Part shown: positions 1 to 64,000 of the stretch, in pieces
Numbering within the stretch: position 1 is the stretch's first letter
How the letters are laid out: every line of letters begins with the position of its first letter
Source of the DNA: a virus
IMG/VR virus record: IMGVR_UViG_3300035034_002228
Coordinates: 17,796-81,795 of that record
Strand: one strand, 5' to 3'
DNA length: 64,000 bases
Made by a program: the position numbers and the translations under genes
Notes under the pieces: generated by a model
What the model was told of the DNA's origin: nothing
The model's database searches: none
What the model saw: only the letters and a program-made list of their open reading frames with translations

Positions 1-989
1 GCAGTTCTACCAGCATTACCGACAACAAAACCGATGTATTAAACCTAGACTACATTGCCCGTTTTCTAGACCGGTTCCCGGAAACTAACACCATCATTGT
101 CAATGGCGGCGACCCATTGATGCTCAAGCCGGATTATTACTGGGACATCCTTAAGCTATTGGAAGAACGGAACATGACGGAAACCATCGTTGGTTTTACC
201 ACCAACCTCTGGGATTTCTACAAGCGCCCTGACAAATGGACCGAACTATTCCGTCATCCCCAGTTCTCTGTGTGCACCTCCTTCAACTACGGCGACAGTC
301 GACGTATCAGTAAGAATCGTGTTTTCACCGAAGCCGATTTCTTGGCCATCAGCGACTTGTTTCTTGAACGTGTGGGTTACCGGCCAGACTTTATTTCCGT
401 CATTGACGAAGACAATCGCGATACCGCCATTGACAATGTCCGATTGGCTAAACGTCTTGGGGTGGAATGCAAACTGAATTTGGCCATGGTCAGTGGTCGC
501 CAAAAAGAACCGTTCTTGATCTCCGACGTACACGAACTTTACCTTGAGATCTACGACGAGGGGCTCATGCCGTGGGAGTACAACACCAAACAGATGGTGA
601 ACGCCCTTAATAGTTACCACACCACTTGCCCAATCAGCCGTGACTGTGACACCGGTATCCGTAATATTCACCCCAATGGCGAGTACTACAGTTGCGGTTC
701 CTTTGGGGACGATCGGAAGTTCCCCATCGATTTCAATAAAGAGATGGAAAGTGACACCATCGCCACGCCCTTGTCCAAAGAGATCACCATGCGGTCCATG
801 CATGACGGCTGTTTTGGGTGTGAGTTGTTTGCTCTGTGTAACGGCTGTCGAAAAACCATCCGTGACACGCAACAAGCAGGGCTGGTTGAAAAACATTGCA
901 CCACAATGACCGCACTCAAACCAAGACTGTTGGAAGCGGCGGAGAAAGAACCATACGCGGTGGGAGGACTGAGTGATAGTATCGATTAA
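1..989 (+). CDS. Radical SAM protein with C-terminal SPASM-like domain (5' end lies outside the window)
   Basis: The frame is open from nt 3 (SSTSITDN...IIVNGGDPL, a radical SAM GGE/DP motif); the CxxxCxxC motif is presumably just upstream. The C-terminal Cys array CPISRDC...YSCG...CFGCELFALCNGC...HC is SPASM-like. Confidence 0.85.
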   Translation, partial: SSTSITDNKTDVLNLDYIARFLDRFPETNTIIVNGGDPLMLKPDYYWDILKLLEERNMTETIVGFTTNLWDFYKRPDKWTELFRHPQFSVCTSFNYGDSRRISKNRVFTEADFLAISDLFLERVGYRPDFISVIDEDNRDTAIDNVRLAKRLGVECKLNLAMVSGRQKEPFLISDVHELYLEIYDEGLMPWEYNTKQMVNALNSYHTTCPISRDCDTGIRNIHPNGEYYSCGSFGDDRKFPIDFNKEMESDTIATPLSKEITMRSMHDGCFGCELFALCNGCRKTIRDTQQAGLVEKHCTTMTALKPRLLEAAEKEPYAVGGLSDSID

Positions 990-1872
990 CCCGTTGTACC
1001 GGTGTAACTTCCGGTGCAGTAACTGTTACCTAACTGAGGAACAGCTTCGGTCACGCGCTTTGTTGGACTTAGAGCAGTTAGACCGACGCTTGGCGGACAT
1101 ACCCGAGATTGACGCGGTTGAACTTTATGGAGGCGAAGTCACTTTATTAGACGAGAGCTATGTTAACGACCTTAAAGGTGTGGTACGTCGGTATTACGAC
1201 GGTCCGATCTCCGTGACCACCAATAGTTACCAGATGCCGGAATGGATTTATCACGACGACATCGACGTCAACGTCTCTTACGATTTCAATCATCGACCAC
1301 ACCACGAACAGGTGTTCACGAATCTGTTGGTTTTCTCCAGGCCGGTGAACGTTATTGTGTTGGCCACGCCAGAAGTAATGGCCGACGATGTAGACCAACA
1401 GATCGAACTAATACGCTCTCTGGTGAATTTGAACTCGGTTGAAATCAAACCTTACAGTCCAAACCAAGCCAACGATCGCGGGAACCGTAACCAAGACTAC
1501 GTAGAGTACGTCAAACGCTGGATACGCGGTTTCCCTAATAATCGCTTGCGTAACAGCGCCTTGTTGAATGAGGTGGCTGACGGGGTCCGTAATGCCTTCT
1601 CCGACGACCACGTGTACATCACGCCCGAAGGAAAGTTCGGGGTGTTGGAATTCGACGAATTCGACCGCGAATACTTTCTCCAGTTGCCGGATTTTAAAGC
1701 CTACCAGCAATGGACCAAGAACGAAAAACACAAATTGCTATCAGAAATATGTCGGGCGTGTGAGTTTAAAGGTAGGTGTTTGACCGAACATTATCGACGG
1801 AAGGAAGGTCTGGATGGGGAATGTAGTGGGTACAAATCGCTCATCGAGTGGTGGTTGGGTCGAGCGGCTTAA
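973..1872 (+). CDS. Radical SAM protein (second), with Cys-rich C-terminal auxiliary cluster motif
   Basis: CNFRCSNC (CX3CX2C), YGGEV, TTN motif, C-terminal CRACEFKGRC..H..EC. Overlaps the previous gene, with GGAGG upstream. Confidence 0.9.
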   Translation: MIVSINPLYRCNFRCSNCYLTEEQLRSRALLDLEQLDRRLADIPEIDAVELYGGEVTLLDESYVNDLKGVVRRYYDGPISVTTNSYQMPEWIYHDDIDVNVSYDFNHRPHHEQVFTNLLVFSRPVNVIVLATPEVMADDVDQQIELIRSLVNLNSVEIKPYSPNQANDRGNRNQDYVEYVKRWIRGFPNNRLRNSALLNEVADGVRNAFSDDHVYITPEGKFGVLEFDEFDREYFLQLPDFKAYQQWTKNEKHKLLSEICRACEFKGRCLTEHYRRKEGLDGECSGYKSLIEWWLGRAA

Positions 1873-2236
1873 ACGCTTTCATCTCAACGGTGTTAAAACA
1901 GACTACTTTGGGGGACACTACAACCCATGTGTCATAGTCAGCGCGGTAAAAATGATCAATGGCGACTGTGAGGCCCTTGAATTCCCCGCCAAGAGTTATT
2001 TGGTGGGGATCTGCTACGCCGACTACATCGCGCGGTATTTCAACGTGGATTTTTACGAGGTACTTTCCCACCCAACGTTGTTGCACGACGATGAGCATTT
2101 CGTTCCATATAACGAGGCGACAGCCCCGGTTTATGAGACGCTACTCCCAATGGTGTTGTCAAACGACTTCCGCACTACGGAGTTGTACGGTGTCATCATC
2201 GGGTACTGTGAAGAAGAACTGGGACTGACTGAATGA
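1814..2236 (+). CDS. Hypothetical protein in the radical SAM cassette
   Basis: 140-aa ORF with AAGGAAGG RBS before ATG 1814; fills the gap between rSAM-2 and the oxygenase. Start uncertain. Confidence 0.65.
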   Translation: MGNVVGTNRSSSGGWVERLKRFHLNGVKTDYFGGHYNPCVIVSAVKMINGDCEALEFPAKSYLVGICYADYIARYFNVDFYEVLSHPTLLHDDEHFVPYNEATAPVYETLLPMVLSNDFRTTELYGVIIGYCEEELGLTE

Positions 2237-2244
2237 GGTGATGT

Positions 2245-2814
2245 ATGAGCAGTGAGGCAATGTGGCCAACTTTTATCGAAACCCACGATCTTAGTGATGA
2301 TTGCGACTTGGATCAGGCCGTGACTGAATGCTTAATGGTGTCCAATACACTTCAGGACAAAAACAACCTACCCTTAAAAGACTGAGGTACACCCGAACTC
2401 CACCGTATCCACGAAGAGTTAATCATGCCGTTGTTCTACCAACACTTGGAAAGGCGTTACCAATTCAAACCGGAAGGGGTGTCGGTGGCCAATTGGATCT
2501 TCGGTGGGAACGACGGCAGTGGCCTGGAACCCCACATCCATTCGGGTTCGCATTTTACGGCTGTTTTTTACCCAATGGTCGTCGGTGGTAGTATTGTCAT
2601 GGTGGACCCGCGATACAGTGCACAACGTGGATATCCTCGGGATTTCATCGACGGTCATTTTGGGAAGAAGAAGATCAACCCAACCGCCGGTCAATTGGTA
2701 ATCATGCCCAGTTTCCTTGAGCATTACGTCACCGGCTTTAAACAGGGACTGCGTTTGTCATTTGTAAACGACATCATTTTACGCACCGACGACGGTGATG
2801 TCCATTTCGATTGA
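2245..2814 (+). pseudogene. 2OG-Fe(II) oxygenase (TIGR02466-like), interrupted by in-frame TGA at 2383-2385
   Basis: GAGGTG RBS and ATG 2245 are in frame with the 2425-2814 ORF. N-terminus MWPTFI; HIH, AVFYP, DPR, PSFLEHYV and RLSFV motifs; a single TGA at codon 47. Could be a pseudogene, readthrough or a sequencing error. Confidence 0.7.
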
Positions 2815-2819
2815 CGCTT

Positions 2820-2849
2820 GGCGGACCTTAGGGTCCGTCTTTATAACGT
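2820..2849 (+). terminator. Intrinsic terminator after the rSAM/oxygenase cassette
   Basis: GGCGGACC-TTAG-GGTCCGTC followed by TTTATAACG. Confidence 0.65.
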
Positions 2850-3044
2850 CGTTCCAGACGCATTGACGTGTCTTATCTTATGACAAATTTTATTCATTGG
2901 AAGGTAAGCGACGTGAGTGGTATGTCCGTTTCTTTTAATTCTTGATGTCCTGACCTTGGCCCAACCGATTTCATTACGCACATAGTAGTAATACCAAACA
3001 CCATAATTGTCTGTGAACGTTCATTAACCAGGGAGCTTTACCCA

Positions 3045-3932
3045 ATGGCCGCAATCGATCAGGAGATTATTGGCGTCAGTCGTACCGTCTACGGGACGTA
3101 CCTTCAGACCATCAAGAATCTCGGACTTCCGTTTACCCTCATTCAAAACACCACGTTGAACGAACGCTTTGACGTCCAGTCGGGTGTTGCACCAGAGTCA
3201 CATCAAACCCCAAGCATGCGTTATTTGGCCATCGGTAACCTGGGCCACGCCACCGTCAAAGCCGACGACGGTAGCGATGAAACCGTACCGCTGGTTCACC
3301 GCGCAACTGACGCCGGTATGTACGGTCAGATCCCGTTTGTGTTGCGTGAGTTGACAAACGATCTGCCGGCGCACGAACGTAGTCGCTACGGTCTACGGGT
3401 GTTGGAATCACACAATGGTCGTCAGTACATCGCTTATTACCTGCGTCGGATCAACATGACTCAGGTTACCCCACAGCTCCAGCGAGTTGAAATCATCGAC
3501 GGTGTTTCAACCGTGGTTCCGTTTGTGCCAAGTACAGACAATCTAAACCCAGCCCGTCCAAAGATCCCCAACAGCGGTATGGTGGTGGGTTCTAACTCGT
3601 CCGAGTCCGCATCGGCGGTGGTTACCATCAGCCTTACGCCAAGTGACGTGGCTGAGATCTTGAACGCCCACCGCATCCGAACTGGATCGACTCGTTCACC
3701 GGTTATCTCTGAATTGGCGCTGGTCTCCGGGGTGGATAAAGAAGTGTCGGGTAGCAGTGGTGGTTCGGGTAACTTCACGTACCGCGAGGTTATTGCCGCG
3801 CAGATCAATGTACACATCTCCACGTACCACGCTTTGGGGTATTCAACCAACGGTGCTGAATTCACCCTTGACGTGGGTGGCGTTGAACCAACCTTGGGTG
3901 AAGACGACGTCAATGGTGCCACCATTATCTAA
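3045..3932 (+). CDS. Conserved phiKZ-like virion structural protein
   Basis: 295 aa, GGAG RBS. Motifs TLNERF, YLAIGNLGH, PFVLR and YIAYYLRRI resemble the virion gene that precedes RuvC in phiKZ-like phages. Confidence 0.65.
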   Translation: MAAIDQEIIGVSRTVYGTYLQTIKNLGLPFTLIQNTTLNERFDVQSGVAPESHQTPSMRYLAIGNLGHATVKADDGSDETVPLVHRATDAGMYGQIPFVLRELTNDLPAHERSRYGLRVLESHNGRQYIAYYLRRINMTQVTPQLQRVEIIDGVSTVVPFVPSTDNLNPARPKIPNSGMVVGSNSSESASAVVTISLTPSDVAEILNAHRIRTGSTRSPVISELALVSGVDKEVSGSSGGSGNFTYREVIAAQINVHISTYHALGYSTNGAEFTLDVGGVEPTLGEDDVNGATII

Positions 3933-3943
3933 GGAGGCGTTCT

Positions 3944-4507
3944 ATGTTGGTCATGCCACCACAACAAACGCCGTTTCGGGTGCTGGGCATTGATCCCGGC
4001 ACCACCACCTTGGGTGTCGCGGTACTGACGTGGGACTTTCGGTCTCAAAAATACCGGGTTGAAAACGCGTTTACGTTACAGGCCAACGATCGCCTATTGG
4101 GATACCAATCGATCACCGAAGTTCACGGTGGTCGAATCTCGCGCTTTTACCAACAAGCCGACGAACTCAGTTGCATCTTGGCCAATGTCCGTCCCCATGC
4201 GGTCATTGCAGAGTCGCCCTACATGGGCCGGTTCGCACAATCGTTCGGGGCGTTAACCGAATGCGTGTTGAACCTCCGGCAAATCGTTTACACCTACGAC
4301 TGTTTCATGCCGTTGGAACAGATCGACCCAACCCGTGTTAAGAAGAAGGTAGGGGTTCACAAGGGCAAGATGTCCGATAAAGAGGACGTGCGCCGCGCTT
4401 TGCGCGAACGCTCCGACTTGATTTGGGACGTGGACCTTGAGGCATTGGACGAACACAGTGTGGATGCCGTTGCCATCGCTCTGTATTACTTACTGATCCT
4501 ACTGTGA
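3944..4507 (+). CDS. ruvC: Holliday junction resolvase, RuvC-like
   Basis: VLGIDPGTTTLG, IAESP, PTRVKK and DEHSVDAVAIA catalytic motifs; AGGAGG RBS. Confidence 0.9.
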   Translation: MLVMPPQQTPFRVLGIDPGTTTLGVAVLTWDFRSQKYRVENAFTLQANDRLLGYQSITEVHGGRISRFYQQADELSCILANVRPHAVIAESPYMGRFAQSFGALTECVLNLRQIVYTYDCFMPLEQIDPTRVKKKVGVHKGKMSDKEDVRRALRERSDLIWDVDLEALDEHSVDAVAIALYYLLILL

Positions 4508-4516
4508 GGAACGGTT

Positions 4517-5107
4517 ATGTTTACAATGATTAAAGGCCTGTTTGGCAAGCTAGGGCTTCGTTGGTTTGAATGGCTGTTCATCGGAGTGCTGGTGGCGGTG
4601 TCGATCATCGGGTACGTTCTGTATCAAAAACTGGACGCCTTGAAAGAAGACATGGCCAAAGCCGAAGTGGTCATGCAGCTCAACGAACAGAAAGAAAAGC
4701 AGTTGGAAGACACCATGGAGTTAGACCGCGCCATTGGGTACGCCTTCCATAACGAACAGATGGCAGCGGTTCGAGACCAGTACCGGGAACGGGAAACGGT
4801 GATCGACACGTACTTGGCCACACGCCAATACGTGCCGAAAGAACTGGATCTGTCGTCGCAAGGTAAGAAGAACGTAGCTGACCCACCACCGGAGCTTCAG
4901 GAGAAGCCCTCAGAGCCTCCTGAACGCGATCGTAAGGAGGTTGTCGACTCAGAACCCGTTACCGTAGAGGAGCCCCGTCATGATACTCAAAAGCCTTCGC
5001 CTGACGATCTTGATGGTCTGCAGCATTTGGTTGACAGCATGCAGCTCGCTTACTGTCGAGCCGACCACGCCGGAGTCGATTGCCCCACCGCCGGCCATTC
5101 TGGCTAA
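4517..5107 (+). CDS. Putative inner-membrane spanin (Rz-like)
   Basis: N-terminal TM segment (WLFIGVLVAVSIIGYVLY), coiled coil, two C-terminal Cys; its 3' end overlaps a lipoprotein ORF. Confidence 0.65.
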   Translation: MFTMIKGLFGKLGLRWFEWLFIGVLVAVSIIGYVLYQKLDALKEDMAKAEVVMQLNEQKEKQLEDTMELDRAIGYAFHNEQMAAVRDQYRERETVIDTYLATRQYVPKELDLSSQGKKNVADPPPELQEKPSEPPERDRKEVVDSEPVTVEEPRHDTQKPSPDDLDGLQHLVDSMQLAYCRADHAGVDCPTAGHSG

Positions 5108-5339
5108 ATGCCACGTTCCCCAACCCCCGACCATGGACGAACTCCGTGATCCGCGACCACGGTACCCGGGTGTGGACGATATATGGGAAGCACGTTTCCT
5201 TGTACTCACCAAACACCACTTAGAACAGATCGACGCTATCGGGAACTGCAACCGACAGCTTACTGGAGCGCGAGAATGGGTCGATCGTCATACCCAGATG
5301 GAGGAGAAGTATGATGAACGTCGAAGAAGCATTGATTGA
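4980..5339 (+). CDS. Putative outer-membrane spanin lipoprotein (Rz1-like)
   Basis: Signal peptide with lipobox LTA|C, Pro-rich body (APPPAILAKC..PQPP), C-terminal CN motif; overlaps the Rz-like gene by 128 nt in another frame. Confidence 0.75.
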   Translation: MILKSLRLTILMVCSIWLTACSSLTVEPTTPESIAPPPAILAKCHVPQPPTMDELRDPRPRYPGVDDIWEARFLVLTKHHLEQIDAIGNCNRQLTGAREWVDRHTQMEEKYDERRRSID

Positions 5340-5646
5340 CCTTGGGGACAAGCCATTGTACAAGAGCACTTACTCAAAAGTGCTTAAAGCAATGTTGAAC
5401 GCTTTGATCCCGACGGATACGACGATTACAATGAACCACACCGGTCAAGAACTACTGACTGAAGTTTACCAAATCAGCGACCCTGAGTTGCAAGAAAAGA
5501 TCTTGGAGAAGTCGGTAGGGTCAGTTCGAAACAGTGACACGTACCGTTCATCCATCCTGACGTTGTCGGGAATGATCGGCCTGGGTGTGATTGTTTTGAC
5601 CTTGATGGAATTGACCGGCAACAGCATTTTTGCCTTTTTCAAATGA
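5311..5646 (+). CDS. Hypothetical protein with C-terminal transmembrane helix
   Basis: GGAGGAG RBS; TM segment ILTLSGMIGLGVIVLTLM; last gene before a terminator. Confidence 0.7.
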   Translation: MMNVEEALIDLGDKPLYKSTYSKVLKAMLNALIPTDTTITMNHTGQELLTEVYQISDPELQEKILEKSVGSVRNSDTYRSSILTLSGMIGLGVIVLTLMELTGNSIFAFFK

Positions 5647-5663
5647 TACAATCGATTAACCAC

Positions 5664-5699
5664 GTCCGCTAACCACAATGGTTGGCGGGCTTTATGCCG
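5664..5699 (+). terminator. Terminator hairpin with TTTATGCCG trailer
   Basis: GTCCGCTAACCA-CAA-TGGTTGGCGGGC-TTTATGCCG. Confidence 0.75.
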
Positions 5700-5772
5700 T
5701 TACTCCCTGAAAAATTATTATGCTATGGGTTGTCACCTCAGTATTTTACCCATTGACACCGAGGATACTACA

Positions 5773-6306
5773 ATGGCTGATATCGTATTCCCGTACAACC
5801 TGCCTTCACGGCTTGCGTTGATTCGGCTGATCCAAGAAACGCACCCGCGTTTCAACCTGAAAGATGAATACACCCAGTTTGACGAACCGTACTTTGCCCC
5901 GACGGAGTCTATCCCCGGCCGTACGTTCATCGAAGTGGAACAAACCGACCTGAATGTCAAACGACAGTATGTTTACCGTCGGTTGGACTTGGACATCACG
6001 TTCAAGGGTGGCATTACCATCCGACTGGAAGCCCCGGTCACACCCCGAAAGATTGTTGAGGAAATCAACCGCACCCGTGGGATGAAACTGGGCGCGGACG
6101 ATGTGGAAATCAGTGATCGCGAAATCGGTAACCCAGGTATGCCGGTTAACTACATGTTGCAGGCCAAACCCAAGAGTCTGGTGTGGTTTGGGTCCGTACC
6201 CGTGTATGTGGAACCCATGGACCGTCCGCAAGACATCCGCATTTTGGAAGACGGTTCTTCCCGACTTGTTGAGTCTGGCGGCTACCGTATGCTGGAAGTG
6301 GTCTGA
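5773..6306 (+). CDS. Virion protein of the YxRxDL paralogue family
   Basis: GAGGA RBS before ATG 5773; YRRLDL, SLVWFG; C-terminal R-x-(L/V)-E repeats (RILEDG..RLVESG..RMLE). Confidence 0.7.
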   Translation: MADIVFPYNLPSRLALIRLIQETHPRFNLKDEYTQFDEPYFAPTESIPGRTFIEVEQTDLNVKRQYVYRRLDLDITFKGGITIRLEAPVTPRKIVEEINRTRGMKLGADDVEISDREIGNPGMPVNYMLQAKPKSLVWFGSVPVYVEPMDRPQDIRILEDGSSRLVESGGYRMLEVV

Positions 6307-6325
6307 CACCGTCGAGGTAATGTAA

Positions 6326-6706
6326 ATGAACATTCATCCCTTGGATAATTACCCCGTCCAAATCATCCTTCCCACGCGTTGGCACCTGCAGTCTCGTTAC
6401 CGATTAATGGAAGACGTGACCGTTGGTCAGGTGGTCGTGCCTAAAGGCTTCGTCACCGACGGCGCGACCGTGCCCTTGTTCCTCCGGTGGGCGTTCCCAC
6501 CGGTGGGTCGGTACTTCCCGGCCGCTATGGCCCACGACTACCTGTTGGTTAAAGGGGTTAAATGGTCCACTGCCAACCGGGTGTTCCGTCGAACGTTGCG
6601 TCAGTGTCGAGTACCGACTTGGCGGTATTGGTTGATGGCATCGACCACAAGCCTGTACGGAACCTTCAAAGAACTCGGGAAGCGACTGAAAGACCTTTGT
6701 TGGTAA
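6326..6706 (+). CDS. DUF1353 family protein
   Basis: VPKGFVTDGATVP...PPVGRY..AAMAHDYL signature. Confidence 0.85.
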   Translation: MNIHPLDNYPVQIILPTRWHLQSRYRLMEDVTVGQVVVPKGFVTDGATVPLFLRWAFPPVGRYFPAAMAHDYLLVKGVKWSTANRVFRRTLRQCRVPTWRYWLMASTTSLYGTFKELGKRLKDLCW

Positions 6707-6754
6707 AGGTAAACCAACGTCATTCACACGCAGTAACAAGGAGTTTGGTTTTCA

Positions 6755-7606
6755 ATGACCATCTACAAAGATTTGATCGACCAGGATTTTGATCCCGAGT
6801 ACGATAAGGTTCTCCAACGTGGGGACCACGGTCCTGAGGTTGCCGCTCTTCAAAATCAATTGAAATCCCTCGGCGCCGCTATTATAGCCGATGGAAAATT
6901 TGGCAGAAATACCCGTTACGCCGTATTGGCCTTTCAACGTCAGCACGACTTGGTGGTCGATGGCATCGTCGGTCCTAAAACGTACGCGGTCATGGACGGC
7001 GTTCCCACGGTAACGCGTCGCAATCTTCGCCAAGTTGATCTGGAGGAAGCTGCGGATGAACTGGACGTTCCTTTGCCGGCCGTCATGGCGGTCAACGCTG
7101 TCGAATCGCGCGGCAGTGGTTTCTTTGCAAATGGCCAACCGGCCATTTTGTTCGAACGCCACATCATGTATCGCCGCCTGGGCGAACACGGCATTGACGC
7201 TCGGGTCTATCGCAAAGAAATGCCGTCATTGGTAAACACCGTCACTGGTGGGTATCAAGGTGGGATTTCCGAACACGCCCGCCTGGGTCGTGCTAAGCTG
7301 ATCCACACGGAAGCGGCCCTAGAGTCTGCATCGTGGGGTGCGTTTCAGATTATGGGTTATCACTGGCAACGTCTTGGGTACGACAGTGTCCATGAGTTCG
7401 TGGCTGGTATGTACGACCATGAGAAGTACCACCTTACCGCCTTCGTTCAGTTCGTAAAAGCCGACGATACCCTGTGGACCGCGTTGCGTGAACAGGACTG
7501 GGCAACTTTCGCACGACGGTACAACGGACCGGCGTACCGTAAGAATCAGTACGACGTGAAAATGGCGAACGCCTTCAAACGTTTCACTGAAGACACCATT
7601 GCTTAA
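6755..7606 (+). CDS. Modular endolysin: peptidoglycan-binding domain + N-acetylmuramidase (DUF3380-type)
   Basis: LQRGDHG..V..LQ, DGKFG..T..AV.AFQ and DGIVGPKT (PG_binding_1); [22 protein letters not shown] and FARRYNGP (muramidase). Confidence 0.92.
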
Positions 7607-7623
7607 CACGTAGGAAGTTCATC

Positions 7624-9681
7624 ATGACTACACCGCAAAAGATTTCTGATCTGCAAATCGCCGGTCAGGTTAAGAACGACGATTACGTTGAAGTAATCCA
7701 ACGCAATGCCGAGGGCGACTACGTCAACATGCGTTTGGCGATCAATAACCTCAAAGGCAAAGACGGCAAGTCGGCGTTTCAATTGGCCAAGGACGACGGG
7801 TTTACCGGCACCTTTAACGAATGGCTTCTGTCCCTGCGTGGCCCGGAAGGCAAAAACCCGTTTGACATGGCTCAAGCCGGTGGGTTCACCGGTACTCAAG
7901 AAGAGTGGTTGGCGTCTTTGGTAGGGCCTCAGGGCGCTCCGGGTCCCCAAGGTGAAGCAGGTCCGCAAGGCCCGGAAGGTTCTGTGGGACCGACCGGCCC
8001 TGCCGGTCCGAAAGGCGAAGCCGGTGATGCGGGTCCCGTCGGTCCCAAAGGCGAGGTTGGTGACGCTGGCCCAGCGGGCCCGAAAGGCGACGTAGGTCCT
8101 GCGGGACCGGAAGGCCCTCAGGGTGAAACGGGTCCGGCTGGTCCCATCGGACCTGAAGGCCCAGAAGGCCCCCAGGGCACTCAAGGTCTCAAAGGGGACC
8201 AAGGGGAACCTGGCCCGACGGGTCCGACGGGTCCAGTTGGCCCCAAAGGGGATCGTGGTCTGGAAGGTCCAGCAGGTCCGGAAGGTCCGCAAGGCGAACA
8301 GGGCGAAATGGGTCCAGGCATTAGCATTGTCGGGACACTGACGGCTGAATCCGAACTACCCGACACCGGCACGCTGGGTGAAGGTTATTTGGTCAACGGC
8401 GAGTTCTGGGGTTGGACCGGCACTCAGTACGAAAACCTAGGACCCATTCGTGGTCCTAAGGGTGAACAGGGTGTTCAAGGACCCGCTGGACCGGAAGGGC
8501 CCGAAGGCCCGCAAGGCGACATGGGACCCGAAGGTCCGGCTGGCGCTACCGGTCCCAAGGGTGATAAGGGTGACGCTGGCACAGTCGGGCCGAAAGGCGA
8601 CGTAGGCCCTGCCGGCCCTGAGGGTCCCCAGGGTGAACAGGGTGTTCAAGGTGAGAAAGGTGACAGTGGTGACCCCATTCAAATCCTGGGTACCGTCGCC
8701 GATCAATCTCAGCTTCCCTCCACCGGTGTTTCTGCCGGCCAGGGTTACGTCATTGGCACCAATCTGTGGGTGTGGGACGGTGCGGCGTGGTTTAACGCCG
8801 GCAGCTTGAAAGGTCCTCAAGGTGAACAAGGTCCGATGGGCCCTGCCGGTGTCAAGGGTGACGACGGTGCTCCAGGTCCTCAGGGTCCTGAAGGTGCTCA
8901 GGGTCCCCAAGGTAACACCGGCCCTGCCGGTCCGACTGGTCCTAAAGGTGATACTGGCGACGCCGGTCCCGCCGGCCCTGAAGGCCCTGCCGGATCACAA
9001 GGCCCTGCTGGCTTTGATGGCGCCGATGGTCAGTCCGCGTATCAGATTGCCGTGGACAATGGTTTCACAGGCACTGAGGCCGAATGGTTGACCTCACTGG
9101 AAGGCGAAGACGGTGTCGGGTCGGCACTGTCCATCGCGAATAACGGCACGGCTGTTACCGCCGAGGCGAAATCCATCAACTTCAAGGGCGCCACGGTTTC
9201 TGAAACCAACGGTGACGTTACGGTTGAAGTGTCGGCCAGTAGCGGTGGGTCAACAGGCGGTGTAAGCCTCGTACGCAAACGCGCGGTGTTGATGCGCGGG
9301 TCCCTGGAGGCGATTGTCATTGTGGTTGGGTTTGGTTCTCAGACCGACATGGACGCCCTGACCATTGAAAAACTGAACAGCGGCAGTGTGGTACGTCTGG
9401 ACAACAAAGCCGCTGCGCTCCACTTACATTCTGTGACCATATTTTATGATGCAGGATGGAACACCGGTAGCTCGTTCAATCTTCAATTCCCGGACAACTG
9501 GGGTGATGATTTCATGGGCGACATGGTGATCCCCACGTTCCAGCAGTTCTCTCGGTTGAATCCGCCGACACTGCAACCGACGACTTACCAGAACTACGAA
9601 GTCGTTGATGGTTACGTGAATGTTGGTAAAGCCAACGTTAACTCCAGCTACGGATATCACTGGAAGTACAACTTGTCGTAA
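7624..9681 (+). CDS. Collagen-like fibre protein (685 aa)
   Basis: KISDL N-terminus, SA(F/Y)..A...GFTGT..EWL.SL modules, long Gly-X-Y runs broken by two W.WxG..N.G modules, globular C-terminus. Confidence 0.88.
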
Positions 9682-9690
9682 ACACCAGCG

Positions 9691-9730
9691 TCATTGGGGT
9701 AGTGATCTTCAATGAATGCTACCTCAATGA
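9691..9730 (+). other. Intergenic stem-loop
   Basis: TCATTGGGGTAGT...GCTACCTCAATGA, 13 bp with G-U pairs on the + strand; no U-tract on +. Confidence 0.5.
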
Positions 9731-9745
9731 AAAAAGGATTGTCAA

Positions 9746-10459
9746 ATGTCAAAACTACATTTTCAGGCCACCATTGACCTGAAGAGTGCAATCCCGGATG
9801 GTGAGGCGTGGGTAGTCCAAATTGGCTTTCGGGACGGCGAAGGGTACTTCCGTCCCAGTCAACTCCAGGCGAGCGATGTCATTGTACTGAACACGGGGGC
9901 ACTTGAGCCCGGAACGTACACCCAGTACAAGATCAACGAAGTGATCAATGTCAGCTGGACCGGTGAGATCGAGTTATCGATTCAATACCTAGACGGCAAC
10001 AACAACGACATTGCTAACCCACAACTGGATTACCTGGTTGGCGCGGTAGGTATCGTATCACGTCCCAGCGAACACTTGGGGCTTTTACCAGTCGTGTCGC
10101 CCGATGTTCAGGACATGAGCGACGCGTTCAGTATTTACACGTTGAACCACAACATCGTGAAACTGCTGGACGCACCTCGGTCTGACGGTGGGGGTGGTGG
10201 TGTTGTCCTTAAAACAGCCCAATGGTTGCCCGTTATGGCTGACGGTCGAGCCCCACTCCCAACCGAGCCTCTGGGGGACTTCGTACTGGACATGGGCATG
10301 GCGCATCTGTTGGATGGGTCGGTGGTTGAGTTGTCTGGAGTAAAACCCCAGTTCAATGCCGAAACATCCACATGGTATGCAGTGATCCCCGCAGCAGACA
10401 TTGCTGAACTCCAAGGAATGGTGGGTGCTATCACTGTGTCTTACCTAACCGGTTCTTAA
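9746..10459 (+). CDS. Hypothetical protein (fibre locus)
   Basis: 237-aa ORF with AAGGA RBS, between fibre genes. Confidence 0.75.
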   Translation: MSKLHFQATIDLKSAIPDGEAWVVQIGFRDGEGYFRPSQLQASDVIVLNTGALEPGTYTQYKINEVINVSWTGEIELSIQYLDGNNNDIANPQLDYLVGAVGIVSRPSEHLGLLPVVSPDVQDMSDAFSIYTLNHNIVKLLDAPRSDGGGGGVVLKTAQWLPVMADGRAPLPTEPLGDFVLDMGMAHLLDGSVVELSGVKPQFNAETSTWYAVIPAADIAELQGMVGAITVSYLTGS

Positions 10460-10491
10460 AACACAATCTTTGATATTTCAGGAGCAATAGC

Positions 10492-11487
10492 ATGGCTATT
10501 ATCAAGCGTAATAAATCCACGATTTACGGCCTCGTGAACGACCTCGGTCAAATCAACCAGTCCATCCTGGACGAAGCCGAAGCCCGTAGTAACGCCGACG
10601 GTGATCTGGCGGCACTGACCACCACTGAAAAGACTAACCTCGTTGCGGCTATCAATGAAGTCAAGGGTGCAGCGGATCAGGTCTCCAGTGACGCACTGAC
10701 CAAAGCCGACAACCTCGCCAGCGTAGCTGACGCAGCGGCGGCCCGTACCAACCTGGACGTGATGTCCGGTGGTGAAATCGATCAGGCGATCTCTGACGCG
10801 CAGCTGAACTTCGGTAAGAGTTACAACGTTGCCGACATCGCGTCCCGTGATGCCCTGACCGGTCTGACCAACGTTGACCGTGTCCTGGTTACCGACGACG
10901 GCGATAGCAAATGGGCCCTGTACCAGCCGGAAGCGATCGATGGCGATACCGGTGCAGTTACCAGCTGGGTCAAGCTGTCGGATCAAGACACCCTGGAAAA
11001 CGCCATCAGTGCGTCCACCATCAAGCAGTCTTACGAGTCCAACGCTGACACCAACGCGTTCACCGACGCTGAGCAGACCAAAGTTGGTCACGTCACCGTC
11101 ACCCAGGCGATTGACCTGGACGACGCGGTCCTCAAGGCCAACCTGGCACAAGACCTCGCGTCGTCCAGCGCCACCGACGCGGCACCTTCGGTCCAGTCCG
11201 TTAAGAACTACGCGGACACCGCAGCCCGTGCTGGCGGTGCCATTCCGTTCATGGAAACCGTTGTAATCTCCGGCGATGACATCACACTGACCCATCAACC
11301 ACGTGGTGGTGTTAATGGCATCATGAACTTCGCCACCGTGCGTTACACCCATACTAGCGGTGTGGCATGGGATGCACCGGTTGTTGCCACAGCTGACCCG
11401 AAAGTGTTCACGGTTAACGCCGACCGCGCTGGTCAGTGGGACACTGAGAGCGTTCGTGTTCAGTACCTGTACAGCCCGCAGGCTTAA
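10492..11487 (+). CDS. Virion/fibre-associated protein, paralogue of 19494-20078
   Basis: AGGAG RBS; GDLAALTTTEKTNLVAAINEV fibre motif; shares its N-terminus and C-terminal GIMN.ATV...ATADP...VQYLY domain with the 19494 gene. Confidence 0.8.
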   Translation: MAIIKRNKSTIYGLVNDLGQINQSILDEAEARSNADGDLAALTTTEKTNLVAAINEVKGAADQVSSDALTKADNLASVADAAAARTNLDVMSGGEIDQAISDAQLNFGKSYNVADIASRDALTGLTNVDRVLVTDDGDSKWALYQPEAIDGDTGAVTSWVKLSDQDTLENAISASTIKQSYESNADTNAFTDAEQTKVGHVTVTQAIDLDDAVLKANLAQDLASSSATDAAPSVQSVKNYADTAARAGGAIPFMETVVISGDDITLTHQPRGGVNGIMNFATVRYTHTSGVAWDAPVVATADPKVFTVNADRAGQWDTESVRVQYLYSPQA

Positions 11488-11535
11488 TGGGTACTAGCGG
11501 TATCGAGGGTACCGCTAAACTGTAGTTAAAATCTC

Positions 11536-11593
11536 CTGAAGCTAACGTGGGAAAGGCATCTAAATGGCCTCCTGCGTTAGCTTCAGGTTTATG
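11536..11593 (+). terminator. Long stem-loop (terminator or processing site)
   Basis: CCTGAAGCTAACG...CGTTAGCTTCAGG perfect 13-bp stem with extension, followed by TTTATG; a second hairpin (TAGCGGTAT/GTACCGCTA) lies just upstream. Confidence 0.55.
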
Positions 11594-11615
11594 TGTTCAT
11601 TAGTGGAGAGATACC

Positions 11616-12383
11616 ATGGCTAAGCGTATTACGGAAATGGGCCCGATTGAACTTCCACTCTCCGGAGAAGAGCTGTTGGAAGTGGTTCAGAACGGTGTCA
11701 ACAAGCGGTTCCCGATCGGGGAACTGACGGTTCAAGGTAACGACGGGCTATCGGCATTCGATGTCGCGGTCCGTGAAGGCTTTGAAGGTACTTTGGAAGA
11801 CTGGTTGGCATCATTGCGCGGCCCAGAAGGACCAGTGGGTCCACGGGGACCACAGGGCGTTGAGGGACCGAAAGGGCCCAAGGGTGACACTGGCAACGAT
11901 GGTCCGGCTGGACCCAAAGGAGACGCAGGGCCGGAAGGACCCCAAGGGGAACCAGGACCCGAAGGACCTGAGGGGCCCAAAGGTGAGAAAGGCGATACCG
12001 GTGATACTGGCCCAACCGGACCTAAGGGCGACAAAGGTGATAAGGGTGATACGGGTGACCCCGGCCCAGTTGGACCTGAGGGACCATCAGGTGGAGGTGG
12101 TGGTAGTAACTTTGTAACCATCCAAGCCACCAGCTGGAGTGCGGGACAGTTTACCTTGCCTGAAGGAGTAACGGTCGAGAAGATCTACTCGGACAGCTCC
12201 CTGCAAATCAACCATGGGCAGAACAAATACCCGAAGGGTTGGTTTGGGTTCATTCGAGAGTCGGACCCTTGGGTAGGTATCATCCCAACCAACGTTCGGA
12301 ACATTCAAATCGTCGATGCGAATACGATCATTATCACAAACGTGTCCAGCTTCGAAATCTTTGATATTTCCATTCAGTTTTAA
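11616..12383 (+). CDS. Short collagen-like protein
   Basis: KRITEM N-terminus, [20 protein letters not shown] module, about 30 Gly-X-Y triplets, globular C-terminus. Confidence 0.85.
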
Positions 12384-12399
12384 CACGAGGGACTGATTT

Positions 12400-12912
12400 A
12401 TGATCAACGCGGGGATAAAGATTGCTTCTTTTAATGGCAAGCAGTCATTCAACAGCGAAACCCAGCTTTGGGAAGGCATTGAAGTCAGTGTCAACTACCC
12501 TGGAAAGCAAACGCCGGTGGACAACCCAATACAGATCGGTGACCTGCTCATTGAACCGGGTGGGAGCATCTGGCAAGTTGAGGCGGCGACGGTTCTGGAT
12601 GATGTCGCCGGCGTATTCGAGCTGTCGCTGTCAATGCTGGAAGAAGAAACCACGGACGCGGTCTCACCGGGTCTGGGTACGGTCAACCGAGGTGGTATTG
12701 TAACTCCCAAACAAGGGTATGTGGCACCACATTGGGATTCAACCATCGTCGACGCGAACGTGTCTCGAATTGCCTCCATGATCACCATGGAAAACTACGA
12801 CAAACTGTTTGGTGGTGGTGACGGTAGCGATGCGGGGGATGGATCGACCGATACTGGGCCAGTATGGCTTGGTGTGGTGGACGGCGGTGAACTGGGCAAC
12901 TCAGGAGCATAA
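12400..12912 (+). CDS. Hypothetical protein (fibre locus)
   Basis: 170-aa ORF, GAGG RBS, ends in VVDGGEL. Confidence 0.75.
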   Translation: MINAGIKIASFNGKQSFNSETQLWEGIEVSVNYPGKQTPVDNPIQIGDLLIEPGGSIWQVEAATVLDDVAGVFELSLSMLEEETTDAVSPGLGTVNRGGIVTPKQGYVAPHWDSTIVDANVSRIASMITMENYDKLFGGGDGSDAGDGSTDTGPVWLGVVDGGELGNSGA

Positions 12913-12915
12913 CCC

Positions 12916-15900
12916 ATGTCAGGAAACGAAAGAAGGTATCGGTTCCCTCGCGGTAATACCGAACAAAACAACAGTTATACCGGGTACGATGGGGAAGTCA
13001 CCATCGATACCGAACTCAATCAACTGCGTCGTCACGACGGCGTAACCCCCGGTGGTTTTGTCATCGCCTCCGGCGGTGGCGGTGAGATTGGGGATGTCAG
13101 CGAACTGATCGACACCGGCATTCTTGTCGTTGGTACGCTGTCCACCCCCGACAATCTTCCGGAAGCGTGGGAACATTCCACCGGTGATACATACATCATA
13201 GACACCCACTACTACACCCTGATCGGCAACACCTGGGAAAACCTCGGGTCGTTCCGTGGGGAAGACGGCCTGAACGCGTACGAACTGGCCGTGACCCGTG
13301 ATGGGTATACCGGCACGTATGGTCAGTGGAAAGAAAGCCTGCGTGGACAAGACGGCATTGGCATCAACGTCCGTGGCTCGCTGCCGAATCTTGAAACACT
13401 GGATTTGGTGGAACCGGTCCGGGGTCACGCGTACGTGATCGATCGGAAGATGTACGTTTGGGACACCCAGAAATGGGCCGAGGTGGGGCAAGTTGGTCCC
13501 CCCGGGATGAGCACTTACGAGTTGGCCAAGGTCACCGGTCAAATCGAAGAGTCCACCACCCTGACGCAGTACCTCAACTCCCTCAAAGGGCAAAGTGCGT
13601 TTCAGCTGGCGCGGGAGATTGAAGAAATCCCGTCGAACTGGGGCCTTGAAGATTACCTCGAATCCCTGCAAGGCAAAAGCGCGTACGACATGGCCGTGGA
13701 AAACGGCTACGTTGGGACGATTGACGACTACCTTGCCTCGCTGGTAGGACCTGAGGGTCCCCAGGGTCCCCGTGGTCTACGCGGTGATAAGGGTGAACAA
13801 GCCAACGCCATTCAGGTGTTGGGTAAGGTGGTGTCTTATCTGGACCTTCCAACCGAGGGCGTGTCTCCAGGTGACGCGTATTTCATCCAGAAGAACCTCT
13901 GGGTCTATACAGGCTCGCGTTTTGAAGACCTGGGTGAGATTGTAGGGCCACAAGGTGAACAGGGCTTACAAGGACCCTCAGGCCCTCCTGGGGACCAAGG
14001 TCCCGAAGGGCTGAGCGCGTACGAAGTGGCCATCAACAACTACCTGTTCGACGGCGACGAAGAAGCGTGGATTGCGTCCCTGGAAGGGAAGAGCGCCTAC
14101 GAGATTGCCAAAGAGTTCGACTACGGTAATGAGATCGAAAGCGAGGAACAGTGGCTGGAGTCATTGAAAGGCAAGAACTCGTATGAGACCGCCATTGAAC
14201 TTGGCTTGGTGGCTACGGTTGAAGAGTGGAATGAGAAGATGCGTGGTCCGGAAGGGCCGATGGGTCCTCAGGGTCCCATGGGTCGCAGTCTGGAGATTTC
14301 CGGCTACGTTCAAGACCCCGATGCCCAACCACTGCCAACAGACGTCTCCCCGTACACCGCGTACGTGGTTCAAGATCACCTACACATGTTCACCGGCACC
14401 GAATGGGTCGACCTTGGACGCTTTGAAGGTCCCAAGGGGGACAAAGGCGATAAGGGTGACAAGGGCGATACCGGTGAGAAAGGCGAGGTTGGTACCGGCA
14501 TTCAGGTAAAAGGCGCCGTAGCCTCTGAATTGGCCCTACCCAACATCCAAGACTACGTCGACGGTGACTGTTTCTTCGTTGAGAAGAACCTCTACGTGAA
14601 AACCGGCGGTCTGTGGTTGAACGTTGGGGAAGTGAAAGGCGATCAAGGGGAAAAGGGCGAACAAGGTGACCAAGGTCTGACTGGCGACCGTGGACCACGT
14701 GGCACCAACGGTCGAAACGGTCGCAGTGGTCGGAACGGCCGCAACGGCTTGCATGGTTGGAACGGGCGTAATGGCCGGACTGGTCGTCAAGGTCCCATGG
14801 GCGCGCCCGGTCCGCGTGGGTTTACCGGTTCGCCGGGCGCGTCCATTAAAGTGAAAGGGTCGGTACCGGCGGTGAGCTTCTTGACCGACCAAGGGAACGA
14901 GGTCGGTGATGCGTACATCGTCGAGAACGAGTTCCATGTGTGGGATGGCACACAGTGGACCAACGTAGGATTCCTACAGGGCCCTCGCGGTGTGGACGGC
15001 CCCCGTGGTCTGCAGGGTCCCGTTGGACCGATGGGGGTGAAAGGCGACCAAGGCGTTCCTGGCCCACAAGGCATCGAAGGGGTGCAAGGCTCGGACGGTC
15101 GTCAAGGTCCCATGGGCCTGTCTATCAATGTCCTGGGTCGTGTCTCTACCTTTGCGAGTCTGGACGCCAAGTCCCGACCGTCGTTTGGCGACGCGTACAT
15201 CGTCGACGATACCGAGGGTGAGGTTTACGCGTGGGACGGCGAAGCGTGGCAGGGTCTGGGTCCGGTCCAAGGTCCCGAAGGACCTCCTGGTCCAATCCCT
15301 ACCCCACGTGGTGTAGCGGTTGACCCGGATTACCTGTTCAATCAAATCCTGAACCCGAAGAAAGGCGATTTCTACACCATCGCGGGTGAAGCCTGGATTC
15401 ATGACGGTGAGACGTTCATCAACGTCGGTCAGTGGACCGGACCCGAAGGTCCCAAGGGCGACAAAGGTGATCAAGGCGAAAAGGGTGACGCGGGGGATGA
15501 CGGCCACGGCATCATCGTTCTTGGCGAACTGGGTGATGTAAACGACCTACCCTTGACCTCCAGCCGTGGGGATTTCTACGTGGTCACCGGTGACCTGTGG
15601 GGCTGGGACGGCGCCCGTTGGGTTAACTACGGTCCTTTCCGTGGTCCCACCGGACCGGCTGGACCAAAAGGCATTGATGGCATCGACGGTGTGGATGGCA
15701 TCGACGGTGAACAAGGCCCGCAGGGTGAACGCGGTCTGCAAGGCGAAACCGCCGCCAGCATCAAGGTACTGGGCTCGAAAGCCACCGTGGGCGAACTGCC
15801 GGACGGCAGCACCAGCGAGGTCGGTGATGCGTACATCGTCGGTGACCGATTCTACGTGTGGAACAGTGCCATTTGGGAAGACGTTGGCTTCCTGCAAGGC

Positions 15901-17502
15901 CCTCGTGGCATTCAGGGCGAACAAGGTCCTCGTGGTCCCACAGGTCCGCAAGGTCGGGCTGGTGAGCAGGGACCGCAAGGTTCTACCGGCGCACAAGGCC
16001 CTGTGGGTGCGGAAGGTCCTCAGGGTGAGAAGGGCGATACCGAAGCGGCCATCTACGTCATCGGTAGCCTGGAAAGCAGCGTTGCCCTGCCCACCACGGG
16101 CAATGAACGCGGCGACGCGTACATCATCGACCAGAGCTTCTGGGTCTGGGACGGTGCTGAATGGAGCGATGTCGGTTTCATTCACGGTCCGAAAGGGGAT
16201 CGGGGGGATACCGGTCCTGCCGGTCCGCAAGGTCCGTTAGGCCCACGTGGGATTCAAGGTCCTCAGGGTGAACAAGGCCCAGAAGGTGAGAAAGGTCTCC
16301 AGGGTCCCATGGGCATTTCCATCCGAATCATCGGCAGTCAGCCGACCATCTCGGACATTCCGGACCGTCAGCACCAAGTTGGTGACGCGTACATCATCGA
16401 TGGGGTTGTGTACACCTACGATGGGTACAGCTGGATCGACATTGGCCAGTTCCAGGGTCAGCGTGGTCCTCAGGGCCCCAGTGGTCTGGACGCCTACGAA
16501 ATGGCGGTCAATAAAGGATTCACTGGCACCTTTGAAGACTGGGTGGAATCCCTGCGCGGTCCACAAGGCGATGCCGGTGCGGGACTCACGTTCCTAGGCA
16601 TCCTGGGTGACGCTGAGGAATTGCCGACCACCAACAACATGAACGGGGACATGTACCGCAAAGGTCCACACCTGTATGTTTGGGTCGACACCGCCTGGAA
16701 GAACATGGGCATCATACAAGGCCCCCGTGGTGACGAAGGTCCCGAAGGTCCTGCCGGCCCCGAGGGTCCGCAAGGGATGCGTGGCCCACAGGGTACCGCC
16801 TGGCTGTCGTTCGAACGTGATCCGGACACCCTGGACGGTTTGAAGGGCGACTACGCGATCAACACCATCACCAACGACTACTTCCTCAAGGTGGACGAGT
16901 TCCTCTGGGTGAAGCTCGGCCGGATGGGCGGCGGTACCGTGGAAGAAGCCCCGACCTCCGGTGGGCGTTACGTTCGTGCCGAAGGTGGCTGGAAGCCACT
17001 CAAGGAAGGTGTGACCGAAGCGCCAGTGAACGGCGAAGCGTACATGCGTATCGACGGGACGTGGACGCTGTACAGACCACCGATCGTTGACGTAGAAACC
17101 AGCACCCCGCATCACCGTGTGAAGGGTTCTTGGGTCCCGGTTGAGCTGACGGACGCCCCGGTGGACGATCAAACCTACTTCCGTCGTAATAAGAAGTGGG
17201 TGCCGTTCAACCGGTACACGTTGAAGAACGAAAGTGTCGATACGGTGATGGACCTGTCCATTGCCCAGACCTTCAACATCGCAGCCACTCGCGATAAGGC
17301 ATTGTCGTTTACCAACGCGCCGGGCGCGGATCGCACCATGACGGTGGTAGTGACCATCGCCGGAGACGGCGGTATCATCACATGGCCGGACAGTGTGTTC
17401 TTTAAGGACGAAGTACCGCCAACATTGGGCACCAACTACACCGTGGTGGTCATGTATTGGACGGGCTCGATCTGGATCGGGAAACTGATGGAAGCCATTT
17501 AA
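12916..17502 (+). CDS. Giant modular collagen-like fibre protein (1528 aa)
   Basis: Mtd_N-like start (RG..EQ...YTG..GEVTIDT....[11 protein letters not shown]); 13-14 GDAY...WDG..W.NVG modules; 8 SAYE.A modules; Gly-X-Y runs; 4 foldon-like repeats; fibre-type C-terminal domain. Confidence 0.9.
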
Positions 17503-17512
17503 TCCACCCATA

Positions 17513-17543
17513 ATGGGGAGGGGTGACCCCTCCCCACACTTTT
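17513..17543 (+). terminator. Probable terminator
   Basis: TGGGGAGGGG-TGA-CCCCTCCCCA then CACTTTT. Confidence 0.55.
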
Positions 17544-17556
17544 ACAGTGAACGCCT

Positions 17557-18168
17557 ATGGACACTTACATTAATTTGACAACGGGACAATACCCACTGAC
17601 CTTGGAGGAAATACGGCGAGAGCTTTTGACCGTATCCCTACCAAAAGCCCCCACCGAGGAACAGCTTCGACGGTGTGGCTATGGGTTGGTGAAACCGACC
17701 AAACGCCCCGCCGGTACCAACGTGGTGGGAACAGCCCCACGGTATCAGAACGGGCAGTTTTACCAAACTTGGGAGGTGGTGGAGAGTGCGGATTTGGGCG
17801 AGTGGCAACAAGAGCTTAAACGGTTGCTGGATACGACCTACAACACCCTGTTGACTCAGGGATGGACGTACGGTACTCACCAAGTCGACCTTGTCAACAG
17901 TGAGGAACTGAATTGGTTTTTCTTAGAGTGCTTATCGTCACAAGACGATCACTCGGACGAGCCGGTTTTGTTTTATACGCCCAATGGCGATGCGGTGGAG
18001 TTTGACTGGGAGACAGGATTGCAATTCGTCAAGGACGCGGTGCGGTATCGACGTTCGTTGAAACGCGGGTACCACCACGGACTTACGCACATTCGTGAGT
18101 GCGAGTGTGTGGCGGATTGCAAATCTGTTAAACGCAAGTTAGAAACAAAGGAAGTCTTCCAATGTTAG
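17557..18168 (+). CDS. Hypothetical tail-fibre-associated protein
   Basis: YINLTTGQYP..IR...VSLP and P....G.FYQTWEV resemble small fibre-accessory proteins. Confidence 0.65.
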   Translation: MDTYINLTTGQYPLTLEEIRRELLTVSLPKAPTEEQLRRCGYGLVKPTKRPAGTNVVGTAPRYQNGQFYQTWEVVESADLGEWQQELKRLLDTTYNTLLTQGWTYGTHQVDLVNSEELNWFFLECLSSQDDHSDEPVLFYTPNGDAVEFDWETGLQFVKDAVRYRRSLKRGYHHGLTHIRECECVADCKSVKRKLETKEVFQC

Positions 18169-19313
18169 AAACGTTACTAGGGGCCGCTGGCAACAGCACA
18201 CCCGGCGTCTCATTCACGGTCACCCCACGGGCAAGTTCGTTCAACGCCGGCAACGCCGTGGAGTTTACCATTCAACCAACGGACCCCATTCCAGGGTTTG
18301 TCTACAGTTGGTCGGTGGGTGGTTCAATCGACCCCGAACTCATCGACGGGCCGACCTCGGGCACGTTCAGTTTTAGTGACACCGAATCGGTCACGGTCTC
18401 GGTCACCACGCTGATTGACGAGTTTAAGGACACGGGGGAAACGCTGATCCTGAACATTCACCCGTCTGAAACCAGCAGTTCGGTGGTGGCGCAATCCATT
18501 CCCGTTAACATCATTTATTCCAGTCACCCCACTGGGAGTCACCTTCAAGTGGCTACCGGTACACGCCAATGGGTCGTCCCAACGGACGTCACTAAGATCA
18601 GTGCGGTGTGTATCGGTGGTGGTCAAGGGGCGAACTATACCCGGCGTGGACCAGGTGGTGACGGCGGTGATTTACGCTGGCGGAACGACATCCCGGTGGT
18701 GCCAGGGGAAACCCTGACGCTGGAAGTCGGCGCCGGTGGTTTAAACAGTGCCGATTTGGCCACCCGCCAAGGCGGTACGACCCTCATCAAACGGGGCGAC
18801 AGTGTACTGCTCGCCGCTGGTGGGGGCGGCACTACCGACAGTGTTGATTTCACCGACACCATTGGTGGTGGTAATGGAGGTCAGGGTGCCGACGGTGGCG
18901 AGAACGGTCCTGGCGGCGGTGGCGGTGCCGGCGGATACTCCGGCGACGGTGGTGATGGCGGTAACGCGGTCATTGACGCTCTGCCTGGGGAAGGCGGTGC
19001 TGGCGGTGGCGGTGCCTACTACTTTACCGAAAGCAACAACAGCCATCACGCTACGCCAGGTGGGGGTGTTGGTCTTTATGGTCAAGGCAGTAGTGGTACG
19101 GCCGGTACCCGTAACGACACCATGACTGCCGGTGGTGGCGGTGGCTCCGGTGGCGACGACGGGACCTGGATCGTGACGGGTCTCTACGGGGCCGGGGCAC
19201 GCGGTAACTCCTCCAACAACTACTTCGGGGCCGTAAACGGAGCCAACGGGGCGGTTCGTTTAATCTGGGGACCCGCCCGAGAATTCCCGAACAACAACAC
19301 AGCCGACCTCTGA
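18162..19313 (+). CDS. Glycine-rich domain virion protein with N-terminal Ig-like region
   Basis: WVVPTDVTKISAVCIGGG start, many GGGG tracts and GANGAVRLIWG end are typical of phage glycine-rich domains. Confidence 0.8.
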   Translation: MLETLLGAAGNSTPGVSFTVTPRASSFNAGNAVEFTIQPTDPIPGFVYSWSVGGSIDPELIDGPTSGTFSFSDTESVTVSVTTLIDEFKDTGETLILNIHPSETSSSVVAQSIPVNIIYSSHPTGSHLQVATGTRQWVVPTDVTKISAVCIGGGQGANYTRRGPGGDGGDLRWRNDIPVVPGETLTLEVGAGGLNSADLATRQGGTTLIKRGDSVLLAAGGGGTTDSVDFTDTIGGGNGGQGADGGENGPGGGGGAGGYSGDGGDGGNAVIDALPGEGGAGGGGAYYFTESNNSHHATPGGGVGLYGQGSSGTAGTRNDTMTAGGGGGSGGDDGTWIVTGLYGAGARGNSSNNYFGAVNGANGAVRLIWGPAREFPNNNTADL

Positions 19314-19454
19314 TGCCAATATTATAGATTCAAGCACCTCTCTACTCAGCACACTGCATAAGTTCACCACGGGGGTGTCCCTGTGGATGATCCCTGTTTT
19401 TGGTCCAACAGTCCCGTTGACCACACGTAGGTTACTGACGGAGATTGGGAGGGT

Positions 19455-19462
19455 GTAATATA
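19455..19462 (-). promoter_or_regulatory. phiKZ-type early promoter core TATATTAC, antisense to the fibre operon
   Basis: Exact match to the phiKZ early consensus on the - strand in an intergenic gap, with AT-rich upstream DNA. Confidence 0.45.
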
Positions 19463-19493
19463 AACAATTTTTGACGCATTGGAGTTCAGACCC

Positions 19494-20078
19494 ATGGCTA
19501 CGGTTAAACGGGATAAAGCCAGTATATTCGGACTGAAGATTCAACTGGGTGAGATCGAAACTCGGGTGCAGGAACTGTTTGACAGTGGTCTGCTCACGGT
19601 GGAAGACCGGGACCTGTTGAACAAGTTGACGACTTCCGAAGCGGTTAATTTGGACAACGCGGTGACCACCGAGCGCTTGGCCGCAAACATTTCCGACCTT
19701 CAGTCCGATGCCCTGGCGGCGAACGTCACCGCCATCCGAGAGTACGTTTTGGGCGCCCTGCAGATGGGTGGTCCCAGTGTCATGGTGGAAACCCGACCCA
19801 TTTACAACGGTCGGGTGACCTTGACGTACAAACCCCACTCCGGGGTCCATGGCATCATGAATTACAGTACGGTCCAGTTCGATCTGGATGGTCAGTTGCA
19901 TCAGTTAAAGCTGACCGCCACGGCCGATCCGTACCAGTTCCTCGTTGATCCAAAAGGGTTGGACATCGAGGGGTACAACGTTCAGGTTCAGTACCTGTAC
20001 CACCACGACGCTCGGGATCTCAATGCCTTGATTGGCGAGATGATTCTCGACGGGTTGGTGTTAATCGAACCTGAATAA
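19494..20078 (+). CDS. Virion/fibre-associated protein, shorter paralogue of 10492-11487
   Basis: GGAG RBS before ATG 19494; MATVKRDKASIFGL vs MAIIKRNKSTIYGL; shared C-terminal domain. Confidence 0.8.
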   Translation: MATVKRDKASIFGLKIQLGEIETRVQELFDSGLLTVEDRDLLNKLTTSEAVNLDNAVTTERLAANISDLQSDALAANVTAIREYVLGALQMGGPSVMVETRPIYNGRVTLTYKPHSGVHGIMNYSTVQFDLDGQLHQLKLTATADPYQFLVDPKGLDIEGYNVQVQYLYHHDARDLNALIGEMILDGLVLIEPE

Positions 20079-20175
20079 CTACCAATATTATGTGAGTTAA
20101 CACTCACACTGAACATGGCCGAGCCTTGAGATTTTCTCTTCGGTCATTCACAACATGCAATTGGAGTTTTACCCC

Positions 20176-20727
20176 ATGCTGATTAATACTTCGAAGTCTG
20201 CCGAAAAGAACTTGATCGACCTGATCAACGCTGACAACGGCACTGCACTGACTTCCGCTGAAATCTCCATCGGCGTTCCTGCCGTATGGGACGAGCTGAC
20301 CGACACTGGCAGCGACACTGGTAACGACCGTAACACCAAAGTAACTGTTTCTGCTGTCGCTAACAGCGGTTACAAGGACTCTGTTGACATCCGTTACTAC
20401 CGTCTGGACCTGGACACTCTGCGTGGCGGTGTTTCCCTGGAGCACACCAAGTCTGAGGCGTCAACTGTTCAGTCCGTTATCGATGCGATCGCCACTCAGG
20501 TTGATCTGATCGAAACTGAACTGGCCCTGTTCGACGAAACCGGTACAGAGCTCAGCTCGCTGGTGGCTCTGAGCGAGCCCAAGGTATACACTGTTCGCGC
20601 CAAAGCGGACAGCGTGTGCTACATCGGTCAGATGGACGTTACCATCAACCCGATCCCGGTACCTGAAGTTCCGGTCGGTGATGAAGTGACCACCACTGAC
20701 ATGAGTGGTTTCGAATACCCGGCGTAA
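20176..20727 (+). CDS. Virion protein of the YxRxDL paralogue family
   Basis: GGAG RBS before ATG 20176; LIDLIN, RNT, YYRLDL, SVCYIG; C-terminal VTTTDMSGFEYP. Confidence 0.8.
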   Translation: MLINTSKSAEKNLIDLINADNGTALTSAEISIGVPAVWDELTDTGSDTGNDRNTKVTVSAVANSGYKDSVDIRYYRLDLDTLRGGVSLEHTKSEASTVQSVIDAIATQVDLIETELALFDETGTELSSLVALSEPKVYTVRAKADSVCYIGQMDVTINPIPVPEVPVGDEVTTTDMSGFEYPA

Positions 20728-20756
20728 TGTCTGATCCCTGATTTCGATTAGGGAAA

Positions 20757-20799
20757 CGACATAATAAAACCCCTCCCGTTTGGGAGGGGTTTTATGCCG
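20757..20799. terminator. Bidirectional terminator at a convergent junction
   Basis: ATAAAACCCCTCCC-GTTT-GGGAGGGGTTTTAT, with TATG(C/T)CG trailers on both strands. Confidence 0.85.
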
Positions 20800-20800
20800 T

Positions 20801-21538
20801 CTACAGGTCGGATTTGAGCATGCCAAACAAACTGACGGGCTCGGGTGCTTCGTCGGAGAACCCACTCAAGTCGGTCACGGTGATCAGTGACGACAAAGGT
20901 TCTACCGGTTCGTTGAACCCGGTGAGATCGGTCACCGTAATCGCCGGTATCAAACTGAACACCGGTGCACTGAACCCCGAGAGGTCGGTGGTGGTGATTC
21001 TTAGATTGACCGGGATCAGGTCGCTGTCTTCTGGCTCGTACAGGTAGCTGGTCTCTTTGACCCGCAACGTGATCCAACTGCCATCGGTGGGCACGGGATC
21101 GTCGTAAACGTCGTCCTCTGTTAAGGCGACTCCGTACCGGTAGTTAATGTCTACCAGCAAGTCGTGAACCGTGGTGGTGTCCGTCACGGTGGGACTGTAG
21201 TCCACCAACTCTTTACTCGGCAGGGCATTCAACAATCGAAAACGGTTGTATTGAACGTCCACGTACCGGGTCAATCCCGAGGCGGCTTTGGCAAAGATCC
21301 GTACCCGAGTGTTGTAGGGTTGGTTGTACTGTATTTCAGGAGATCCGAACTCCAAGTCGTTAAAGGTAAACCGCGTCTGGTTCAGGTCGTTGATGCGTTC
21401 CAACAACAACTGTTTACCGTACTTCGTAAAGTCCGGTAATCGTTTTCGACGCTTGAGGTATTTACCTTGAATGTAAGTGACCTTACCTCTGACGTTACTG
21501 GGTACAATCGGATCTTCTGAGGTCGTCGTATCCGACAT
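20801..21538 (-). CDS. YxRxDL-family virion protein with three C-terminal linker repeats
   Basis: GAGGT RBS before ATG 21538; YNRFRL, INYRYG, SYLY; three IT.TDL.GF repeats. Confidence 0.8.
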   Translation of the reverse strand: MSDTTTSEDPIVPSNVRGKVTYIQGKYLKRRKRLPDFTKYGKQLLLERINDLNQTRFTFNDLEFGSPEIQYNQPYNTRVRIFAKAASGLTRYVDVQYNRFRLLNALPSKELVDYSPTVTDTTTVHDLLVDINYRYGVALTEDDVYDDPVPTDGSWITLRVKETSYLYEPEDSDLIPVNLRITTTDLSGFSAPVFSLIPAITVTDLTGFNEPVEPLSSLITVTDLSGFSDEAPEPVSLFGMLKSDL

Positions 21539-21609
21539 GGTGACCTCACAGAGTGCATCGGTTGATTGTTCGTTTGTGTGGTGCTCAGTGAACACCACAC
21601 AAACCCCAG

Positions 21610-21942
21610 TTACGCGTTGTACTGCAGGTACACTCGACCGTCCGGTTGGTCACACTCGGTGTCCGCAAAATCCAAGATCAGTACGTGACTGAACTTAGCG
21701 TTGGTCGCCATCATGTCGTTGTTCGGCCCGTGGTACACGACCTCGGCGTTCAGCAGACTGTAGTCGTGTTCCGGGTTCACGTTCCAGTTCTGGCGCTTGG
21801 AGGGGCGAGGGTCGTTGTTCTGAAACACCCCGGCCATGAACTCGGCGTCTTGTCCAGTTAACACGTCACCGACGTCAAACCGTTTGAGGAATTCGGCGTC
21901 GGCAGTGAAGTCGACCGTGAAGAAGTAGTTTTTCCAAATCAT
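21610..21942 (-). CDS. Stand-alone C-terminal domain of the paralogue family
   Basis: AAGGA RBS before ATG 21942; DFT, YSL..AEVVY.G, N..FSHVLI, G.VYLQYN match the C-halves of the 25644, 28389 and 36168 proteins. Confidence 0.75.
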   Translation of the reverse strand: MIWKNYFFTVDFTADAEFLKRFDVGDVLTGQDAEFMAGVFQNNDPRPSKRQNWNVNPEHDYSLLNAEVVYHGPNNDMMATNAKFSHVLILDFADTECDQPDGRVYLQYNA

Positions 21943-21955
21943 GGTTGTGTCCTTA

Positions 21956-23308
21956 TTACTCGACGTGGGGTTCAATGAACCCCAGTTTGAATTGCAAACG
22001 GTTTAAGACCGTGGATTCCAACGAATCCCCAGTCGGACTGGATTCCTGACGGAACACCTGATAGTGCGCTGCCGGTTCGAACGTGGTGCTGGCAGGGAGT
22101 GTGATGTTGACGTCCGGTAGGGCCTCTTGTCCCACCCACGGCGTCAGTTTCATCTCTAAGGGCGCTGAGGCGTCCTCAGGTGCTCCCCACGCGTAGATCT
22201 CCGAGTAGATGATCTCTTCCCCTAACTCGTAAGTCGGGGGCTCTATGAGCACCGTAGCGTCTTCTGCGTTGGTGTCCCCGAGAACCCCCTGTACCGGCAC
22301 GCTGGGTGAGATTTTCAACCGGTTCATGGTACCAGCTGGGTTTTCACCCGAGTACGGTGTCCAATACTGACCGATCAAAAAGTTAGACACGTTCAGGTCC
22401 CGAACTTCCACATCACCAAGTTTGTCACTATGGGTAGATAACTCATCCAAATGTGAGGTATCCGCTACAAAGTAAAAGTCCGTCATTGAGAACTCTTGGT
22501 CCTGCGGCGCTCCCGCGTCGTAGTCATACTGGGACGTACGGCTAGCAGGACACCCGTATTTACTCCGTTGATCGTGCCGGCTGTAACGCTGTCCTTCGGT
22601 GGAGCGGGATTTTTCACCGAATTGGAAACGTAAATTTTCAAAATCAACGAGGACGTCTTTCGATAATATCAATGAAGTGACTTCGGTTTCATTTATCCAA
22701 CGACGCACCTTACCGGTTCGTCGATCCACCGAGACTTCAATGTACACGGCATTCCGAACCAAAGCGTTGTTGATTTCTTCTTTGGTGAAGATCGTCAGGT
22801 TTGAATCGGTGTAACGATTAACCCCATCCCCACCGGGTCGAAGTGCAATACTGGTCATCGCCGACCCTTCAAGAAACCCAGTCGGCAGATAGAGCCGACT
22901 GCCCATGTAGAACGTAGTCACTGATGGATCAGGAAAATACGCCCCCCACACTCGATCAAAATCCACTCCCAAACAGGGTGACCGAAGGCTAGAATCCGCC
23001 AGTCGTTTTCTGTTGGTCACCGTGGTGTCATGTTTCCGGGTGCGAACATAACAGCGATAGCTTGGGCGGATATAATAATCACTACAGTAACAGTAGGACA
23101 AAGGCTGACGTGACGAGTGATGAGGGTGTGTCGATAACCACCCTCTCTGATCGTACAATGTCAGTTTGAAATACGAGTTCTGCGTTGCGTTATTCTGGTT
23201 GTCTTCTAGGGCGATAAACGGTACGTTTTCAATCGCACTCAAGTCCACAAGGTTGTTGTGTTGCAATTGGGCCACCTCATCAAACCCGACAATACTTGTA
23301 ATAGCCAT
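21956..23308 (-). CDS. Hypothetical, probably fibre/receptor-binding-associated protein
   Basis: 450-aa ORF starting MAITSIVGFDE; lectin-like YIEV and DFYF segments; lies within the paralogue array. Confidence 0.65.
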   Translation of the reverse strand: MAITSIVGFDEVAQLQHNNLVDLSAIENVPFIALEDNQNNATQNSYFKLTLYDQRGWLSTHPHHSSRQPLSYCYCSDYYIRPSYRCYVRTRKHDTTVTNRKRLADSSLRSPCLGVDFDRVWGAYFPDPSVTTFYMGSRLYLPTGFLEGSAMTSIALRPGGDGVNRYTDSNLTIFTKEEINNALVRNAVYIEVSVDRRTGKVRRWINETEVTSLILSKDVLVDFENLRFQFGEKSRSTEGQRYSRHDQRSKYGCPASRTSQYDYDAGAPQDQEFSMTDFYFVADTSHLDELSTHSDKLGDVEVRDLNVSNFLIGQYWTPYSGENPAGTMNRLKISPSVPVQGVLGDTNAEDATVLIEPPTYELGEEIIYSEIYAWGAPEDASAPLEMKLTPWVGQEALPDVNITLPASTTFEPAAHYQVFRQESSPTGDSLESTVLNRLQFKLGFIEPHVE

Positions 23309-23319
23309 GTTTTACCTAC

Positions 23320-23796
23320 TTACCACAAGAGGTTGAGTCGGGTGAGTGTGGTTGACAAGGCCGGCAGGTTCTCAAAGTACAACCGATAAATCCCGTACCA
23401 GCGGTACGACTCCGGTCGCGCTTTGAGTTCCATGTTCCAACCTCGGACTGGGTCGTACACCAAGCCGCTGTCATAAACATCTGCCACCGTCAGTAAAATC
23501 CCGAGGCCTTGGGTGACCTCGTCCAACACGTGGTACAACCGCTGAGCCGCTGGATCGATGTTCGGTTTCACTGGTAACATGGTTTCCAGATCGGCCAGAT
23601 TCAAACGGTTGTAAGTAACAATGCCGGTACCGCGATACCGATACTCATCCTTCAGGGTCAACCGCAGTTTGTTGACTCCCGGTTCGGCGGTTGGGTACGT
23701 CGGACTTAGGATGGCATCCTCCACCGACAGGTACACTTTGGTTTGTCGGTTGACGTTCTTGTTGAAATCCACCAAGGGCGAATCACATAATGCCAT
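23320..23796 (-). CDS. Short YxRxDL-family virion protein
   Basis: AGGAG RBS; YNRLNL, SYRWYG. Confidence 0.78.
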   Translation of the reverse strand: MALCDSPLVDFNKNVNRQTKVYLSVEDAILSPTYPTAEPGVNKLRLTLKDEYRYRGTGIVTYNRLNLADLETMLPVKPNIDPAAQRLYHVLDEVTQGLGILLTVADVYDSGLVYDPVRGWNMELKARPESYRWYGIYRLYFENLPALSTTLTRLNLLW

Positions 23797-23807
23797 GACG
23801 ACTCTCC

Positions 23808-25592
23808 TTATTTAGGGTCGTAGTGGAACAGAACCGTGCCGGTAAACCACGAGTCTGGGTTTGCCCGGATGGCGTACACCCGTGAGAAGCGTAAGGCGTT
23901 GGCCTCGTCCACCGTGTCGTTGGGTAAGACGTACCGCATCACCGTCAGACCTTTCAAGCCGTTGGGTTCAGTATGTGGGATGGACGTGTCCAACTGCATG
24001 TCGTGAACGCGGTTGTAGTGGTCCACCAAAGCGTTCAGTACTGGGGTGTGTTTGTCCACCACCGCCCCACTGGGCAGGTCTTCAATCTGGTTCTCGTAAT
24101 GTCGACCGTAGTCAAACCCCCAACCAGTGAAGGTCAGGTACGGCTTGGTGTCCACTGGTTCGGATACAAAGCGTGGGTCCCACACGTAACCGTCGATCGC
24201 ATCGGTTTCAAGTACTTGATCGAGTTCTCGCTCACCAGGGTTCCAAATGAATTCCAGATGCCCCAAATACGTGAGTGATGTGTCCAGTACATTCAGTCGT
24301 TGTGGGTTGGATGACGGACTGAAGGTTTTCGTTTCGAAATCTTCCGGAATAAACTGGGTACCGAACTCTTCGTTGTAGAGATCCAACAACTGATCGCTGG
24401 TTAACCGGTTATTTTCGGTCCAGCGACGGAATACCACCTGACGGTGCTTGAAGAAGTTCTCCAGCACGATCCGACGGTAGTATAGGGTAAGCTTGCCTTT
24501 AAGACCGGAGTCGCGGCCGTGCCAGATGTCGATTTCGGTATTGACCGTTTGGTACTTGAAGTCCGGTTGATTCACCCGAGGGTTATCGTAGGCGATTAGA
24601 ACAATACCGGAACCACCCGACTGTCCTCTAGTGTACTTACTGGTGCTTTTACCGGCACCACCACCACCGGTGCCGGCAGTGCCTGCGCTCACGGAGTTGA
24701 CCGTTCGACCGTCACCCCCGCCACCTTTACCGCCGTATTTTTTAGTATGAACATACCCTGACGCACCGCCACCGGCAAACCACGCGTCGTCATTGATGAT
24801 TTCACCGTGGTCCAAACCGAAGACATCGGAAAAACGGTACTCATGGCCGTAAGGACCCATGTCGGGGGTCATACAACATAAACCGTCGCCACCGTTCCCG
24901 CTTTCAGGGCCTGTTTTATACCCGTCTTCTCCGGCGCCACCACCACCTAACGATTCATTGGCGTTACCCGTTGGGTCGAAGCCCCCGGGGTTACCAAAAC
25001 CGTAAAGCCCGCTCAAGCCAAATTGACGGGGTTGGAGTTCACGGCCCTGTCGGTAACCAACAACACTTGTTGAATGGTCGTGTGCAAAACCACCACTAGA
25101 CCCACCTGGGTGTCCTTGTGGGTCTACGAAATCACTGTCCCCACCGGTACCGCCGCCGAGACCCACCAGGCTGTTACCAAATTTGGAGGGCTGTCCTTGC
25201 GGTTCGGGGTTGTCACCGCCATTGGCGCCACGCCCAACTGCTATTTGGTTGAGACTTTCAACGGGGTGATTCGGGACAAACACCAAACCACCGGCACCAC
25301 CACCACCACCATCATGGTTGATAGTTCTTAGCGGCCCGCCACCGGCACCACCACCGCCAACAACGAGAACATCGACGTTCGTGACGCCCCGTGGGGGCAC
25401 CCAAACATGGTCTCCGATGTCAGTGAATGCCTTAACTACCCGATGCGACTGATTGTAACGAAGCGACGGGTACGGCTTTGGAGTACCCAACCGGGTGTTT
25501 TCAAGGGTGCGAAGGTCAATCCCAGTGTTGGGGTTCGCTTGGTTGATCAAATCGATCAATAATTGATTGGGTTTCTTTTCATAAAAGGCCAT
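23808..25592 (-). CDS. YxRxDL-family protein with an inserted glycine-rich domain
   Basis: MAFYEKKP..LLIDLIN.AN start, about 290-aa Gly-rich insert, then NTEI...YYRRI, SLTYLG and C-terminal VLFHYD. Confidence 0.82.
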   Translation of the reverse strand: MAFYEKKPNQLLIDLINQANPNTGIDLRTLENTRLGTPKPYPSLRYNQSHRVVKAFTDIGDHVWVPPRGVTNVDVLVVGGGGAGGGPLRTINHDGGGGGAGGLVFVPNHPVESLNQIAVGRGANGGDNPEPQGQPSKFGNSLVGLGGGTGGDSDFVDPQGHPGGSSGGFAHDHSTSVVGYRQGRELQPRQFGLSGLYGFGNPGGFDPTGNANESLGGGGAGEDGYKTGPESGNGGDGLCCMTPDMGPYGHEYRFSDVFGLDHGEIINDDAWFAGGGASGYVHTKKYGGKGGGGDGRTVNSVSAGTAGTGGGGAGKSTSKYTRGQSGGSGIVLIAYDNPRVNQPDFKYQTVNTEIDIWHGRDSGLKGKLTLYYRRIVLENFFKHRQVVFRRWTENNRLTSDQLLDLYNEEFGTQFIPEDFETKTFSPSSNPQRLNVLDTSLTYLGHLEFIWNPGERELDQVLETDAIDGYVWDPRFVSEPVDTKPYLTFTGWGFDYGRHYENQIEDLPSGAVVDKHTPVLNALVDHYNRVHDMQLDTSIPHTEPNGLKGLTVMRYVLPNDTVDEANALRFSRVYAIRANPDSWFTGTVLFHYDPK

Positions 25593-25643
25593 GCCTAATA
25601 CCCTTCGCATTCGTGGGGGTGGTTTGACCCACCCCCGTGTGAA

Positions 25644-26567
25644 TTACTGAACCAGCTTGGTCGGATCGAACACATCGTTGTAGTGCAGGTACATATCACC
25701 CGGCGGTGTGTCCACATCCGAACGCAGACGAATGCCCAAGACGTACTTATGCGACTTGTTGGTTGGTAACGCCTCGTCGTTGATACCACTGGCAATGATT
25801 TCGGCACCATGCAGACTCCACGCGGTGGCAACCGGGTCCAGGTTCCACAGCATCTTACCACTGCCGGTATCGATTTGCTGAATGGCGTCCAACAACGCCG
25901 TGTCGGTTTCGTCCACCACGTACTCGACTGGGTACGTTTCCAGCACGTCTTTCACTTCAGTGAAATCCAAAGAGTACATGTAAACAATGGCCGAGCCACG
26001 GGTACCGTCGTCGTTCTCAACCGGGTAGTCCAGACCTGGTAGAACGTCTTCGGTCATGAAATCCTTAAACTCGCCACGCCCTTCCTTGTGGGTCAACTGC
26101 AACGTACCGTACCAACGCAGTGACGTGTCTGTCGCGTGGATCTCGTAGATCGGGTCTTCGAGTTCGTTATCGTTGATGCGCACCAGTGGTTCATCGATGA
26201 TGTCTTCGGGGTCGATGATGATCCCGAACCGCAGCCAAATGGCCCGAATGAAATCATGCGTTGTCTGTGGCTGGTACACCTCTACCGTCATATCCACCAA
26301 CTTGGCCAGATCCGCCAAATTCAGACGGTCGTAAACCACAATCACCGTACCGTTGTAGTCTAGGCTGTCTTCGGTAGTGGTCATGCGAATGATTGTGTTC
26401 TTGTCGGTTGTCCCGGCTCGCCACGTATCCACCACCCGGGCCGGGGGTGAAAACATCACGTGATTGGAATTCATGTTAACGTTATTCGTGTGGGCAATGA
26501 ACTCCACCAACGCCTGATGGGAACTTCGATGTAAAGCCGCAAGGTTGTGAAACTGAGTGTCTTTCAT
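25644..26567 (-). CDS. YxRxDL-family virion protein
   Basis: YDRLNL, SLRWYG, LPGLDYP, DFT, MYLHYN. Confidence 0.82.
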   Translation of the reverse strand: MKDTQFHNLAALHRSSHQALVEFIAHTNNVNMNSNHVMFSPPARVVDTWRAGTTDKNTIIRMTTTEDSLDYNGTVIVVYDRLNLADLAKLVDMTVEVYQPQTTHDFIRAIWLRFGIIIDPEDIIDEPLVRINDNELEDPIYEIHATDTSLRWYGTLQLTHKEGRGEFKDFMTEDVLPGLDYPVENDDGTRGSAIVYMYSLDFTEVKDVLETYPVEYVVDETDTALLDAIQQIDTGSGKMLWNLDPVATAWSLHGAEIIASGINDEALPTNKSHKYVLGIRLRSDVDTPPGDMYLHYNDVFDPTKLVQ

Positions 26568-26576
26568 GCTAAGTCC

Positions 26577-27536
26577 TTACCGGTTGTAGTGGAAGTAAAG
26601 GTTACCAACGCCCCACGGACAGTCGGGTGGACATTCCAGAATGATCACGTAATTATAGAACTCCGCGTTGGCTTCTGGGTAGTTGCCGTTTGGCAGCGAT
26701 GTGTGAACGATGCCGAAGCCACTGAAATTGAACGGCGTGGTGCGATAGTCGTCAGCGTCGTTCCATGTCATGGTTGGAGTAACTCCCAACACCTCTTCGA
26801 ACACATGAGCGACGTCCTGTAAGAACCGATCATGAAATTCGTCGTCCCAGTTGTAGCCGATGTGATACCGACGGGTTTGCTGCCAGTCGTATGTATTGTT
26901 GAAATATTCCAGTGAGAAGTCCCGATCGTAGGTTACCGGTGTTAGGTACACCTTACGCTGTTCCGGGTCGGTGAAATCACTACCGCCAGGATAGTAGATA
27001 CCCACGGTTTCGTCTTCGGTAACGACGTCTTCCAATCCACGACGCCCAGACATCCAGTTGTACGCAACGCTTCCAACGTAAATGTAAGAATCAGTGAAGG
27101 CCCGCATGGTGTACAGTCGACCTTCATTGGCACCGTAGTAAGCGGTCATGTTCAGGTTCTGGATCTGTGTCTCATCCAACAGCAACCCGTACTGTTTAGA
27201 AAACAGTGGGAGAATATCGTAGAGAGTCGCAATTACTTGCCCGTTGTCGCCGGTGCCGTCGCTGCCTGGGAACCATTTCTGAATCCGAGGTGTGATGCCC
27301 CAGAACAGACGACCCAGGTCCAATCTGCGGTACGTCAGTACGATGTTGCCAAAGTACGGCGCCGTTGGGTGGGCGAACAATCGGATTTCGCTGTTGTGTC
27401 CCTCAGGGGTTTCAGTAATCGCAACCGGGTCCATGAACTCGTAATCGGTAGCGTTAATCGGGAACGGCAACTGCGGGTTTGCTTCGTTGATCAAATCAAC
27501 AAGCATTTGCTTGGGTGTTTTATCGTAGAAAAACAT
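26577..27536 (-). CDS. YxRxDL-family virion protein
   Basis: LVDLINEAN, YRRLDL, SYIYVG, LYFHYN. Confidence 0.82.
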   Translation of the reverse strand: MFFYDKTPKQMLVDLINEANPQLPFPINATDYEFMDPVAITETPEGHNSEIRLFAHPTAPYFGNIVLTYRRLDLGRLFWGITPRIQKWFPGSDGTGDNGQVIATLYDILPLFSKQYGLLLDETQIQNLNMTAYYGANEGRLYTMRAFTDSYIYVGSVAYNWMSGRRGLEDVVTEDETVGIYYPGGSDFTDPEQRKVYLTPVTYDRDFSLEYFNNTYDWQQTRRYHIGYNWDDEFHDRFLQDVAHVFEEVLGVTPTMTWNDADDYRTTPFNFSGFGIVHTSLPNGNYPEANAEFYNYVIILECPPDCPWGVGNLYFHYNR

Positions 27537-27557
27537 GAGATGTCCTTCGAAATTGGG

Positions 27558-28376
27558 TTACCAGTTAACGTCGTAATGGAAGTACAGTGGGCCTTTCACA
27601 GAACCCAAGGGCGTGCTTTGCACCAGAACGCGTTCAAAGGTGGGATTCGCCCCCGCCACTTGATCGGTCGGCAGATCCACCACGGTGGAGTTGTACCAGT
27701 ACGACAAGCGAGCCGCTTCTTGGCCCACCGTTTGCACGTCGGCGAAGTTATGCCACTGACCGCTCTCAGGATCGATCTGAAGGCGGTCTTTCCACGCAGT
27801 GAAGTCAACCCCCCAGGTCTGCATTCGACCCGACAGACGGCCGTTGAGAAACTCTATGTCGTCCGGGTGTTCCAACATGGGAAGCAGCTGAACCAACACC
27901 GAGCTGGCTAACAGCGGATTCCCATACGTGGTGGTGATCGTGACGGTACCCACCCACCGGTACGAGTTGTCGATCACTCGCAATTCCACCGGATGGATGG
28001 TTTCCAATGGAGCACCCTCAAACGCGCTCAAATCGGGTGTATCCAGGTCCCGCAATTCCAACTTCAACCCGTACTTGTGGTTGACCTTCGCCAGAAGCTT
28101 GTCCACCGTGAGGTCGTTTTCCCGAATGTTGGGGTTCATGCCTTCAAACAGACTGACCAGATCCCCACGCTTGTAGTAGACGTCGGTCTGACCGTCGTAG
28201 CCTTTGTAGGGAATCCCCTGAAGGGTAACGGCGGTGTTACGAGGCCCTTGGTCGGCGACGGAAAACGGCATCAAGACGCGGGGGTACTTGAAGACCACGT
28301 TGTCCTGTGTGATGACCCGAGGCAGGTCGTTTTGGGTATTGACCAAGTCAATGAGTTCGTCCAAACCGTTGATCAT
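27558..28376 (-). CDS. YxRxDL-family virion protein
   Basis: LIDLVN, RNT, YKRGDL, SYRWVG, TWGVDFT, LYFHYD. Confidence 0.82.
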   Translation of the reverse strand: MINGLDELIDLVNTQNDLPRVITQDNVVFKYPRVLMPFSVADQGPRNTAVTLQGIPYKGYDGQTDVYYKRGDLVSLFEGMNPNIRENDLTVDKLLAKVNHKYGLKLELRDLDTPDLSAFEGAPLETIHPVELRVIDNSYRWVGTVTITTTYGNPLLASSVLVQLLPMLEHPDDIEFLNGRLSGRMQTWGVDFTAWKDRLQIDPESGQWHNFADVQTVGQEAARLSYWYNSTVVDLPTDQVAGANPTFERVLVQSTPLGSVKGPLYFHYDVNW

Positions 28377-28388
28377 GGAATACCTCCG

Positions 28389-29240
28389 TTAGTAGCCCAG
28401 CGTGGCATGGGGGTCTGGACCGTGGTGAATCACCAAGTCGCCGTCCAGTGCCAAACATTGCGTTGGGTCAAGCCGTACGACGATCACCATGGGGTAGTCG
28501 TCGTTGGTGTTCGGGTAATCGGAAGTTGATCCGGAGAAGACGATCTGCGCATCCTTCAACGAATAATCCGAGGGACCGGAACCCAGCCAAGGATCGCCCG
28601 TGACGTCGTCCAGAACGGTCACCAACTCCAAACCAATGGGGTCACCTGTTTGAATGGTCTTCAGCGTTTCATGGTGATCGGTGAAGTCCTGCCAGAAACT
28701 GTAGAAATGGGCGAACACCCGATCCGTGGACTCGGTGGGGTAGTTCAAACCACCCAACGTGGTGGTCAGAACGTGTTCCTCCAACACCAAGTCGCCTTCG
28801 GTGGCGTTGATGTCCAACTGCCCAATCCACCCCAAGCTACCCGGTGTGGCTTCCAGCGTCACCGTTTTGTACGTGGTGTTGTCCACCACTGGGTGATCCA
28901 CCAGATCGCTGGGCGCGAAGTTCAACCCGTACCGTCGATTCAGTGAATCGATCACGTCATGGGTGGTGTTCAAGGTGGGTGCTTGAACGTAGATGTCCGC
29001 CAGCACGTCCAGATCGGCAATGTCCAGTCGGTTGTAATAAATGTCCACCGACCCCACGTACGGGGCGGCTGGGTTATTGGCCGTCAGGGTGATCTTGGAG
29101 TTGTAACTGGCCGTTGACCCTTCCGGCGGTGACGCCGGTAAGGGGTTTTCAAAGTCGTAGTCGCTTGGGTCGAGCTGGATGTTGTTTTCCGCTTCCACCA
29201 AACTCAATAGCGTTGACCGTGGGTCTTTATACAGAGACAT
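28389..29240 (-). CDS. YxRxDL-family virion protein
   Basis: YNRLDI, LNRRYG, SLGWIG, LGGLNYP, LVIHH. Confidence 0.82.
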   Translation of the reverse strand: MSLYKDPRSTLLSLVEAENNIQLDPSDYDFENPLPASPPEGSTASYNSKITLTANNPAAPYVGSVDIYYNRLDIADLDVLADIYVQAPTLNTTHDVIDSLNRRYGLNFAPSDLVDHPVVDNTTYKTVTLEATPGSLGWIGQLDINATEGDLVLEEHVLTTTLGGLNYPTESTDRVFAHFYSFWQDFTDHHETLKTIQTGDPIGLELVTVLDDVTGDPWLGSGPSDYSLKDAQIVFSGSTSDYPNTNDDYPMVIVVRLDPTQCLALDGDLVIHHGPDPHATLGY

Positions 29241-29249
29241 GTGGACCTC

Positions 29250-30086
29250 TTATGACAAATTGTAGTGGAAGTAAGCCGTGCCGATGTAGCCCCGTTCGTC
29301 GATTTGGGTCTGCACCACCACCCTCTGAAAATCCGAATTGGCCCGCTCAACGTCGCTGGTCGGATGGTCCGTCAGTGTCCCCGTTACCACTGGGGATTCG
29401 GCGTTGGATGGCCAAAGGGAAATCCCATACCGGTCTTCCAGTGCAATACACAGTGCCCCTAGGTTCACGAAGTCCCCACGGAAGTTGGCAGCGGTTGGAT
29501 CAACCGCCAACAGGTCAACGATGGGGGTGAAATCGAGTCCCCACGTCAACATGCCTGCGGAGGTCCGATTCGCCAGTAAGGGGTCGGGGTGTGTGAACGC
29601 CGCGATTAACGGATCGACCACTTCTTCCAACAACAACCAATGACGGTTAAAGGTCAGGGTAAACGATCCCGCGTAGAATCGGGAATCGGGTTTCGCAGTA
29701 ACCGTAAACTCCACCACCGCGTTGTTGCCTTCGGTGGTGAAATCCACGTCTTCGATGTCGTCGGTGGTGAACCGGGTCCCCAGGATTTTATTCAAACGCG
29801 GGAGTAGTCGATGCAACGACGACTGACTCAACGTCCGAATCGAGGGGTTGGCCACACCGCCGAACAACCGGTTCAATTCCAAACGACTGTACGCCACACG
29901 GACAGGGTCTTTTCGGTACCCCTGCCCGTGAACGCCCCGGACACCGACTTCCACCAACCCGGTTTCTGCATTAGGAGTTGCGCTGCCCAAAAGAACAGTC
30001 TCTTCTCCCAACGGGATGGGCAAGTCGTTCAGGGTGTTGATGGTGTCCAGTAACTGTTTTTTGGTGTCTTTATAAAACGCATCCAT
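29250..30086 (-). CDS. YxRxDL-family virion protein
   Basis: YSRLEL, SRFYAG, TWGLDFT, AYFHYN; closest to the 27558 gene. Confidence 0.82.
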   Translation of the reverse strand: MDAFYKDTKKQLLDTINTLNDLPIPLGEETVLLGSATPNAETGLVEVGVRGVHGQGYRKDPVRVAYSRLELNRLFGGVANPSIRTLSQSSLHRLLPRLNKILGTRFTTDDIEDVDFTTEGNNAVVEFTVTAKPDSRFYAGSFTLTFNRHWLLLEEVVDPLIAAFTHPDPLLANRTSAGMLTWGLDFTPIVDLLAVDPTAANFRGDFVNLGALCIALEDRYGISLWPSNAESPVVTGTLTDHPTSDVERANSDFQRVVVQTQIDERGYIGTAYFHYNLS

Positions 30087-30104
30087 AATGAGAATCCCGG
30101 ATTA

Positions 30105-30644
30105 TTACGGTGTCGGTTCAGTCAAGACCAGGCCGTCGAGGAGTTTGTTCTCAACGGCGACGTCGATGTCAACGTCCAGCGGTCGTACAACGAAGCTCAC
30201 GTTACCCCGGTAAGCGTAGGACCACGCACTGGCTTCCATGGTGAATGACTCACCATCGGCCCAATTGGTGGGCAGTACGTACGAGTCGGCGATGTCTTCA
30301 ATGACTAGGGCTGATCCGAAGTAGGCGTTAAACCCGTCCAGAATGTCTTGCAGGGTCAGTGTGCCGGTGTCGGGGTCCACATCCACCTGCACCACAAACG
30401 GGTTGCGGGCGATGGCGACAAACTCAGACAGGTCGATCCGGTTGTAGTAGATCGACGCGCTGCCTTTGTACCCGAAATCGGGAATACCGGAAATCACCAG
30501 TTCGGTGTTCCGTTCGTAAGTAGGGTTGGTGTTAATCGCCGGAACGTCGAACTCAACCTGTTCCCACGTCAGCGACAACCCAGCGCTTTGGTTCAACAAC
30601 GCAAGGACTTGGTCCTTGGATGTCATGGAAATATCGTAAGCCAT
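30105..30644 (-). CDS. Short YxRxDL-family virion protein
   Basis: GGAG RBS before ATG 30644; RNT, YYNRIDL, SYAYRG; C-terminal LLDGL...P. Confidence 0.8.
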   Translation of the reverse strand: MAYDISMTSKDQVLALLNQSAGLSLTWEQVEFDVPAINTNPTYERNTELVISGIPDFGYKGSASIYYNRIDLSEFVAIARNPFVVQVDVDPDTGTLTLQDILDGFNAYFGSALVIEDIADSYVLPTNWADGESFTMEASAWSYAYRGNVSFVVRPLDVDIDVAVENKLLDGLVLTEPTP

Positions 30645-30732
30645 TTTGGTTACTCCAATTGTCTTTGGTAACGCACCTTTGGGGTTGTCCAATCCCGAAA
30701 GTACATAGAATTACGAGCCCGCCACCGATTAT

Positions 30733-30763
30733 CGACATAGACAGCGCCCCGTCAAGGGCGCCG
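30733..30763 (-). terminator. Terminator-like hairpin after the portal-macrodomain genes
   Basis: GGCGCCC-TTGACG-GGGCGCT followed by GTCTATGTCG. Confidence 0.55.
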
Positions 30764-31213
30764 TCAGTCCGGGACATAGAAATCCACGCGCAATGGGTGG
30801 TTATCGAAGGTGTGATGGATCAACTGGGCGACGGTGGGGCAGTCCAATCCACCCAAACCGGCACCGACGGGTGGGATGGCCAAGCTGGTGATCTCCAACA
30901 TTCGCCACACGTCCCCCGCCAACGCGGTCAGGTTGTCTTGTACCCACGTCAGTTGACTGGGGTCACGCCAATGGTCCTTGGTCGGGAAGAACAACACCTG
31001 CCGACCACTGCCTTCCCCTAACGGGGCCGTGAGCAATCGATCAACTGCTAACCAGTCACTGTTGTAGAACTGGCGGTACGCACGGTACGTGTCTGGGTAA
31101 CGTCGTTTAAACGCCAGAGCCAGACCCGCCCCCATGGCACCGTGGCAATTCGTCGGACACACCAACGTCTGGCGATCACTGTCCAACAAATTGCCCCAGT
31201 ATTCCACTATCAC
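30764..31213 (-). CDS. Macrodomain protein (Poa1p/DarG-like ADP-ribose hydrolase)
   Basis: GNLL, PTNC.GAMGAGLA.AFK.RYP, FPTK.HWR.PS, SLAIP.VGAGLGGL. Confidence 0.88.
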   Translation of the reverse strand: MIVEYWGNLLDSDRQTLVCPTNCHGAMGAGLALAFKRRYPDTYRAYRQFYNSDWLAVDRLLTAPLGEGSGRQVLFFPTKDHWRDPSQLTWVQDNLTALAGDVWRMLEITSLAIPPVGAGLGGLDCPTVAQLIHHTFDNHPLRVDFYVPD

Positions 31214-31225
31214 CGCATCACCCGA

Positions 31226-33979
31226 TCATTTCTTATCCTTGTCTTCATCCTCTTCGGGCTCCTCTTCCTCCTCGGGGTCGGTCTCTTCTTCGGCTTCGGG
31301 ATCTTCCTCTTCGTCAAGAGTCTCCTCTTCCGTGTCCTCCTCGGTGGTTTCAGACTCCTCTTCTGAGTCGGTGGTGTCTTCCTCTGTCCCCTCTTCGGTT
31401 TCAGTGGATTCTTCCTCTTCGTCTAACGCGAAGTCGTCTTCACCGCCGAACTCGTCCTCATCGCCGGAGGCTTCACCGGATTCATCGTCGGTGGTTTCTT
31501 CACCCTCGCCATCACCGGTTTCCTCACCGGACTCTTCTTCCTCTTCCGGTTGGTTCTTCTCTTCCCACACCTTGCGTTTCTCTTCGATGCCGTCCAAGTA
31601 TTTCTGAATGGCCTCACCCAAGCTGCTGAACTGACCTTCCTGAATGTCCAGCAAACTGAACACGGGGTTCTTGCCGTCCATCTCAGTGAGCTTGTCCAAT
31701 TCCGGCATGATGTTGTTCCGGTCCAGCCATGTGCGTTGGTAGTACGCCTTGATCACCGCAATGACGTGATCCACGGTGTTGGGCTCACGTGCCAATACTT
31801 CGGCCGGGAACAAGTCCGGGGTGATGTACGCCTCTAGCGCCCGTTCCAGCAGTGTGGTGTACTGCTCAAACATTTGCTGTTGTAGATCCACGCGGGTGGT
31901 GTCCGGCATGGGCAGATCGGTCTGGATCGAGTCGATGAACAGGTCGATCAACTCCTCGGTTTCCATCTTCTTCTGTTCTTTGGTGAGTTTGGTTTTCTGT
32001 TCGGTCAGGACCTCTTCCAACTTCGCCTTCAGTCGAGCGGAATGACGGGTAACCAACTGTGAGTGCTTAGTCAAGTACCGCGTGAGTTTCTTCTGGTGGC
32101 GAATCACTCGGCGGGTCATCAACAGGTTGTTGTTCACCACACTGGTAGCAAAGTCCGGGCTGGAGGTGGGGTCCACCAGTTCCGGGTTGATACCAAAGCC
32201 TGAGATGTGCATCCGACGCAGTCGATCCTGCAGTTCCGGATTCCCGCCCTGAATGTTGGTGTTGTAATCGTCAAACTCCACCTTGGTGGTGGGGTAGTTG
32301 TCCGACTCCACGTTGATCGAGAAATCAAACCCAGCGCGGTTGAGGTAATCCAGGGTTTGGCCCGGATCGGGAGACGCCAACGGGAACCCCCGATGGGAGC
32401 TTTCCAGTACTGCCGCCTGCACATCCGAAATGGTTTTCTCCGGATCAGGGTCTTCGGCGTCCACACTGATGCTGGCCCGCTTGCGACCCACGGCGTTACG
32501 AACACCGGCCATGGTTTCAGCAAACAGCAACACACTCCGCATCGAGGACAAGATCTTCGACTGTGTCAACAACGTTTGTCCAATGCCGTGTTTGTTGTAC
32601 GCGAAGGCCATGTAAGTGACCAGTTCGGCGGGGATGTACAGTAACTGGGTGTTCTGGTTCTTGAGGGACCGGTACAGCATGATCCGGTAGATGTCCTCTT
32701 CAGTGCCCAGCTCAAAGTCTTCCCCATACAGACCGTTACGCAAACGGTTGATCAGATCGTTCTCGATGATGCCCGCGTACGCCTGCTGGATCTGATCGAA
32801 CTCAGCGGACGAATCGGTATTGGTAGCGCCCATGGCTTCCTTGGTACGCTTGACCAACTCGGACGTGTTGTCTTTGGAGTTCGCACTGAAATTGCTGCGC
32901 AGTTCCCCGTAATAGTCCTTCCCTTCTTCGCGCACCACCGGGCGACCGTTCTGGTCGATCATCACAAAGTACCCCACGTGTTCTTCGGGGGAACCGGGTA
33001 CGTACACGGGAATCACACTTTCAATCGGCAGTTTCATCACCAGCGGGTGACCGGCCGACGGTTTGTTGATGTATTCCTGTGTGGGCAATACTTGGGTGTG
33101 AACCGCCGGTTGCTGACCGCGTTGGGTGTATAGCTTGTCAATGTCTTCAGGACTCAGGCCTTTGCTGGCGGATTCCATGGACACTTGGTGACGGTTCAAC
33201 AAGGAATTGATCTTCAGTTGTCGTCCTTTATTACGGATCGCTGTGTTCTTCAGCACATCGAAGTTATCGGTTACTTGCACGCCTGGAATGCTGACGTGAT
33301 TCCGATCGGTGCGTGCACCACCAACATTAAGCTGACCGGAGATCCCACTGGCGGCTTCCTGACCGCCCCGGAACGTTTCCATGGAGACACGCGGTTCACG
33401 CGGATGACCCAAGAACCCCATGGGGAGTCCTTTGTTGATCCGACTCACTACTTTGTTGTAACTTTCCATGGACAGCTGCTGAGACCCGTTGATAATCACG
33501 TCCAGGTTGTTCTCAGGCAGCACCGCCAGGATGTGCGCGCCCTTGGTAAACAGGATCTCTTCGAGGATACCGTCCAGCCGGTCATCAATTTTATAGTCGT
33601 TTTTGAAGTATTCCTGCACCACGGACAGGAGCGGGCGAGCCACTTCACTGTCGAATACCCGTTCATCCGCCGTAAAATTCAAGTCCACTGAGGACATGTC
33701 CTTCGGAGACAGAATCGACCCGATGAGGATCTGTTCGGTCAGTTCGACGTCCGGCAGCAGTTGGAATACCGAATCCGCATCAATGGCGTCCTGACCCGTG
33801 GCCTGGGAAATCTGTTCAAACAGATCACGTGAGACCGTGATGTTACGTGGATCACTGGGTCGGTCACTGGTTTGGGTTTGGTCTCGAACCAGTTTTGTCA
33901 ACAACGCGTCCACGTTGTCTTTTGCGTTGCGGGTGTACGCCAACTTGGGGTACTTTCGACTCCCATCTTGAACAGCCAT
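31226..33979 (-). CDS. Portal protein (phiKZ gp129-like) with acidic C-terminal tail
   Basis: 917 aa; ILSPKDM, GHPLVMKLPIESVIPVYVPG.PEEHVGYFV; several SME protease sites; divergent from the gp128-like gene, as in phiKZ. Confidence 0.8.
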   Translation of the reverse strand: MAVQDGSRKYPKLAYTRNAKDNVDALLTKLVRDQTQTSDRPSDPRNITVSRDLFEQISQATGQDAIDADSVFQLLPDVELTEQILIGSILSPKDMSSVDLNFTADERVFDSEVARPLLSVVQEYFKNDYKIDDRLDGILEEILFTKGAHILAVLPENNLDVIINGSQQLSMESYNKVVSRINKGLPMGFLGHPREPRVSMETFRGGQEAASGISGQLNVGGARTDRNHVSIPGVQVTDNFDVLKNTAIRNKGRQLKINSLLNRHQVSMESASKGLSPEDIDKLYTQRGQQPAVHTQVLPTQEYINKPSAGHPLVMKLPIESVIPVYVPGSPEEHVGYFVMIDQNGRPVVREEGKDYYGELRSNFSANSKDNTSELVKRTKEAMGATNTDSSAEFDQIQQAYAGIIENDLINRLRNGLYGEDFELGTEEDIYRIMLYRSLKNQNTQLLYIPAELVTYMAFAYNKHGIGQTLLTQSKILSSMRSVLLFAETMAGVRNAVGRKRASISVDAEDPDPEKTISDVQAAVLESSHRGFPLASPDPGQTLDYLNRAGFDFSINVESDNYPTTKVEFDDYNTNIQGGNPELQDRLRRMHISGFGINPELVDPTSSPDFATSVVNNNLLMTRRVIRHQKKLTRYLTKHSQLVTRHSARLKAKLEEVLTEQKTKLTKEQKKMETEELIDLFIDSIQTDLPMPDTTRVDLQQQMFEQYTTLLERALEAYITPDLFPAEVLAREPNTVDHVIAVIKAYYQRTWLDRNNIMPELDKLTEMDGKNPVFSLLDIQEGQFSSLGEAIQKYLDGIEEKRKVWEEKNQPEEEEESGEETGDGEGEETTDDESGEASGDEDEFGGEDDFALDEEEESTETEEGTEEDTTDSEEESETTEEDTEEETLDEEEDPEAEEETDPEEEEEPEEDEDKDKK

Positions 33980-34034
33980 GGGCCGCCCTCCTTATTTTGG
34001 GTGTGTTACAAACTAAACAATAGAAGGTCAAACA

Positions 34035-36158
34035 ATGAGTAACGTCTATTACAAGCTATATCGTGACAGCGTTTTGGCGTTTGCAAAAACACTGGTTATC
34101 AAATGCTCAGGCGTTGCTGAGACCATCAACAACGAATTGGAGCTGATGGGTCACCCCGTAGAACGGGACCGACCCACCACGTGGAAATACTATTTGAACC
34201 TAGCCGGTCACTACCATCCGTCCGACACGATGATGCGGGTGCGGTCGTTGGACACGTTGGAAGACATTGATTTCACCAAAGAAAACCTTCGTATCCATCG
34301 AGCCACGGCGCGGGAGTACAAGCCCGGAGGTGTTTTCCACAACGCGCTTTTGAACTCCTACCCCAACCAAACGGCGTTGATTCGCGGGATACTGTTTCCC
34401 GTGGACCTACACACCGCGATCGACGCCGAAGACGGTACCCTGTTGTATCACGACCAAGAACACATTGAGAGCAATGAGTTGTCACTGGTCACAGATCTAC
34501 AACATTGGTTAAGCGCGTTTTTTGCCCGGTGGCACAACAAACAGTACATGCTCACCGACGACCTTTACCTGCCAAGCTTTTTGGGCACACTGTATATGCA
34601 GTTGCCGTTGGTCATTCAGAACCTACGCTTGCGCCGTGCGAAAACCCCCGAAGCGCACAGTTTTCACGTGCGGGAATATCTGGCCTCAAACGGGGAGTTG
34701 GACACGTACCTGCCGTATCTGACGAAAGAACAGCAGTTGTTCTTGTATCGTAACCTGAGGTACCTGAAACGCAATCTGGGTAAACAAGCGGTCTTCGACA
34801 CCCTGGTAGACCAAATGTTGACTCCCCGTGGTATTCCTTTGAACTGGTACAAACTTGAACACAATACCAGTAAACTGCCCGACAACATGTACCCCGAAGT
34901 CGATGCGGTGGAATACCCGATCAACCAGCCGCTGGCCCAGACTGGTCGGAAACACAGCGATGTTCATACAATACTTCGTAAAGAGCGCTCCATCGCTCGG
35001 GACAATGTTAATGTGGAAGGGGAAGCGGCTACGGCAATTGTTGATAATGTGCGCAGTGGTCAATTTAATCAACTGCCCACCAAGGTACTGGAATCCACCG
35101 TGGTAGATCGAAGCAATTCTTCGGTCCGGTCATTAATGAGTGTGTTGTTAAACCAATGGGTGTACATGGCAGCCAACGGTCGATACCGATCGTACATCAC
35201 CATCACACACCCGGTAACCGACGAACTCATCAGCCTTTCTGTGAAGGACGCGTTCATTCTGGCGTATTACACCTTCCACAAAGCGAGGGGTATCGAGGTT
35301 GAAAACATACCGAGGGTTTTGGCCTACTCGGTCTTGCGGGACCGTTTACCCGACTTCGCCGAACTGAATTCCATCGTGGACCAGTGCTATGTACCGGAGC
35401 GGTTGATCACAGCGGTCATGGACCGAATCTCCCCGCTGGGTGAATACATCACGGTGGGGCGGTTCAATGAAGGCTGCAGTCGTCTGCACCGGGAGTACCT
35501 AAAACTCTGGGAGCTGTATTCGTTCCAAGAAAACTACATGACGCGCGGCTTGACGCAGCAGGTGGTTGACCGACACTTCCAACACGCGTGGTGTGAATTG
35601 AGTGACGGACCTACGCGTTACGAGGACTGGTTAACCGAAAGCGGTCTGGATCTCAGTAACTTCTCGACCGTGGATCTGGAACAGGTCATGTTGGAGTGTG
35701 TAAACTCGGCCACGGGAACAAACCTTACCAATCAGGTGTCGTTCTCAGAAATCCAAAAGGCCATGCTCCAACTGATGCAGCAAATGAGCTCGTACAGTGT
35801 TCAGTACCTCCGAAGCATTAACAATTCGGACTTCGTGTATGTTGGGATACCAACGATTCGGGTGGGTGATGTTGGCGCCAACATTCAGAGTGGGAACAGC
35901 ATCAACCAAGGTCGAATCACGGTTCTGCACAAACACGGAAAGCATCGGACCGAGTACGACATACGTCGAACCCATCTCAACCCCCCGATCACATCCGAGG
36001 CAAAAGAAAAGGTCCGGTTACACATACCGGTCGGCGTCTCCATGCGAATGAGACTCCAAACGATTGCCTACGTCCCGATTGATGTTTCCAACGTTAACGT
36101 CCGGCGGCTTGAGATGACGGTTGCCAACGACGCACCGGATAACGGTGAGATAACTTAA
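34035..36158 (+). CDS. Virion structural protein (phiKZ gp128-like, probably baseplate)
   Basis: WKYYLNLAG.YH.SD, SLDT.E.I.FT, HSFHVREYLAS, LPTKVLES; synteny with the portal. Confidence 0.75.
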   Translation: MSNVYYKLYRDSVLAFAKTLVIKCSGVAETINNELELMGHPVERDRPTTWKYYLNLAGHYHPSDTMMRVRSLDTLEDIDFTKENLRIHRATAREYKPGGVFHNALLNSYPNQTALIRGILFPVDLHTAIDAEDGTLLYHDQEHIESNELSLVTDLQHWLSAFFARWHNKQYMLTDDLYLPSFLGTLYMQLPLVIQNLRLRRAKTPEAHSFHVREYLASNGELDTYLPYLTKEQQLFLYRNLRYLKRNLGKQAVFDTLVDQMLTPRGIPLNWYKLEHNTSKLPDNMYPEVDAVEYPINQPLAQTGRKHSDVHTILRKERSIARDNVNVEGEAATAIVDNVRSGQFNQLPTKVLESTVVDRSNSSVRSLMSVLLNQWVYMAANGRYRSYITITHPVTDELISLSVKDAFILAYYTFHKARGIEVENIPRVLAYSVLRDRLPDFAELNSIVDQCYVPERLITAVMDRISPLGEYITVGRFNEGCSRLHREYLKLWELYSFQENYMTRGLTQQVVDRHFQHAWCELSDGPTRYEDWLTESGLDLSNFSTVDLEQVMLECVNSATGTNLTNQVSFSEIQKAMLQLMQQMSSYSVQYLRSINNSDFVYVGIPTIRVGDVGANIQSGNSINQGRITVLHKHGKHRTEYDIRRTHLNPPITSEAKEKVRLHIPVGVSMRMRLQTIAYVPIDVSNVNVRRLEMTVANDAPDNGEIT

Positions 36159-36167
36159 GGACACCTT

Positions 36168-37055
36168 ATGAAACTGGAAGACTACCTCCATCTCCCTCCT
36201 TTTGAGGGGCTGGTGGGGGCCATCAATACCCAATACGTGTTCAATCTAAACGCTAATTGGACCACCATTACTCGATTGGTTCCAGACATCGACGACCCAC
36301 ACCGACTGTTTGTTACGTTACAGGTACACCGTAGCAGTAGCGAATCGAATCAGGACCCGGTACCACCCCCATTGGATTTCCATTACACGCGGTTTGATTT
36401 AGCCACTTACGTGACCCCAACTCAGCCGTTTGTGGTCAGAGACCGCACGCTTCCATTGTCTACGGCCGATCTGGTTGAGTTACTGTCCGAAGAGACGGGG
36501 TATCGGTTTACGTACGACGATTTCCTTCCGATGCAGTGGGACACGCCTACAGCGGACGGCGTGTATACGGTGAAGGCACACCCACTGTCGTTACGGTGGG
36601 TTGGGGAGTTCCAATTCGTTCTGGATGACGTGAAAGCGTCTGTTTCAAGTAAGGTACAAAAAACCAAGCTGGCCAACGCCATGCAGTGGGCCCAAGACCG
36701 TCGAAGCCCTGGACCGTATCAGGTTATGGACATCGACTTCACAAACGACCGAGACGAGTTAATTTGGCTCACCCGTGGGGATCAACGGCTCCCCACTGAC
36801 AAACTGATAGAAATACTTCGTCGCAATAGTCGACAGTCCTGGCAGATGTCCCTCGCACCGTCGGTTTTTAATCTGACGTGGGATGTGGTAACGGGCGACA
36901 CCGGCGTTGCTTATCCAGTCTACAACGTCCTTTACAACGGACCAGTCCGAAGCCAATGGACCCCCGTTACCGATAAACGGTACGTTTTGGTTCTTGGGTT
37001 GTCGCAAGAACTGTGTCTCAATCTAACCGGAATGGTTCTTTTACACTACGATTAA
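36168..37055 (+). CDS. YxRxDL-family virion protein
   Basis: YTRFDL, SLRWVG, DFT, VLYNG, VLLHYD. Confidence 0.78.
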   Translation: MKLEDYLHLPPFEGLVGAINTQYVFNLNANWTTITRLVPDIDDPHRLFVTLQVHRSSSESNQDPVPPPLDFHYTRFDLATYVTPTQPFVVRDRTLPLSTADLVELLSEETGYRFTYDDFLPMQWDTPTADGVYTVKAHPLSLRWVGEFQFVLDDVKASVSSKVQKTKLANAMQWAQDRRSPGPYQVMDIDFTNDRDELIWLTRGDQRLPTDKLIEILRRNSRQSWQMSLAPSVFNLTWDVVTGDTGVAYPVYNVLYNGPVRSQWTPVTDKRYVLVLGLSQELCLNLTGMVLLHYD

Positions 37056-37068
37056 ATGGAGTTGCCAC

Positions 37069-37503
37069 ATGTATTACGAACCACCGAAACTGCAAATCGT
37101 CCGTGCGCTCAACTCGGCAAATCCCGAGCTATCACCACCGTTGAGTCCGGAGTCGGTTACACTCGGTACACCCCGTGTCAATGTCGGGGATTACGAACAT
37201 AACACACGGGTTACCCTTACCGTGGCTGACGACCATTCTTATTTCTCGGGATCGATCGACCTTGATTATAACCGGTGGGATCTGGACGACCTGTTGGGTG
37301 GGTTGAGCGTACCCGGTGTCATTGGTCAGTACGGATCGAGCCATGAAACATTGGCGGCGTTGCTGGAACAGTACCAGTTGCCGTTAACACCAGCGGACAT
37401 TGTCAACCAACCGATTCCCGTTGACAGTAACCAATTGGTGTTTGAGGCCACCGGCCAATCCCTGGCAGTCATTGGGTCGATAACCCTTCGGTACCGAGGA
37501 TAA
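37069..37503 (+). CDS. Short YxRxDL-family virion protein
   Basis: GGAG RBS; LNSANP, HNT, YNRWDL, SLAVIG. Confidence 0.78.
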   Translation: MYYEPPKLQIVRALNSANPELSPPLSPESVTLGTPRVNVGDYEHNTRVTLTVADDHSYFSGSIDLDYNRWDLDDLLGGLSVPGVIGQYGSSHETLAALLEQYQLPLTPADIVNQPIPVDSNQLVFEATGQSLAVIGSITLRYRG

Positions 37504-37518
37504 AAAAAAAAGAAAGAA

Positions 37519-37557
37519 CGACATAAGACCCTCCCTGAATGGGAGGGCTTTATGTCG
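37519..37557. terminator. Bidirectional terminator at a convergent junction
   Basis: CCCTCCC-TGAAT-GGGAGGG with TATGTCG trailers on both strands. Confidence 0.85.
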
Positions 37558-37559
37558 AT

Positions 37560-37725
37560 TAATGCGTTGTTGCGGTCAGTCATGACCGTCTCCCGATGTT
37601 TGTTGGAATGTGAAAAGCACCCCCAGACAACGTGCCTAGGGGTGTGCCGCAAGGTCTATGGGCGTGTGGAACTCCCACAGGTTTCGGCCAGCATGGGGCA
37701 GTCCCAGGCCAGTCCTACCCCATGG
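37560..37725 (-). ncRNA. Candidate structured RNA / 3' trailer
   Basis: Four consecutive hairpins on the - strand with G-U pairs, in an interval lacking a credible ORF. Confidence 0.3.
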
Positions 37726-37731
37726 GTGTTT

Positions 37732-39885
37732 TTATCCCAGATCCTTAAGCAGGATCGAGCCTTCGACCAACCAGCCCCGGATCACTTCGTAGTAGTGACC
37801 GTCCACACTGATGATGCGCAGACGCGTGCCGGGCAGGTTACCGTTGTCCAGGTGACGTTCCACCATGGTCTTCAGTACCTGATACAGTTTGGCGTGGGCG
37901 GATTGACTGATGAGCACCGGCTCTTTCGGGGTGAGATTCAGTGACGAGATCTCTTCGGTGGTCCAGCGGGTTTGCAGGTTCACCACTTCCTCGAACAGGT
38001 TCAGCTGCCCTTGGGCTTCGTCCCCTTCGGTCTGCTCATAGGCCAGATTGAACCAACGCTTCATGACCGCCGAGGTCTGACTGTCGAGCACCTTAACGTA
38101 CGCCGGGTCGTACTTGGTGCCGTGCTGCAGCACGTCGTACAACTCATCCACATCGTCCACAAAGCTGTCCACGTTCAGGTTGGGCAGGGCCAGATTGTCC
38201 GCCAGTACGCTGTTCAACCCTTTGGTCAGACGCTCGTTGAAGAACCGGTAGTACCGGATCGGCAATCCACCATCGACCATCAACTTGTGCAGACGCCGTG
38301 CCACACTCACCAGCCCCCTGGATTCGGTTGCGGAGAACAGTTTGTCCTCAACGTCCTTATCCAGTTCGATCGGGTACAGGCAGCCACTGATGTACTCGTA
38401 CGCCGGCAGTGTCTTGGTGTCTTTAGGCAGGCCCAAGTCCTCGATCAACTGGACACGCGCCATCAACTCGTTTTCCAGGTCGCTGGAGGCACTGAACAGC
38501 GTGGTGACTGCCACCGGGTTCAGTTCCGCTGCCACATCCAACGGACCACTGACCTTGGCCTCCAGATCTTCGGCGGGGATGTCCAGCTCGTCGTAGTCGG
38601 TGATCTTGTGCTGACTGGCGATGACCTTACCTTCCGGCTTGATCTTCATACCACGCAGTTTGTCGTTGATCTCATGTTTGAGATAATCCATGTCTGAGCT
38701 CCATTTAACAACTTTCTCATGAACCACCCCATCCGGCCAGTGCACGTGGAACAGCACGAACTGTTGTGGGTCGTGTCCGATTGGGTACGGGGTTTCCGAC
38801 CCTTTGGTCCGCGTCCACTTTGACAAGTGGGCGGGGGCAATTTCCACACCACCGGGGTTGTAGAAGTGATCGTACGGGCGATCGTGGTCGATGTCCTGAC
38901 CCCGAGGGATAAAGAAGAACGGGTCCATGACCACGTCTTCAATGGACTTCGGTGCATCGCCTTCATCAACCTGCTGAACCGGGGCTGGTTCGACCGGTGC
39001 GGCAGTTGGTTGTGCAGGCTGGCTCGGTTGAGTGAAGCCACCGTTGGACGACCAACCACTCGGGGTGGCAGGTTCCGGTTCGTCCATGTACCGACCGGCG
39101 GCCGGGGTGGCGCTGGTCGCCGTGGGGCTTGGTTGAGTACCGTGTTGAGTACCGTACCCTGGAGGCGCTGCTTGGGGCATTTGCTGTGGCCGTGGGGCCG
39201 CACCCACTGGGGGTAGTTGAGAGCCCTGTGAAGGACCGCCCATTGGCTGACCCCCATAACCCTGCGGGGCATTGTAACCACCGCCACCGTAGCCCTGAGG
39301 GGTCGCTGGTTGACCACCCATCGGTTGACCACCCATTGGTTGTCCGCCGTAACCACCTTGTTGGCTGTAGCCTTGGGGTTGGCGTCCGGCCATGTGGAAC
39401 GCCTTAATGTCGTTCATGATGTCTTCGAACTCTTTACCCGCACCCAGCAACTGGTTGTACGTTGCTTGATCCAGCATCTGACCAACTTGCGGGTACTCAC
39501 CCGCAGTCACCGCCAAAATACCGTAGTAGATCTTGGCAACGGCTTTGCTGATCGCAACGCCGGGGTTGTTGTACTGGGCGACGACCAGGAACTCCACAAA
39601 GTCCACGGTCCGTTGGCACCAGTTGGTAAACATCTGGTTATTGAAACGGTTCTGTGACAGGAGATTGTAAGCAAACGTGTGCAGTGGGGTGCGTCCCAGA
39701 CGGCTCTGCATCATGGCGCGAAGCTCACACACGATCTGACCGACGGCTTCACCGCCGACCGATTGGGGAATGTTCAGTTGCGGCCACACGTCATTACCTT
39801 GTGGCAGTGCATTGTTAACGGTTGATTGGTCCCAAGTGTCAAAGGGCACTGGGAGTTGTTGCTGGTTGGCCTGGGTTTGGTACAT
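37732..39885 (-). CDS. Conserved phiKZ-like hypothetical protein with a Q/G/P/Y low-complexity region
   Basis: 717 aa, GAGGA RBS; directly downstream of the nvRNAP subunit; GGQPM/QGYGG repeats. Confidence 0.8.
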   Translation of the reverse strand: MYQTQANQQQLPVPFDTWDQSTVNNALPQGNDVWPQLNIPQSVGGEAVGQIVCELRAMMQSRLGRTPLHTFAYNLLSQNRFNNQMFTNWCQRTVDFVEFLVVAQYNNPGVAISKAVAKIYYGILAVTAGEYPQVGQMLDQATYNQLLGAGKEFEDIMNDIKAFHMAGRQPQGYSQQGGYGGQPMGGQPMGGQPATPQGYGGGGYNAPQGYGGQPMGGPSQGSQLPPVGAAPRPQQMPQAAPPGYGTQHGTQPSPTATSATPAAGRYMDEPEPATPSGWSSNGGFTQPSQPAQPTAAPVEPAPVQQVDEGDAPKSIEDVVMDPFFFIPRGQDIDHDRPYDHFYNPGGVEIAPAHLSKWTRTKGSETPYPIGHDPQQFVLFHVHWPDGVVHEKVVKWSSDMDYLKHEINDKLRGMKIKPEGKVIASQHKITDYDELDIPAEDLEAKVSGPLDVAAELNPVAVTTLFSASSDLENELMARVQLIEDLGLPKDTKTLPAYEYISGCLYPIELDKDVEDKLFSATESRGLVSVARRLHKLMVDGGLPIRYYRFFNERLTKGLNSVLADNLALPNLNVDSFVDDVDELYDVLQHGTKYDPAYVKVLDSQTSAVMKRWFNLAYEQTEGDEAQGQLNLFEEVVNLQTRWTTEEISSLNLTPKEPVLISQSAHAKLYQVLKTMVERHLDNGNLPGTRLRIISVDGHYYEVIRGWLVEGSILLKDLG

Positions 39886-39922
39886 AACCTAAGTCCTCTT
39901 TTTCAGGTTCGAGTTTAACAGT

Positions 39923-41548
39923 TTATCGTTGGTAGCGCTTTTGCGTACGGTCAACCAATTCTTCTCGTTCCGGGTTCCGAAGAATGGTCCCGTCGATCTC
40001 GGTCCGGATGTTTGGATTGATCCGGGCGCGACCATCAGGGTTGGTCTTCGGCTGGTTGTTGAATTGACCGACCTCCGCGATGGAGGCGTGCAGTAAGCGA
40101 CTGGTATCGGAAATCAAGCCTTTACCAAAGCCTTTCCCACGGCGGGCTTTGTCTTGTGGGATCAACATCGAGGTGATCCGGAAGATCTTGTTATCACCGG
40201 GGTAGCTGACCGTGTTCACTTCGCCGTGATCCACCGTCAGTCGTTTGGTGCAGGTGTTGAGCTTGAACAACCGTTTCAAGGCATCGTTCAGCTCATCGGC
40301 AGTCCACTCTTTGTCGTGGCGGCTTTGGAAGCCATACCCAAACAATGAGATTGCCGAGTTGAACTCCTCCGTGATGTAACGCAGAACCATCAGCTTCTTA
40401 TTGTACATCGAAGTTTCTTCGGTGTTGGTTTGGTAGAAGTGATGGGACAGGTCCGTCATGATTGTGTAGAAGAGGTCCCAGATGTTGTCCACGTAAATCT
40501 GTCGCTGTCGCAACTCTTCACGGGTCATTTCATCCAGTGACACTTCCTGGGAGCGCATGTGCGTGTCGATGTTCTCCAACACTTTCCCGGCGTGTTCGTA
40601 ATCCCCAAACACCATGTGTCCCAGAATGATCCGCCACTGACTAATGTCGTCAGCGTAGCTCACTTCCTGGAAACGGTCGGGGAAGGTATCGACGACGTAA
40701 AAGAAACCACCCACCAACATTCGGACGAAGTCGGTGTCGTTCTCTTTGGGAACCACCAGACACATCTCACCCGTGGGGTGTTTTCCTTTCAACGTCAGTG
40801 ATTCGAACACCGTGAACTGATCGCGCGGGTATTCCTTTTCACCGAAGTTATCACGCAGTCCCAATTGCACCTGAGTGCCCGCCCACTTCTCGAACGTTCC
40901 GGTGACTCCGAAGCGACAGAAGAAGTAATGTGCCAGACTGGTGTGAATGGGTTTGCGGTTATCCAAGTCCCGGTTACCACGGTTGCTCATCTCGTTGTGA
41001 ATCATCGACCAGATGACGTACACGATGCACCGTGCGCCGTTGGCGACGAAGTGGTGATCCGTACGTTTGAAGTTCAGACGCGTGCGTCGGAAGGGAATGA
41101 AGATCCCACCGTTGACCACCGAGAACCCTACGTCGGTCAACACCGGCGATACGTTGTACGTTGCGCCATTGAGTGTCATCAACCCACCGTCACGTACGAA
41201 CGGTAGTTGAATGAACCGTGGCATCAACGATTCACCGTGGTACGAGAACTGGTATTTCACCAAGTAAGTATCAAACTGAGCGATGTTGGCAATGCGCTTT
41301 GAATTGTACTCCCTTGTCAGTTCTTCGAAATGTTTTACCGGCGAACAGATTTGACTACCATCGTAAGTCAATCCTTCCGGGAACAACTCCTGGTTGATTC
41401 GGATCAAACGATCAATGTACGCCATAGTGCTGTTGACCCCAGTATCGGGATTCACAGACATCATGTGTTCAACCGCCAGTCCGTTTGTAATAGTCTTATT
41501 GAACGTGGGGGTTCGTTCTTTGATCCGTTCTAACAGTACGTTATCCAT
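39923..41548 (-). CDS. Non-virion RNA polymerase beta subunit, N-terminal part (phiKZ gp123-like)
   Basis: LPFV..GG.M.LNG.TY.VSPVL.D, YFFC.FG, YPGDN, LHASIAEVG, PDGR.RINP; position near the capsid gene. Start could also be 41572. Confidence 0.8.
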   Translation of the reverse strand: MDNVLLERIKERTPTFNKTITNGLAVEHMMSVNPDTGVNSTMAYIDRLIRINQELFPEGLTYDGSQICSPVKHFEELTREYNSKRIANIAQFDTYLVKYQFSYHGESLMPRFIQLPFVRDGGLMTLNGATYNVSPVLTDVGFSVVNGGIFIPFRRTRLNFKRTDHHFVANGARCIVYVIWSMIHNEMSNRGNRDLDNRKPIHTSLAHYFFCRFGVTGTFEKWAGTQVQLGLRDNFGEKEYPRDQFTVFESLTLKGKHPTGEMCLVVPKENDTDFVRMLVGGFFYVVDTFPDRFQEVSYADDISQWRIILGHMVFGDYEHAGKVLENIDTHMRSQEVSLDEMTREELRQRQIYVDNIWDLFYTIMTDLSHHFYQTNTEETSMYNKKLMVLRYITEEFNSAISLFGYGFQSRHDKEWTADELNDALKRLFKLNTCTKRLTVDHGEVNTVSYPGDNKIFRITSMLIPQDKARRGKGFGKGLISDTSRLLHASIAEVGQFNNQPKTNPDGRARINPNIRTEIDGTILRNPEREELVDRTQKRYQR

Positions 41549-41594
41549 CCAGACTCTCGCTTTGATCGTCACCGACTTACACCAGAGTCAGTGA

Positions 41595-42809
41595 CTACTT
41601 TTGTCGTTTCACGATCAAGGCCGCTAAGCCGAGACCGACCCCTACAACGCTAAGGAACAGTTTCCCAACTTCCACGGCGGACTTCCATTGATCGGTTTCA
41701 TCCTTCCGATCGCGGGAGCGCATGTCGTATTCAAACTTCTGACGTTCCGAGTACGTCTGTCGTTCAAACTCGATCCGATTGCGTTCCATTTCCATCCGTT
41801 CGCGTTGTCGTTCAACGTCCTCTTTATGGCGTCGGACCTCCTGGTCTAAACGTTCCTGTTCTCTTTTTCTTCGCGCGTCTTCTTCTTTATAGTAGTCGTC
41901 TTGACGCTTGCGTTCGGCATCCAGTTCGTGTTGTTCACGAGTGATCTCCTGTTTGTGTTTCTGAACGGCGATCTTCTCCAGACTCAAATCGTGTTCGGCT
42001 TCTTTCAGTTCAGCCTTGAATCGAGCTTCCGGAGACCCAAACGATTCCGCCTCGGCCCGGTTGCGGTATAAACCCAATGCTTTTTCAGCATCGGCGTACT
42101 CGTAAAATACCGTCTCCGGTTCGGAATTAATGGAGGATCGCGTGGTGACATAAACGCCGTCGCGCAGCTGTGGGTCGGATACAGATTTCAGTTCAAAGAC
42201 ATCGTAACCCGTATTGACCCATCGCTGGCCGTAGATACCTGAGTTGTCAACCATCAGGTACCGTTGTGTCAGCCCTTCTTCCAACGCGAACGATTCGTTT
42301 AACCGCTGTCGTTGTCCGGGTTGACTGAACGGATGTGCCACCGCGTCTCGGTGTTTCTCAAACCCGATAACGAGGTCCACGTCGTTCAAATAAACAACCC
42401 CACCTACCTTCTCTAGGTCTTCACGGGAAATACCCAAAGTGTAGGAGAATTTACGCTGATTGTACCACATTGGTTCATGTTCGAGCGTATACAATGCATC
42501 AACGATGCCTTTGCGCTCAACGTGGTTGTCCGGTAACTCTAACTCAGACAATAATTCACGTGCGTCAATTTTTACACCGGGATCGAATTCGTACTCGATC
42601 TTAATGTAAAAATACTCGTCTGCCGTTGTAGACACGGTCGATGGTTCGCACACCACAATCCCCAGCGCGTTGCGCCAAAAGATCGGAGTCCGCATGGTAC
42701 TACTCATTTGGTAGTTGACGCTGGTGTGTTTGGAATTAAGGTCTTTGTTGTTCGGTCCCGGCACCACATCTGAAATGAGCGACGGAAAAATGTGGTTTAA
42801 CCGTCCCAT
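41595..42809 (-). CDS. Conserved phiKZ-like protein with C-terminal coiled coil and TM anchor
   Basis: GGAG RBS; VDN, DGVY; long E/R/K coiled coil; terminal hydrophobic helix. Confidence 0.78.
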   Translation of the reverse strand: MGRLNHIFPSLISDVVPGPNNKDLNSKHTSVNYQMSSTMRTPIFWRNALGIVVCEPSTVSTTADEYFYIKIEYEFDPGVKIDARELLSELELPDNHVERKGIVDALYTLEHEPMWYNQRKFSYTLGISREDLEKVGGVVYLNDVDLVIGFEKHRDAVAHPFSQPGQRQRLNESFALEEGLTQRYLMVDNSGIYGQRWVNTGYDVFELKSVSDPQLRDGVYVTTRSSINSEPETVFYEYADAEKALGLYRNRAEAESFGSPEARFKAELKEAEHDLSLEKIAVQKHKQEITREQHELDAERKRQDDYYKEEDARRKREQERLDQEVRRHKEDVERQRERMEMERNRIEFERQTYSERQKFEYDMRSRDRKDETDQWKSAVEVGKLFLSVVGVGLGLAALIVKRQK

Positions 42810-42820
42810 TGACGTGCTCC

Positions 42821-43459
42821 TTAATGCGTGGTGCTGATCTCCACCGACACCACGCCTAGACTCATGCGCGGTATCTCATGGGGTTTCGGATGATCGTTCG
42901 GCCTTGTTGCCGACCGGTCTGTCGGATTCGACCTCTGACTCTTCTCACCGGAATGGTCTCCTTGTTGCTGCCCTGTGGTTTTGACGACGTACAGCGGACG
43001 GGGTCCGGGGCGTTTGGTTCTCCCCGCCCGCTGTGAAAATTTTTGCCGAGGGGCTCCTTTCGGCGTCTTGGCTTTTTGCAGTGCCAAACGTAACGCCGTC
43101 ATGGGCGGTTCCTCGTCTTTGTCCGTACAGTGTACCGAACCACTGAACTCACGAGCGACCGGTCCAATGGGATCAACCTGTATGGGTTCAGGGATTTCTT
43201 CCACAATGGCAATACTGCGAACCAACCCTTCTTGGTTCAGCCATTCTTCCTTTACCCACTCTTCCACATCGGGCATGAATGCGATGAGGGTTTCAATGGC
43301 ATCGTGATCGGTGAATCGTACACTGTGCGTGGTCACCAGTGTGTGGCAACCGTTTCGTTCAATTCGTTTTTGAGTCTTCGTGACTTCCGGAAAAGTCAGC
43401 TCATGGAGGTAGGACGTCTGCCCTTGTTCCTCCCAGGTGTTTATATCGAGATAATCCAT
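42821..43459 (-). CDS. Hypothetical protein
   Basis: GGAG RBS before ATG 43459 (MDYLDINT). The longer ORF call crosses a terminator, so it is not used. Confidence 0.7.
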   Translation of the reverse strand: MDYLDINTWEEQGQTSYLHELTFPEVTKTQKRIERNGCHTLVTTHSVRFTDHDAIETLIAFMPDVEEWVKEEWLNQEGLVRSIAIVEEIPEPIQVDPIGPVAREFSGSVHCTDKDEEPPMTALRLALQKAKTPKGAPRQKFSQRAGRTKRPGPRPLYVVKTTGQQQGDHSGEKSQRSNPTDRSATRPNDHPKPHEIPRMSLGVVSVEISTTH

Positions 43460-43489
43460 AGCGCTATTAACTCCACGTGGTTTCTTGGC

Positions 43490-43505
43490 CACGTTTATAA
43501 TGTAG
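43490..43505 (-). promoter_or_regulatory. Early-promoter-like motif (CTACATTAT...GTG) upstream of the nvRNAP-subunit operon
   Basis: Variant of TATATTAC with the same spacing to a downstream GTG as the three copies at 50.8-53.8 kb. Confidence 0.5.
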
Positions 43506-43530
43506 ATTTGAAATAAAATGGATTCTCGAC

Positions 43531-43560
43531 AAAAAAAAGAGTGCGGCACACACCGCACTC
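43531..43560 (-). terminator. Intrinsic terminator
   Basis: GAGTGCGG-TGTGTG-CCGCACTC-TTTTTTTT. Confidence 0.85.
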
Positions 43561-43650
43561 CCCGCACTGTCACCGCAGTGTGGGTATCATTGACTCATCA
43601 AACGTGGTGTAGTCAAGGTCTTCTTGGGGTAGGTCGATGTAGAATTCGTC
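43531..43650 (-). ncRNA. Candidate ~120-nt small RNA
   Basis: Bounded by an exact TATATTAC promoter and a T8 terminator; no RBS-led ORF; three hairpins. Confidence 0.45.
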
Positions 43651-43653
43651 TGA

Positions 43654-43661
43654 GTAATATA
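43654..43661 (-). promoter_or_regulatory. phiKZ-type early promoter core TATATTAC
   Basis: Exact consensus (CTATATTAC), intergenic, just downstream of a terminator. Confidence 0.65.
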
Positions 43662-43680
43662 GATGTTACTTTAATTGGGA

Positions 43681-43712
43681 CGGCATAAAGCCCGTCCCGA
43701 AGGACGGACCTT
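43681..43712 (-). terminator. Terminator with UUCG loop and TTTATGCCG trailer
   Basis: GGTCCGTCC-TTCG-GGACGGGCT-TTATGCCG. Confidence 0.8.
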
Positions 43713-43727
43713 ATTGGTGTAGGTGCC

Positions 43728-43958
43728 TCACGCACGGGCTGTGCACCGATTGCTCGGCGACATTGGGTCAGCTCCCAACTCGTGAGACTGCCACCGGATA
43801 CACGTTCGCTGGGGGGCAGGTACCCAGATAAGAACAAAACCGATGACTGCTTTGTGGTGGTACTCCAACACTTCCACCGTTTGACTCGCAGGCTGTGGTT
43901 GGAACACAGTGAACAGTAAACGCTTCGGGGCCAACAATGCAAACGCGTTTACTGGCAT
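43728..43958 (-). CDS. Small hypothetical protein
   Basis: 76-aa ORF filling the gap between the 43979 gene and a terminator; weak RBS. Confidence 0.45.
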   Translation of the reverse strand: MPVNAFALLAPKRLLFTVFQPQPASQTVEVLEYHHKAVIGFVLIWVPAPQRTCIRWQSHELGADPMSPSNRCTARA

Positions 43959-43978
43959 ATGATACTACACTCAGTAAA

Positions 43979-44626
43979 TTAAACGAGGGTTAACGGACCG
44001 TCGTAGTCTTCGGCCGGTACCCAGTACTCCCCATCGTGTACCCAATGTTCGTCCTTGTGTTTGAACTCACTACCTTTGACGGGGTTTTCGGGAATCACGT
44101 CCTGAGGTGGGTTATGTTGGTACTCGGGTTGAGACGGCGGCATGTAGGGGAACTGAATGTCCCGGATACTATCCCTGGAAGTAAACCGTGTCCCATTTGG
44201 ATCAATGAACACCACCGCATCCAACGTGTACGCGGTACCATCCGCGCGTTGGAAGATCTTACTGCAACGCAGGTTCTGTCGGACGTCCCCTTCGTACCAT
44301 TCCGACCATTCTTTTTCGTTCCCAGTCAGTGGGGTGAGGGGTTCACCTTCCACGAGACGAATGAACGCCGAAGCCGCCAACGCGGAGGAGAACCCGCTGT
44401 GGTTCTCTTTGGCGTGAGTCTGGACCAGTCGATACGCCGCCGGACCCAACATTCCATCGTAGTCACTGTCGGAATCAAACAAGCCAGCAGCTGTCAACTC
44501 ACGCATGGCGTGCGAGGTCATCTCGGAGCCGTTATCACGGCGGGTAAGTATACGGCGACACCAATCCCCGAAACGCTCTTTCCAGGTAGGGGTATGGGCT
44601 TCAACGGTGCAATCTTGTTCAGTCAT
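43979..44626 (-). CDS. Conserved phage hypothetical protein
   Basis: AAGGA RBS; HA.REL, HSGFS, PLTPLTG...EW, QN.RCS.IF motif set. Confidence 0.75.
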   Translation of the reverse strand: MTEQDCTVEAHTPTWKERFGDWCRRILTRRDNGSEMTSHAMRELTAAGLFDSDSDYDGMLGPAAYRLVQTHAKENHSGFSSALAASAFIRLVEGEPLTPLTGNEKEWSEWYEGDVRQNLRCSKIFQRADGTAYTLDAVVFIDPNGTRFTSRDSIRDIQFPYMPPSQPEYQHNPPQDVIPENPVKGSEFKHKDEHWVHDGEYWVPAEDYDGPLTLV

Positions 44627-44688
44627 GATTCTATCCTTTTTGGTGTGGGCTTGCAGTGTATTGTTGGGACTCCCAGTAATTCCCTAGA

Positions 44689-44720
44689 CGACATAAAAGG
44701 CGCCCCGAAGGGCGCCTTTT
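44689..44720 (-). terminator. Terminator after the major capsid gene
   Basis: AAAAGGCGCCC-TTCG-GGGCGCCTTTTATGTCG. Confidence 0.85.
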
Positions 44721-44747
44721 GTTACACTGGTCTCAGCAAGCGTTCGC

Positions 44748-47009
44748 TTACGGAGTAGTGGTACCACCAGTGGTGCCAGAGCCGTCTGTGTCAAGCTTGT
44801 TGAGGAAGACAGACTCACCCATGACGTCACGCAGACCGGATACGTCGATTTCGATCGCAAACGGAATGTTGTTAACGTGCAGGTTGAATGGCACGGCTGC
44901 AATCTCGCGAGAGATCTGACCGTTACGAGAGATCGGCAGGTCCGCAACGATGGTCGGAACGTAGTAGAACTGACCGAAGTTGAGGATGTCGTTCTCAACC
45001 GGGTTTTCACGGGTCGGGATGACCACGATCTTACCGTCGAAACGCTCGTTGTTGGTGGATACGATGTCGTACTTCAGGTAAGCACCCAGAGTACGGTCGT
45101 CGCCCTGCATCATCAGGTAGTGAGCGATTTCTTTATCGGTCGCGATGATGAACTTCGGACGCTCGTCTGCGTTACCAGTAACAGTCTGGTAAGCCGCTTC
45201 GATGTTGGAGTCGCGGTAAGCCGGGAACAGGATGGATTTCACCGTGTTCAGGATGGCTTGACACACGTCTTCCCAACGCTGGCCAGAGCGTGTGGAGTCG
45301 ATGACTTCACGCAGGTCCAGTTCAGCGTGACGATACGTCGGACGGATCATCGCAGACAGGGCACCTTCAACCGCACCGAACTTCGGACGATCATAGCCTG
45401 AGGAAGTCACTTCACGCAGCTGAGCCAGGTAGTTGAGCAGGCGAGTTACTGCGTTGTTGCTGTTACGGATGTTGGTCGCAACAGTCAGTGTCTTCACAAC
45501 GTCACCCGGGCCGTTCTCATCCATAGTGGACATCGGCAGAGTGATCGGGCTGTGCATCGGTACCGGGTAGCGGAACTGCAGGGTACGAGTCTGTACCAGC
45601 TGACCACGCTCACGACGGTTGGTGTTGGTGAAGCGGCTGTCGAGGTCGTAACCAACCACGTTCAGTTCACCCAGGGCGTTCAGCAGCGTTGCCACGTCAC
45701 CGGAAGTCTTGTCCAGTGCTTGACCTTCGGCGTCCAGTACTTTCTCAACCACAACCGGAGTTGAGTTGATCCAGGTGTCACCTTTGGAGAGGCTCACGGA
45801 ACCGGATACACCAACGCTCAGACGCATGGTCCATTCGCGAGAAGCGATTTCGTCCAGCTCTGCGCCAGTAGAACCGTCAACCGCCTTGGTACCGGCCTTA
45901 ACAACCAGATCTTCAGTGGTGAAGTTCAGTTGGGCGATACGGGTGTCGTTGGTCAGGCTCGGCTGGAAGACCGCAGTCGGCATGCGCTCAACAGTGAAGC
46001 GGATAACCTTCTTGTTGGTACCGCCAGTCTGAACGTACAGGTTCTTCAGACGTATGGCCGGATCGATGGTGTCGGAGGTGTCCAGCAGGTTGCCAGCGAT
46101 CAGCTGCTGACGGTTGGAAACACCGATCAGGTCGAACTTGTGGCCAACCTTCAGCGGAGCAGTCTTAACCACACCACCACGGTCCAGTTCGATACTCTTC
46201 GGAGCAACAACGGCCGGGTCAACGAAGACGTCAGAGTTCTTGCCTTTCTCGTCCACAACTGGGACCAGCTTGGTGCTGGCGTCTTCCAGAACGGACGGGT
46301 CACGGAACGCTTCAACCATGTTCACTTCACGGGTGTCGAACAGAGCACCAGTCACTTCGTGGAACACGTCTTTCAGAACGGCTGCGTAAGTCAGGTTCTG
46401 GGTAACGCCACCTTCAGTCGGGTTAACAACCACGGTTGGGTAGATGGCTTCACCAAACGCATCCTGACGGGAAGCGGCGAGGTTGTAAGCAACGGAGATG
46501 ACACGGAAGTCACGCTGGGACTTCTCGTTGTAGTTCTCCAGACCAGTGCTGCCAGACAGTACCGGCATGTGACCAGCAGGGCCTTCAGTCATCGGTGAGA
46601 AGTTCACCACGTTCGGGTTGTTGGTAGCCGGAGCATTGGTCATGCCGCGCAGGGCTTTCTTGTACCGTACTTCGTCGCCGGAAGCGAGGTTAGCAACGGT
46701 TGCTGCCAGGATCTGGTTTTCGCCGATGCGGGATGCGTCAGCGCCACGCTTGGCGTTGAAGCTTTCAAAGCCGAGCTTTTCCAGAGTGTCTTCCAGGGAA
46801 GTGTACAGTTCGCGACAAGCGTGAACGGATTCGTGATCCATTTCACCGAAAGATTCGGTGGAAACACGGGAAGCCAGTTCGCGCGAAACGCTCATCGGAC
46901 CACCGACGACATCGCCAGCGGATTCCAGGGAGGCTACAAATTCTTTCAGTTCGAAATCGCCTTTCATTGCATCGTGGCGATCCGAAAACAGTTTCTTCAG
47001 ATTATCCAT
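44748..47009 (-). CDS. Major capsid protein (phiKZ gp120-like)
   Basis: 753 aa; propeptide with S/G-x-E sites ending at GLE158|NY; YNL.ASRQD.FGE..YPT, TN.NRRERG, PFNLHVNNIP; strongly biased codons; synteny with DnaB. Confidence 0.9.
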   Translation of the reverse strand: MDNLKKLFSDRHDAMKGDFELKEFVASLESAGDVVGGPMSVSRELASRVSTESFGEMDHESVHACRELYTSLEDTLEKLGFESFNAKRGADASRIGENQILAATVANLASGDEVRYKKALRGMTNAPATNNPNVVNFSPMTEGPAGHMPVLSGSTGLENYNEKSQRDFRVISVAYNLAASRQDAFGEAIYPTVVVNPTEGGVTQNLTYAAVLKDVFHEVTGALFDTREVNMVEAFRDPSVLEDASTKLVPVVDEKGKNSDVFVDPAVVAPKSIELDRGGVVKTAPLKVGHKFDLIGVSNRQQLIAGNLLDTSDTIDPAIRLKNLYVQTGGTNKKVIRFTVERMPTAVFQPSLTNDTRIAQLNFTTEDLVVKAGTKAVDGSTGAELDEIASREWTMRLSVGVSGSVSLSKGDTWINSTPVVVEKVLDAEGQALDKTSGDVATLLNALGELNVVGYDLDSRFTNTNRRERGQLVQTRTLQFRYPVPMHSPITLPMSTMDENGPGDVVKTLTVATNIRNSNNAVTRLLNYLAQLREVTSSGYDRPKFGAVEGALSAMIRPTYRHAELDLREVIDSTRSGQRWEDVCQAILNTVKSILFPAYRDSNIEAAYQTVTGNADERPKFIIATDKEIAHYLMMQGDDRTLGAYLKYDIVSTNNERFDGKIVVIPTRENPVENDILNFGQFYYVPTIVADLPISRNGQISREIAAVPFNLHVNNIPFAIEIDVSGLRDVMGESVFLNKLDTDGSGTTGGTTTP

Positions 47010-47072
47010 TTGAAATACCCTACGTAGGAGAAACGGAATGTTTGCTTAGTAAGCATATCATCAGGTACACAC

Positions 47073-47603
47073 TCACGCAACTTTACGTTGCGGAAGCGAT
47101 CCCAGATAATAACGGAATATGTTGCTGGCGCTCACTTTCTCGAAGGAGTGCACATGCAACGCTTGGGCGATCAGTTCATCAAAGAATCCCTGATTGGACG
47201 AGAGCAGTCGGTTTGAAGGATCGGTACCAGAATCGTGCAACCTCTGCTGCACCGCGACCCAAGTATTCTCGTCTACAGGATTGAGGGTGTATACAGGAGT
47301 AAACTTTTCTCCAGCGGCCGTTTCCTTGAGTTTTTCGGTCTCTACACGCTCAGAAACACGGGTCATCAAAGACTCGTGTTCACCGCTGACCGCAAGGCGT
47401 GCCAACGGCGGTGGTGCCAACTCAATCCCGAGTTCGGCATCAAACTGGAAGGGGAACGCTTTGAAAGCTAACTCCATCTCAGCCATGTTCAACGGCGAAA
47501 GCTGTTGAGACATCGTATCGACATTGGTCAGTATTTTCAAAGATTGTCCTTCGGCTTCCAGCATGGCCACCGTTTCCGGTGTTGTGATGTACAGGACAGG
47601 CAT
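47073..47603 (-). CDS. Conserved protein upstream of the capsid gene (phiKZ gp119-like)
   Basis: 176-aa ORF between the capsid gene and the divergent DnaB gene. Confidence 0.7.
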   Translation of the reverse strand: MPVLYITTPETVAMLEAEGQSLKILTNVDTMSQQLSPLNMAEMELAFKAFPFQFDAELGIELAPPPLARLAVSGEHESLMTRVSERVETEKLKETAAGEKFTPVYTLNPVDENTWVAVQQRLHDSGTDPSNRLLSSNQGFFDELIAQALHVHSFEKVSASNIFRYYLGSLPQRKVA

Positions 47604-47669
47604 AGTCTTTACCTATAGCATGTAAGTGTAAAGGAATGTGGGCATGCATCTCATAGAAATAGGGACACC

Positions 47670-47678
47670 AAAAATTAC
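47670..47678 (+). promoter_or_regulatory. Possible phiKZ-type middle promoter element (AAAAATTAC)
   Basis: Fits AAannTTAC, about 50 nt upstream of the DnaB start. Confidence 0.35.
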
Positions 47679-47729
47679 GCAACGAATAGATAGTACGACA
47701 ACTTCATAATGCGCTTAGGATACCCACCC

Positions 47730-49268
47730 ATGTTTTCACCTAAACAATTACTGATCAATTGCGCGACACTGCTGTGTTTAGAGCACCGCGAAGGGGTGGC
47801 TACCTCTCCTTCCAATGAGTTGGTTTCCAATATACTCAACAGTCTGCCGATTCCAGAAACCACCATCGATCACGATCACGGTCGGCAAACCTTCTTGGAA
47901 CTGCGCTCGGCAGTGATGTGGTTGAACACTCGGACCGAGGACAACTTTCCCACCGACGCGGAAGTGCTACAACAGATTCAAGTGGCGTGCCGGGAAGAGA
48001 ACTTTCTGTACGAAGCGTTGATGACGGCGTTGATGGAAAAGTACCCAGACGTTAAGAGTGTGGTTAAGATCATCCAGTCGTATCGAGCGAATCTGAACCA
48101 ACATCTGAACGACGAACGCATCCTGGCGATCCTTAAAGAGTACAGTCACAAGTTTACTTTCAAGCGCAACGCGATTCATGACATCGCCGCCGAGGTCACG
48201 GAGATGGGCTCGAAGCTCGAACCGTTCTTGGAAGCTCGCACCAATCAGAAACACCCGGCGATGATGGGGTCAATGGACTTCGGTGATCCCGAAGGACTGG
48301 CACAACATTTCAAGGACGTGAAAGTAGCATTGTCCACAGACGGTGCCATCAAGTTCGGTTGGAAAGGCTTGAATCGGATGCTCGGTCGAGTGGGGGCGGT
48401 CCGTCGTGGGGAGTTCGTCACGGTCGCCGGTCTGCAACATAACTTCAAATCCGGGTTTATGCTGTCACTGTTCACCCACGCGGCTCTGTTCAACAAACCG
48501 CAACTGCGTGATGAGACTCGGACACCGCTGTTGTTGTTCGTCACGTATGAGAACGAGATCCCCGATAACCTGATGTGGATCTACAAGTACCTCAAAGAGA
48601 ACGAAACCGGGGAAGCGGTCGTCAACGTTGAGGTTGACGTCGAGGAAGCGGCGCGGTACGTCTCCGAGCGACTGCGGGAGACTGGGTTTGAAATCCGGAT
48701 GCATCGGTTTGACCCCAGTGACTTTACCGTGGCTTCCCTGATTGGGTTTCTCGACGGTATCTATGCGGATGGGTACGAGATCGTTGGGTTGCTCATCGAT
48801 TACCTGAACATGATGTCCAAGTCGGGCATTGACGCCAAGGTGGCGGGCGATGACATTCGTCTGTTGTTCCGTCGACTTCGAAATTACTGCGCCCCACGCG
48901 GGATTGCATGCATCACCCCACACCAGCTTTCCTCTGACGCACTGCAACTAACCCGTGAAAACGTGGAGGACTTTGTTAAGGTGGTGGCCAACAAAGGTTA
49001 CTACGACGGCTGTAAGCGGTTGGGACAGGAGCCCGATCTGGAGATGTTCATCCACATTCTGAAAGTCAACGGGTCCAGTTACCTCACGGTTCAGCGTGGT
49101 AAGCATCGGAACACTGTGACCTCTGAGAAAGACTTGTATGTGTGTCTGCCCTTCAAGGACATCGGTACGATTCCTTGGGATGTAGACAAAGACGAAGAGA
49201 TCACGCTGGGCATGCCCGGCGGGGGTGCATTGGGCACCGAAAACGAAGTGGCCTGGTGGGCCGAGTAA
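47730..49268 (+). CDS. dnaB: DnaB-like replicative helicase (phiKZ gp118-like)
   Basis: RRGEF..V.GLQHNFKS (Walker A variant), YENE, IDYLNM (Walker B), TPHQLS, QRGKHR; AGGA RBS before ATG 47730. Confidence 0.9.
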   Translation: MFSPKQLLINCATLLCLEHREGVATSPSNELVSNILNSLPIPETTIDHDHGRQTFLELRSAVMWLNTRTEDNFPTDAEVLQQIQVACREENFLYEALMTALMEKYPDVKSVVKIIQSYRANLNQHLNDERILAILKEYSHKFTFKRNAIHDIAAEVTEMGSKLEPFLEARTNQKHPAMMGSMDFGDPEGLAQHFKDVKVALSTDGAIKFGWKGLNRMLGRVGAVRRGEFVTVAGLQHNFKSGFMLSLFTHAALFNKPQLRDETRTPLLLFVTYENEIPDNLMWIYKYLKENETGEAVVNVEVDVEEAARYVSERLRETGFEIRMHRFDPSDFTVASLIGFLDGIYADGYEIVGLLIDYLNMMSKSGIDAKVAGDDIRLLFRRLRNYCAPRGIACITPHQLSSDALQLTRENVEDFVKVVANKGYYDGCKRLGQEPDLEMFIHILKVNGSSYLTVQRGKHRNTVTSEKDLYVCLPFKDIGTIPWDVDKDEEITLGMPGGGALGTENEVAWWAE

Positions 49269-49280
49269 CCAAAAAAAAAA

Positions 49281-49321
49281 GACGTTATAAAAGCCCTCCC
49301 CAGCGGGAGGGCTTTATGTCG
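49281..49321. terminator. Bidirectional terminator at a convergent junction
   Basis: AAAGCCCTCCC-CAGC-GGGAGGGCTTT; trailers TATGTCG (+) and TATAACG (-). Confidence 0.85.
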
Positions 49322-49324
49322 GGT

Positions 49325-49432
49325 TTACTTAGTGGCGCGACTCGCCACCCAGACGTAAGTAGCGCCCATGGCGGTGAAGAAAGCAACGGTACAGGCACGG
49401 CGATAATACTTCTGTTTTTTAGCGTCGGTCAT
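49325..49432 (-). CDS. Unlisted 35-aa membrane micro-protein
   Basis: AGGAG RBS; MTDAKKQKYYRRACTVAFFTAMGATYVWVASRATK; stop directly before the terminator. Confidence 0.65.
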   Translation of the reverse strand: MTDAKKQKYYRRACTVAFFTAMGATYVWVASRATK

Positions 49433-49446
49433 GACAGACTCCTTGA

Positions 49447-49611
49447 TTAGTTCAGTTGGCCGGTGAGGGCGCGGGATACCAAGATGGTACCACCGACCAA
49501 AGCGCCGGCGACCAGTCCGAAAACAGCGCCATAGGCTGCGCCCTTAGCAACGGATTTCATACCCAGTTTGGATTCGTTGTTTGTGGTTTCGTTGTTTGTT
49601 TCGGCGCTCAT
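49447..49611 (-). CDS. Unlisted 54-aa glycine-zipper membrane protein
   Basis: AAGGAG RBS, ATGA overlap with the upstream stop; MSAETNNETTNNESKLGMKSVAKGAAYGAVFGLVAGALVGGTILVSRALTGQLN. Confidence 0.75.
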   Translation of the reverse strand: MSAETNNETTNNESKLGMKSVAKGAAYGAVFGLVAGALVGGTILVSRALTGQLN

Positions 49612-50024
49612 GAGACCGCTCCTTCTTTTTCGTAGTTAAGGTATTTGGACACTTCGGTTCGACGGCGTCTGGCCCAACGTTCTGGTGGGGCCTTTTGACT
49701 GATCGCCTCTGCAGCGATCCGACGCTCGTCTGGTGATGCGAAGATCAAGGGGAGGGGGTAGTAGGCGTACCCTGTAAAGAACCCGTTAGAGTGTCCCTTA
49801 CGGCGGACCAGTGCATGATGAAACGCGTTGGTCTCCACCCCGAACAATCCCGCTCGAACGTCTTCGTAGTGACGGCGGTTGTCGTCAACACTCACGTAAT
49901 AAATATCGCCTTGGTATTTGACGCGCAGGAACACGATCCCTTCGGTGGCGTGAAAGGTGCGCGTCCCGTCGGACCAGGTTTCTTCTTCCCAATCCCCTTC
50001 GGGTTGTTCGGTGACCTCAATCAT
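49608..50024 (-). CDS. Hypothetical protein
   Basis: 138 aa, AGGAGG RBS, ATGA coupling at both ends. Confidence 0.75.
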   Translation of the reverse strand: MIEVTEQPEGDWEEETWSDGTRTFHATEGIVFLRVKYQGDIYYVSVDDNRRHYEDVRAGLFGVETNAFHHALVRRKGHSNGFFTGYAYYPLPLIFASPDERRIAAEAISQKAPPERWARRRRTEVSKYLNYEKEGAVS

Positions 50025-50470
50025 GACGCCTCCTTGAAGTTCTCCACGATGTGCATAAAACGTTCTGCTACCGTATCACTGGGCATCGCCTGATCCAGAC
50101 TCAGGTGGTCAATGATGTCGAGCATCAACTGCATTGGGTAGCCACCCACGAACAGTTTGACCAGTGCGTTACGAACCCGCTCAATGGCCACGGGGGATTC
50201 GTTCAGTGCGTAAGCGCCGGTAGTCCCTAAGTACCCGTCTTCGGTGAAGATGATTTCACCGGCGATCCCGGGTATGACCACAAAGGTCTTTCCGGCTTCG
50301 GTGGTGGCCGCATGCCGTATCCCGAAATTCCCGAAACGCTTTTCCGCAAGGCGGTCCTTCAAGATACGGGTCAATTGTTCAATGGACCCGAAGTGGTGTT
50401 GTTCGGCGTGGCTGAACTGTTTGGCGAACGGGCGCGTGTAATCGGTGTTATTGATGTCGTACTTTTTCAT
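50021..50470 (-). CDS. Hypothetical protein
   Basis: 149 aa, AAGGA RBS. Confidence 0.75.
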   Translation of the reverse strand: MKKYDINNTDYTRPFAKQFSHAEQHHFGSIEQLTRILKDRLAEKRFGNFGIRHAATTEAGKTFVVIPGIAGEIIFTEDGYLGTTGAYALNESPVAIERVRNALVKLFVGGYPMQLMLDIIDHLSLDQAMPSDTVAERFMHIVENFKEAS

Positions 50471-50497
50471 GGTCCAGTTTCCTTCAACTTGGGAGAT

Positions 50498-50527
50498 AAA
50501 AATAAAGGTTGGGGAGCAGTGCTCCCC
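50498..50527 (-). terminator. Intrinsic terminator
   Basis: GGGGAGC-ACT-GCTCCCC then AACCTTTATTTTT. Confidence 0.55.
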
Positions 50528-50539
50528 CAGGGCCGTCGC

Positions 50540-50791
50540 TTACATGAAACGACGGAACGCGTTTTCGACGGCCTCACCGACCGCGTCACCCGCGCCTGTG
50601 CTACCGCTGCTTGCACCGGTGCACCGTTTGACGCCGGCGTAGACGGCACCGCCTATGACACCGACGCCGAAGCCAATCGCCATTTTCTTACCGTGGCGAC
50701 GGAAGAAGCCCTTGGCCTTAGTTTTGGTTTCAGTTGCCTGAGCTTCGTTGGTGTTGTTTTCGTTGGCCTGAGTTTGGTTTTCTTCGGTCAT
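50540..50791 (-). CDS. Small early glycine-rich membrane protein (83 aa)
   Basis: AGGTGA RBS; N/E/T-rich N-terminus, basic patch, IGFGVGVIGGAVYAG TM segment; has its own promoter and terminator. Confidence 0.75.
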   Translation of the reverse strand: MTEENQTQANENNTNEAQATETKTKAKGFFRRHGKKMAIGFGVGVIGGAVYAGVKRCTGASSGSTGAGDAVGEAVENAFRRFM

Positions 50792-50850
50792 GATAATCAC
50801 CTTTTTCTTTCGGTTTATATAGTGGTTGAGCAACCTTTCTTGGGTTTACT

Positions 50851-50866
50851 CACATTGGTTATATAG
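50851..50866 (-). promoter_or_regulatory. Early promoter (CTATATAACC-AA-TGTG)
   Basis: One of three near-identical intergenic motifs resembling phiKZ TATATTAC. Confidence 0.7.
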
Positions 50867-50884
50867 TCTTCAAATTCGTTTCAA

Positions 50885-51511
50885 TCAAGCATAGCGCCGC
50901 CGAAACGGGAATCGCGACTTCATCTTCTTGGCTTTACTGGGTGGTAGCACGGTGTCTTCTTTAACCATCGTACTTTGGTGGGCCATGAAGTGGACTTTAT
51001 CGCCCTTGAGCTTCCCAGCGCGTTTGGCGTCGATGAAGATCGAGAACCACGCCCGGCATTCCTCGCCGTCGGTGGGCTGGTCATAATCACTGCCAAAGGC
51101 GTGAACCGCTCCTTCCTGTCGATGTACCTTCACCGGTGTGTGTTGCGCGGTGGGTGATCGTGGGTGTATCTCAATCACCACCACTGACGAGGGACAGGGA
51201 ACGATAACCCGAGTCCGGGACTTGGCCTCAATCTTCCGAGCCACGGCCATGCAGTCGTCTACGGTCAAGAGCCGTTCATCAAAGGACGCGGTGGTCATCA
51301 CCTCTAAGAGCTTTTCATAAAAGGCCCAAAACGCCTGTGCGTCCCCGGTGAAGGTGATGGTGTTGAAACTGAAGTCGTCTTTGAACTCGATGGGGCGCGG
51401 GAGGACTTGGATTTTCTGGTAGTCCTGTACCGTGACCTCACCGTGTTCGTCAGTGACTTCGGCGTATGCGTCCGCAGTGGTGCGGAATTGATCCACAACG
51501 ATTAGAGTCAT
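50885..51511 (-). CDS. Hypothetical protein
   Basis: 208 aa, AGGAG RBS; MTLIVVD start is reminiscent of degenerate Ntn-fold phage proteins (unverified). Confidence 0.72.
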   Translation of the reverse strand: MTLIVVDQFRTTADAYAEVTDEHGEVTVQDYQKIQVLPRPIEFKDDFSFNTITFTGDAQAFWAFYEKLLEVMTTASFDERLLTVDDCMAVARKIEAKSRTRVIVPCPSSVVVIEIHPRSPTAQHTPVKVHRQEGAVHAFGSDYDQPTDGEECRAWFSIFIDAKRAGKLKGDKVHFMAHQSTMVKEDTVLPPSKAKKMKSRFPFRRRYA

Positions 51512-51556
51512 GGTGTTCTCCTTTTATAATTCTTTCGTTTTGTTTATTGAAACCAA

Positions 51557-52381
51557 TCAACCAATATATTCAAGGTTGTATAGTTTTAGGGTGTGGGGAT
51601 CGAATATACAGTAGATCACCCCGCCATCAACAAGCATTGAGGCGTTCATTCTAACCACTACTGTATCCTCTCCATCGTCGCCCGCCGTGGTGTATGTCTC
51701 TTCCTTTAAAATTATGTTTTCAGTGAGTAGAGCATGATCAAAACCTGGGATTTTTGAGAATTCCGAAAGAACCCGTGACAAAACTCTATCGTCCAGACGA
51801 ATTGAATTCGAGGCGGGTAGTTGATCGTAAGGATTTTGCATTGGACGCGGTGCCGATGGGTCACGGACACCCGTCATGGCTTTATGAACATGAACTTTAC
51901 GTTCCATCAAGTGACGGATGAATTTAGCTTTCTCGCAAAGTTGTGTTTCAGTGTGTTTGGTCGTCTGTTCCATTGCAGGTACCTCGATGCTTAGTGGTTG
52001 TTCTTTGGTCAATCTTTCCGTATATTGCTTAACAGTATCGCTCTTTATAGCAAGGCTAATTATACAACCCGGTGTTTGAACCATCGATAGTTTGTCGATG
52101 TATTCAATGCCGTTTTCTCGGAGTCTTTTTCTCCGGGTTGGGTCGTTGAAAATATGACCAATTCGGTCTTTGATCACCTCACTATCGTGTTGATTTAAGC
52201 TTGGGCCGAACAGTGCCGTTACATCAACTTCAAGGCGCTCATGCGGACCAACCTTGTTTTTAGAACTGTAGAGGTCTTTTTCTGCAAGTGGATCTACAAG
52301 TGCCCGAATAACAGGACTATTTCTAAATTTGTATTTCAAGTAAGAGTTTGTCAGTTCGCTGACGTTTATTTTTCGTGACAT
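51557..52381 (-). CDS. Hypothetical protein, AT-rich gene
   Basis: GAGGA RBS before ATG 52381 (MSRKINV); the longer ORF call crosses a terminator hairpin. Confidence 0.7.
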   Translation of the reverse strand: MSRKINVSELTNSYLKYKFRNSPVIRALVDPLAEKDLYSSKNKVGPHERLEVDVTALFGPSLNQHDSEVIKDRIGHIFNDPTRRKRLRENGIEYIDKLSMVQTPGCIISLAIKSDTVKQYTERLTKEQPLSIEVPAMEQTTKHTETQLCEKAKFIRHLMERKVHVHKAMTGVRDPSAPRPMQNPYDQLPASNSIRLDDRVLSRVLSEFSKIPGFDHALLTENIILKEETYTTAGDDGEDTVVVRMNASMLVDGGVIYCIFDPHTLKLYNLEYIG

Positions 52382-52418
52382 GGGAGGTTCCTCGTTGTTT
52401 TTTCGTTTTATGGATTCA

Positions 52419-52445
52419 CGGCATAGTGGGGGCGTGCCCCCACTA
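52419..52445 (-). terminator. Terminator-like hairpin with TATGCCG trailer
   Basis: TAGTGGGGG-CACG-CCCCCACTA-TGCCG. Confidence 0.65.
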
Positions 52446-52865
52446 GCTGTAAACCGGTTCGTCGTCTTCTTTGGCCTTGGGGGTAAACCCCACGGCATGC
52501 GTCGGGGTCATCAGAACGTGCGTGAAACGCTCTGAGATCCACTCAGGCGCGTTTTTACCCACTTTCCGTACACGGAGTCGATAGGTCGGAAGTTTCCACC
52601 GTAGATCGTACTTGGCGGTCAGCTCCTCGATCATCTCGGTGAGCACGGGGTTGTCCACGTAGGTGATGTCCTCGTCCCTAAGCCGTGACCGTCCGTAATA
52701 CCCTTCGTTGCGCAGCGTCAGGATCAACGCCCGCAGTTCGGGATTGCTGGGGAGTTTGTCGCCTTTGGGTTTGGCAACGGGTTTATCGGTGAAGGGTCCT
52801 GCCAGCTTGGACATGCCCAACGCAATGATGGCAAAGATGAACACAACGATTAAAAAAGCAGCCAT
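52443..52865 (-). CDS. Hypothetical protein with N-terminal membrane anchor
   Basis: AAGGAGG RBS before ATG 52865; MAAFLIVVFIFAIIALG. Confidence 0.75.
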   Translation of the reverse strand: MAAFLIVVFIFAIIALGMSKLAGPFTDKPVAKPKGDKLPSNPELRALILTLRNEGYYGRSRLRDEDITYVDNPVLTEMIEELTAKYDLRWKLPTYRLRVRKVGKNAPEWISERFTHVLMTPTHAVGFTPKAKEDDEPVYS

Positions 52866-52904
52866 GAGTATACCCTCCTTCGAGTATAGGTGGTAACTGT
52901 TCTT

Positions 52905-52920
52905 CACAGAGGTGATATAG
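52905..52920 (-). promoter_or_regulatory. Early promoter (CTATATCACC-TC-TGTG)
   Basis: Repeated intergenic motif. Confidence 0.7.
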
Positions 52921-52923
52921 GTG

Positions 52924-53322
52924 TTAATTCTTTTCTATTCGGTGAGCGAACGCGGCTCCAGAAACACCCTGCAAGGTTCCCCCCATGTAGTCGATACTAA
53001 TGAAGTGAACGCGGTATTGATGTCGGACTTCATTGATGGCGGGGGCGAGCTGGCACCACAGTACATCCAGGAGTTCGTCGTACCGCTCTACCTTCGCCTG
53101 TGGCAATCCCTCCATCTCCAAAATGGAACGGACCAAGGCGGTTCGTTTTTCCCGAGTTTCAAAGAAAGCGGGGTTAAGATCGCGGCGGTAGTTGACGTAA
53201 GCTTCGATCACCGCCATGATGCAGTCGATGGTGTCCGGGGACCGATCGAGGTTTTCCACAAACCCCGACAGCAAGACTTCTCGCCAAAACACCGGATCGA
53301 CGTGGATGAAAAAGTTTTTCAT
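52924..53322 (-). CDS. Hypothetical protein, paralogue of 53330-53728
   Basis: GAGGT RBS before ATG 53322; MKNFFIHVD..W...F.E.L...PDT.D..M..I..YV..R is shared. Confidence 0.75.
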   Translation of the reverse strand: MKNFFIHVDPVFWREVLLSGFVENLDRSPDTIDCIMAVIEAYVNYRRDLNPAFFETREKRTALVRSILEMEGLPQAKVERYDELLDVLWCQLAPAINEVRHQYRVHFISIDYMGGTLQGVSGAAFAHRIEKN

Positions 53323-53329
53323 AAGTACC

Positions 53330-53728
53330 TCACTGGAGTACTTGGTACCCACTGAACCCAAACAGGGTTTCGTTCTTCACGTGGGCGACAAAGTCACGAA
53401 CGCCCTCGGGGGGTCCGCACTCGATTAAGCATCCATGAATCGATTGGTAGAAGTCGTTCAGCAGTCGGGCGAAAGCTGACACATCCACGTACGTGATGTT
53501 TTCATTGGACAGTATTAACCCGGTCATCTCTTCGGGGGTTTCCTGAGCGCCATCGACGATCCCGGAGGCAATGTTCGCCGTCACCTCGTAACGGAACTGG
53601 ACGTACTCCGAAACAATCTCCATCAAGTGGTCGACGGTATCGGGTGCGTCCTCCAGATGCTCTAAGAACGCTGGGAGGAAATGGTGGTGCCATTGGTTGA
53701 CATCCACTTGAATAAAAAACGTGCGCAT
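53330..53728 (-). CDS. Hypothetical protein, paralogue of 52924-53322
   Basis: Start MRTFFIQVD at 53728, just downstream of the promoter motif. Confidence 0.75.
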   Translation of the reverse strand: MRTFFIQVDVNQWHHHFLPAFLEHLEDAPDTVDHLMEIVSEYVQFRYEVTANIASGIVDGAQETPEEMTGLILSNENITYVDVSAFARLLNDFYQSIHGCLIECGPPEGVRDFVAHVKNETLFGFSGYQVLQ

Positions 53729-53756
53729 GATGAATACCGTTTGGTTCGGTGGGCTA

Positions 53757-53772
53757 CACAAAGGTGATATAG
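53757..53772 (-). promoter_or_regulatory. Early promoter (CTATATCACC-TT-TGTG)
   Basis: Repeated intergenic motif directly after a terminator. Confidence 0.7.
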
Positions 53773-53792
53773 ACGTATAACGCGGTCGGATG

Positions 53793-53827
53793 CATAAAAA
53801 CGAGTCCCTTATCGGGGACTCGTTTAT
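53793..53827 (-). terminator. Intrinsic terminator
   Basis: AAACGAGTCCC/GGGACTCGTTT stem followed on the - strand by TTTATGC. Confidence 0.8.
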
Positions 53828-54192
53828 GTGAACACCACCAACCCCAACAAATGTTGGTTTTCTTTCAGGATGAGTGTGACCCCCTTCAGGTTTCCGGACA
53901 ATTGAACGAAATCCCGAAACGAGGGCACCACCGCCTGATAGATGTCGTCCCAACAGCGGAGAATCTGTTGGCGGGGAATGTGGGTTAACAAGGCCGCCTC
54001 TAGCAAGTCCTCGACGTAGATGTCCATGTGGTGGGCTTGGTTCTTACATTCCAAATGCCACCGCAGGTACAAATACGACCCCAGGGATTCCCCCAACATC
54101 ATCGCCAAGTCTGGGTCGATGTAGTAGTCCTTGGACAGCCGTTGCCACATTTCGTCCAAGGCGGTCCGCTCTGAGGCAATGAAACTGCGCAT
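53824..54192 (-). CDS. Hypothetical protein
   Basis: 122 aa, AAGGGGG RBS; possibly a distant paralogue of the two downstream genes. Confidence 0.7.
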   Translation of the reverse strand: MRSFIASERTALDEMWQRLSKDYYIDPDLAMMLGESLGSYLYLRWHLECKNQAHHMDIYVEDLLEAALLTHIPRQQILRCWDDIYQAVVPSFRDFVQLSGNLKGVTLILKENQHLLGLVVFT

Positions 54193-54201
54193 GACACCCC
54201 C

Positions 54202-54480
54202 TTAATGCGTGGGGGTAAAGATTTGCAACCACTCACCTTTACCGGGTCGTTTGAAAAAACTGTGACGACGACGCTCGGTGTCCAGCTTGCCCCGCAGGCT
54301 GTCGATCTCACGATTCGACCGCATCAGTTCACCTCGAACGTAATCCAACCGCTTGTCTTTCAAGTACAGCTCGGCCACGGCTTTGTTGTGACATTCCCGG
54401 CTGACCTTCAGAGACTCCTCCAAAAGTTGATTGTCAAAGCGCAGTCGTTCCAGTTCTTTTCTCGTTTTTCGTCCGAACAT
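54202..54480 (-). CDS. Small coiled-coil hypothetical protein
   Basis: 92 aa, AAGGA RBS. Confidence 0.7.
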   Translation of the reverse strand: MFGRKTRKELERLRFDNQLLEESLKVSRECHNKAVAELYLKDKRLDYVRGELMRSNREIDSLRGKLDTERRRHSFFKRPGKGEWLQIFTPTH

Positions 54481-54495
54481 ACTCTTTCCTTACAG

Positions 54496-55848
54496 CTATA
54501 CGGTGTCGTGCCCGCGTTCGATGAATATTTTCAGTGTGATGATGGAGGGGAACCGGTTGTTCACCACCCCCACTTCTTGTGGCATTCGTTGTTCATGTAC
54601 CCCAAGCAGCACACCGTGGTAAGTCCTCAACTCATTGTCGGCGTTAGTTAAAAATTTCACCGGCATTCCAGGGTATAATAGGGCCGAATCGCCGTGCTGC
54701 CACTGAACCGTCAAGTACCGACCCCGACGTTGGGCCATCTTGGCGTAGTGCTGGAAGGGATTGGCGGTGGCGCGTTGCTCGGCCCAGCGGGTGTTGGAGA
54801 ACCCCGATGGCATTTTAACCCCTTCCACTTCGTACATGTTGGTTTCCCGTTTGGCCACGGCTTTGTTCCCACCGTGTTCCACGGGGTTGAGCAGCTGGTT
54901 GGCGTCCATGAACCGGACCGCACTGCCCTCGTTCAATTGCCCAAACTGACCCCGGTCAAACGCCGTCGCGTTACCGGTGGCTACCACGACCACCTGGTTG
55001 TTGGTTTTCCGGTACGTGCGTTCCGCCCCGTGATAACGGTTCGGGGGTATGTTGAGGATGGTCAACACCCTAGGGGTTTCCTTGTACCGGGTCACGTGGT
55101 ACATCGGGAACAGATACCAGATCCGATCTTGCAGGTAGCACCCTAAGCCAGACGGGTACACCCCACCCTCTTCGTTTTGAAACACCTTGGGTGCTTTGAG
55201 TAGGGGCAAACCGTGCGGTAGGATCAGATGCTCCCGAACGTCGGTATTGAACCCCGGAGCCAAGTCCACCCCATCGATCAGTTGTTTGTTGGAACCCGTC
55301 ACCAGTTGAGTGGTTTCGGTCAACAGCGAGCGTAACGCGTGGGCGGGCGTTTGTTGACGATACATGCGTCCCACGGTGATCATCCGAGTTTGATAGAACC
55401 CCTCGTCCATCAATTGGAACAACACGGTTTTGGGCTGCGTCCGGTTCATGTCGTCCCGCGACCCCGCTTGAGGACTGCGGGTGGCAGATGCGGTTTCGTC
55501 CTGGTCCACAAGGATGGCGCGGTAACGTCGGGTATTGCTGCCCACATCGCCGCGTTGGCTGTCGGTGTTCTCATACATTGGAATGGCCGTCACATCGACC
55601 CAAACCTCGTCCCGGTTGGGGATGATGAGGTACGAGTAATCCCCCTTACCCATCATCACTTCCAGACTTACCCCGTCCCCGTTGTTGTTCTCGTAATCCC
55701 GCTCGATGGAGAAGTTGATGAGTCGCATCGGACTGATCCACTGGTTCCCAACCCGGAACCGGCATGTCAGTTTGTAGTTGACCAACCCATCGCCCCGAGA
55801 AGCGATGGCTTCAACTTCACGCATGAGCAGTGTGGAATCTACAGCCAT
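54496..55848 (-). CDS. Virion structural protein (phiKZ gp101-like, possible baseplate hub)
   Basis: 450 aa; RDY, RYRAIL, GVY.SGLGCYLQ, LLYPGMPVK; synteny. Confidence 0.65.
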   Translation of the reverse strand: MAVDSTLLMREVEAIASRGDGLVNYKLTCRFRVGNQWISPMRLINFSIERDYENNNGDGVSLEVMMGKGDYSYLIIPNRDEVWVDVTAIPMYENTDSQRGDVGSNTRRYRAILVDQDETASATRSPQAGSRDDMNRTQPKTVLFQLMDEGFYQTRMITVGRMYRQQTPAHALRSLLTETTQLVTGSNKQLIDGVDLAPGFNTDVREHLILPHGLPLLKAPKVFQNEEGGVYPSGLGCYLQDRIWYLFPMYHVTRYKETPRVLTILNIPPNRYHGAERTYRKTNNQVVVVATGNATAFDRGQFGQLNEGSAVRFMDANQLLNPVEHGGNKAVAKRETNMYEVEGVKMPSGFSNTRWAEQRATANPFQHYAKMAQRRGRYLTVQWQHGDSALLYPGMPVKFLTNADNELRTYHGVLLGVHEQRMPQEVGVVNNRFPSIITLKIFIERGHDTV

Positions 55849-56426
55849 GGGTTATTCTCCACTAACGCTTTCTCGATCCGGTCCACGATGGACACGTACG
55901 GTTTCAGTTCGCCTTGATCCGTGGTGATCTTATCCCGTAAGTACCGCTCGGTGCGGACGGGGTTCCGACGACGGTTCATCTGCATCAATTGATCACGCAA
56001 CGGGTCCGCCGACCGTTCGTCCGGTTCGTAGAACTTGGAGGTGGAGTACAACGCGATGGCGATGGCTTCGAGTTGTCGGAACTCCTCGATGCTGGGGGCG
56101 TCTTCGGGATGAATGCCTTGGAACGCCACCCGCTCCCAATCGTGCAGGTGTTCTTGAATGTCGTCGTAGACCTCCACTGCGTCGCGTTCGTCCACAAAGT
56201 CGATAGGGGCACCGTCGTCGTGCAGAAGCGCCAAGCCAGCCGCAGTTTGACGCATGACGGAGGGTTCCATCAACCGCTGACGGTCGAGCGCGGAGTCGCC
56301 GCTCACGTGGTATCCGTTCTTCTCCAAGTAATCCAAGCCGTACAAGAAGATTTGAGGAATGCGCATTTCGTATTTAAAATGAAACAGTCGATACGCCGCC
56401 GTGTGCGGCTTTTTCTCCGTGCTCAT
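55839..56426 (-). CDS. Conserved phiKZ-like protein (gp100-like)
   Basis: 195 aa; VYDDIQEHL.DW, P.IEEFRQLE; synteny. Confidence 0.65.
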   Translation of the reverse strand: MSTEKKPHTAAYRLFHFKYEMRIPQIFLYGLDYLEKNGYHVSGDSALDRQRLMEPSVMRQTAAGLALLHDDGAPIDFVDERDAVEVYDDIQEHLHDWERVAFQGIHPEDAPSIEEFRQLEAIAIALYSTSKFYEPDERSADPLRDQLMQMNRRRNPVRTERYLRDKITTDQGELKPYVSIVDRIEKALVENNPWL

Positions 56427-56430
56427 GACG

Positions 56431-57831
56431 TTACTTTGCTCCTGCTCGTTTCAACAAACACCAGACGGCCGGGTAATAATAGAACCGTTCCAGGTTGTCC
56501 CAATCGTAAATGTGGTTCACCAGCCCATCCAACGCATCCAAGTTCAGCGCTTCACGGCGTAACGCTTGACCGATCAGCAATTCCAACTTGGACTGTGTTT
56601 CGCGGTCGTCTGTATAGAACGCTTCGCTGAAGGCGTAGTAATCGTCCACCGCCACCGGGTGAATGTCCGGGGGCAGGCGCCACGGGTCCACGCCTTCCAT
56701 CATGGGCGTCGGTTGGAAGAACCGAAGACCGCGCTCGGCTTGGGTCTTATTGGGCCCAGCCAACGGACGTCGAGGACGCCCTTCCCGGAAAGGAAGGCCG
56801 GCACGATCGGCGTAGTTGTTGTCGTACTGGGTATCGACGTCGGTGGGGGCGTCGATGGGGAAGACCAGTCGATCTATGCCGGTGTACCCCAACGCCTGTA
56901 ACGTAGGACGGCCTTTGAAGTAACTGGTGGTCACCAAATTGGCTTTCTGCGTTGCCCCGTACAGGCGGGTGTCGTCCATGCGCACGATCGCGTCCCACAC
57001 CGTGGGTTGGTTCATCACCGGTTCGGCCGAGACGTTCATCTCCCGGACACGGCGCAGGCGTGGGTCCAGTGACGTGTCCACGGTTTGCAATACCGCTTTG
57101 GTGACAAAATGGTCGTAGGTCTTGCGCAGTTGATCTGGTACCAGTAGTGTGCTGTGTTCGGTGCTGAAGAAATCCGTCAGGTACCGCTTGATCAATTCCA
57201 AGTACAGTTCTTGGTACCGTTCGCCTCGGGCTTTCTCTTCCCCAGTGACAAAGGGACCGCAACCACTGACCAAGGATGCTTGGGAGTAATGGAACGTTTC
57301 AATGGTCTTGCGTTCCAGATCCGCCAACCGCTGGTTGTCCAGTTCTGCCACTAGGGCGTACTCGATATTGTACACCGAGTCTTTCAGAATGGTGGCGCGG
57401 GTGGATTCGGTCACCGTGAATGCCCCCACACGCCCGTCGCCGATGTCCGCAACAAACATGTCGCCTTTGTTGGGCACCAAGAACGGGTACGTGATCCCGC
57501 TCCCACGAACGTCCATGGTTTTCAGACTGGGGTCTTGACTGAAACTCAGTGGCGTGGTGACCTTCAAGTGCATCGCTTTCAAGCGACGATACTGTTGGTA
57601 CACCGGGTCCCGGTTCAGGTCTTGTACCGTCGGCTCATTACTGGCTCCCAATACCTGAGAGAAGTAATCCACCGTCCAGTTCGACCCTTCCACCCACGTC
57701 AACAACGCGGAACTTGGCGTGTACTGGGTATCAACCGTGATGCCGTCGAACTTCTCGTGTTGGATCTTCGGCTTCACCGTTGGGGGTGGTTCGGGCAATG
57801 ACCCTTCATTGTCATCTTCAAACAACGCCAT
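56431..57831 (-). CDS. Virion structural protein (phiKZ gp99-like)
   Basis: LLT.VEGS.WTVDYFSQ, PN.GDMFVADIGDG, YD.F, W..LERFYY.P. Confidence 0.72.
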   Translation of the reverse strand: MALFEDDNEGSLPEPPPTVKPKIQHEKFDGITVDTQYTPSSALLTWVEGSNWTVDYFSQVLGASNEPTVQDLNRDPVYQQYRRLKAMHLKVTTPLSFSQDPSLKTMDVRGSGITYPFLVPNKGDMFVADIGDGRVGAFTVTESTRATILKDSVYNIEYALVAELDNQRLADLERKTIETFHYSQASLVSGCGPFVTGEEKARGERYQELYLELIKRYLTDFFSTEHSTLLVPDQLRKTYDHFVTKAVLQTVDTSLDPRLRRVREMNVSAEPVMNQPTVWDAIVRMDDTRLYGATQKANLVTTSYFKGRPTLQALGYTGIDRLVFPIDAPTDVDTQYDNNYADRAGLPFREGRPRRPLAGPNKTQAERGLRFFQPTPMMEGVDPWRLPPDIHPVAVDDYYAFSEAFYTDDRETQSKLELLIGQALRREALNLDALDGLVNHIYDWDNLERFYYYPAVWCLLKRAGAK

Positions 57832-57836
57832 GACAT

Positions 57837-59531
57837 TTACCTCACGTTTGATTTGATGGTTAGAATTTCACCGTAGAGGACCGTTAGGGGACCAACGCGG
57901 ACACGGTCCAATGGGTCGCCCGCTTTGTTGTCGGTGATTTGAACGGCCTTGAACAAGTCTTTGTCCTTCACCACGCCGGTGTGGTACGGGCTTTCCCACT
58001 CACCGCTTTGCCACGGGGTCTCGCCCCATTCAGTGCCCAACCACGGCCATGGCCATTGGCCGCCGTCCTCGGGGTCGCTGAGGGTGGACCCTTCACCCGG
58101 TGCGTCGGGGTTGGAATGGCGTTTGGTGCCCGATCCAACCAATGGTAACTCGTTATACGACTGCTCGGCCAGTGGGACTCCCAGCGACAGTAACGTGTTG
58201 TACAACACGGTTGGGTACCGGCGCAGGTGTTCGAGGTTGGCGTACGGGATGGTCATCCAGTTCCGAACGATGGAGATTTGGATGTGGTAGTACTTGTCCA
58301 GGTCCAACGGACGGTCAGCTTCGATGGTCACGGTCCCCGGTTTCATCGTCAGTTGCACATCGGTCCGGCGCTTCCGGTTCTCGTACAGTTGGAAGTCAAA
58401 AATCCCCGATCCGTCCAAGGCTTTGGCACCTCGGTGGTGGAAATACTCCAGAAAGTAAGGCGTGAAGGTAAAATCCCCCAGATTGGACAAGTCCATCAAG
58501 GTGGTGCGGTCGTTCTTTTTCAACTGCAACAACCCGGTGAAGAACGTCAGTCGTCCTTTGGGTTTGTGGTCCGGGACCCAGTCGTCGATGTCGGGGTACT
58601 GCACGTACGGGATGTTGTCTTTGGCCATCAACTCCATCAATCCATCAAAACTGCCTTTGGTGGTGCTGACTTTCCGATCCAAGCGTCGGAACGTTTGGTA
58701 CGGGAGTTCCGGACGGTACTTCTTCCCGATGGCTTTGTTATGCACCAACATGGGCCAACGACAATACACCTGCATTGGTCGGTTGTACTGTAGGGTGTAG
58801 GTAATGGTGCTTTGGTAGTTGCCTTGTTCTTGGGTTTCTGGATTCGGGGGCGAGGTGGTAAAATCAAACCACCCGAGCACTTCGCGTTGGTGTTCGGTGA
58901 CCACCCGCGTTGGCGACGTATTCGTCAACGTATCCGCCACGGTGGTGGGTACCATAAGGTATTCCAGTAGGTAATCTTCGAATCCCTGACCCGTAGGTAG
59001 CGCAGAAGCCTCTCTGGTCTCGTGTAGATGCTTTAACACGTGAAGGACGGGGGTTGGTAGGGCGTAGTGATATTCAAGGTCCTGGTACAGCTCAGCGCGT
59101 CCCATGGAGATGCGTGAGCGCATCTCGTCCACCCACCGTTGCGCGAGGGTGACGTTCGGAGCGTTGTACTCCAGGGTCATTGTTAAGGTTACGTACCGAT
59201 ACACCGGACGAAACACGATGTCGCGAGGCTCGTCCCAAAAAAGCGGCATATGCTCGGGCTTGGCAATCGGGGTGATGAGCGTGGTGTTTTCGTCCACCTC
59301 TTCGTTAAAACGGATAACCAGCCGGGCCTCGGCGGGGAACCGTACACCGGTATCGGTGCATTCCCCAAAGCTCCCCCCGTTCATGGGCACCGATTCGGTG
59401 TTGCCGGGCAGGTAAACTTGGGTTTCGCCAGGGAGGCGCATAATCCGGGCCAGCTGGGCGGTCACCGCCACGGCCACCCGTCGAGTCACGGACTCGTAAA
59501 CGTCTGGGATACTGATCAATGCGTGGGGCAT
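57837..59531 (-). CDS. Virion structural protein (phiKZ gp98-like)
   Basis: GAGGT RBS before ATG 59531; LEYHY..P, E.Q.EVLGWFDF, PMLVHN; synteny. Confidence 0.7.
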   Translation of the reverse strand: MPHALISIPDVYESVTRRVAVAVTAQLARIMRLPGETQVYLPGNTESVPMNGGSFGECTDTGVRFPAEARLVIRFNEEVDENTTLITPIAKPEHMPLFWDEPRDIVFRPVYRYVTLTMTLEYNAPNVTLAQRWVDEMRSRISMGRAELYQDLEYHYALPTPVLHVLKHLHETREASALPTGQGFEDYLLEYLMVPTTVADTLTNTSPTRVVTEHQREVLGWFDFTTSPPNPETQEQGNYQSTITYTLQYNRPMQVYCRWPMLVHNKAIGKKYRPELPYQTFRRLDRKVSTTKGSFDGLMELMAKDNIPYVQYPDIDDWVPDHKPKGRLTFFTGLLQLKKNDRTTLMDLSNLGDFTFTPYFLEYFHHRGAKALDGSGIFDFQLYENRKRRTDVQLTMKPGTVTIEADRPLDLDKYYHIQISIVRNWMTIPYANLEHLRRYPTVLYNTLLSLGVPLAEQSYNELPLVGSGTKRHSNPDAPGEGSTLSDPEDGGQWPWPWLGTEWGETPWQSGEWESPYHTGVVKDKDLFKAVQITDNKAGDPLDRVRVGPLTVLYGEILTIKSNVR

Positions 59532-59577
59532 GGGCCACCTCATTGGCTGTTAGTTTAGTCATAATATCGGCCAGACG

Positions 59578-59608
59578 CGTCATAAAGGGCACCCGAAGGC
59601 GCCCTTTA
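59578..59608 (-). terminator. Terminator with UUCG loop
   Basis: AAAGGGCGCC-TTCG-GGTGCCCTTTATGACG. Confidence 0.82.
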
Positions 59609-59625
59609 ATCGTACACTCAAAAGA

Positions 59626-60987
59626 TCAGTCTTCGGACTTCTCTTCTTTCTTACCGGCTTTCTTGGCAGCACGTTCGCCGATCTTGATGAGTGATTTAGC
59701 CACGTCGTGCGCGTGACCGAAAGTCTCATTGGCCACACCGATACCTACCTTGCCGTAGCTGGTCGATAGTTTACGGAGTGCTTGGATGTCCTTGTTCTTA
59801 CGGAACACTTTGAAAGACCGATCACCCTCATTCTTGGTGTAGCGTTTTTGCATGAAACTGGCTTTAACGCCAGCTTTCAGCTTCTCACCGAGGTCGTCTC
59901 CGGATTTCTCAATAACAACTGCGTACGCCTTGGCTGTAGTGAGTAGGGTCCGGATATCACTCACCTTCAGTTCAACTTCGTTGGGGAGGTCACCGACCTT
60001 ACCAACACTTTCAAACTTGATCTTGCCCGCTTTAGCTTCAGCAAGGAGGGTCGCGGCGGTATCTTCTCCTTTCTCAACCGACGGAACTGCAAGTTTGACA
60101 CCACCTAGTAGTGCCGAACCGTCCTTAATACCGGCCGGGATTTTCGACTCAGGAGTTGGTTCGGTTGCAAACTTCGAAACACGCTTGGATGCTTCTTCAT
60201 CCTTTTTGGAGCGGATGTCTTTAACAGCCTCCATCATTGCTTTGGTAATTTCCTGCTGACGTGTTACTGACGCAGGTGCGTACTTACCCAAGAGAAACTC
60301 AACGGACTTCTGGTCTTGCTTGACCGCGTTGACCAGGTTGCTCGGGAAGGAACCACCTTGTGACAGTTTCTTGTTAACCCCTTTGACTGAAACAGTGACC
60401 GTCTCAGAAGAACCGGCACCTGACAGCTTCTCCAGAACTGCGTCGGCTTTCTTATTGATCGCTCTGGCAGCATCCCGGCGCTTGTTGGTAGCTTTGTCGC
60501 CCATGAACTTATCGTTCATTGCACCGTTGACCCGTTCGGGGGCGTAACCGACGCGGTACAACGCTTCGGTGGTTGCTTCCAGTGCTACCGTGTAAAACTC
60601 TTCCAGATTACCACTGTTGTAGTTTTCCAGACCAAGTTCGAAATGCTCAAGGCCCAAAATGTCCTTGTAGTTTTCCAGAGAAGCACTAACCACGGCCGCA
60701 AACTGCGGGGAGTACTGGTTGTTCTCCAAACCGTGACTCAAAATGTCATGGAAGTTTTCTAGAGATTCCATGGTCTCTTCGGTTTCGTCGATGAGCGCTT
60801 CACGACGACCACTCTCGTGATATTCAGCACGCTGATCGTGTTCGGCTTCTTCAAGGATTTCTTCCGCCTCGTACTCTTCTTCTTCGGTCACCGGCGCCAC
60901 TTCAGGCACTTCGATCGGGGCTTCGTCTTCACCAACCGGCGCTTCGCTGTGCTCTTCCATGGACAGGTACTGTTTCAGTAGACTCAT
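59626..60987 (-). CDS. Internal head (inner-body/ejection) protein with acidic propeptide
   Basis: GGAG RBS before ATG 60987; SME, SLE, GLE and ALE protease sites; acidic N-terminal third, Lys-rich remainder. Confidence 0.78.
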   Translation of the reverse strand: MSLLKQYLSMEEHSEAPVGEDEAPIEVPEVAPVTEEEEYEAEEILEEAEHDQRAEYHESGRREALIDETEETMESLENFHDILSHGLENNQYSPQFAAVVSASLENYKDILGLEHFELGLENYNSGNLEEFYTVALEATTEALYRVGYAPERVNGAMNDKFMGDKATNKRRDAARAINKKADAVLEKLSGAGSSETVTVSVKGVNKKLSQGGSFPSNLVNAVKQDQKSVEFLLGKYAPASVTRQQEITKAMMEAVKDIRSKKDEEASKRVSKFATEPTPESKIPAGIKDGSALLGGVKLAVPSVEKGEDTAATLLAEAKAGKIKFESVGKVGDLPNEVELKVSDIRTLLTTAKAYAVVIEKSGDDLGEKLKAGVKASFMQKRYTKNEGDRSFKVFRKNKDIQALRKLSTSYGKVGIGVANETFGHAHDVAKSLIKIGERAAKKAGKKEEKSED

Positions 60988-61030
60988 GTGTGTTGCTCCA
61001 AAATCACGTGATTGTTTAAGGATTAGCAAA

Positions 61031-61074
61031 AACCCGGAATTTCTGCTCATAAAGTAGAGCGGTCTTTCCGGGTT
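61031..61074. other. Intergenic long stem-loop
   Basis: AACCCGGAA...CTGCTC-ATAAAGTA-GAGCGG...TTCCGGGTT; TATG on the - strand at the loop. Confidence 0.45.
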
Positions 61075-61080
61075 AGCGTT

Positions 61081-62394
61081 TTATTCTGCCGGTTCGTTGG
61101 TCTTCGCCAGCGCGGTTTCGATCAGTTCAAACACCCCATCGGCGACCTTACCAATGTGTCGGTACGTGCCCGTCATGGCGTACGAGATAAACTCCGGAGC
61201 GAACATCAACAGCGACAGCAGGCGCTCTACGATGTATTCATCAGCACCGCTCCACGGAGCGCTCTGACTTTCCGGGTAATACAGTTTCACGTCGGCCTGG
61301 AGCTTCTTCATCACACCGCGCGTGTCACGACTGGACAGCGACAGCATTTTGGCGTACTGATGAATCACTTTCAAAAGACCGGCCAGTTCGGCCTTGGTGA
61401 CGGTTATCTCACCCTTCTTGGGTGCTTTTACCGCCGTGTTATGCATGAACGGTGGGATGGTGTTGACCTGACTGTCGATGATGTCGGCGGTGTCGGTACC
61501 GCGACGTTCGTGGGGTTCGTAGGACATGCGTTCGTTGTTGATGAACCCACTGCCATCCAACAGTTCTCGGGTCAAGGCCTCGCCAGGGTATGGGCGGTTC
61601 TTGAAGAACTTCTCGACTTCCTCTTTGGCCTGACCAATGTCTCCGTTCGGAGAGATTGACGCTGCGCCCAGTGCCTGTACGGACACTGACCGCATGCCTT
61701 CCAGCCATTTGAGGGTGCTGGGTACGTAACTCTTCAGGATGAATTCCACGGACTTTGCGTCCCGCTCAGCCGCCTTATCCAAATTCTTCACCAGCGAGCC
61801 TTGGGATGTGAACACTCGGAACGACTTCTCCAAATGCACCGTAACCTTACCGCTGGGCAACTCGTTGAGACGCTGTTGCAAGGCGTTGGCTTTGGTGATC
61901 ATGGCCCGTGCCCGTGCTTGGCGACGATCGTCACGATCGGACTCGCGGTAGTCGGACAACGACAGCTCAAACCGGTCGTTCAGACCTTTCTTGAATTTCT
62001 GCCACATCTTCCCGAAGAATTCGTTGGAGACTTGGTAATACTGCTCCAGATCGTTCGGACTGTAATGCTCCAGGGACAGGTTGTCACTGCCAGCCACACC
62101 AGCGGCTTCAAAGCGGCGGGCGTAGGCACTGGCAGCCGCGACCATGTGGCGATGGAACTCGCCGTTTTCTAGACCGTGGGTCAAGATACCGCAGAAGTTT
62201 TCCAGGGCCTCGGTCTCATCCTTGGCCACTTGCTTGTTCTCGTACTCGTCGTGTGTCTGTGCGTACTCCACATCGTCGGCGTGGTGTTCCGCTTCAAGCA
62301 CCGCTTCGGCTTCGCGTTCTTGTTCGTCAGTGACAGGCTCATCCGACACCGTGTCGATACCTTCCAATGCCAGATAATTTACCAGATTTCTCAT
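61081..62394 (-). CDS. Internal head protein, paralogue of 59626-60987
   Basis: ALE, GLE, SLE and SNE sites; shared LENF..IL.HGLEN and LE.Y...LE..Y.V..E. Confidence 0.78.
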   Translation of the reverse strand: MRNLVNYLALEGIDTVSDEPVTDEQEREAEAVLEAEHHADDVEYAQTHDEYENKQVAKDETEALENFCGILTHGLENGEFHRHMVAAASAYARRFEAAGVAGSDNLSLEHYSPNDLEQYYQVSNEFFGKMWQKFKKGLNDRFELSLSDYRESDRDDRRQARARAMITKANALQQRLNELPSGKVTVHLEKSFRVFTSQGSLVKNLDKAAERDAKSVEFILKSYVPSTLKWLEGMRSVSVQALGAASISPNGDIGQAKEEVEKFFKNRPYPGEALTRELLDGSGFINNERMSYEPHERRGTDTADIIDSQVNTIPPFMHNTAVKAPKKGEITVTKAELAGLLKVIHQYAKMLSLSSRDTRGVMKKLQADVKLYYPESQSAPWSGADEYIVERLLSLLMFAPEFISYAMTGTYRHIGKVADGVFELIETALAKTNEPAE

Positions 62395-62408
62395 GAGGAT
62401 ACTGCTCC

Positions 62409-63575
62409 TTATTCAATGTTTCGACGACACACCAATAGGGCCCCGCGCATGGAGCGTAACGCATTGGTTGTGAGGCCGTTATATGGGTTATTGATCCAAC
62501 CGGTGGTTGCCCGTACGGCGTTGGCGATGGCCTGTGCCTCTTCTTTCTCTTGGCGGCGACCGTCTTCCAACTCAGCGGCACGCTCCACGAATCGGGACGT
62601 GGCGTGCATCAAATCGTTGATGGCTCGTTCCCGTTTGGCGGTGGCGTTCCCATCCAAGCTGCTTTGCAACAACTTGGCCAGTTTCAAGACCTGATCCAGA
62701 CACTGATCCGACCCCAACAAGTTGAACTTGGGTAAGGCGATGCGATCCGGCATCTTACGGGGGGTCAGCTCAGAGTGGCGCAAGAAGAGACGACTCTGAA
62801 CCACTTCGTTGAGCGATGGGCGGGGTGGTACACCCACGGCTTTCAATCGAACGTTACCCAGCAAATGCGGGCCGACCATGTCTTTGGGGTTGCGGCCCTC
62901 GAAGTGGTGTTTCAAAACCACACTGGGAGAGAGGCGTTCCAGTTCGCTTTGAATGCGACGGGTGTCGGAGACAAAGCTTTCGGCTAAGGGATCTATACCC
63001 CGAACCAGTGTCGCCAGCCGTGCCAATCCCGGAGTGAGGGTCCGATCGATGTAGTCGTAATACTCCCCCAAAATCCGTTCCAGGTTTTTCAAGCCCGCCA
63101 CAACGTCACCGATCTTCCCCGGTGGACGGTAAAACACCGACAGCGCGGTGATGTGTGATTGCACCATTACCTTACCGTCTTTCTGTTGAGGTTTCAGCAA
63201 TGCCGACCGCGATTCCATTTTCAGGTTTTCGACCTGGAAACGCAGGACCCGACACGACGCCAACGCGAGCTTGTTTTCATTGGTCAGGCCATTGATCACC
63301 GAACGAACGAACCGTTGAATGGCTTCCCAGACGTTCTTTAAGACGTCGTCAAACCCTTCCACACCTATCCGGGGTAGAAGGTAGTCGGTACCGACTGAAG
63401 CCTCAGTGGAATCGGTGTAGTCCTCGGTACCGTCCAACAACCTGAGCACCGAATCGGCGGCTTCGTGGTCGCCGTCCAACAACTCCGCCAGCTGTTCGGG
63501 TTCGGTTTGTGGCTCGTCCCCGTCGGCTTCGGTCGTGTCGATCTCTTCATGGAAGAATTCTTTGAGTCTGCCCAT
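62409..63575 (-). CDS. Internal head protein
   Basis: Acidic propeptide ending IGVE|GF followed by an amphipathic ..VWEAIQRFV helix typical of phiKZ inner-body paralogues. Confidence 0.72.
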   Translation of the reverse strand: MGRLKEFFHEEIDTTEADGDEPQTEPEQLAELLDGDHEAADSVLRLLDGTEDYTDSTEASVGTDYLLPRIGVEGFDDVLKNVWEAIQRFVRSVINGLTNENKLALASCRVLRFQVENLKMESRSALLKPQQKDGKVMVQSHITALSVFYRPPGKIGDVVAGLKNLERILGEYYDYIDRTLTPGLARLATLVRGIDPLAESFVSDTRRIQSELERLSPSVVLKHHFEGRNPKDMVGPHLLGNVRLKAVGVPPRPSLNEVVQSRLFLRHSELTPRKMPDRIALPKFNLLGSDQCLDQVLKLAKLLQSSLDGNATAKRERAINDLMHATSRFVERAAELEDGRRQEKEEAQAIANAVRATTGWINNPYNGLTTNALRSMRGALLVCRRNIE

Positions 63576-63591
63576 GATCGTACTCCAAAAT

Positions 63592-63618
63592 AAAAAGGAG
63601 CCCTTTGGGGCTCCTTTT
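63592..63618 (-). terminator. Intrinsic terminator
   Basis: AAAAGGAGCCC-CAAA-GGGCTCCTTTTTATTTT. Confidence 0.82.
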
Positions 63619-63642
63619 GTGGGGTTGTTAACTGACGAGCAC

Positions 63643-64000
63643 TTACTCGCTTTCGGCTTCGGCTTTGCCGTAAGCGGCGATCTGACGTTCCACTACCGCC
63701 AGCTGAGCATTCAGTGTGCTCACGCCGTACGACAGTGCACCGTTGAGACCGGTGCCCAGCAGTTTCTGAACCGCCACCAGACCACGCAACATGGCGTCGA
63801 CGGTCTTGCGCTGTTCGTCGTTCAGTTCGGCCTTGTCGGCTTTCTCCTTCAGCGTGTCGCCCGCTTTGACCAGTTCGTCGATGGCTTTCTTGATCTTCTC
63901 ATCGTCTTTCTGGACCTTGCTGACCATGGCTGCAGCGGAGGCAATCTTCGACGCACTTTGAACCAGATCCAGCGGTTTGGCCACTTTCAGCTCGTAAGTT
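63643..64000 (-). CDS. C-terminal part of a probable abundant internal head protein (start outside the window)
   Basis: The frame is open to the window edge; Ala/Lys-rich helical sequence; followed by a strong terminator. Confidence 0.65.
   Translation of the reverse strand, partial: TYELKVAKPLDLVQSASKIASAAAMVSKVQKDDEKIKKAIDELVKAGDTLKEKADKAELNDEQRKTVDAMLRGLVAVQKLLGTGLNGALSYGVSTLNAQLAVVERQIAAYGKAEAESE

Follow-up and report, generated by a model that had tools for sequence, protein, structure and literature searches.

Maturation by radical SAM (rSAM) enzymes of the SPASM type is known for secreted peptides, for a few enzymes and, since 2026, for one defence effector. A SPASM domain is defined by seven Cys residues, in the order CX9-15GX4C ... 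CX2CX5CX3C ... C, which serve two auxiliary clusters. The SPASM enzyme anSME has a full-length folded protein as its substrate and oxidises a Cys or Ser of it, the peptide epimerase YydG has one auxiliary cluster rather than two, and SPASM maturases of the QhpD/QhpC and PqqE type crosslink Cys-containing or C-terminal cores, some of them with separate or fused helpers. In RiPPs the leader is usually conserved and the core variable. The antiphage system HXS, as set out in the accessible part of its report, combines an effector with His-x-Ser repeats, HxsA, with the rSAM enzymes HxsB and HxsC and a small protein, HxsD (PMC13128918), and HxsC and HxsD form a complex (Li et al., Nat Commun 2026, PMC13128918).

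The DNA analysed here (the window, 64,000 nucleotides) corresponds to bases 17796-81795 of an 81.8-kb contig of a phiKZ-like phage, and its 5′ edge cuts through a gene cassette. A preliminary description of the window had reported four tightly packed genes, the first three of them overlapping, and had read them as a two-rSAM tailoring cassette closed by a terminator. The packing is as reported, with overlaps of 17 nt and 59 nt, and the genes are present, but the unit to which they belong is far larger and holds five rSAM paralogues. Specifically, the cassette is 10.5 kb long (contig 10149-20609) and starts 7.6 kb 5′ of the window, the four window genes being only its 3′ third. It encodes the five radical SAM paralogues, a 186-aa protein with a Cys-His tail, three Cys-free paralogues, a 230-aa protein, an accessory protein (ACC) and an oxygenase. 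The ORFs between contig 10149 and 20609 form a same-strand, mostly abutting or overlapping chain with a hairpin at each end, and on these grounds the cassette is one unit; it is conserved and counts about 11 genes, of which the four in the window make up the downstream tailoring block. The features in the window are as follows:

1..989, plus strand: rSAM-1, 3′ 329 codons; predicted radical SAM enzyme with a full SPASM-type C-terminal domain
973..1872, plus strand: rSAM-2, GTG start, 17-nt overlap with rSAM-1; predicted radical SAM enzyme with a single four-Cys auxiliary motif
1814..2236, plus strand: ACC, the accessory protein, 140 aa, 59-nt overlap with rSAM-2
2245..2385, plus strand: N-terminal fragment of the oxygenase, 46 codons, ending at an in-frame TGA (2383-2385)
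2425..2814, plus strand: C-terminal ORF of the oxygenase, 129 aa, with the entire PF13759 domain and all conserved residues
2820..2839, plus strand: closing hairpin, 8-bp GC-rich stem and 4-nt loop, then UUUAUAACG

The closing hairpin folds at -18.3 kcal/mol by computation (z = -3.2; equalled by 1 of 200 shuffles), but as a terminator it stands only in part, for it is followed by UUUAUAACG instead of a U-tract and a scan for consensus terminators did not call it. A matching terminator-like hairpin, with a T-run, lies between a fibre-like gene and the first rSAM (contig 10059-10088). A search for near-identical DNA in isolate phages found none.

Homologues of rSAM-1 begin M-[ED]-L-I-I-K-P-T, and we therefore place its true start at contig 17744, that is, at window -51; its CX3CX2C motif ends at window base 2 and lies just outside the window. 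The full-length protein scores 42.5 bits against Pfam PF04055 (cut-off 29.5), which makes it a radical SAM family member, and matches phrog_1802 (7e-46); its family counts 1467 proteins at E ≤ 1e-5. An eight-Cys, SPASM-like C-terminus had been noted before, and each of these Cys is indeed kept in 58-59 of 59 homologues, in the pattern C-x15-C with G-x4-C, then CX2CX5CX2C, then a final C. Of the profile searches proposed in the preliminary description, that with PF04055 is passed by both rSAM-1 and rSAM-2, but the TIGR04085 SPASM model reaches 20.6 bits on rSAM-1 (cut-off 27) and has no match on rSAM-2. The closest solved relative of rSAM-1 in a profile search is anSME (TIGR03942; PDB 4K36-4K39), whose rSAM core and SPASM region are both covered at E = 1e-9; by its Cys pattern and this alignment, the C-terminal domain of rSAM-1 appears to be of the full SPASM type. 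It falls outside the anSME family proper (31.7 bits against the TIGR03942 cut-off of 349.45), and, unlike the situation for anSME, the cassette maps contain no sulfatase gene.

For rSAM-2, radical SAM membership is narrow but present (PF04055, 29.8 bits against 29.5). The motifs attributed to it earlier, CX3CX2C and CX2CX5C, are found in 52 of 52 homologues, the latter as part of four C-terminal Cys (CX2CX5C...C), but its standing as a full SPASM protein did not hold up, with four conserved C-terminal Cys against the seven of SPASM. By its motifs, then, rSAM-2 is not a full SPASM enzyme and carries a single predicted four-Cys auxiliary motif. The best solved relative in a profile search is the ribosomal-peptide epimerase YydG (TIGR04078; PDB 8AI1-8AI6), at 1.7e-9 and over residues 5-132, hence the core only, and the single auxiliary cluster of YydG is as in rSAM-2. 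rSAM-2 differs from YydG in its score (15 bits against a cut-off of 300), in the core-only match and in the absence of a YydF-like peptide. Viperin and MoaA cores appear lower down in its PDB list, at 1e-3 to 2e-2. Weak NCBIfam matches of rSAM-1 and rSAM-2, all far below the cut-offs, include DynA (7e-8) and DarE (6e-5). With QhpD/QhpC, PqqE, MftC, the sactipeptide and ranthipeptide synthases and DynA/DarE the cassette shares its SPASM rSAMs; unlike for the QhpD/PqqE-type maturases, no PqqD-like RRE was found in it, and its many rSAM paralogues per cassette and its viral setting are unusual.

ACC matches phrog_20737, its N-terminus is conserved in the closest relative (L005), and it has no match in Pfam or the PDB. 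A profile search with ACC returned 291 representatives, and among the 150 of these matches that were listed at least seven are fusions with rSAM-2 (six rSAM-2::ACC and one ACC::rSAM-2). Because natural fusions occur in both orders, ACC is, on this sequence evidence, the dedicated partner of rSAM-2. The PqqD-like recognition element (PF05402) was found in none of 35 ACC homologues at E ≤ 1 and gave no match in the five rSAMs or the remaining cassette proteins; its absence from ACC and the rSAMs is a point against maturation. A weak match of ACC to the C-terminal part of an asparaginyl hydroxylase was also seen (E = 0.18).

The last gene of the cassette had been called a 2OG-Fe(II) oxygenase, an assignment that PF13759 (2OG-FeII_Oxy_5) bears out, at 32.1 bits against a cut-off of 27 for ORF 2425..2814, but in this assembly the gene is not intact. 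It is a single frame (2245..2814), with a strong GAGGTG ahead of the ATG at 2245, that is interrupted by the TGA at 2383-2385. Full-length homologues align through the position of this TGA, so the 129-aa ORF is the C-terminal two thirds of the interrupted gene; the closest relative has TGG where this gene has TGA, and the conserved His, His, Asp, His and Arg are all located 3′ of it. The TGA is read from this assembly, the run contigs, which come from metagenomes of lakes and salt lakes and have a low depth of 2-4, all missing base 2385, and a suppressor tRNA for TGA was not found within the 64-kb window, which has zero tRNA genes. The nearest solved relatives of the oxygenase are 3bvc and 2rg4, both uncharacterised, followed by prolyl 4-hydroxylase at 4e-3. 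Most of the mapped bacterial versions of the cassette are without the oxygenase.

The preliminary description had suggested that a Cys-rich precursor might be encoded upstream of the window and that short Cys/Ser-rich ORFs should be looked for there. Such an ORF exists: the 186-aa protein (contig 11269-11829) is encoded about 6 kb 5′ of the window and ends in three Cys-His pairs. Its tail reads (Cys-His-x-x)x3-R-x-R-R, and in homologues near-invariantly (Cys-His-x-Ser/Asn)x3-Arg-x-Arg-Arg; across 31 aligned homologues the three C-terminal Cys-His pairs are the only invariant residues and the body is variable. The last repeat has the spacing C-x-x-x-R, which we take to be that of the sulfatase motif, but the tail lacks the sulfatase signature Pro/Ala. 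Counting only loci with enough flanking sequence, a Cys-His-tail ORF lies within 10 kb of rSAM-1 at 39 of the 42 viral loci and at 21 of the 26 genome loci, whereas neither the 64-kb window nor 1.9 Mb of shuffled loci contained a match to the motif. The tail-protein gene abuts rSAM-A, not the four window genes. Using tblastn, the tail proteins of this contig and of a marine one had no match in isolate phages; the homologue in Ralstonia phage RSL2 is annotated as a hypothetical protein, never as a virion protein, in 11 of 11 isolate records. A search for longer, fused forms of the tail protein found none, which is weak evidence, and a comparison by eye of repeat number with rSAM complement revealed no link.

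We put at about one in two the probability that the cassette matures the Cys-His tail in a RiPP-like manner. The idea of a viral post-translational modification system, put forward earlier for the window genes, is strengthened by the candidate precursor, by its co-occurrence with the cassette and by the relatedness to anSME and YydG; what it does not gain is a direct link for the four window genes, which would be tied to the tail by neighbourhood alone, the substrate being assigned through guilt by association. In the scheme that we infer for substrate and chemistry, the substrate would be the cassette-encoded protein of about 186 aa, with its variable body and near-invariant Cys-His C-terminus. 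Three full-SPASM enzymes (rSAM-A, rSAM-B and rSAM-1) would use the SAM-derived 5′-deoxyadenosyl radical to take H from Cys, His or Ser of the tail, with crosslinks or an anSME-type oxidation of Cys or Ser as the outcome. A complex of ACC with rSAM-2, which has one auxiliary cluster and a peptide epimerase as its nearest solved relative, might catalyse an additional step on that chain, and the 2OG oxygenase, its gene interrupted in the assembly studied here, may contribute an optional, O2-dependent hydroxylation. The matured protein would be used together with the neighbouring fibre or attachment genes. Because neither a leader peptidase nor an exporter was found in the cassette, the product probably stays a protein. 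As a simple alternative, the invariant Cys3His3 tail could bind a metal or an Fe-S cluster without any modification.

The same long, variable, leader-like body and short, invariant C-terminal core beside rSAM/SPASM enzymes would also suit a classical RiPP pathway, in which the C-terminal 16 residues are cleaved off and freed as a peptide, for example a metallophore or toxin, and heavily modified RiPPs are typically tailored by several enzymes, among them rSAMs, a B12-rSAM and 2OG oxygenases. We consider this very unlikely, given that the cassette maps reveal no conserved gene for a protease, a transporter or immunity, that an RRE was not detected and that RiPPs usually keep the leader and vary the core.

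Maturation of a protein that stays whole invites comparison with HXS, here limited to the accessible part of that report. Both systems have at least two adjacent rSAMs with a small partner (HxsC-HxsD there, the rSAM-2/ACC fusions here), both have as target a full-length protein with short His-containing repeats (here the proposed substrate), H-x-S is contained in the C-H-x-S units of most tail homologues, and the product remains a protein, as proposed for the cassette. Unlike HXS, the cassette has at least five rSAMs, its repeats include an invariant Cys, its tail protein has no visible signal peptide and no peptidoglycan-binding domain in any match, and its carriers are phages and predatory bacteria, not defence islands. 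HXS itself (TIGR03976-03978) was rejected as the identity of the cassette in a test that covered HxsB, HxsC and HxsD: HxsC scored 28.3 bits against 267.9, a model that also rings in 14 of 14 control genomes, and HxsB and HxsD had no match.

The neighbourhood analysis proposed earlier shows that the cassette recurs across 72 viral and 47 genome loci, 35 of the 47 in Bdellovibrionota. The block rSAM-1/rSAM-2/ACC/oxygenase is present in most of the 72 viral loci, with its gene order repeated; by tblastn, rSAM-1 was found in 70 of them, rSAM-2 in 64, rSAM-A in 57, the oxygenase in 51, rSAM-B in 50 and ACC in 49. One-to-one orthologues in the same order occur in RSL2 and in Pseudomonas phage pPa_SNUABM_DT01. 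Many versions include extra 2OG oxygenases of the prolyl-hydroxylase type (PF13640), many a B12-binding rSAM, and that of RSL2 an embedded DHFR gene. Comparison of ACC, the 230-aa protein and the ~350-aa paralogues with PDB, Pfam and Atlas gave nothing usable.

The fibre genes first reported beside the cassette have counterparts in other phages and in predatory bacteria. The cassette lies directly 3′ of fibre-like genes in this contig, RSL2 and DT01 and 5′ of tail-fibre-like and collagen-like ORFs in other phage lineages; collagen-like ORFs are also present at window 7624-17502, and S74-chaperone fibre-like genes lie near the cassette at 21 of the 47 genome loci. In the three Bdellovibrionota loci inspected, the cassette is chromosomal, among the housekeeping genes NrdR, SHMT, FabF-like and ACP, and a fibre-like gene lies a few hundred bases to ~4 kb past it, with housekeeping genes in between at one of the three. 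For pelagimyophages, the accessible part of a published study assigns radical SAM cassettes to the host recognition cluster (PMC7029224). This setting bears on the possibility that other proteins are modified, be they fibre, collagen-like or further particle proteins, and that the Cys-His protein is a helper such as a scaffold, adaptor or cluster donor. Besides the adjoining fibre-like and collagen-like ORFs, it would account for the PF13640 oxygenases and agree with the fact that anSME, to which rSAM-1 is closest among solved proteins, has a substrate that is a full-length folded protein. However, the flanking fibre genes vary by lineage whereas the Cys-His tail is the constant partner, the fibre-like gene of the Bdellovibrionota loci can be as far as ~4 kb from the cassette, and the fibre proteins that were read showed no conserved Cys-rich motif, all of which makes modification of other proteins distinctly unlikely in our estimation.

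DNA or small-molecule chemistry, which the preliminary description had left standing, has become less likely. Its claim that the rSAM pair is unlike the usual phage rSAMs agrees with the scores of the cassette enzymes against those families, the best being 16-22 bits against cut-offs of 131-284 (NrdG2 15.9 against 131, MoaA 22 against 284, QueE no match), and a search for orthology to viperin found none. A cassette of this kind would make or alter a small molecule, glycan, cofactor or nucleic-acid base, with the Cys-His protein as a metal or Fe-S carrier that supplies the many cluster-rich enzymes or as a carrier protein that the product is assembled on. SPASM and twitch enzymes do also take small molecules, three Cys and three His are a plausible metal site, and the viperin and MoaA cores in the rSAM-2 list, the DHFR gene of RSL2, the B12-binding rSAM of many versions and a weak GT8-like match 3′ of ACC in 6 genome loci point the same way. 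The accessible part of a further report adds that rSAM-rich marine phages also encode Fe-S assembly genes (PMC5332604). Nevertheless we hold such chemistry to be unlikely: the top profile matches are to modifiers of proteins or peptides, the cassette has no conserved partner from nucleotide metabolism or of the DNA-kinase type, it sits in structural or host-recognition regions rather than in replication modules, and a variable body with an invariant C-terminal core is more precursor-like than chaperone-like. DNA hypermodification was rejected as the lead reading because the cassette has no conserved partners of the thymidine-hypermodification type and its enzymes do not lie close to those families; it is retained as part of this alternative.

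Returning to maturation of the Cys-His tail, a more far-reaching version of it, which we regard as doubtful, is that several unrelated phage lineages and Bdellovibrionota share a portable kit of four to nine rSAMs that builds an undescribed covalent structure on the (Cys-His-x-Ser)x3 tail, and that the matured protein is part of an apparatus for attaching to or breaching Gram-negative envelopes, a link to attachment that we likewise infer. If true, it would be the offensive counterpart of the defensive HXS effector and would give virus particles a prosthetic group of a new, enzyme-made class, and viruses would be spending ~10 kb on anaerobic-type radical chemistry to finish one protein of their own. 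Hundreds of phage contigs, as well as predatory bacteria, carry the conserved multi-enzyme version, beside attachment genes. The 16-residue tail offers a testable substrate and rSAM-2 with ACC a testable enzyme pair, and culturable carriers include RSL2, RSF1, FLC phages, S13 and pPa_SNUABM_DT01. In the literature, we found the genes listed in genome papers and no paper describing the cassette; annotation is affected as well, the current labels of the cassette genes being MoaA, Fe-S oxidoreductase and hypothetical protein. Some versions adjoin sugar-related genes, one group by the weak GT8 match and others as judged by eye alone.

The four genes at the 5′ end of the window had been described, in a preliminary description, as a unit of two radical SAM enzymes (rSAM-1 and rSAM-2), a 140-aa accessory protein (ACC) and a 2OG-Fe(II) oxygenase, closed by a terminator. 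We found the genes to be real and the ORFs laid out as described, but the four are merely the 3′ end of a larger cassette, and rSAM-1, whose stop lies at 989, has its true start 51 nt upstream of the window, where its CX3CX2C motif is located. The cysteine patterns reported for both enzymes are also real and conserved: each of the eight C-terminal cysteines of rSAM-1 is kept in 58-59 of 59 homologues, and CX3CX2C plus four C-terminal cysteines occur in 52 of 52 homologues of rSAM-2. At the terminator position there is indeed a hairpin, but it lacks a U-tract and was not called by a consensus scan.

Features at the 5′ end of the window
973..1872, + strand, rSAM-2 (17-nt overlap with rSAM-1)
1814..2236, + strand, ACC (59-nt overlap with rSAM-2)
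2425..2814, + strand, oxygenase ORF, passing Pfam PF13759
2820..2839, + strand, hairpin with 8-bp stem (-18.3 kcal/mol, z = -3.2)

Examination of the 17.8 kb preceding the window (L002) indicated that contig bases 10149-20609 form a + strand chain of ORFs without a break. Three of its five rSAMs are of the full SPASM type, with 7-8 conserved C-terminal cysteines each, and the remaining two have four. The hairpins at L002 10059-10088 and window 2820-2839 flank the cassette at both ends, and the fibre-like gene upstream matches phrog_2163 and several tail-fibre families. The ~350-aa genes of different lineages constitute one family (hhalign 99%); a cassette contains one to three members, hardly any of their residues are invariant, and the family lacks a known fold.

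Features of the whole cassette
contig starts 10149, 15649, 16650, 17666 and 18768, + strand, five CX3CX2C proteins
contig 11269-11829, + strand, 186-aa protein ending in Cys-His repeats (the tail protein)
L002 11826-14954 (window -5969..-2841), + strand, three tandem Cys-free paralogues of ~350 aa (25-32% mutual identity)
within contig 10149-20609, + strand, 230-aa protein, ACC and oxygenase
L002 10059-10088, terminator-like hairpin with T-run, between the fibre-like gene and the first rSAM gene

The IMG/VR record comprises 81,795 bp, of which the window is bases 17796-81795, with an estimated completeness of 27%. Judged by sequence, the phage is phiKZ-like: the product of window 3045..3932 is a DUF7208 protein (357 bits) that, among isolates, is most similar to PhiPA3 and further phiKZ-type Pseudomonas phages (58% identity). 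Because a 97%-identical copy of rSAM-1 sits on a 226-kb contig, the genome is of jumbo size. Near letter-for-letter pieces of window 1-3000 occur, at a depth of 2-4, in contigs of X1 and X2, salt-lake metagenome runs that two studies produced in 2017; lake-water runs matched smaller shares of it. The run with the best match may represent the sample from which this DNA came.

The rSAM-1 family numbers 1467 proteins at E <= 1e-5, the majority with 53-60% identity. Ralstonia phage RSL2 and Pseudomonas phage pPa_SNUABM_DT01 carry an orthologue of every cassette gene in preserved order, flanked by a virion or fibre gene and by lysis genes. Scanning viral contigs yielded 72 loci, in which the rSAM-1/rSAM-2/ACC/oxygenase block is the most constant part of the cassette.

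Cassette genes at the 72 viral loci (tblastn, 1e-4; rSAM-A and rSAM-B are the upstream paralogues)
rSAM-1, 70
rSAM-2, 64
rSAM-A, 57
oxygenase, 51
rSAM-B, 50
ACC, 49
230-aa protein, 37

Clustering of all ORFs gave the recurring order [cupin/JmjC], rSAM-A, tail protein, 230-aa protein, ~350-aa protein, [2OG oxygenase], rSAM-B, [B12-rSAM or 2OG-like], rSAM-1, rSAM-2, ACC, oxygenase, where the bracketed members are optional and named from Pfam. Fibre-like or collagen-like ORFs follow. That other particle proteins are the substrates strikes us as quite unlikely. Collagen-like ORFs lie downstream of the cassette in three loci (L018, L035 and L039), and a link between such ORFs and the 2OG oxygenases is possible. 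On this contig, long + strand ORFs of 685 aa and 1528 aa occupy window 7624-17502, a few kb downstream. RSL2 ORF073 (L004 10822-11358), between two rSAM genes of the RSL2-type cassette, is a dihydrofolate reductase gene, which is not present in the cassette of this contig.

A Cys-rich precursor had been predicted upstream of the window, and the 186-aa tail protein is such a candidate. Its family comprises 108 proteins without a Pfam domain or a name. Tail proteins are 18-28% identical, a single close relative reaching 76%, and across 31 sequences the sole invariant residues are three C-terminal Cys-His pairs followed by R-x-R-R. A six-frame search for this motif near a stop codon found it at 48 of 72 viral and 27 of 47 genome loci, and at 39 of 42 and 21 of 26, respectively, of those having at least 9 kb upstream and at least 3 kb downstream of rSAM-1, with no matches in the 64-kb window or in shuffled loci totalling 1.9 Mb. 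The number of repeats can also be two, five or six, as in a 435-aa protein (L068 6564-7871) with six repeats and no R-x-R-R end. An ORF open at the 5′ end of a Dysosmobacter-titled contig (L105 3-362) encodes a variant with a long Cys-His repeat array.

The best-supported reading, to which we assign a probability of about 0.5, is a RiPP-like protein maturation with the Cys-His tail as candidate substrate. In such a pathway rSAM-1 and rSAM-2 with ACC would be tailoring enzymes of the tail, joined by the oxygenase where its gene is intact, and the modification might be a crosslink (thioether or other), an oxidation of the anSME type (as in anaerobic sulfatase maturation), epimerisation or hydroxylation. 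The spacing of the final repeat is C-x-x-x-R, which resembles that of the sulfatase motif, as a lead only. The cassette has no conserved RRE, protease or transporter, and release of the tail peptide as a free product seems very improbable.

In profile searches of solved structures, rSAM-1 matched anSME across the core and SPASM region (E = 1e-9), followed by SuiB, and rSAM-2 matched the peptide epimerase YydG (1.7e-9), the cores of viperin and MoaA scoring much lower. In line with the proposed lack of NrdG and QueE hallmarks, no orthology of the pair to these or to MoaA was found: NrdG and MoaA scored far under NCBIfam cut-offs, as did all equivalogs there, and QueE gave no match. An unlikely alternative to tail maturation is chemistry on small molecules or nucleic acids, in which the tail protein would carry metal or Fe-S. 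For ACC, neither Pfam nor the PDB yielded a relative; among 1.84 billion representatives, a profile search matched 291 proteins, mainly of ~140 aa. Of the best 150 of these, seven are of 410-463 aa, six with rSAM-2 then ACC and one with the reverse order, and by BLASTP one fusion of each order has 43% identity to full-length rSAM-2. Since fusions exist in both orders, ACC is the predicted partner of rSAM-2.

The antiphage system HXS (PMC13128918) is the nearest working analogue of the cassette; models of HxsB, HxsC and HxsD gave no match past the generic rSAM core. A literature search, not covering supplementary tables (the virion proteome of phiRP31, among others, may bear on the particle question), found no paper on the cassette, which appears known so far from gene listings in genome papers. 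Two such papers just list its genes (PMC11898562, PMC5468394), another places radical SAM cassettes of pelagimyophages within a host recognition cluster (PMC7029224), and a fourth notes that one T4-like genome carries 12 rSAM genes (PMC5332604).

The PF13759 ORF reported as the oxygenase is real but belongs to one continuous frame, 2245..2814, that a TGA interrupts at 2383-2385; the alignment with the full-length homologues of pPa_SNUABM_DT01 and RSL2 runs through this stop. Every conserved residue is in the 129-aa ORF downstream of the TGA; contigs of the public runs end at base 2384, one base short of the end of this codon. The closest relative (L005/L006) has TGG at this codon; its copy has decayed too, through an early stop and an internal deletion, and a second oxygenase is retained in that phage between rSAM-1 and rSAM-2. 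Solved structures matched by the oxygenase profile were two uncharacterised ones and prolyl 4-hydroxylase.

An rSAM-1 profile scan of one genome per species gave 47 loci, 35 titled Bdellovibrionota (assigned by record title, with a check of lineage for one family); some of these contigs are as long as 1.3, 2.4 and 2.8 Mb. Among the remaining 12, several share T4-like gene families with the viral loci and resemble phage contigs that were binned into MAGs. Loci of Bdellovibrionota carry the same kit, usually missing the oxygenase; because most mapped bacterial cassettes lack it, the gene looks dispensable. Housekeeping genes surround the cassette in the three loci inspected, with NrdR, serine hydroxymethyltransferase, beta-ketoacyl synthase and ACP in L081, serine dehydratase in L123 and a helicase-exonuclease in L090. 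In an even sample of 301 Bdellovibrionota genomes, 11 had rSAM-1 at E <= 1e-40; four of these had been known before. In a FastTree of 98 rows (viral, >=300 aa; genome, >=40% identity over >=280 residues; shorter rows excluded; eight rSAM-A rows as outgroup), labels were strongly clustered, with 8 changes versus 33 in shuffles for viral and 6 versus 25 for Bdellovibrionota rows. The latter lie closer to the root, which is set on a long paralogue branch, and we therefore draw no direction of transfer.

A protein of 350-430 aa that includes a Peptidase_S74 fibre-chaperone domain occurs at 21 of the 47 genome loci, and a conserved ~200-aa neighbour without a Pfam match at 21. In Bdellovibrio, fibres ending in S74 are described as prey-recognition proteins (PMC10769870). 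The Bdellovibrionota S74 and ~200-aa proteins form a conserved gene pair near the cassette (L081 18211-19876; L123 13825-15671), and the N-terminus of the S74 protein, judged by eye, is hydrophobic and pilin-like.

What the first reader, a model, noticed from the sequence alone, without database searches (positions are those of the whole stretch)
16939..17208. Four tandem T4-foldon-like repeats capping a giant natural collagen
Seen: [62 protein letters not shown] and [21 protein letters not shown], shortly after the last Gly-X-Y run. Known: the T4 fibritin foldon is [23 protein letters not shown], a C-terminal trimerisation nucleus that engineers fuse to collagens. Inference: a natural collagen-foldon fusion whose stacked foldons nucleate C-to-N folding of a ~1300-aa fibre; a possible source of new trimerisation tags.
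Basis: partly seen in the sequence, partly recalled or inferred. Interest (0 to 1): 0.7.

Follow-up and report, generated by a model that had tools for sequence, protein, structure and literature searches.

The report
Foldon-like repeats in phage collagen fibre
A fibre protein of a giant phage, built from short collagen stretches, carries near its far end four copies in a row of the small 'foldon' unit known from phage T4; this is one case of a common phage-fibre repeat whose copy number varies, and a further knob follows it.

Summary
Their likeness to the T4 foldon is real. Pfam Fibritin_C scores above its cut-off on the C-terminal 233 aa. PDB foldon chains are the only sequence matches to this stretch. 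A repeat profile built without the window's copies scores 50.6 bits against at most 9.2 in 1000 shuffles.

Three qualifications:
- **Not a cap.** A conserved 97-aa beta-sandwich knob follows the repeats, and a 45-aa beta module plus GGG separates them from the last collagen run.
- **Not a giant collagen.** Only 390 of 1528 residues lie in Gly-X-Y runs.
- **The third copy is degenerate.**

In 48 relatives the same slot holds 1 to about 13 copies in steps of about 22 aa. Relatives with one copy carry as much collagen. Arrays of up to 15 copies occur in fibres without collagen.

I read the repeats as a variable-number, foldon-homologous trimeric shaft unit. They are not a special folding nucleus. 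The trimer itself could not be tested, because the complex predictor was unavailable. The family is common (183 phage records), and this scan has noted such arrays before on other DNA. Interest is modest.

The parts
12916..17502 (+). ORF of 1528 aa: segmented collagen-like virion fibre protein (PHROG 3904 'tail fiber protein')
   Evidence: phrog_3904 E=0 (1118.5 bits); Pfam Collagen E 8e-45
12940..13068 (+). N-terminal Mtd_N-like attachment domain (aa 9-51)
   Evidence: phmmer to Bordetella phage Mtd 1yu0_A, E 2.4e-4, aa 9-51 vs 6-48. Pfam Mtd_N 16.3 bits, below its cut-off of 26.3
13120..16800 (+). Shaft (aa 69-1295): 12 Gly-X-Y runs of 4-23 triplets alternating with 13 copies of a ~45-aa beta module (I.V.G...LP....GDAYiv...yvWdG..W..vG) and helical SAYE..A..G..G...W..SL.G motifs
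16801..16935 (+). Last, divergent beta module (aa 1296-1340) ending in GGG. It separates the final collagen run from the repeats
   Evidence: aligns with the 12 other modules; pLDDT 91-93
16939..17001 (+). Foldon-like repeat 1 (aa 1342-1362)
   Evidence: 11.1 bits; hairpin
17011..17073 (+). Foldon-like repeat 2 (aa 1366-1386), the best copy
   Evidence: (18.0 bits)
17083..17142 (+). Foldon-like repeat 3 (aa 1390-1409), degenerate: it lacks the E-A-P and D-G motifs and has His in place of Tyr, but keeps R, G and W
   Evidence: -2.3 bits; still modelled as a hairpin. It is degenerate in the same way in P0003 and P0004
17146..17208 (+). Foldon-like repeat 4 (aa 1411-1431)
   Evidence: 8.7 bits; phrog_9687 'fibritin neck whisker', E 2.3e-4, on this copy
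17209..17502 (+). C-terminal beta-sandwich knob (aa 1432-1528) plus stop codon. It is the most conserved part of the family
   Evidence: pLDDT 91-94; Pa223 gp52 knob, Z 8.9, rmsd 2.4 A, 89 aa
17557..18168 (+). Downstream 203-aa gene (phrog_4998, function unknown). It is conserved next to the fibre gene in Noxifer, 4MG and RSL2 and may be an assembly factor or partner

Best explanation
The ORF encodes a homotrimeric, segmented collagen-like fibre of a Noxifer-like jumbo myophage.

Its parts, in order:
- An Mtd_N-like N-terminus anchors it to the virion.
- The shaft is a string of short collagen triple helices, separated by small beta modules and helical motifs.
- The distal end is a GGG hinge, four foldon-homologous units of 21-24 aa, and a 97-aa beta-sandwich knob.

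Each unit is a beta-hairpin that keeps the residues which, in the T4 foldon, make the trimer contacts. I infer that the three chains form one foldon-like three-hairpin layer per unit. The four units would then be a short stack of trimer clamps that holds the chains in register and spaces the knob from the shaft.

The unit is a modular shaft repeat whose number varies, so it tunes fibre length rather than serving as a unique terminal nucleus. Trimerisation and folding probably start in the C-terminal knob-plus-repeat region, with each collagen run also helped by its own adjoining module.

Shown: homology to the foldon, hairpin prediction, copy-number variation, domain order. Inferred: trimer layers, clamp and spacer role, order of folding, position on the virion.
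For: Homology to the foldon:
- Pfam Fibritin_C scores 24.7 bits (cut-off 21) on the foldon part of the profile.
- The best PDB sequence matches are foldon chains.
- 10 of 10 related array proteins hit Fibritin_C, with E from 7.2e-32 to 2.2e-7.

Signature residues: the consensus of 89 repeats is x-[ED]-A-P-x-D-G-x-x-Y-x-R-x-[ND]-G-x-W-x-x-[LVI]. E/D is at 94%, A 89%, D 81%, G 69% and Y 93%. P, R and W were fixed by my seed pattern. The T4 foldon, as printed, fits every conserved position.

Structure: the AlphaFold2 monomer shows four hairpins at model residues 57-66, 81-90, 104-113 and 125-136. Foldseek places a copy on 1avy, 4ncw and 1rfo at 1.0-1.2 A over 20 columns with 55% identity.

Modularity:
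- In 48 proteins (47 relatives and the window's own) that have both flanking anchors, the linker is quantised at about 22 aa. The counts are 5 proteins with 1 copy, 16 with 2, 7 with 3, 14 with 4, and one each with 5, 6, 7, 10, 11 and about 13.
- Of 152 relatives, 62 have both collagen and repeats, and 21 have arrays of 5 or more copies without collagen, up to 15 copies.

The chain must be trimeric because it contains collagen triple-helix segments (established knowledge).

Knob: Z 8.9 to the Pa223 gp52 C-terminal knob and Z 8.2 to the Solidus gp83 C-terminus. Both stand above unrelated rows at Z 4.7 or less.

Fibre identity: phrog_3904 at E=0; 183 phage records share the C-terminal module; Mtd-like N-terminus.
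Against: - No test of the trimer was possible.
- pLDDT in the repeat region is only 67-79 and pTM is 0.43.
- Foldseek E-values for the foldon matches are 3-4, because the matches are short.
- The best whole-model Foldseek hit, Pa223 gp52 (E 3e-4, 220 columns), has a continuous triple beta-helix where the repeats lie. The copies might therefore intertwine rather than form discrete layers.
- Copy 3 lacks most signature residues.
- On the whole protein, Fibritin_C is below its cut-off at 18.2 bits.
- The position on the virion is not established. In phage 4MG the orthologue lies between the major capsid and head-fibre genes.
- The strong conservation of the knob across phages of different hosts is unusual for a receptor-binding tip.
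Confidence: 0.68

Rival explanations
1. First reader's reading. The four stacked foldons are the C-terminal trimerisation nucleus, and the whole fibre's collagen zips up from them in the C-to-N direction.
For: - The foldon signature residues are kept in copies 1, 2 and 4.
- At least one copy is present in all 48 proteins (47 relatives and the window's own) that have both anchors.
- Engineered collagen-foldon fusions exist in the PDB (1nay_A appears).
- The foldon is needed for fibritin trimerisation in T4 (recalled, not from a call).
Against: - The repeats are neither terminal nor next to the collagen. A 45-aa module lies before them and a 97-aa knob after.
- Copy number runs from 1 to about 13 without relation to collagen content. 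P0068 has 1 copy and 137 triplets, and P0011 has 13 copies and 48 triplets.
- Each collagen run has its own flanking module.
- The knob is better conserved than the repeats.
Confidence: 0.15
2. The repeats are foldon homologues, but in tandem they form one continuous, intertwined triple beta-helix or beta-spiral shaft rather than discrete foldon-like layers. The model is the middle domain of the Pa223 capsid spike.
For: - Foldseek's top hit for the 233-aa model is Pa223 gp52 (E 3e-4, probability 1.00, 220 columns).
- The Pa223 preprint (passages read) describes gp52 as a triple beta-helix followed by a knob.
- Linkers between copies are only 2-7 residues.
Against: - The rigid-body alignment to gp52 holds only for the knob. 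VIA aligns model 137-233, and the whole-model rmsd is 20.6 A.
- The foldon's inter-chain contact residues are kept, which argues for foldon-like packing.
- No sequence match to gp52 appears among the best 60 of 118 PDB matches.
Confidence: 0.22
3. The protein is a neck or head fibre (a whisker, like T4 fibritin) and not a tail fibre. The repeats then sit at the free end of a whisker.
For: - In phage 4MG the orthologue lies between the major capsid protein and a 'head fiber protein' gene, upstream of the neck genes.
- Two PHROG 'fibritin neck whisker' families hit copy 4 weakly (E 2.3e-4 and 0.002).
- The nearest solved knob belongs to a capsid spike.
Against: - In the window and in Noxifer the gene lies among tail-fibre-like and baseplate-type virion genes.
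- The N-terminus resembles that of the tail-fibre protein Mtd.
- The 'tail fiber' names in the records are annotations, not tests.
Confidence: 0.2
4. The likeness to the foldon is convergent or due to chance. On this reading these are merely short Trp-containing hairpins.
For: - Single copies are too short to reach significance alone. The Pfam table lists 0 stretches that pass on their own.
- Foldseek E-values are 3-4.
Against: - Summed Fibritin_C scores reach E 7.2e-32 in array proteins.
- The real sequence scores 50.6 bits against at most 9.2 in 1000 shuffles.
- Nine signature positions agree with the T4 foldon.
Confidence: 0.03

Closest known systems
T4 fibritin (gpwac) foldon; Pfam PF07921 Fibritin_C; PDB 1aa0, 1avy, 1rfo
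   Same: The 20-residue core and its signature are the same: E-A-P-x-D-G-x-x-Y-x-R-x-D-G-x-W. The predicted hairpin matches, and both sit in a trimeric phage fibre.
   Different: T4 has one copy at the very C-terminus after a coiled coil. Here there are four copies (one degenerate) in tandem, internal to the chain. A collagen/beta-module shaft precedes them and a 97-aa knob follows.
Pseudomonas phage Noxifer gp138 'putative tail fiber protein' and PHROG 3904. The same C-terminal module occurs in Ralstonia RSL2 ORF158 and in fibres of Vequintavirinae (4MG gp067, GAP31).
   Same: - The architecture is the same: collagen runs, 45-aa modules, a GGG motif, foldon-like repeats, a knob beginning DRYTL, and a conserved downstream gene.
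- Noxifer also has four copies.
   Different: - Identity is only 37% over the C-terminal 233 aa, and there is no DNA-level match.
- 4MG has two copies and RSL2 about three degenerate ones.
- This protein is longer: 1528 aa against 1013, 875 and 1186.
Engineered (Gly-Pro-Pro)10-foldon (PDB 1nay) and other foldon fusions, including the double-foldon spike 8wro
   Same: A collagen triple helix and the foldon share one chain. The tandem double foldon is the best PDB sequence match.
   Different: These are man-made, with the foldon fused directly to the C-terminus. The natural protein puts a 45-aa module and GGG between collagen and repeats, and a knob after them.
Pseudomonas phage Pa223 capsid spike gp52 (PDB 9ny6; bioRxiv 10.1101/2025.06.11.659172, passages read)
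   Same: Both are trimeric, with a beta shaft followed by a ~95-aa C-terminal knob. Knob to knob: Z 8.9, rmsd 2.4 A, 89 residues.
   Different: Sequence identity is 8%. gp52 has no collagen. Its shaft is described as a triple beta-helix, and it is a capsid decoration.
Collagens with a C-terminal trimerising knob or domain: C1q/BclA type (recalled) and the multiplexin collagen XV/XVIII trimerisation domain (PDB 3n3f, 9bnb)
   Same: A small non-collagen domain lies directly C-terminal to a collagen run. The 45-aa module and the last module align to 3n3f and 9bnb over 43-48 of 53-57 residues, at Z 3.5-4.5.
   Different: The Z scores are low and identity is 6-19%. No C1q or TNF chain appeared among the 50 entries listed. 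Homology is not shown.

Membership tests
T4 foldon (Pfam PF07921 Fibritin_C, foldon part) | Match to the Fibritin_C profile above the curated cut-off | tested here: met
   The C-terminal 233 aa score 24.7 bits against a cut-off of 21, E 2.7e-5, on profile 66-90/93. On the whole 1528-aa protein the score is only 18.2 bits, below the cut-off.
T4 foldon (Pfam PF07921 Fibritin_C, foldon part) | Signature residues E-A-P..D-G..Y.R..G.W | tested here: met
   Copies 1, 2 and 4 keep 8-11 of 21 positions identical to the foldon printed (my count by eye). Copy 3 keeps only R, G, W and V.
T4 foldon (Pfam PF07921 Fibritin_C, foldon part) | Beta-hairpin conformation of the monomer | tested here: met
   The AlphaFold2 model has four hairpins at pLDDT 67-79. 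Foldseek gives 1avy_B, 4ncw_A and 1rfo at rmsd 1.0-1.2 A over 20 columns, but at E 3-4. This is a prediction only.
T4 foldon (Pfam PF07921 Fibritin_C, foldon part) | Three hairpins around a three-fold axis (autonomous trimer) | not testable with these tools
T4 foldon (Pfam PF07921 Fibritin_C, foldon part) | Single copy at the extreme C-terminus of a coiled-coil whisker | tested here: not met
   There are four tandem copies at aa 1342-1431 of 1528. A 97-aa domain follows, and collagen and beta modules precede instead of a coiled coil.
PHROG 3904 / Noxifer gp138-type collagen-like fibre | Full-length profile match and shared C-terminal module | tested here: met
   phrog_3904 scores E=0, 1118.5 bits. 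tblastn gives 37% identity over 98% of the 233 aa, E 1e-44, to Noxifer. The domain order is the same.
PHROG 3904 / Noxifer gp138-type collagen-like fibre | Conserved downstream partner gene | tested here: met
   BLASTP of the 203-aa product against the downstream genes gives E 2e-16 (Noxifer), 2e-8 (4MG) and 7e-7 (RSL2).
Collagen triple helix (Pfam PF01391) | Uninterrupted Gly-X-Y runs that match the profile | tested here: met
   E 8e-45 with 11 stretches. There are 12 runs of 4-23 triplets, 390 residues in all.
Tail fibre (location on the virion) | Attachment at the baseplate or tail | not testable with these tools
   Only annotation names, an Mtd-like N-terminus and gene context are available. 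The context in 4MG points to the head/neck module.
TNF/C1q-like C-terminal knob | Jelly-roll knob fold shared with TNF/C1q chains | tested here: inconclusive
   The nearest structure is the Pa223 gp52 knob (Z 8.9). Its authors call that knob a TNF fold (passages). No TNF or C1q chain is among the 50 entries listed.
Multiplexin (collagen XV/XVIII) trimerisation domain | Fold match of the 45-aa module | tested here: inconclusive
   3n3f scores Z 4.2-4.5 and 9bnb Z 3.5-4.0, covering most of the target, from two separate models. GVE2 ORF18 N-terminus scores higher (Z 6.0), and many unrelated small domains score 3-4.

The most novel reading that the evidence does not exclude
The T4 foldon may be a lone copy of a widespread, expandable 'foldon repeat' of about 22 aa. 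Stacked as three-hairpin layers, it would build a class of trimeric fibre shaft for which I found no natural solved structure or published description, with 1 to 15 or more layers added in quantised steps. In this fibre every structural element would bring its own trimer register: collagen run plus 45-aa module, foldon layers, knob. The four diverged copies would then be independent, mutually non-identical natural trimerisation units that could replace the T4 foldon in engineering.
Probability: 0.45. Interest if true: 0.55.

Novelty: new variant of a known kind. Interest (0 to 1): 0.35.

Why it matters
The T4 foldon is the standard trimerisation tag of structural vaccinology and collagen engineering. 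Papers that turned up in my search report that antibodies against it are an unwanted side effect (PMC13766278 and PMC11602707; I saw only the search listing and the start of each abstract).

If each natural copy trimerises by itself, families like this one offer hundreds of diverged foldon units.

For phage biology, the finding shows that the foldon is a repeat family used as a length-adjustable shaft element. It also shows how a long collagen-like fibre can be assembled from many short, separately registered pieces.

This particular instance is one ordinary member of a common family: 183 phage records and 519 representative clusters. The scan has reported such arrays before on other DNA.

Tried and rejected
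- I mistyped the reading frame and corrected it.
- **DNA match.** Megablast of the gene against the phage collection found nothing.
- **Word-indexed protein search.** It gave only 5 relatives among 1094 candidates. The exhaustive search was needed.
- **Trimer prediction.** Complex prediction for a trimer of the C-terminal 233 aa was unavailable.
- **Repeat versus 45-aa module.** hhalign of the repeat profile against the module profile gave probability 22.5% and P 9e-4 over 15 columns. That is not enough to call the two homologous.
- **A wrong first count.** My first copy count, with an 8-bit threshold, suggested 54 relatives with no repeat. Reading those sequences showed degenerate copies. The anchor-based count then found at least one copy in all 48 proteins with both anchors. 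I dropped the zero-copy claim. The other 105 of 153 proteins lacked one or both anchors, being fragments or having a different C-terminus, and were not counted.
- **TNF/C1q membership of the knob.** No such chain is among the 50 entries listed.
- **DNA tandem repeats.** There are none in 16939-17208. All 7 rows lie in collagen-coding DNA.
- **Earlier notes of this scan.** Look-ups by sequence and by place returned nothing. The look-up by words gave three related notes.
- **Literature.** I found no paper that describes natural tandem foldon arrays or natural collagen-foldon fibres. This covers only the held library.
Full report
**What is there.** They are residues 1342-1431 of a 1528-aa ORF, 12916..17502 (+). 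The window is part of an 81.8-kb virus record judged 27% complete. Its genes match jumbo-phage families: a 753-aa major head protein (phrog_3231), an RNA-polymerase subunit family, and paralogous virion proteins. The closest named relative of the fibre's C-terminus is Pseudomonas phage Noxifer (278 kb), at 37% identity over 98% of the last 233 aa. There is no DNA-level match in the phage collection.

**Is the likeness to the foldon more than chance?** Yes.
- Pfam Fibritin_C hits the last 233 aa at 24.7 bits (cut-off 21), on the foldon part of the profile (positions 66-90 of 93). On the whole protein the score is 18.2 bits, below the cut-off.
- The best PDB sequence matches are chains that carry the T4 foldon. 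First is an engineered spike with two foldons in tandem (8wro_A, E 1.4e-4). Natural fibritin 1avy_A follows at E 0.026.
- A profile built from 80 repeats of other proteins scores the real 233 aa at 50.6 bits. The maximum in 1000 shuffles is 9.2 bits.
- That profile finds nothing else among 614 open segments of the window.
- The consensus of 89 repeats, x-[ED]-A-P-x-D-G-x-x-Y-x-R-x-[ND]-G-x-W-x-x-[LVI], agrees with the T4 foldon at every conserved position. P, R and W were fixed by my seed pattern; the other positions were not.
- Copies 1, 2 and 4 score 11.1, 18.0 and 8.7 bits. Copy 3 scores -2.3 bits and has lost the E-A-P, D-G and Tyr positions. It is degenerate in the same way in the two closest relatives.
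- The copies are old. They share 3-9 of 21-22 residues pairwise, and there is no DNA repeat at this place.

**Anatomy of the protein.** Only 390 of 1528 residues lie in Gly-X-Y runs of four or more triplets. There are 12 such runs, the longest with 23 triplets. Between them lie 13 copies of a ~45-aa module (I.V.G...LP....GDAYiv...yvWdG..W..vG) and several helical SAYE..A motifs. The N-terminus resembles the N-terminal domain of the Bordetella phage tail-fibre protein Mtd (E 2.4e-4).

After the last collagen run comes a fourteenth, divergent module ending in GGG (aa 1296-1340). The four repeats follow, and then 97 further residues.

AlphaFold2 was run as a monomer with a 22-sequence alignment. 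The flanking module and the last 97 residues have pLDDT above 90. The repeats come out as four beta-hairpins at pLDDT 67-79.

The C-terminal domain aligns with several trimeric phage fibre and spike domains:
- the C-terminal knob of the Pa223 capsid spike gp52 (Z 8.9, rmsd 2.4 A, 89 residues);
- the C-terminus of an Acinetobacter phage tailspike (Z 8.2);
- further phage fibre and spike domains at Z 6-7.6. Unrelated rows score 4.7 or less.

The Pa223 preprint describes gp52 as a trimer with a triple beta-helix and a TNF-fold knob (passages read). So the repeats neither cap the protein nor touch the collagen, and 'giant collagen' overstates a mosaic fibre.

**The repeats are a variable-number unit.** An exhaustive profile search found 519 representative proteins at E 1e-3 or better. 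Among the 152 relatives I could read, 85 have collagen runs, 98 have at least one repeat at 8 bits or more, and 62 have both. Another 21 carry arrays of five or more repeats, up to 15, with no collagen at all.

Those arrays sit in proteins with other ends: a T4 gp9/10-like N-terminus, a YadA-type stalk, or an endosialidase chaperone domain. All 10 of 10 that I scanned hit Fibritin_C, with E down to 7.2e-32.

In the 48 proteins (47 relatives and the window's own) that have both the GGG anchor and the start of the knob, the stretch between them is quantised in steps of about 22 aa. Five proteins have one copy, 16 have two, 7 have three, and 14 have four (this protein among them). One each has 5, 6, 7, 10, 11 and about 13 copies.

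My first count suggested relatives with no copy. Reading them showed degenerate copies below my threshold, so I withdrew that claim.

Collagen content does not follow copy number. P0068 has one copy and 137 triplets, P0089 has one copy and 128, and P0011 has 13 copies and 48. This protein has four copies and 130 triplets. Noxifer gp138 also has four copies. Phage 4MG has two, and RSL2 about three degenerate ones.

**How it most likely works.** The collagen segments make the chain a homotrimer. I infer that each repeat contributes one hairpin per chain to a foldon-like three-hairpin layer. The four layers would clamp the chains in register and set the distance between shaft and knob. Copy number would then act as a length adjuster.

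In the T4 foldon, the conserved Glu and Arg form an inter-chain salt bridge and the Trp forms the core. I recall this from the foldon NMR and crystal papers; it comes from no call. The same residues are kept here.

A role in starting trimerisation is plausible for the whole C-terminal region, knob plus repeats. But the data do not single out the repeats, and each collagen run has its own neighbouring module.

A serious alternative is that tandem copies merge into one intertwined beta shaft, as in Pa223 gp52, which was Foldseek's best whole-model hit at E 3e-4. The tool that could have tested a trimer was unavailable.

Where the fibre sits on the virion is also open. The names in the records say tail fibre, and the window's neighbours are fibre-like and virion proteins. 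In phage 4MG, however, the orthologue lies between the capsid and head-fibre genes.

**The 45-aa module.** Modelled alone it gives pLDDT 93.5, with four strands and a short helical turn. Its best structural match is the N-terminus of the Geobacillus virus E2 ORF18 (Z 6.0). The trimerisation domains of collagens XV and XVIII come next at Z 4.0-4.4, covering most of those small domains. The last module in the other model matches them too, at Z 3.5-4.5. This fits a picture in which each collagen run has its own registering domain, but the scores are too low to claim it. A profile comparison of the module with the foldon repeat was inconclusive (probability 22.5%).

**Compared with what is known.** The foldon homology is already visible to Pfam. 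One relative, P0006, carries a precomputed Fibritin_C hit. The whole protein belongs to PHROG 3904, and 183 phage records share the C-terminal module. BFVD holds 212 structural look-alikes at E 1e-3 or better.

By sequence, no natural tandem array appears in the PDB. For an array protein, the matches listed (the best 60 of 74) are T4 foldon chains or T4-type gp10 N-termini, and the only tandem is engineered.

Six literature searches found no description of natural foldon arrays or natural collagen-foldon fibres. This holds only for the library on hand.

Earlier notes of this scan reached the same reading on other phages. One concerns a segmented collagen-like fibre with a foldon in a PVP-SE1/GAP31-type phage. 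Two concern fibritins that end in six foldon copies.

**Verdict.** The protein is a new member of a common family. As a kind, it is a variant of the known single terminal foldon. Interest is modest.

Noticed in passing
window 13120-16719 (13 copies) and 16801-16935: A ~45-aa beta module follows almost every collagen run. AlphaFold2 gives pLDDT 93.5. The best fold matches are GVE2 ORF18 N-terminus (Z 6.0) and the collagen XV/XVIII trimerisation domains (Z 3.5-4.5). No Pfam family covers it.
   Followed up: partly
window 17557-18168: A 203-aa gene (phrog_4998, no Pfam hit) lies directly downstream of the fibre gene. It is conserved in that position in Noxifer, 4MG and RSL2 (E 2e-16, 2e-8, 7e-7). 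It may be an assembly chaperone or a partner of the conserved knob.
   Followed up: partly
window 14638-14844 (aa 575-643): The longest collagen run (23 triplets) contains an unusual Arg/Asn-rich stretch, [28 protein letters not shown] 27-base DNA repeat underlies it at 14707-14765. It is kept in P0003.
   Followed up: no
window 13270-13746, 14017-14244, 16492-16560: A helical motif recurs: SAYE.A...G(F/Y).G(T/S)...W..SL.G. It replaces the beta module at some collagen junctions.
   Followed up: no
window 7624-9681 and 11616-12383: Two further collagen-like proteins (685 and 255 aa) lie in the same gene cluster. Neither has foldon-like repeats, and their C-terminal domains differ.
   Followed up: partly
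window 18162-19313: A 383-aa protein with a glycine-rich domain (Pfam PF21722, E 1.8e-10; phrog_4474, E 4.3e-66). Its start overlaps the stop of the 203-aa gene.
   Followed up: no
window 20155-20727 (+) and 23808-27536 (-): Four paralogous 'virion structural proteins' of phrog_1037. A similar run of paralogues lies beside the fibre gene in Noxifer.
   Followed up: no
L002 (Escherichia phage 4MG) 2931-5558: The orthologous fibre gene lies between the major capsid protein and a 'head fiber protein' gene, upstream of the neck genes. The 'tail fiber' label of this family may therefore be wrong for some phages.
   Followed up: no
proteins P0033, P0046, P0054, P0067, P0053 (metagenome relatives): Fibre proteins without collagen carry 10-15 foldon-like repeats. 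They have other ends: a T4 gp9/10-like N-terminus, a YadA stalk, an endosialidase chaperone, or a phage tail tip domain.
   Followed up: partly
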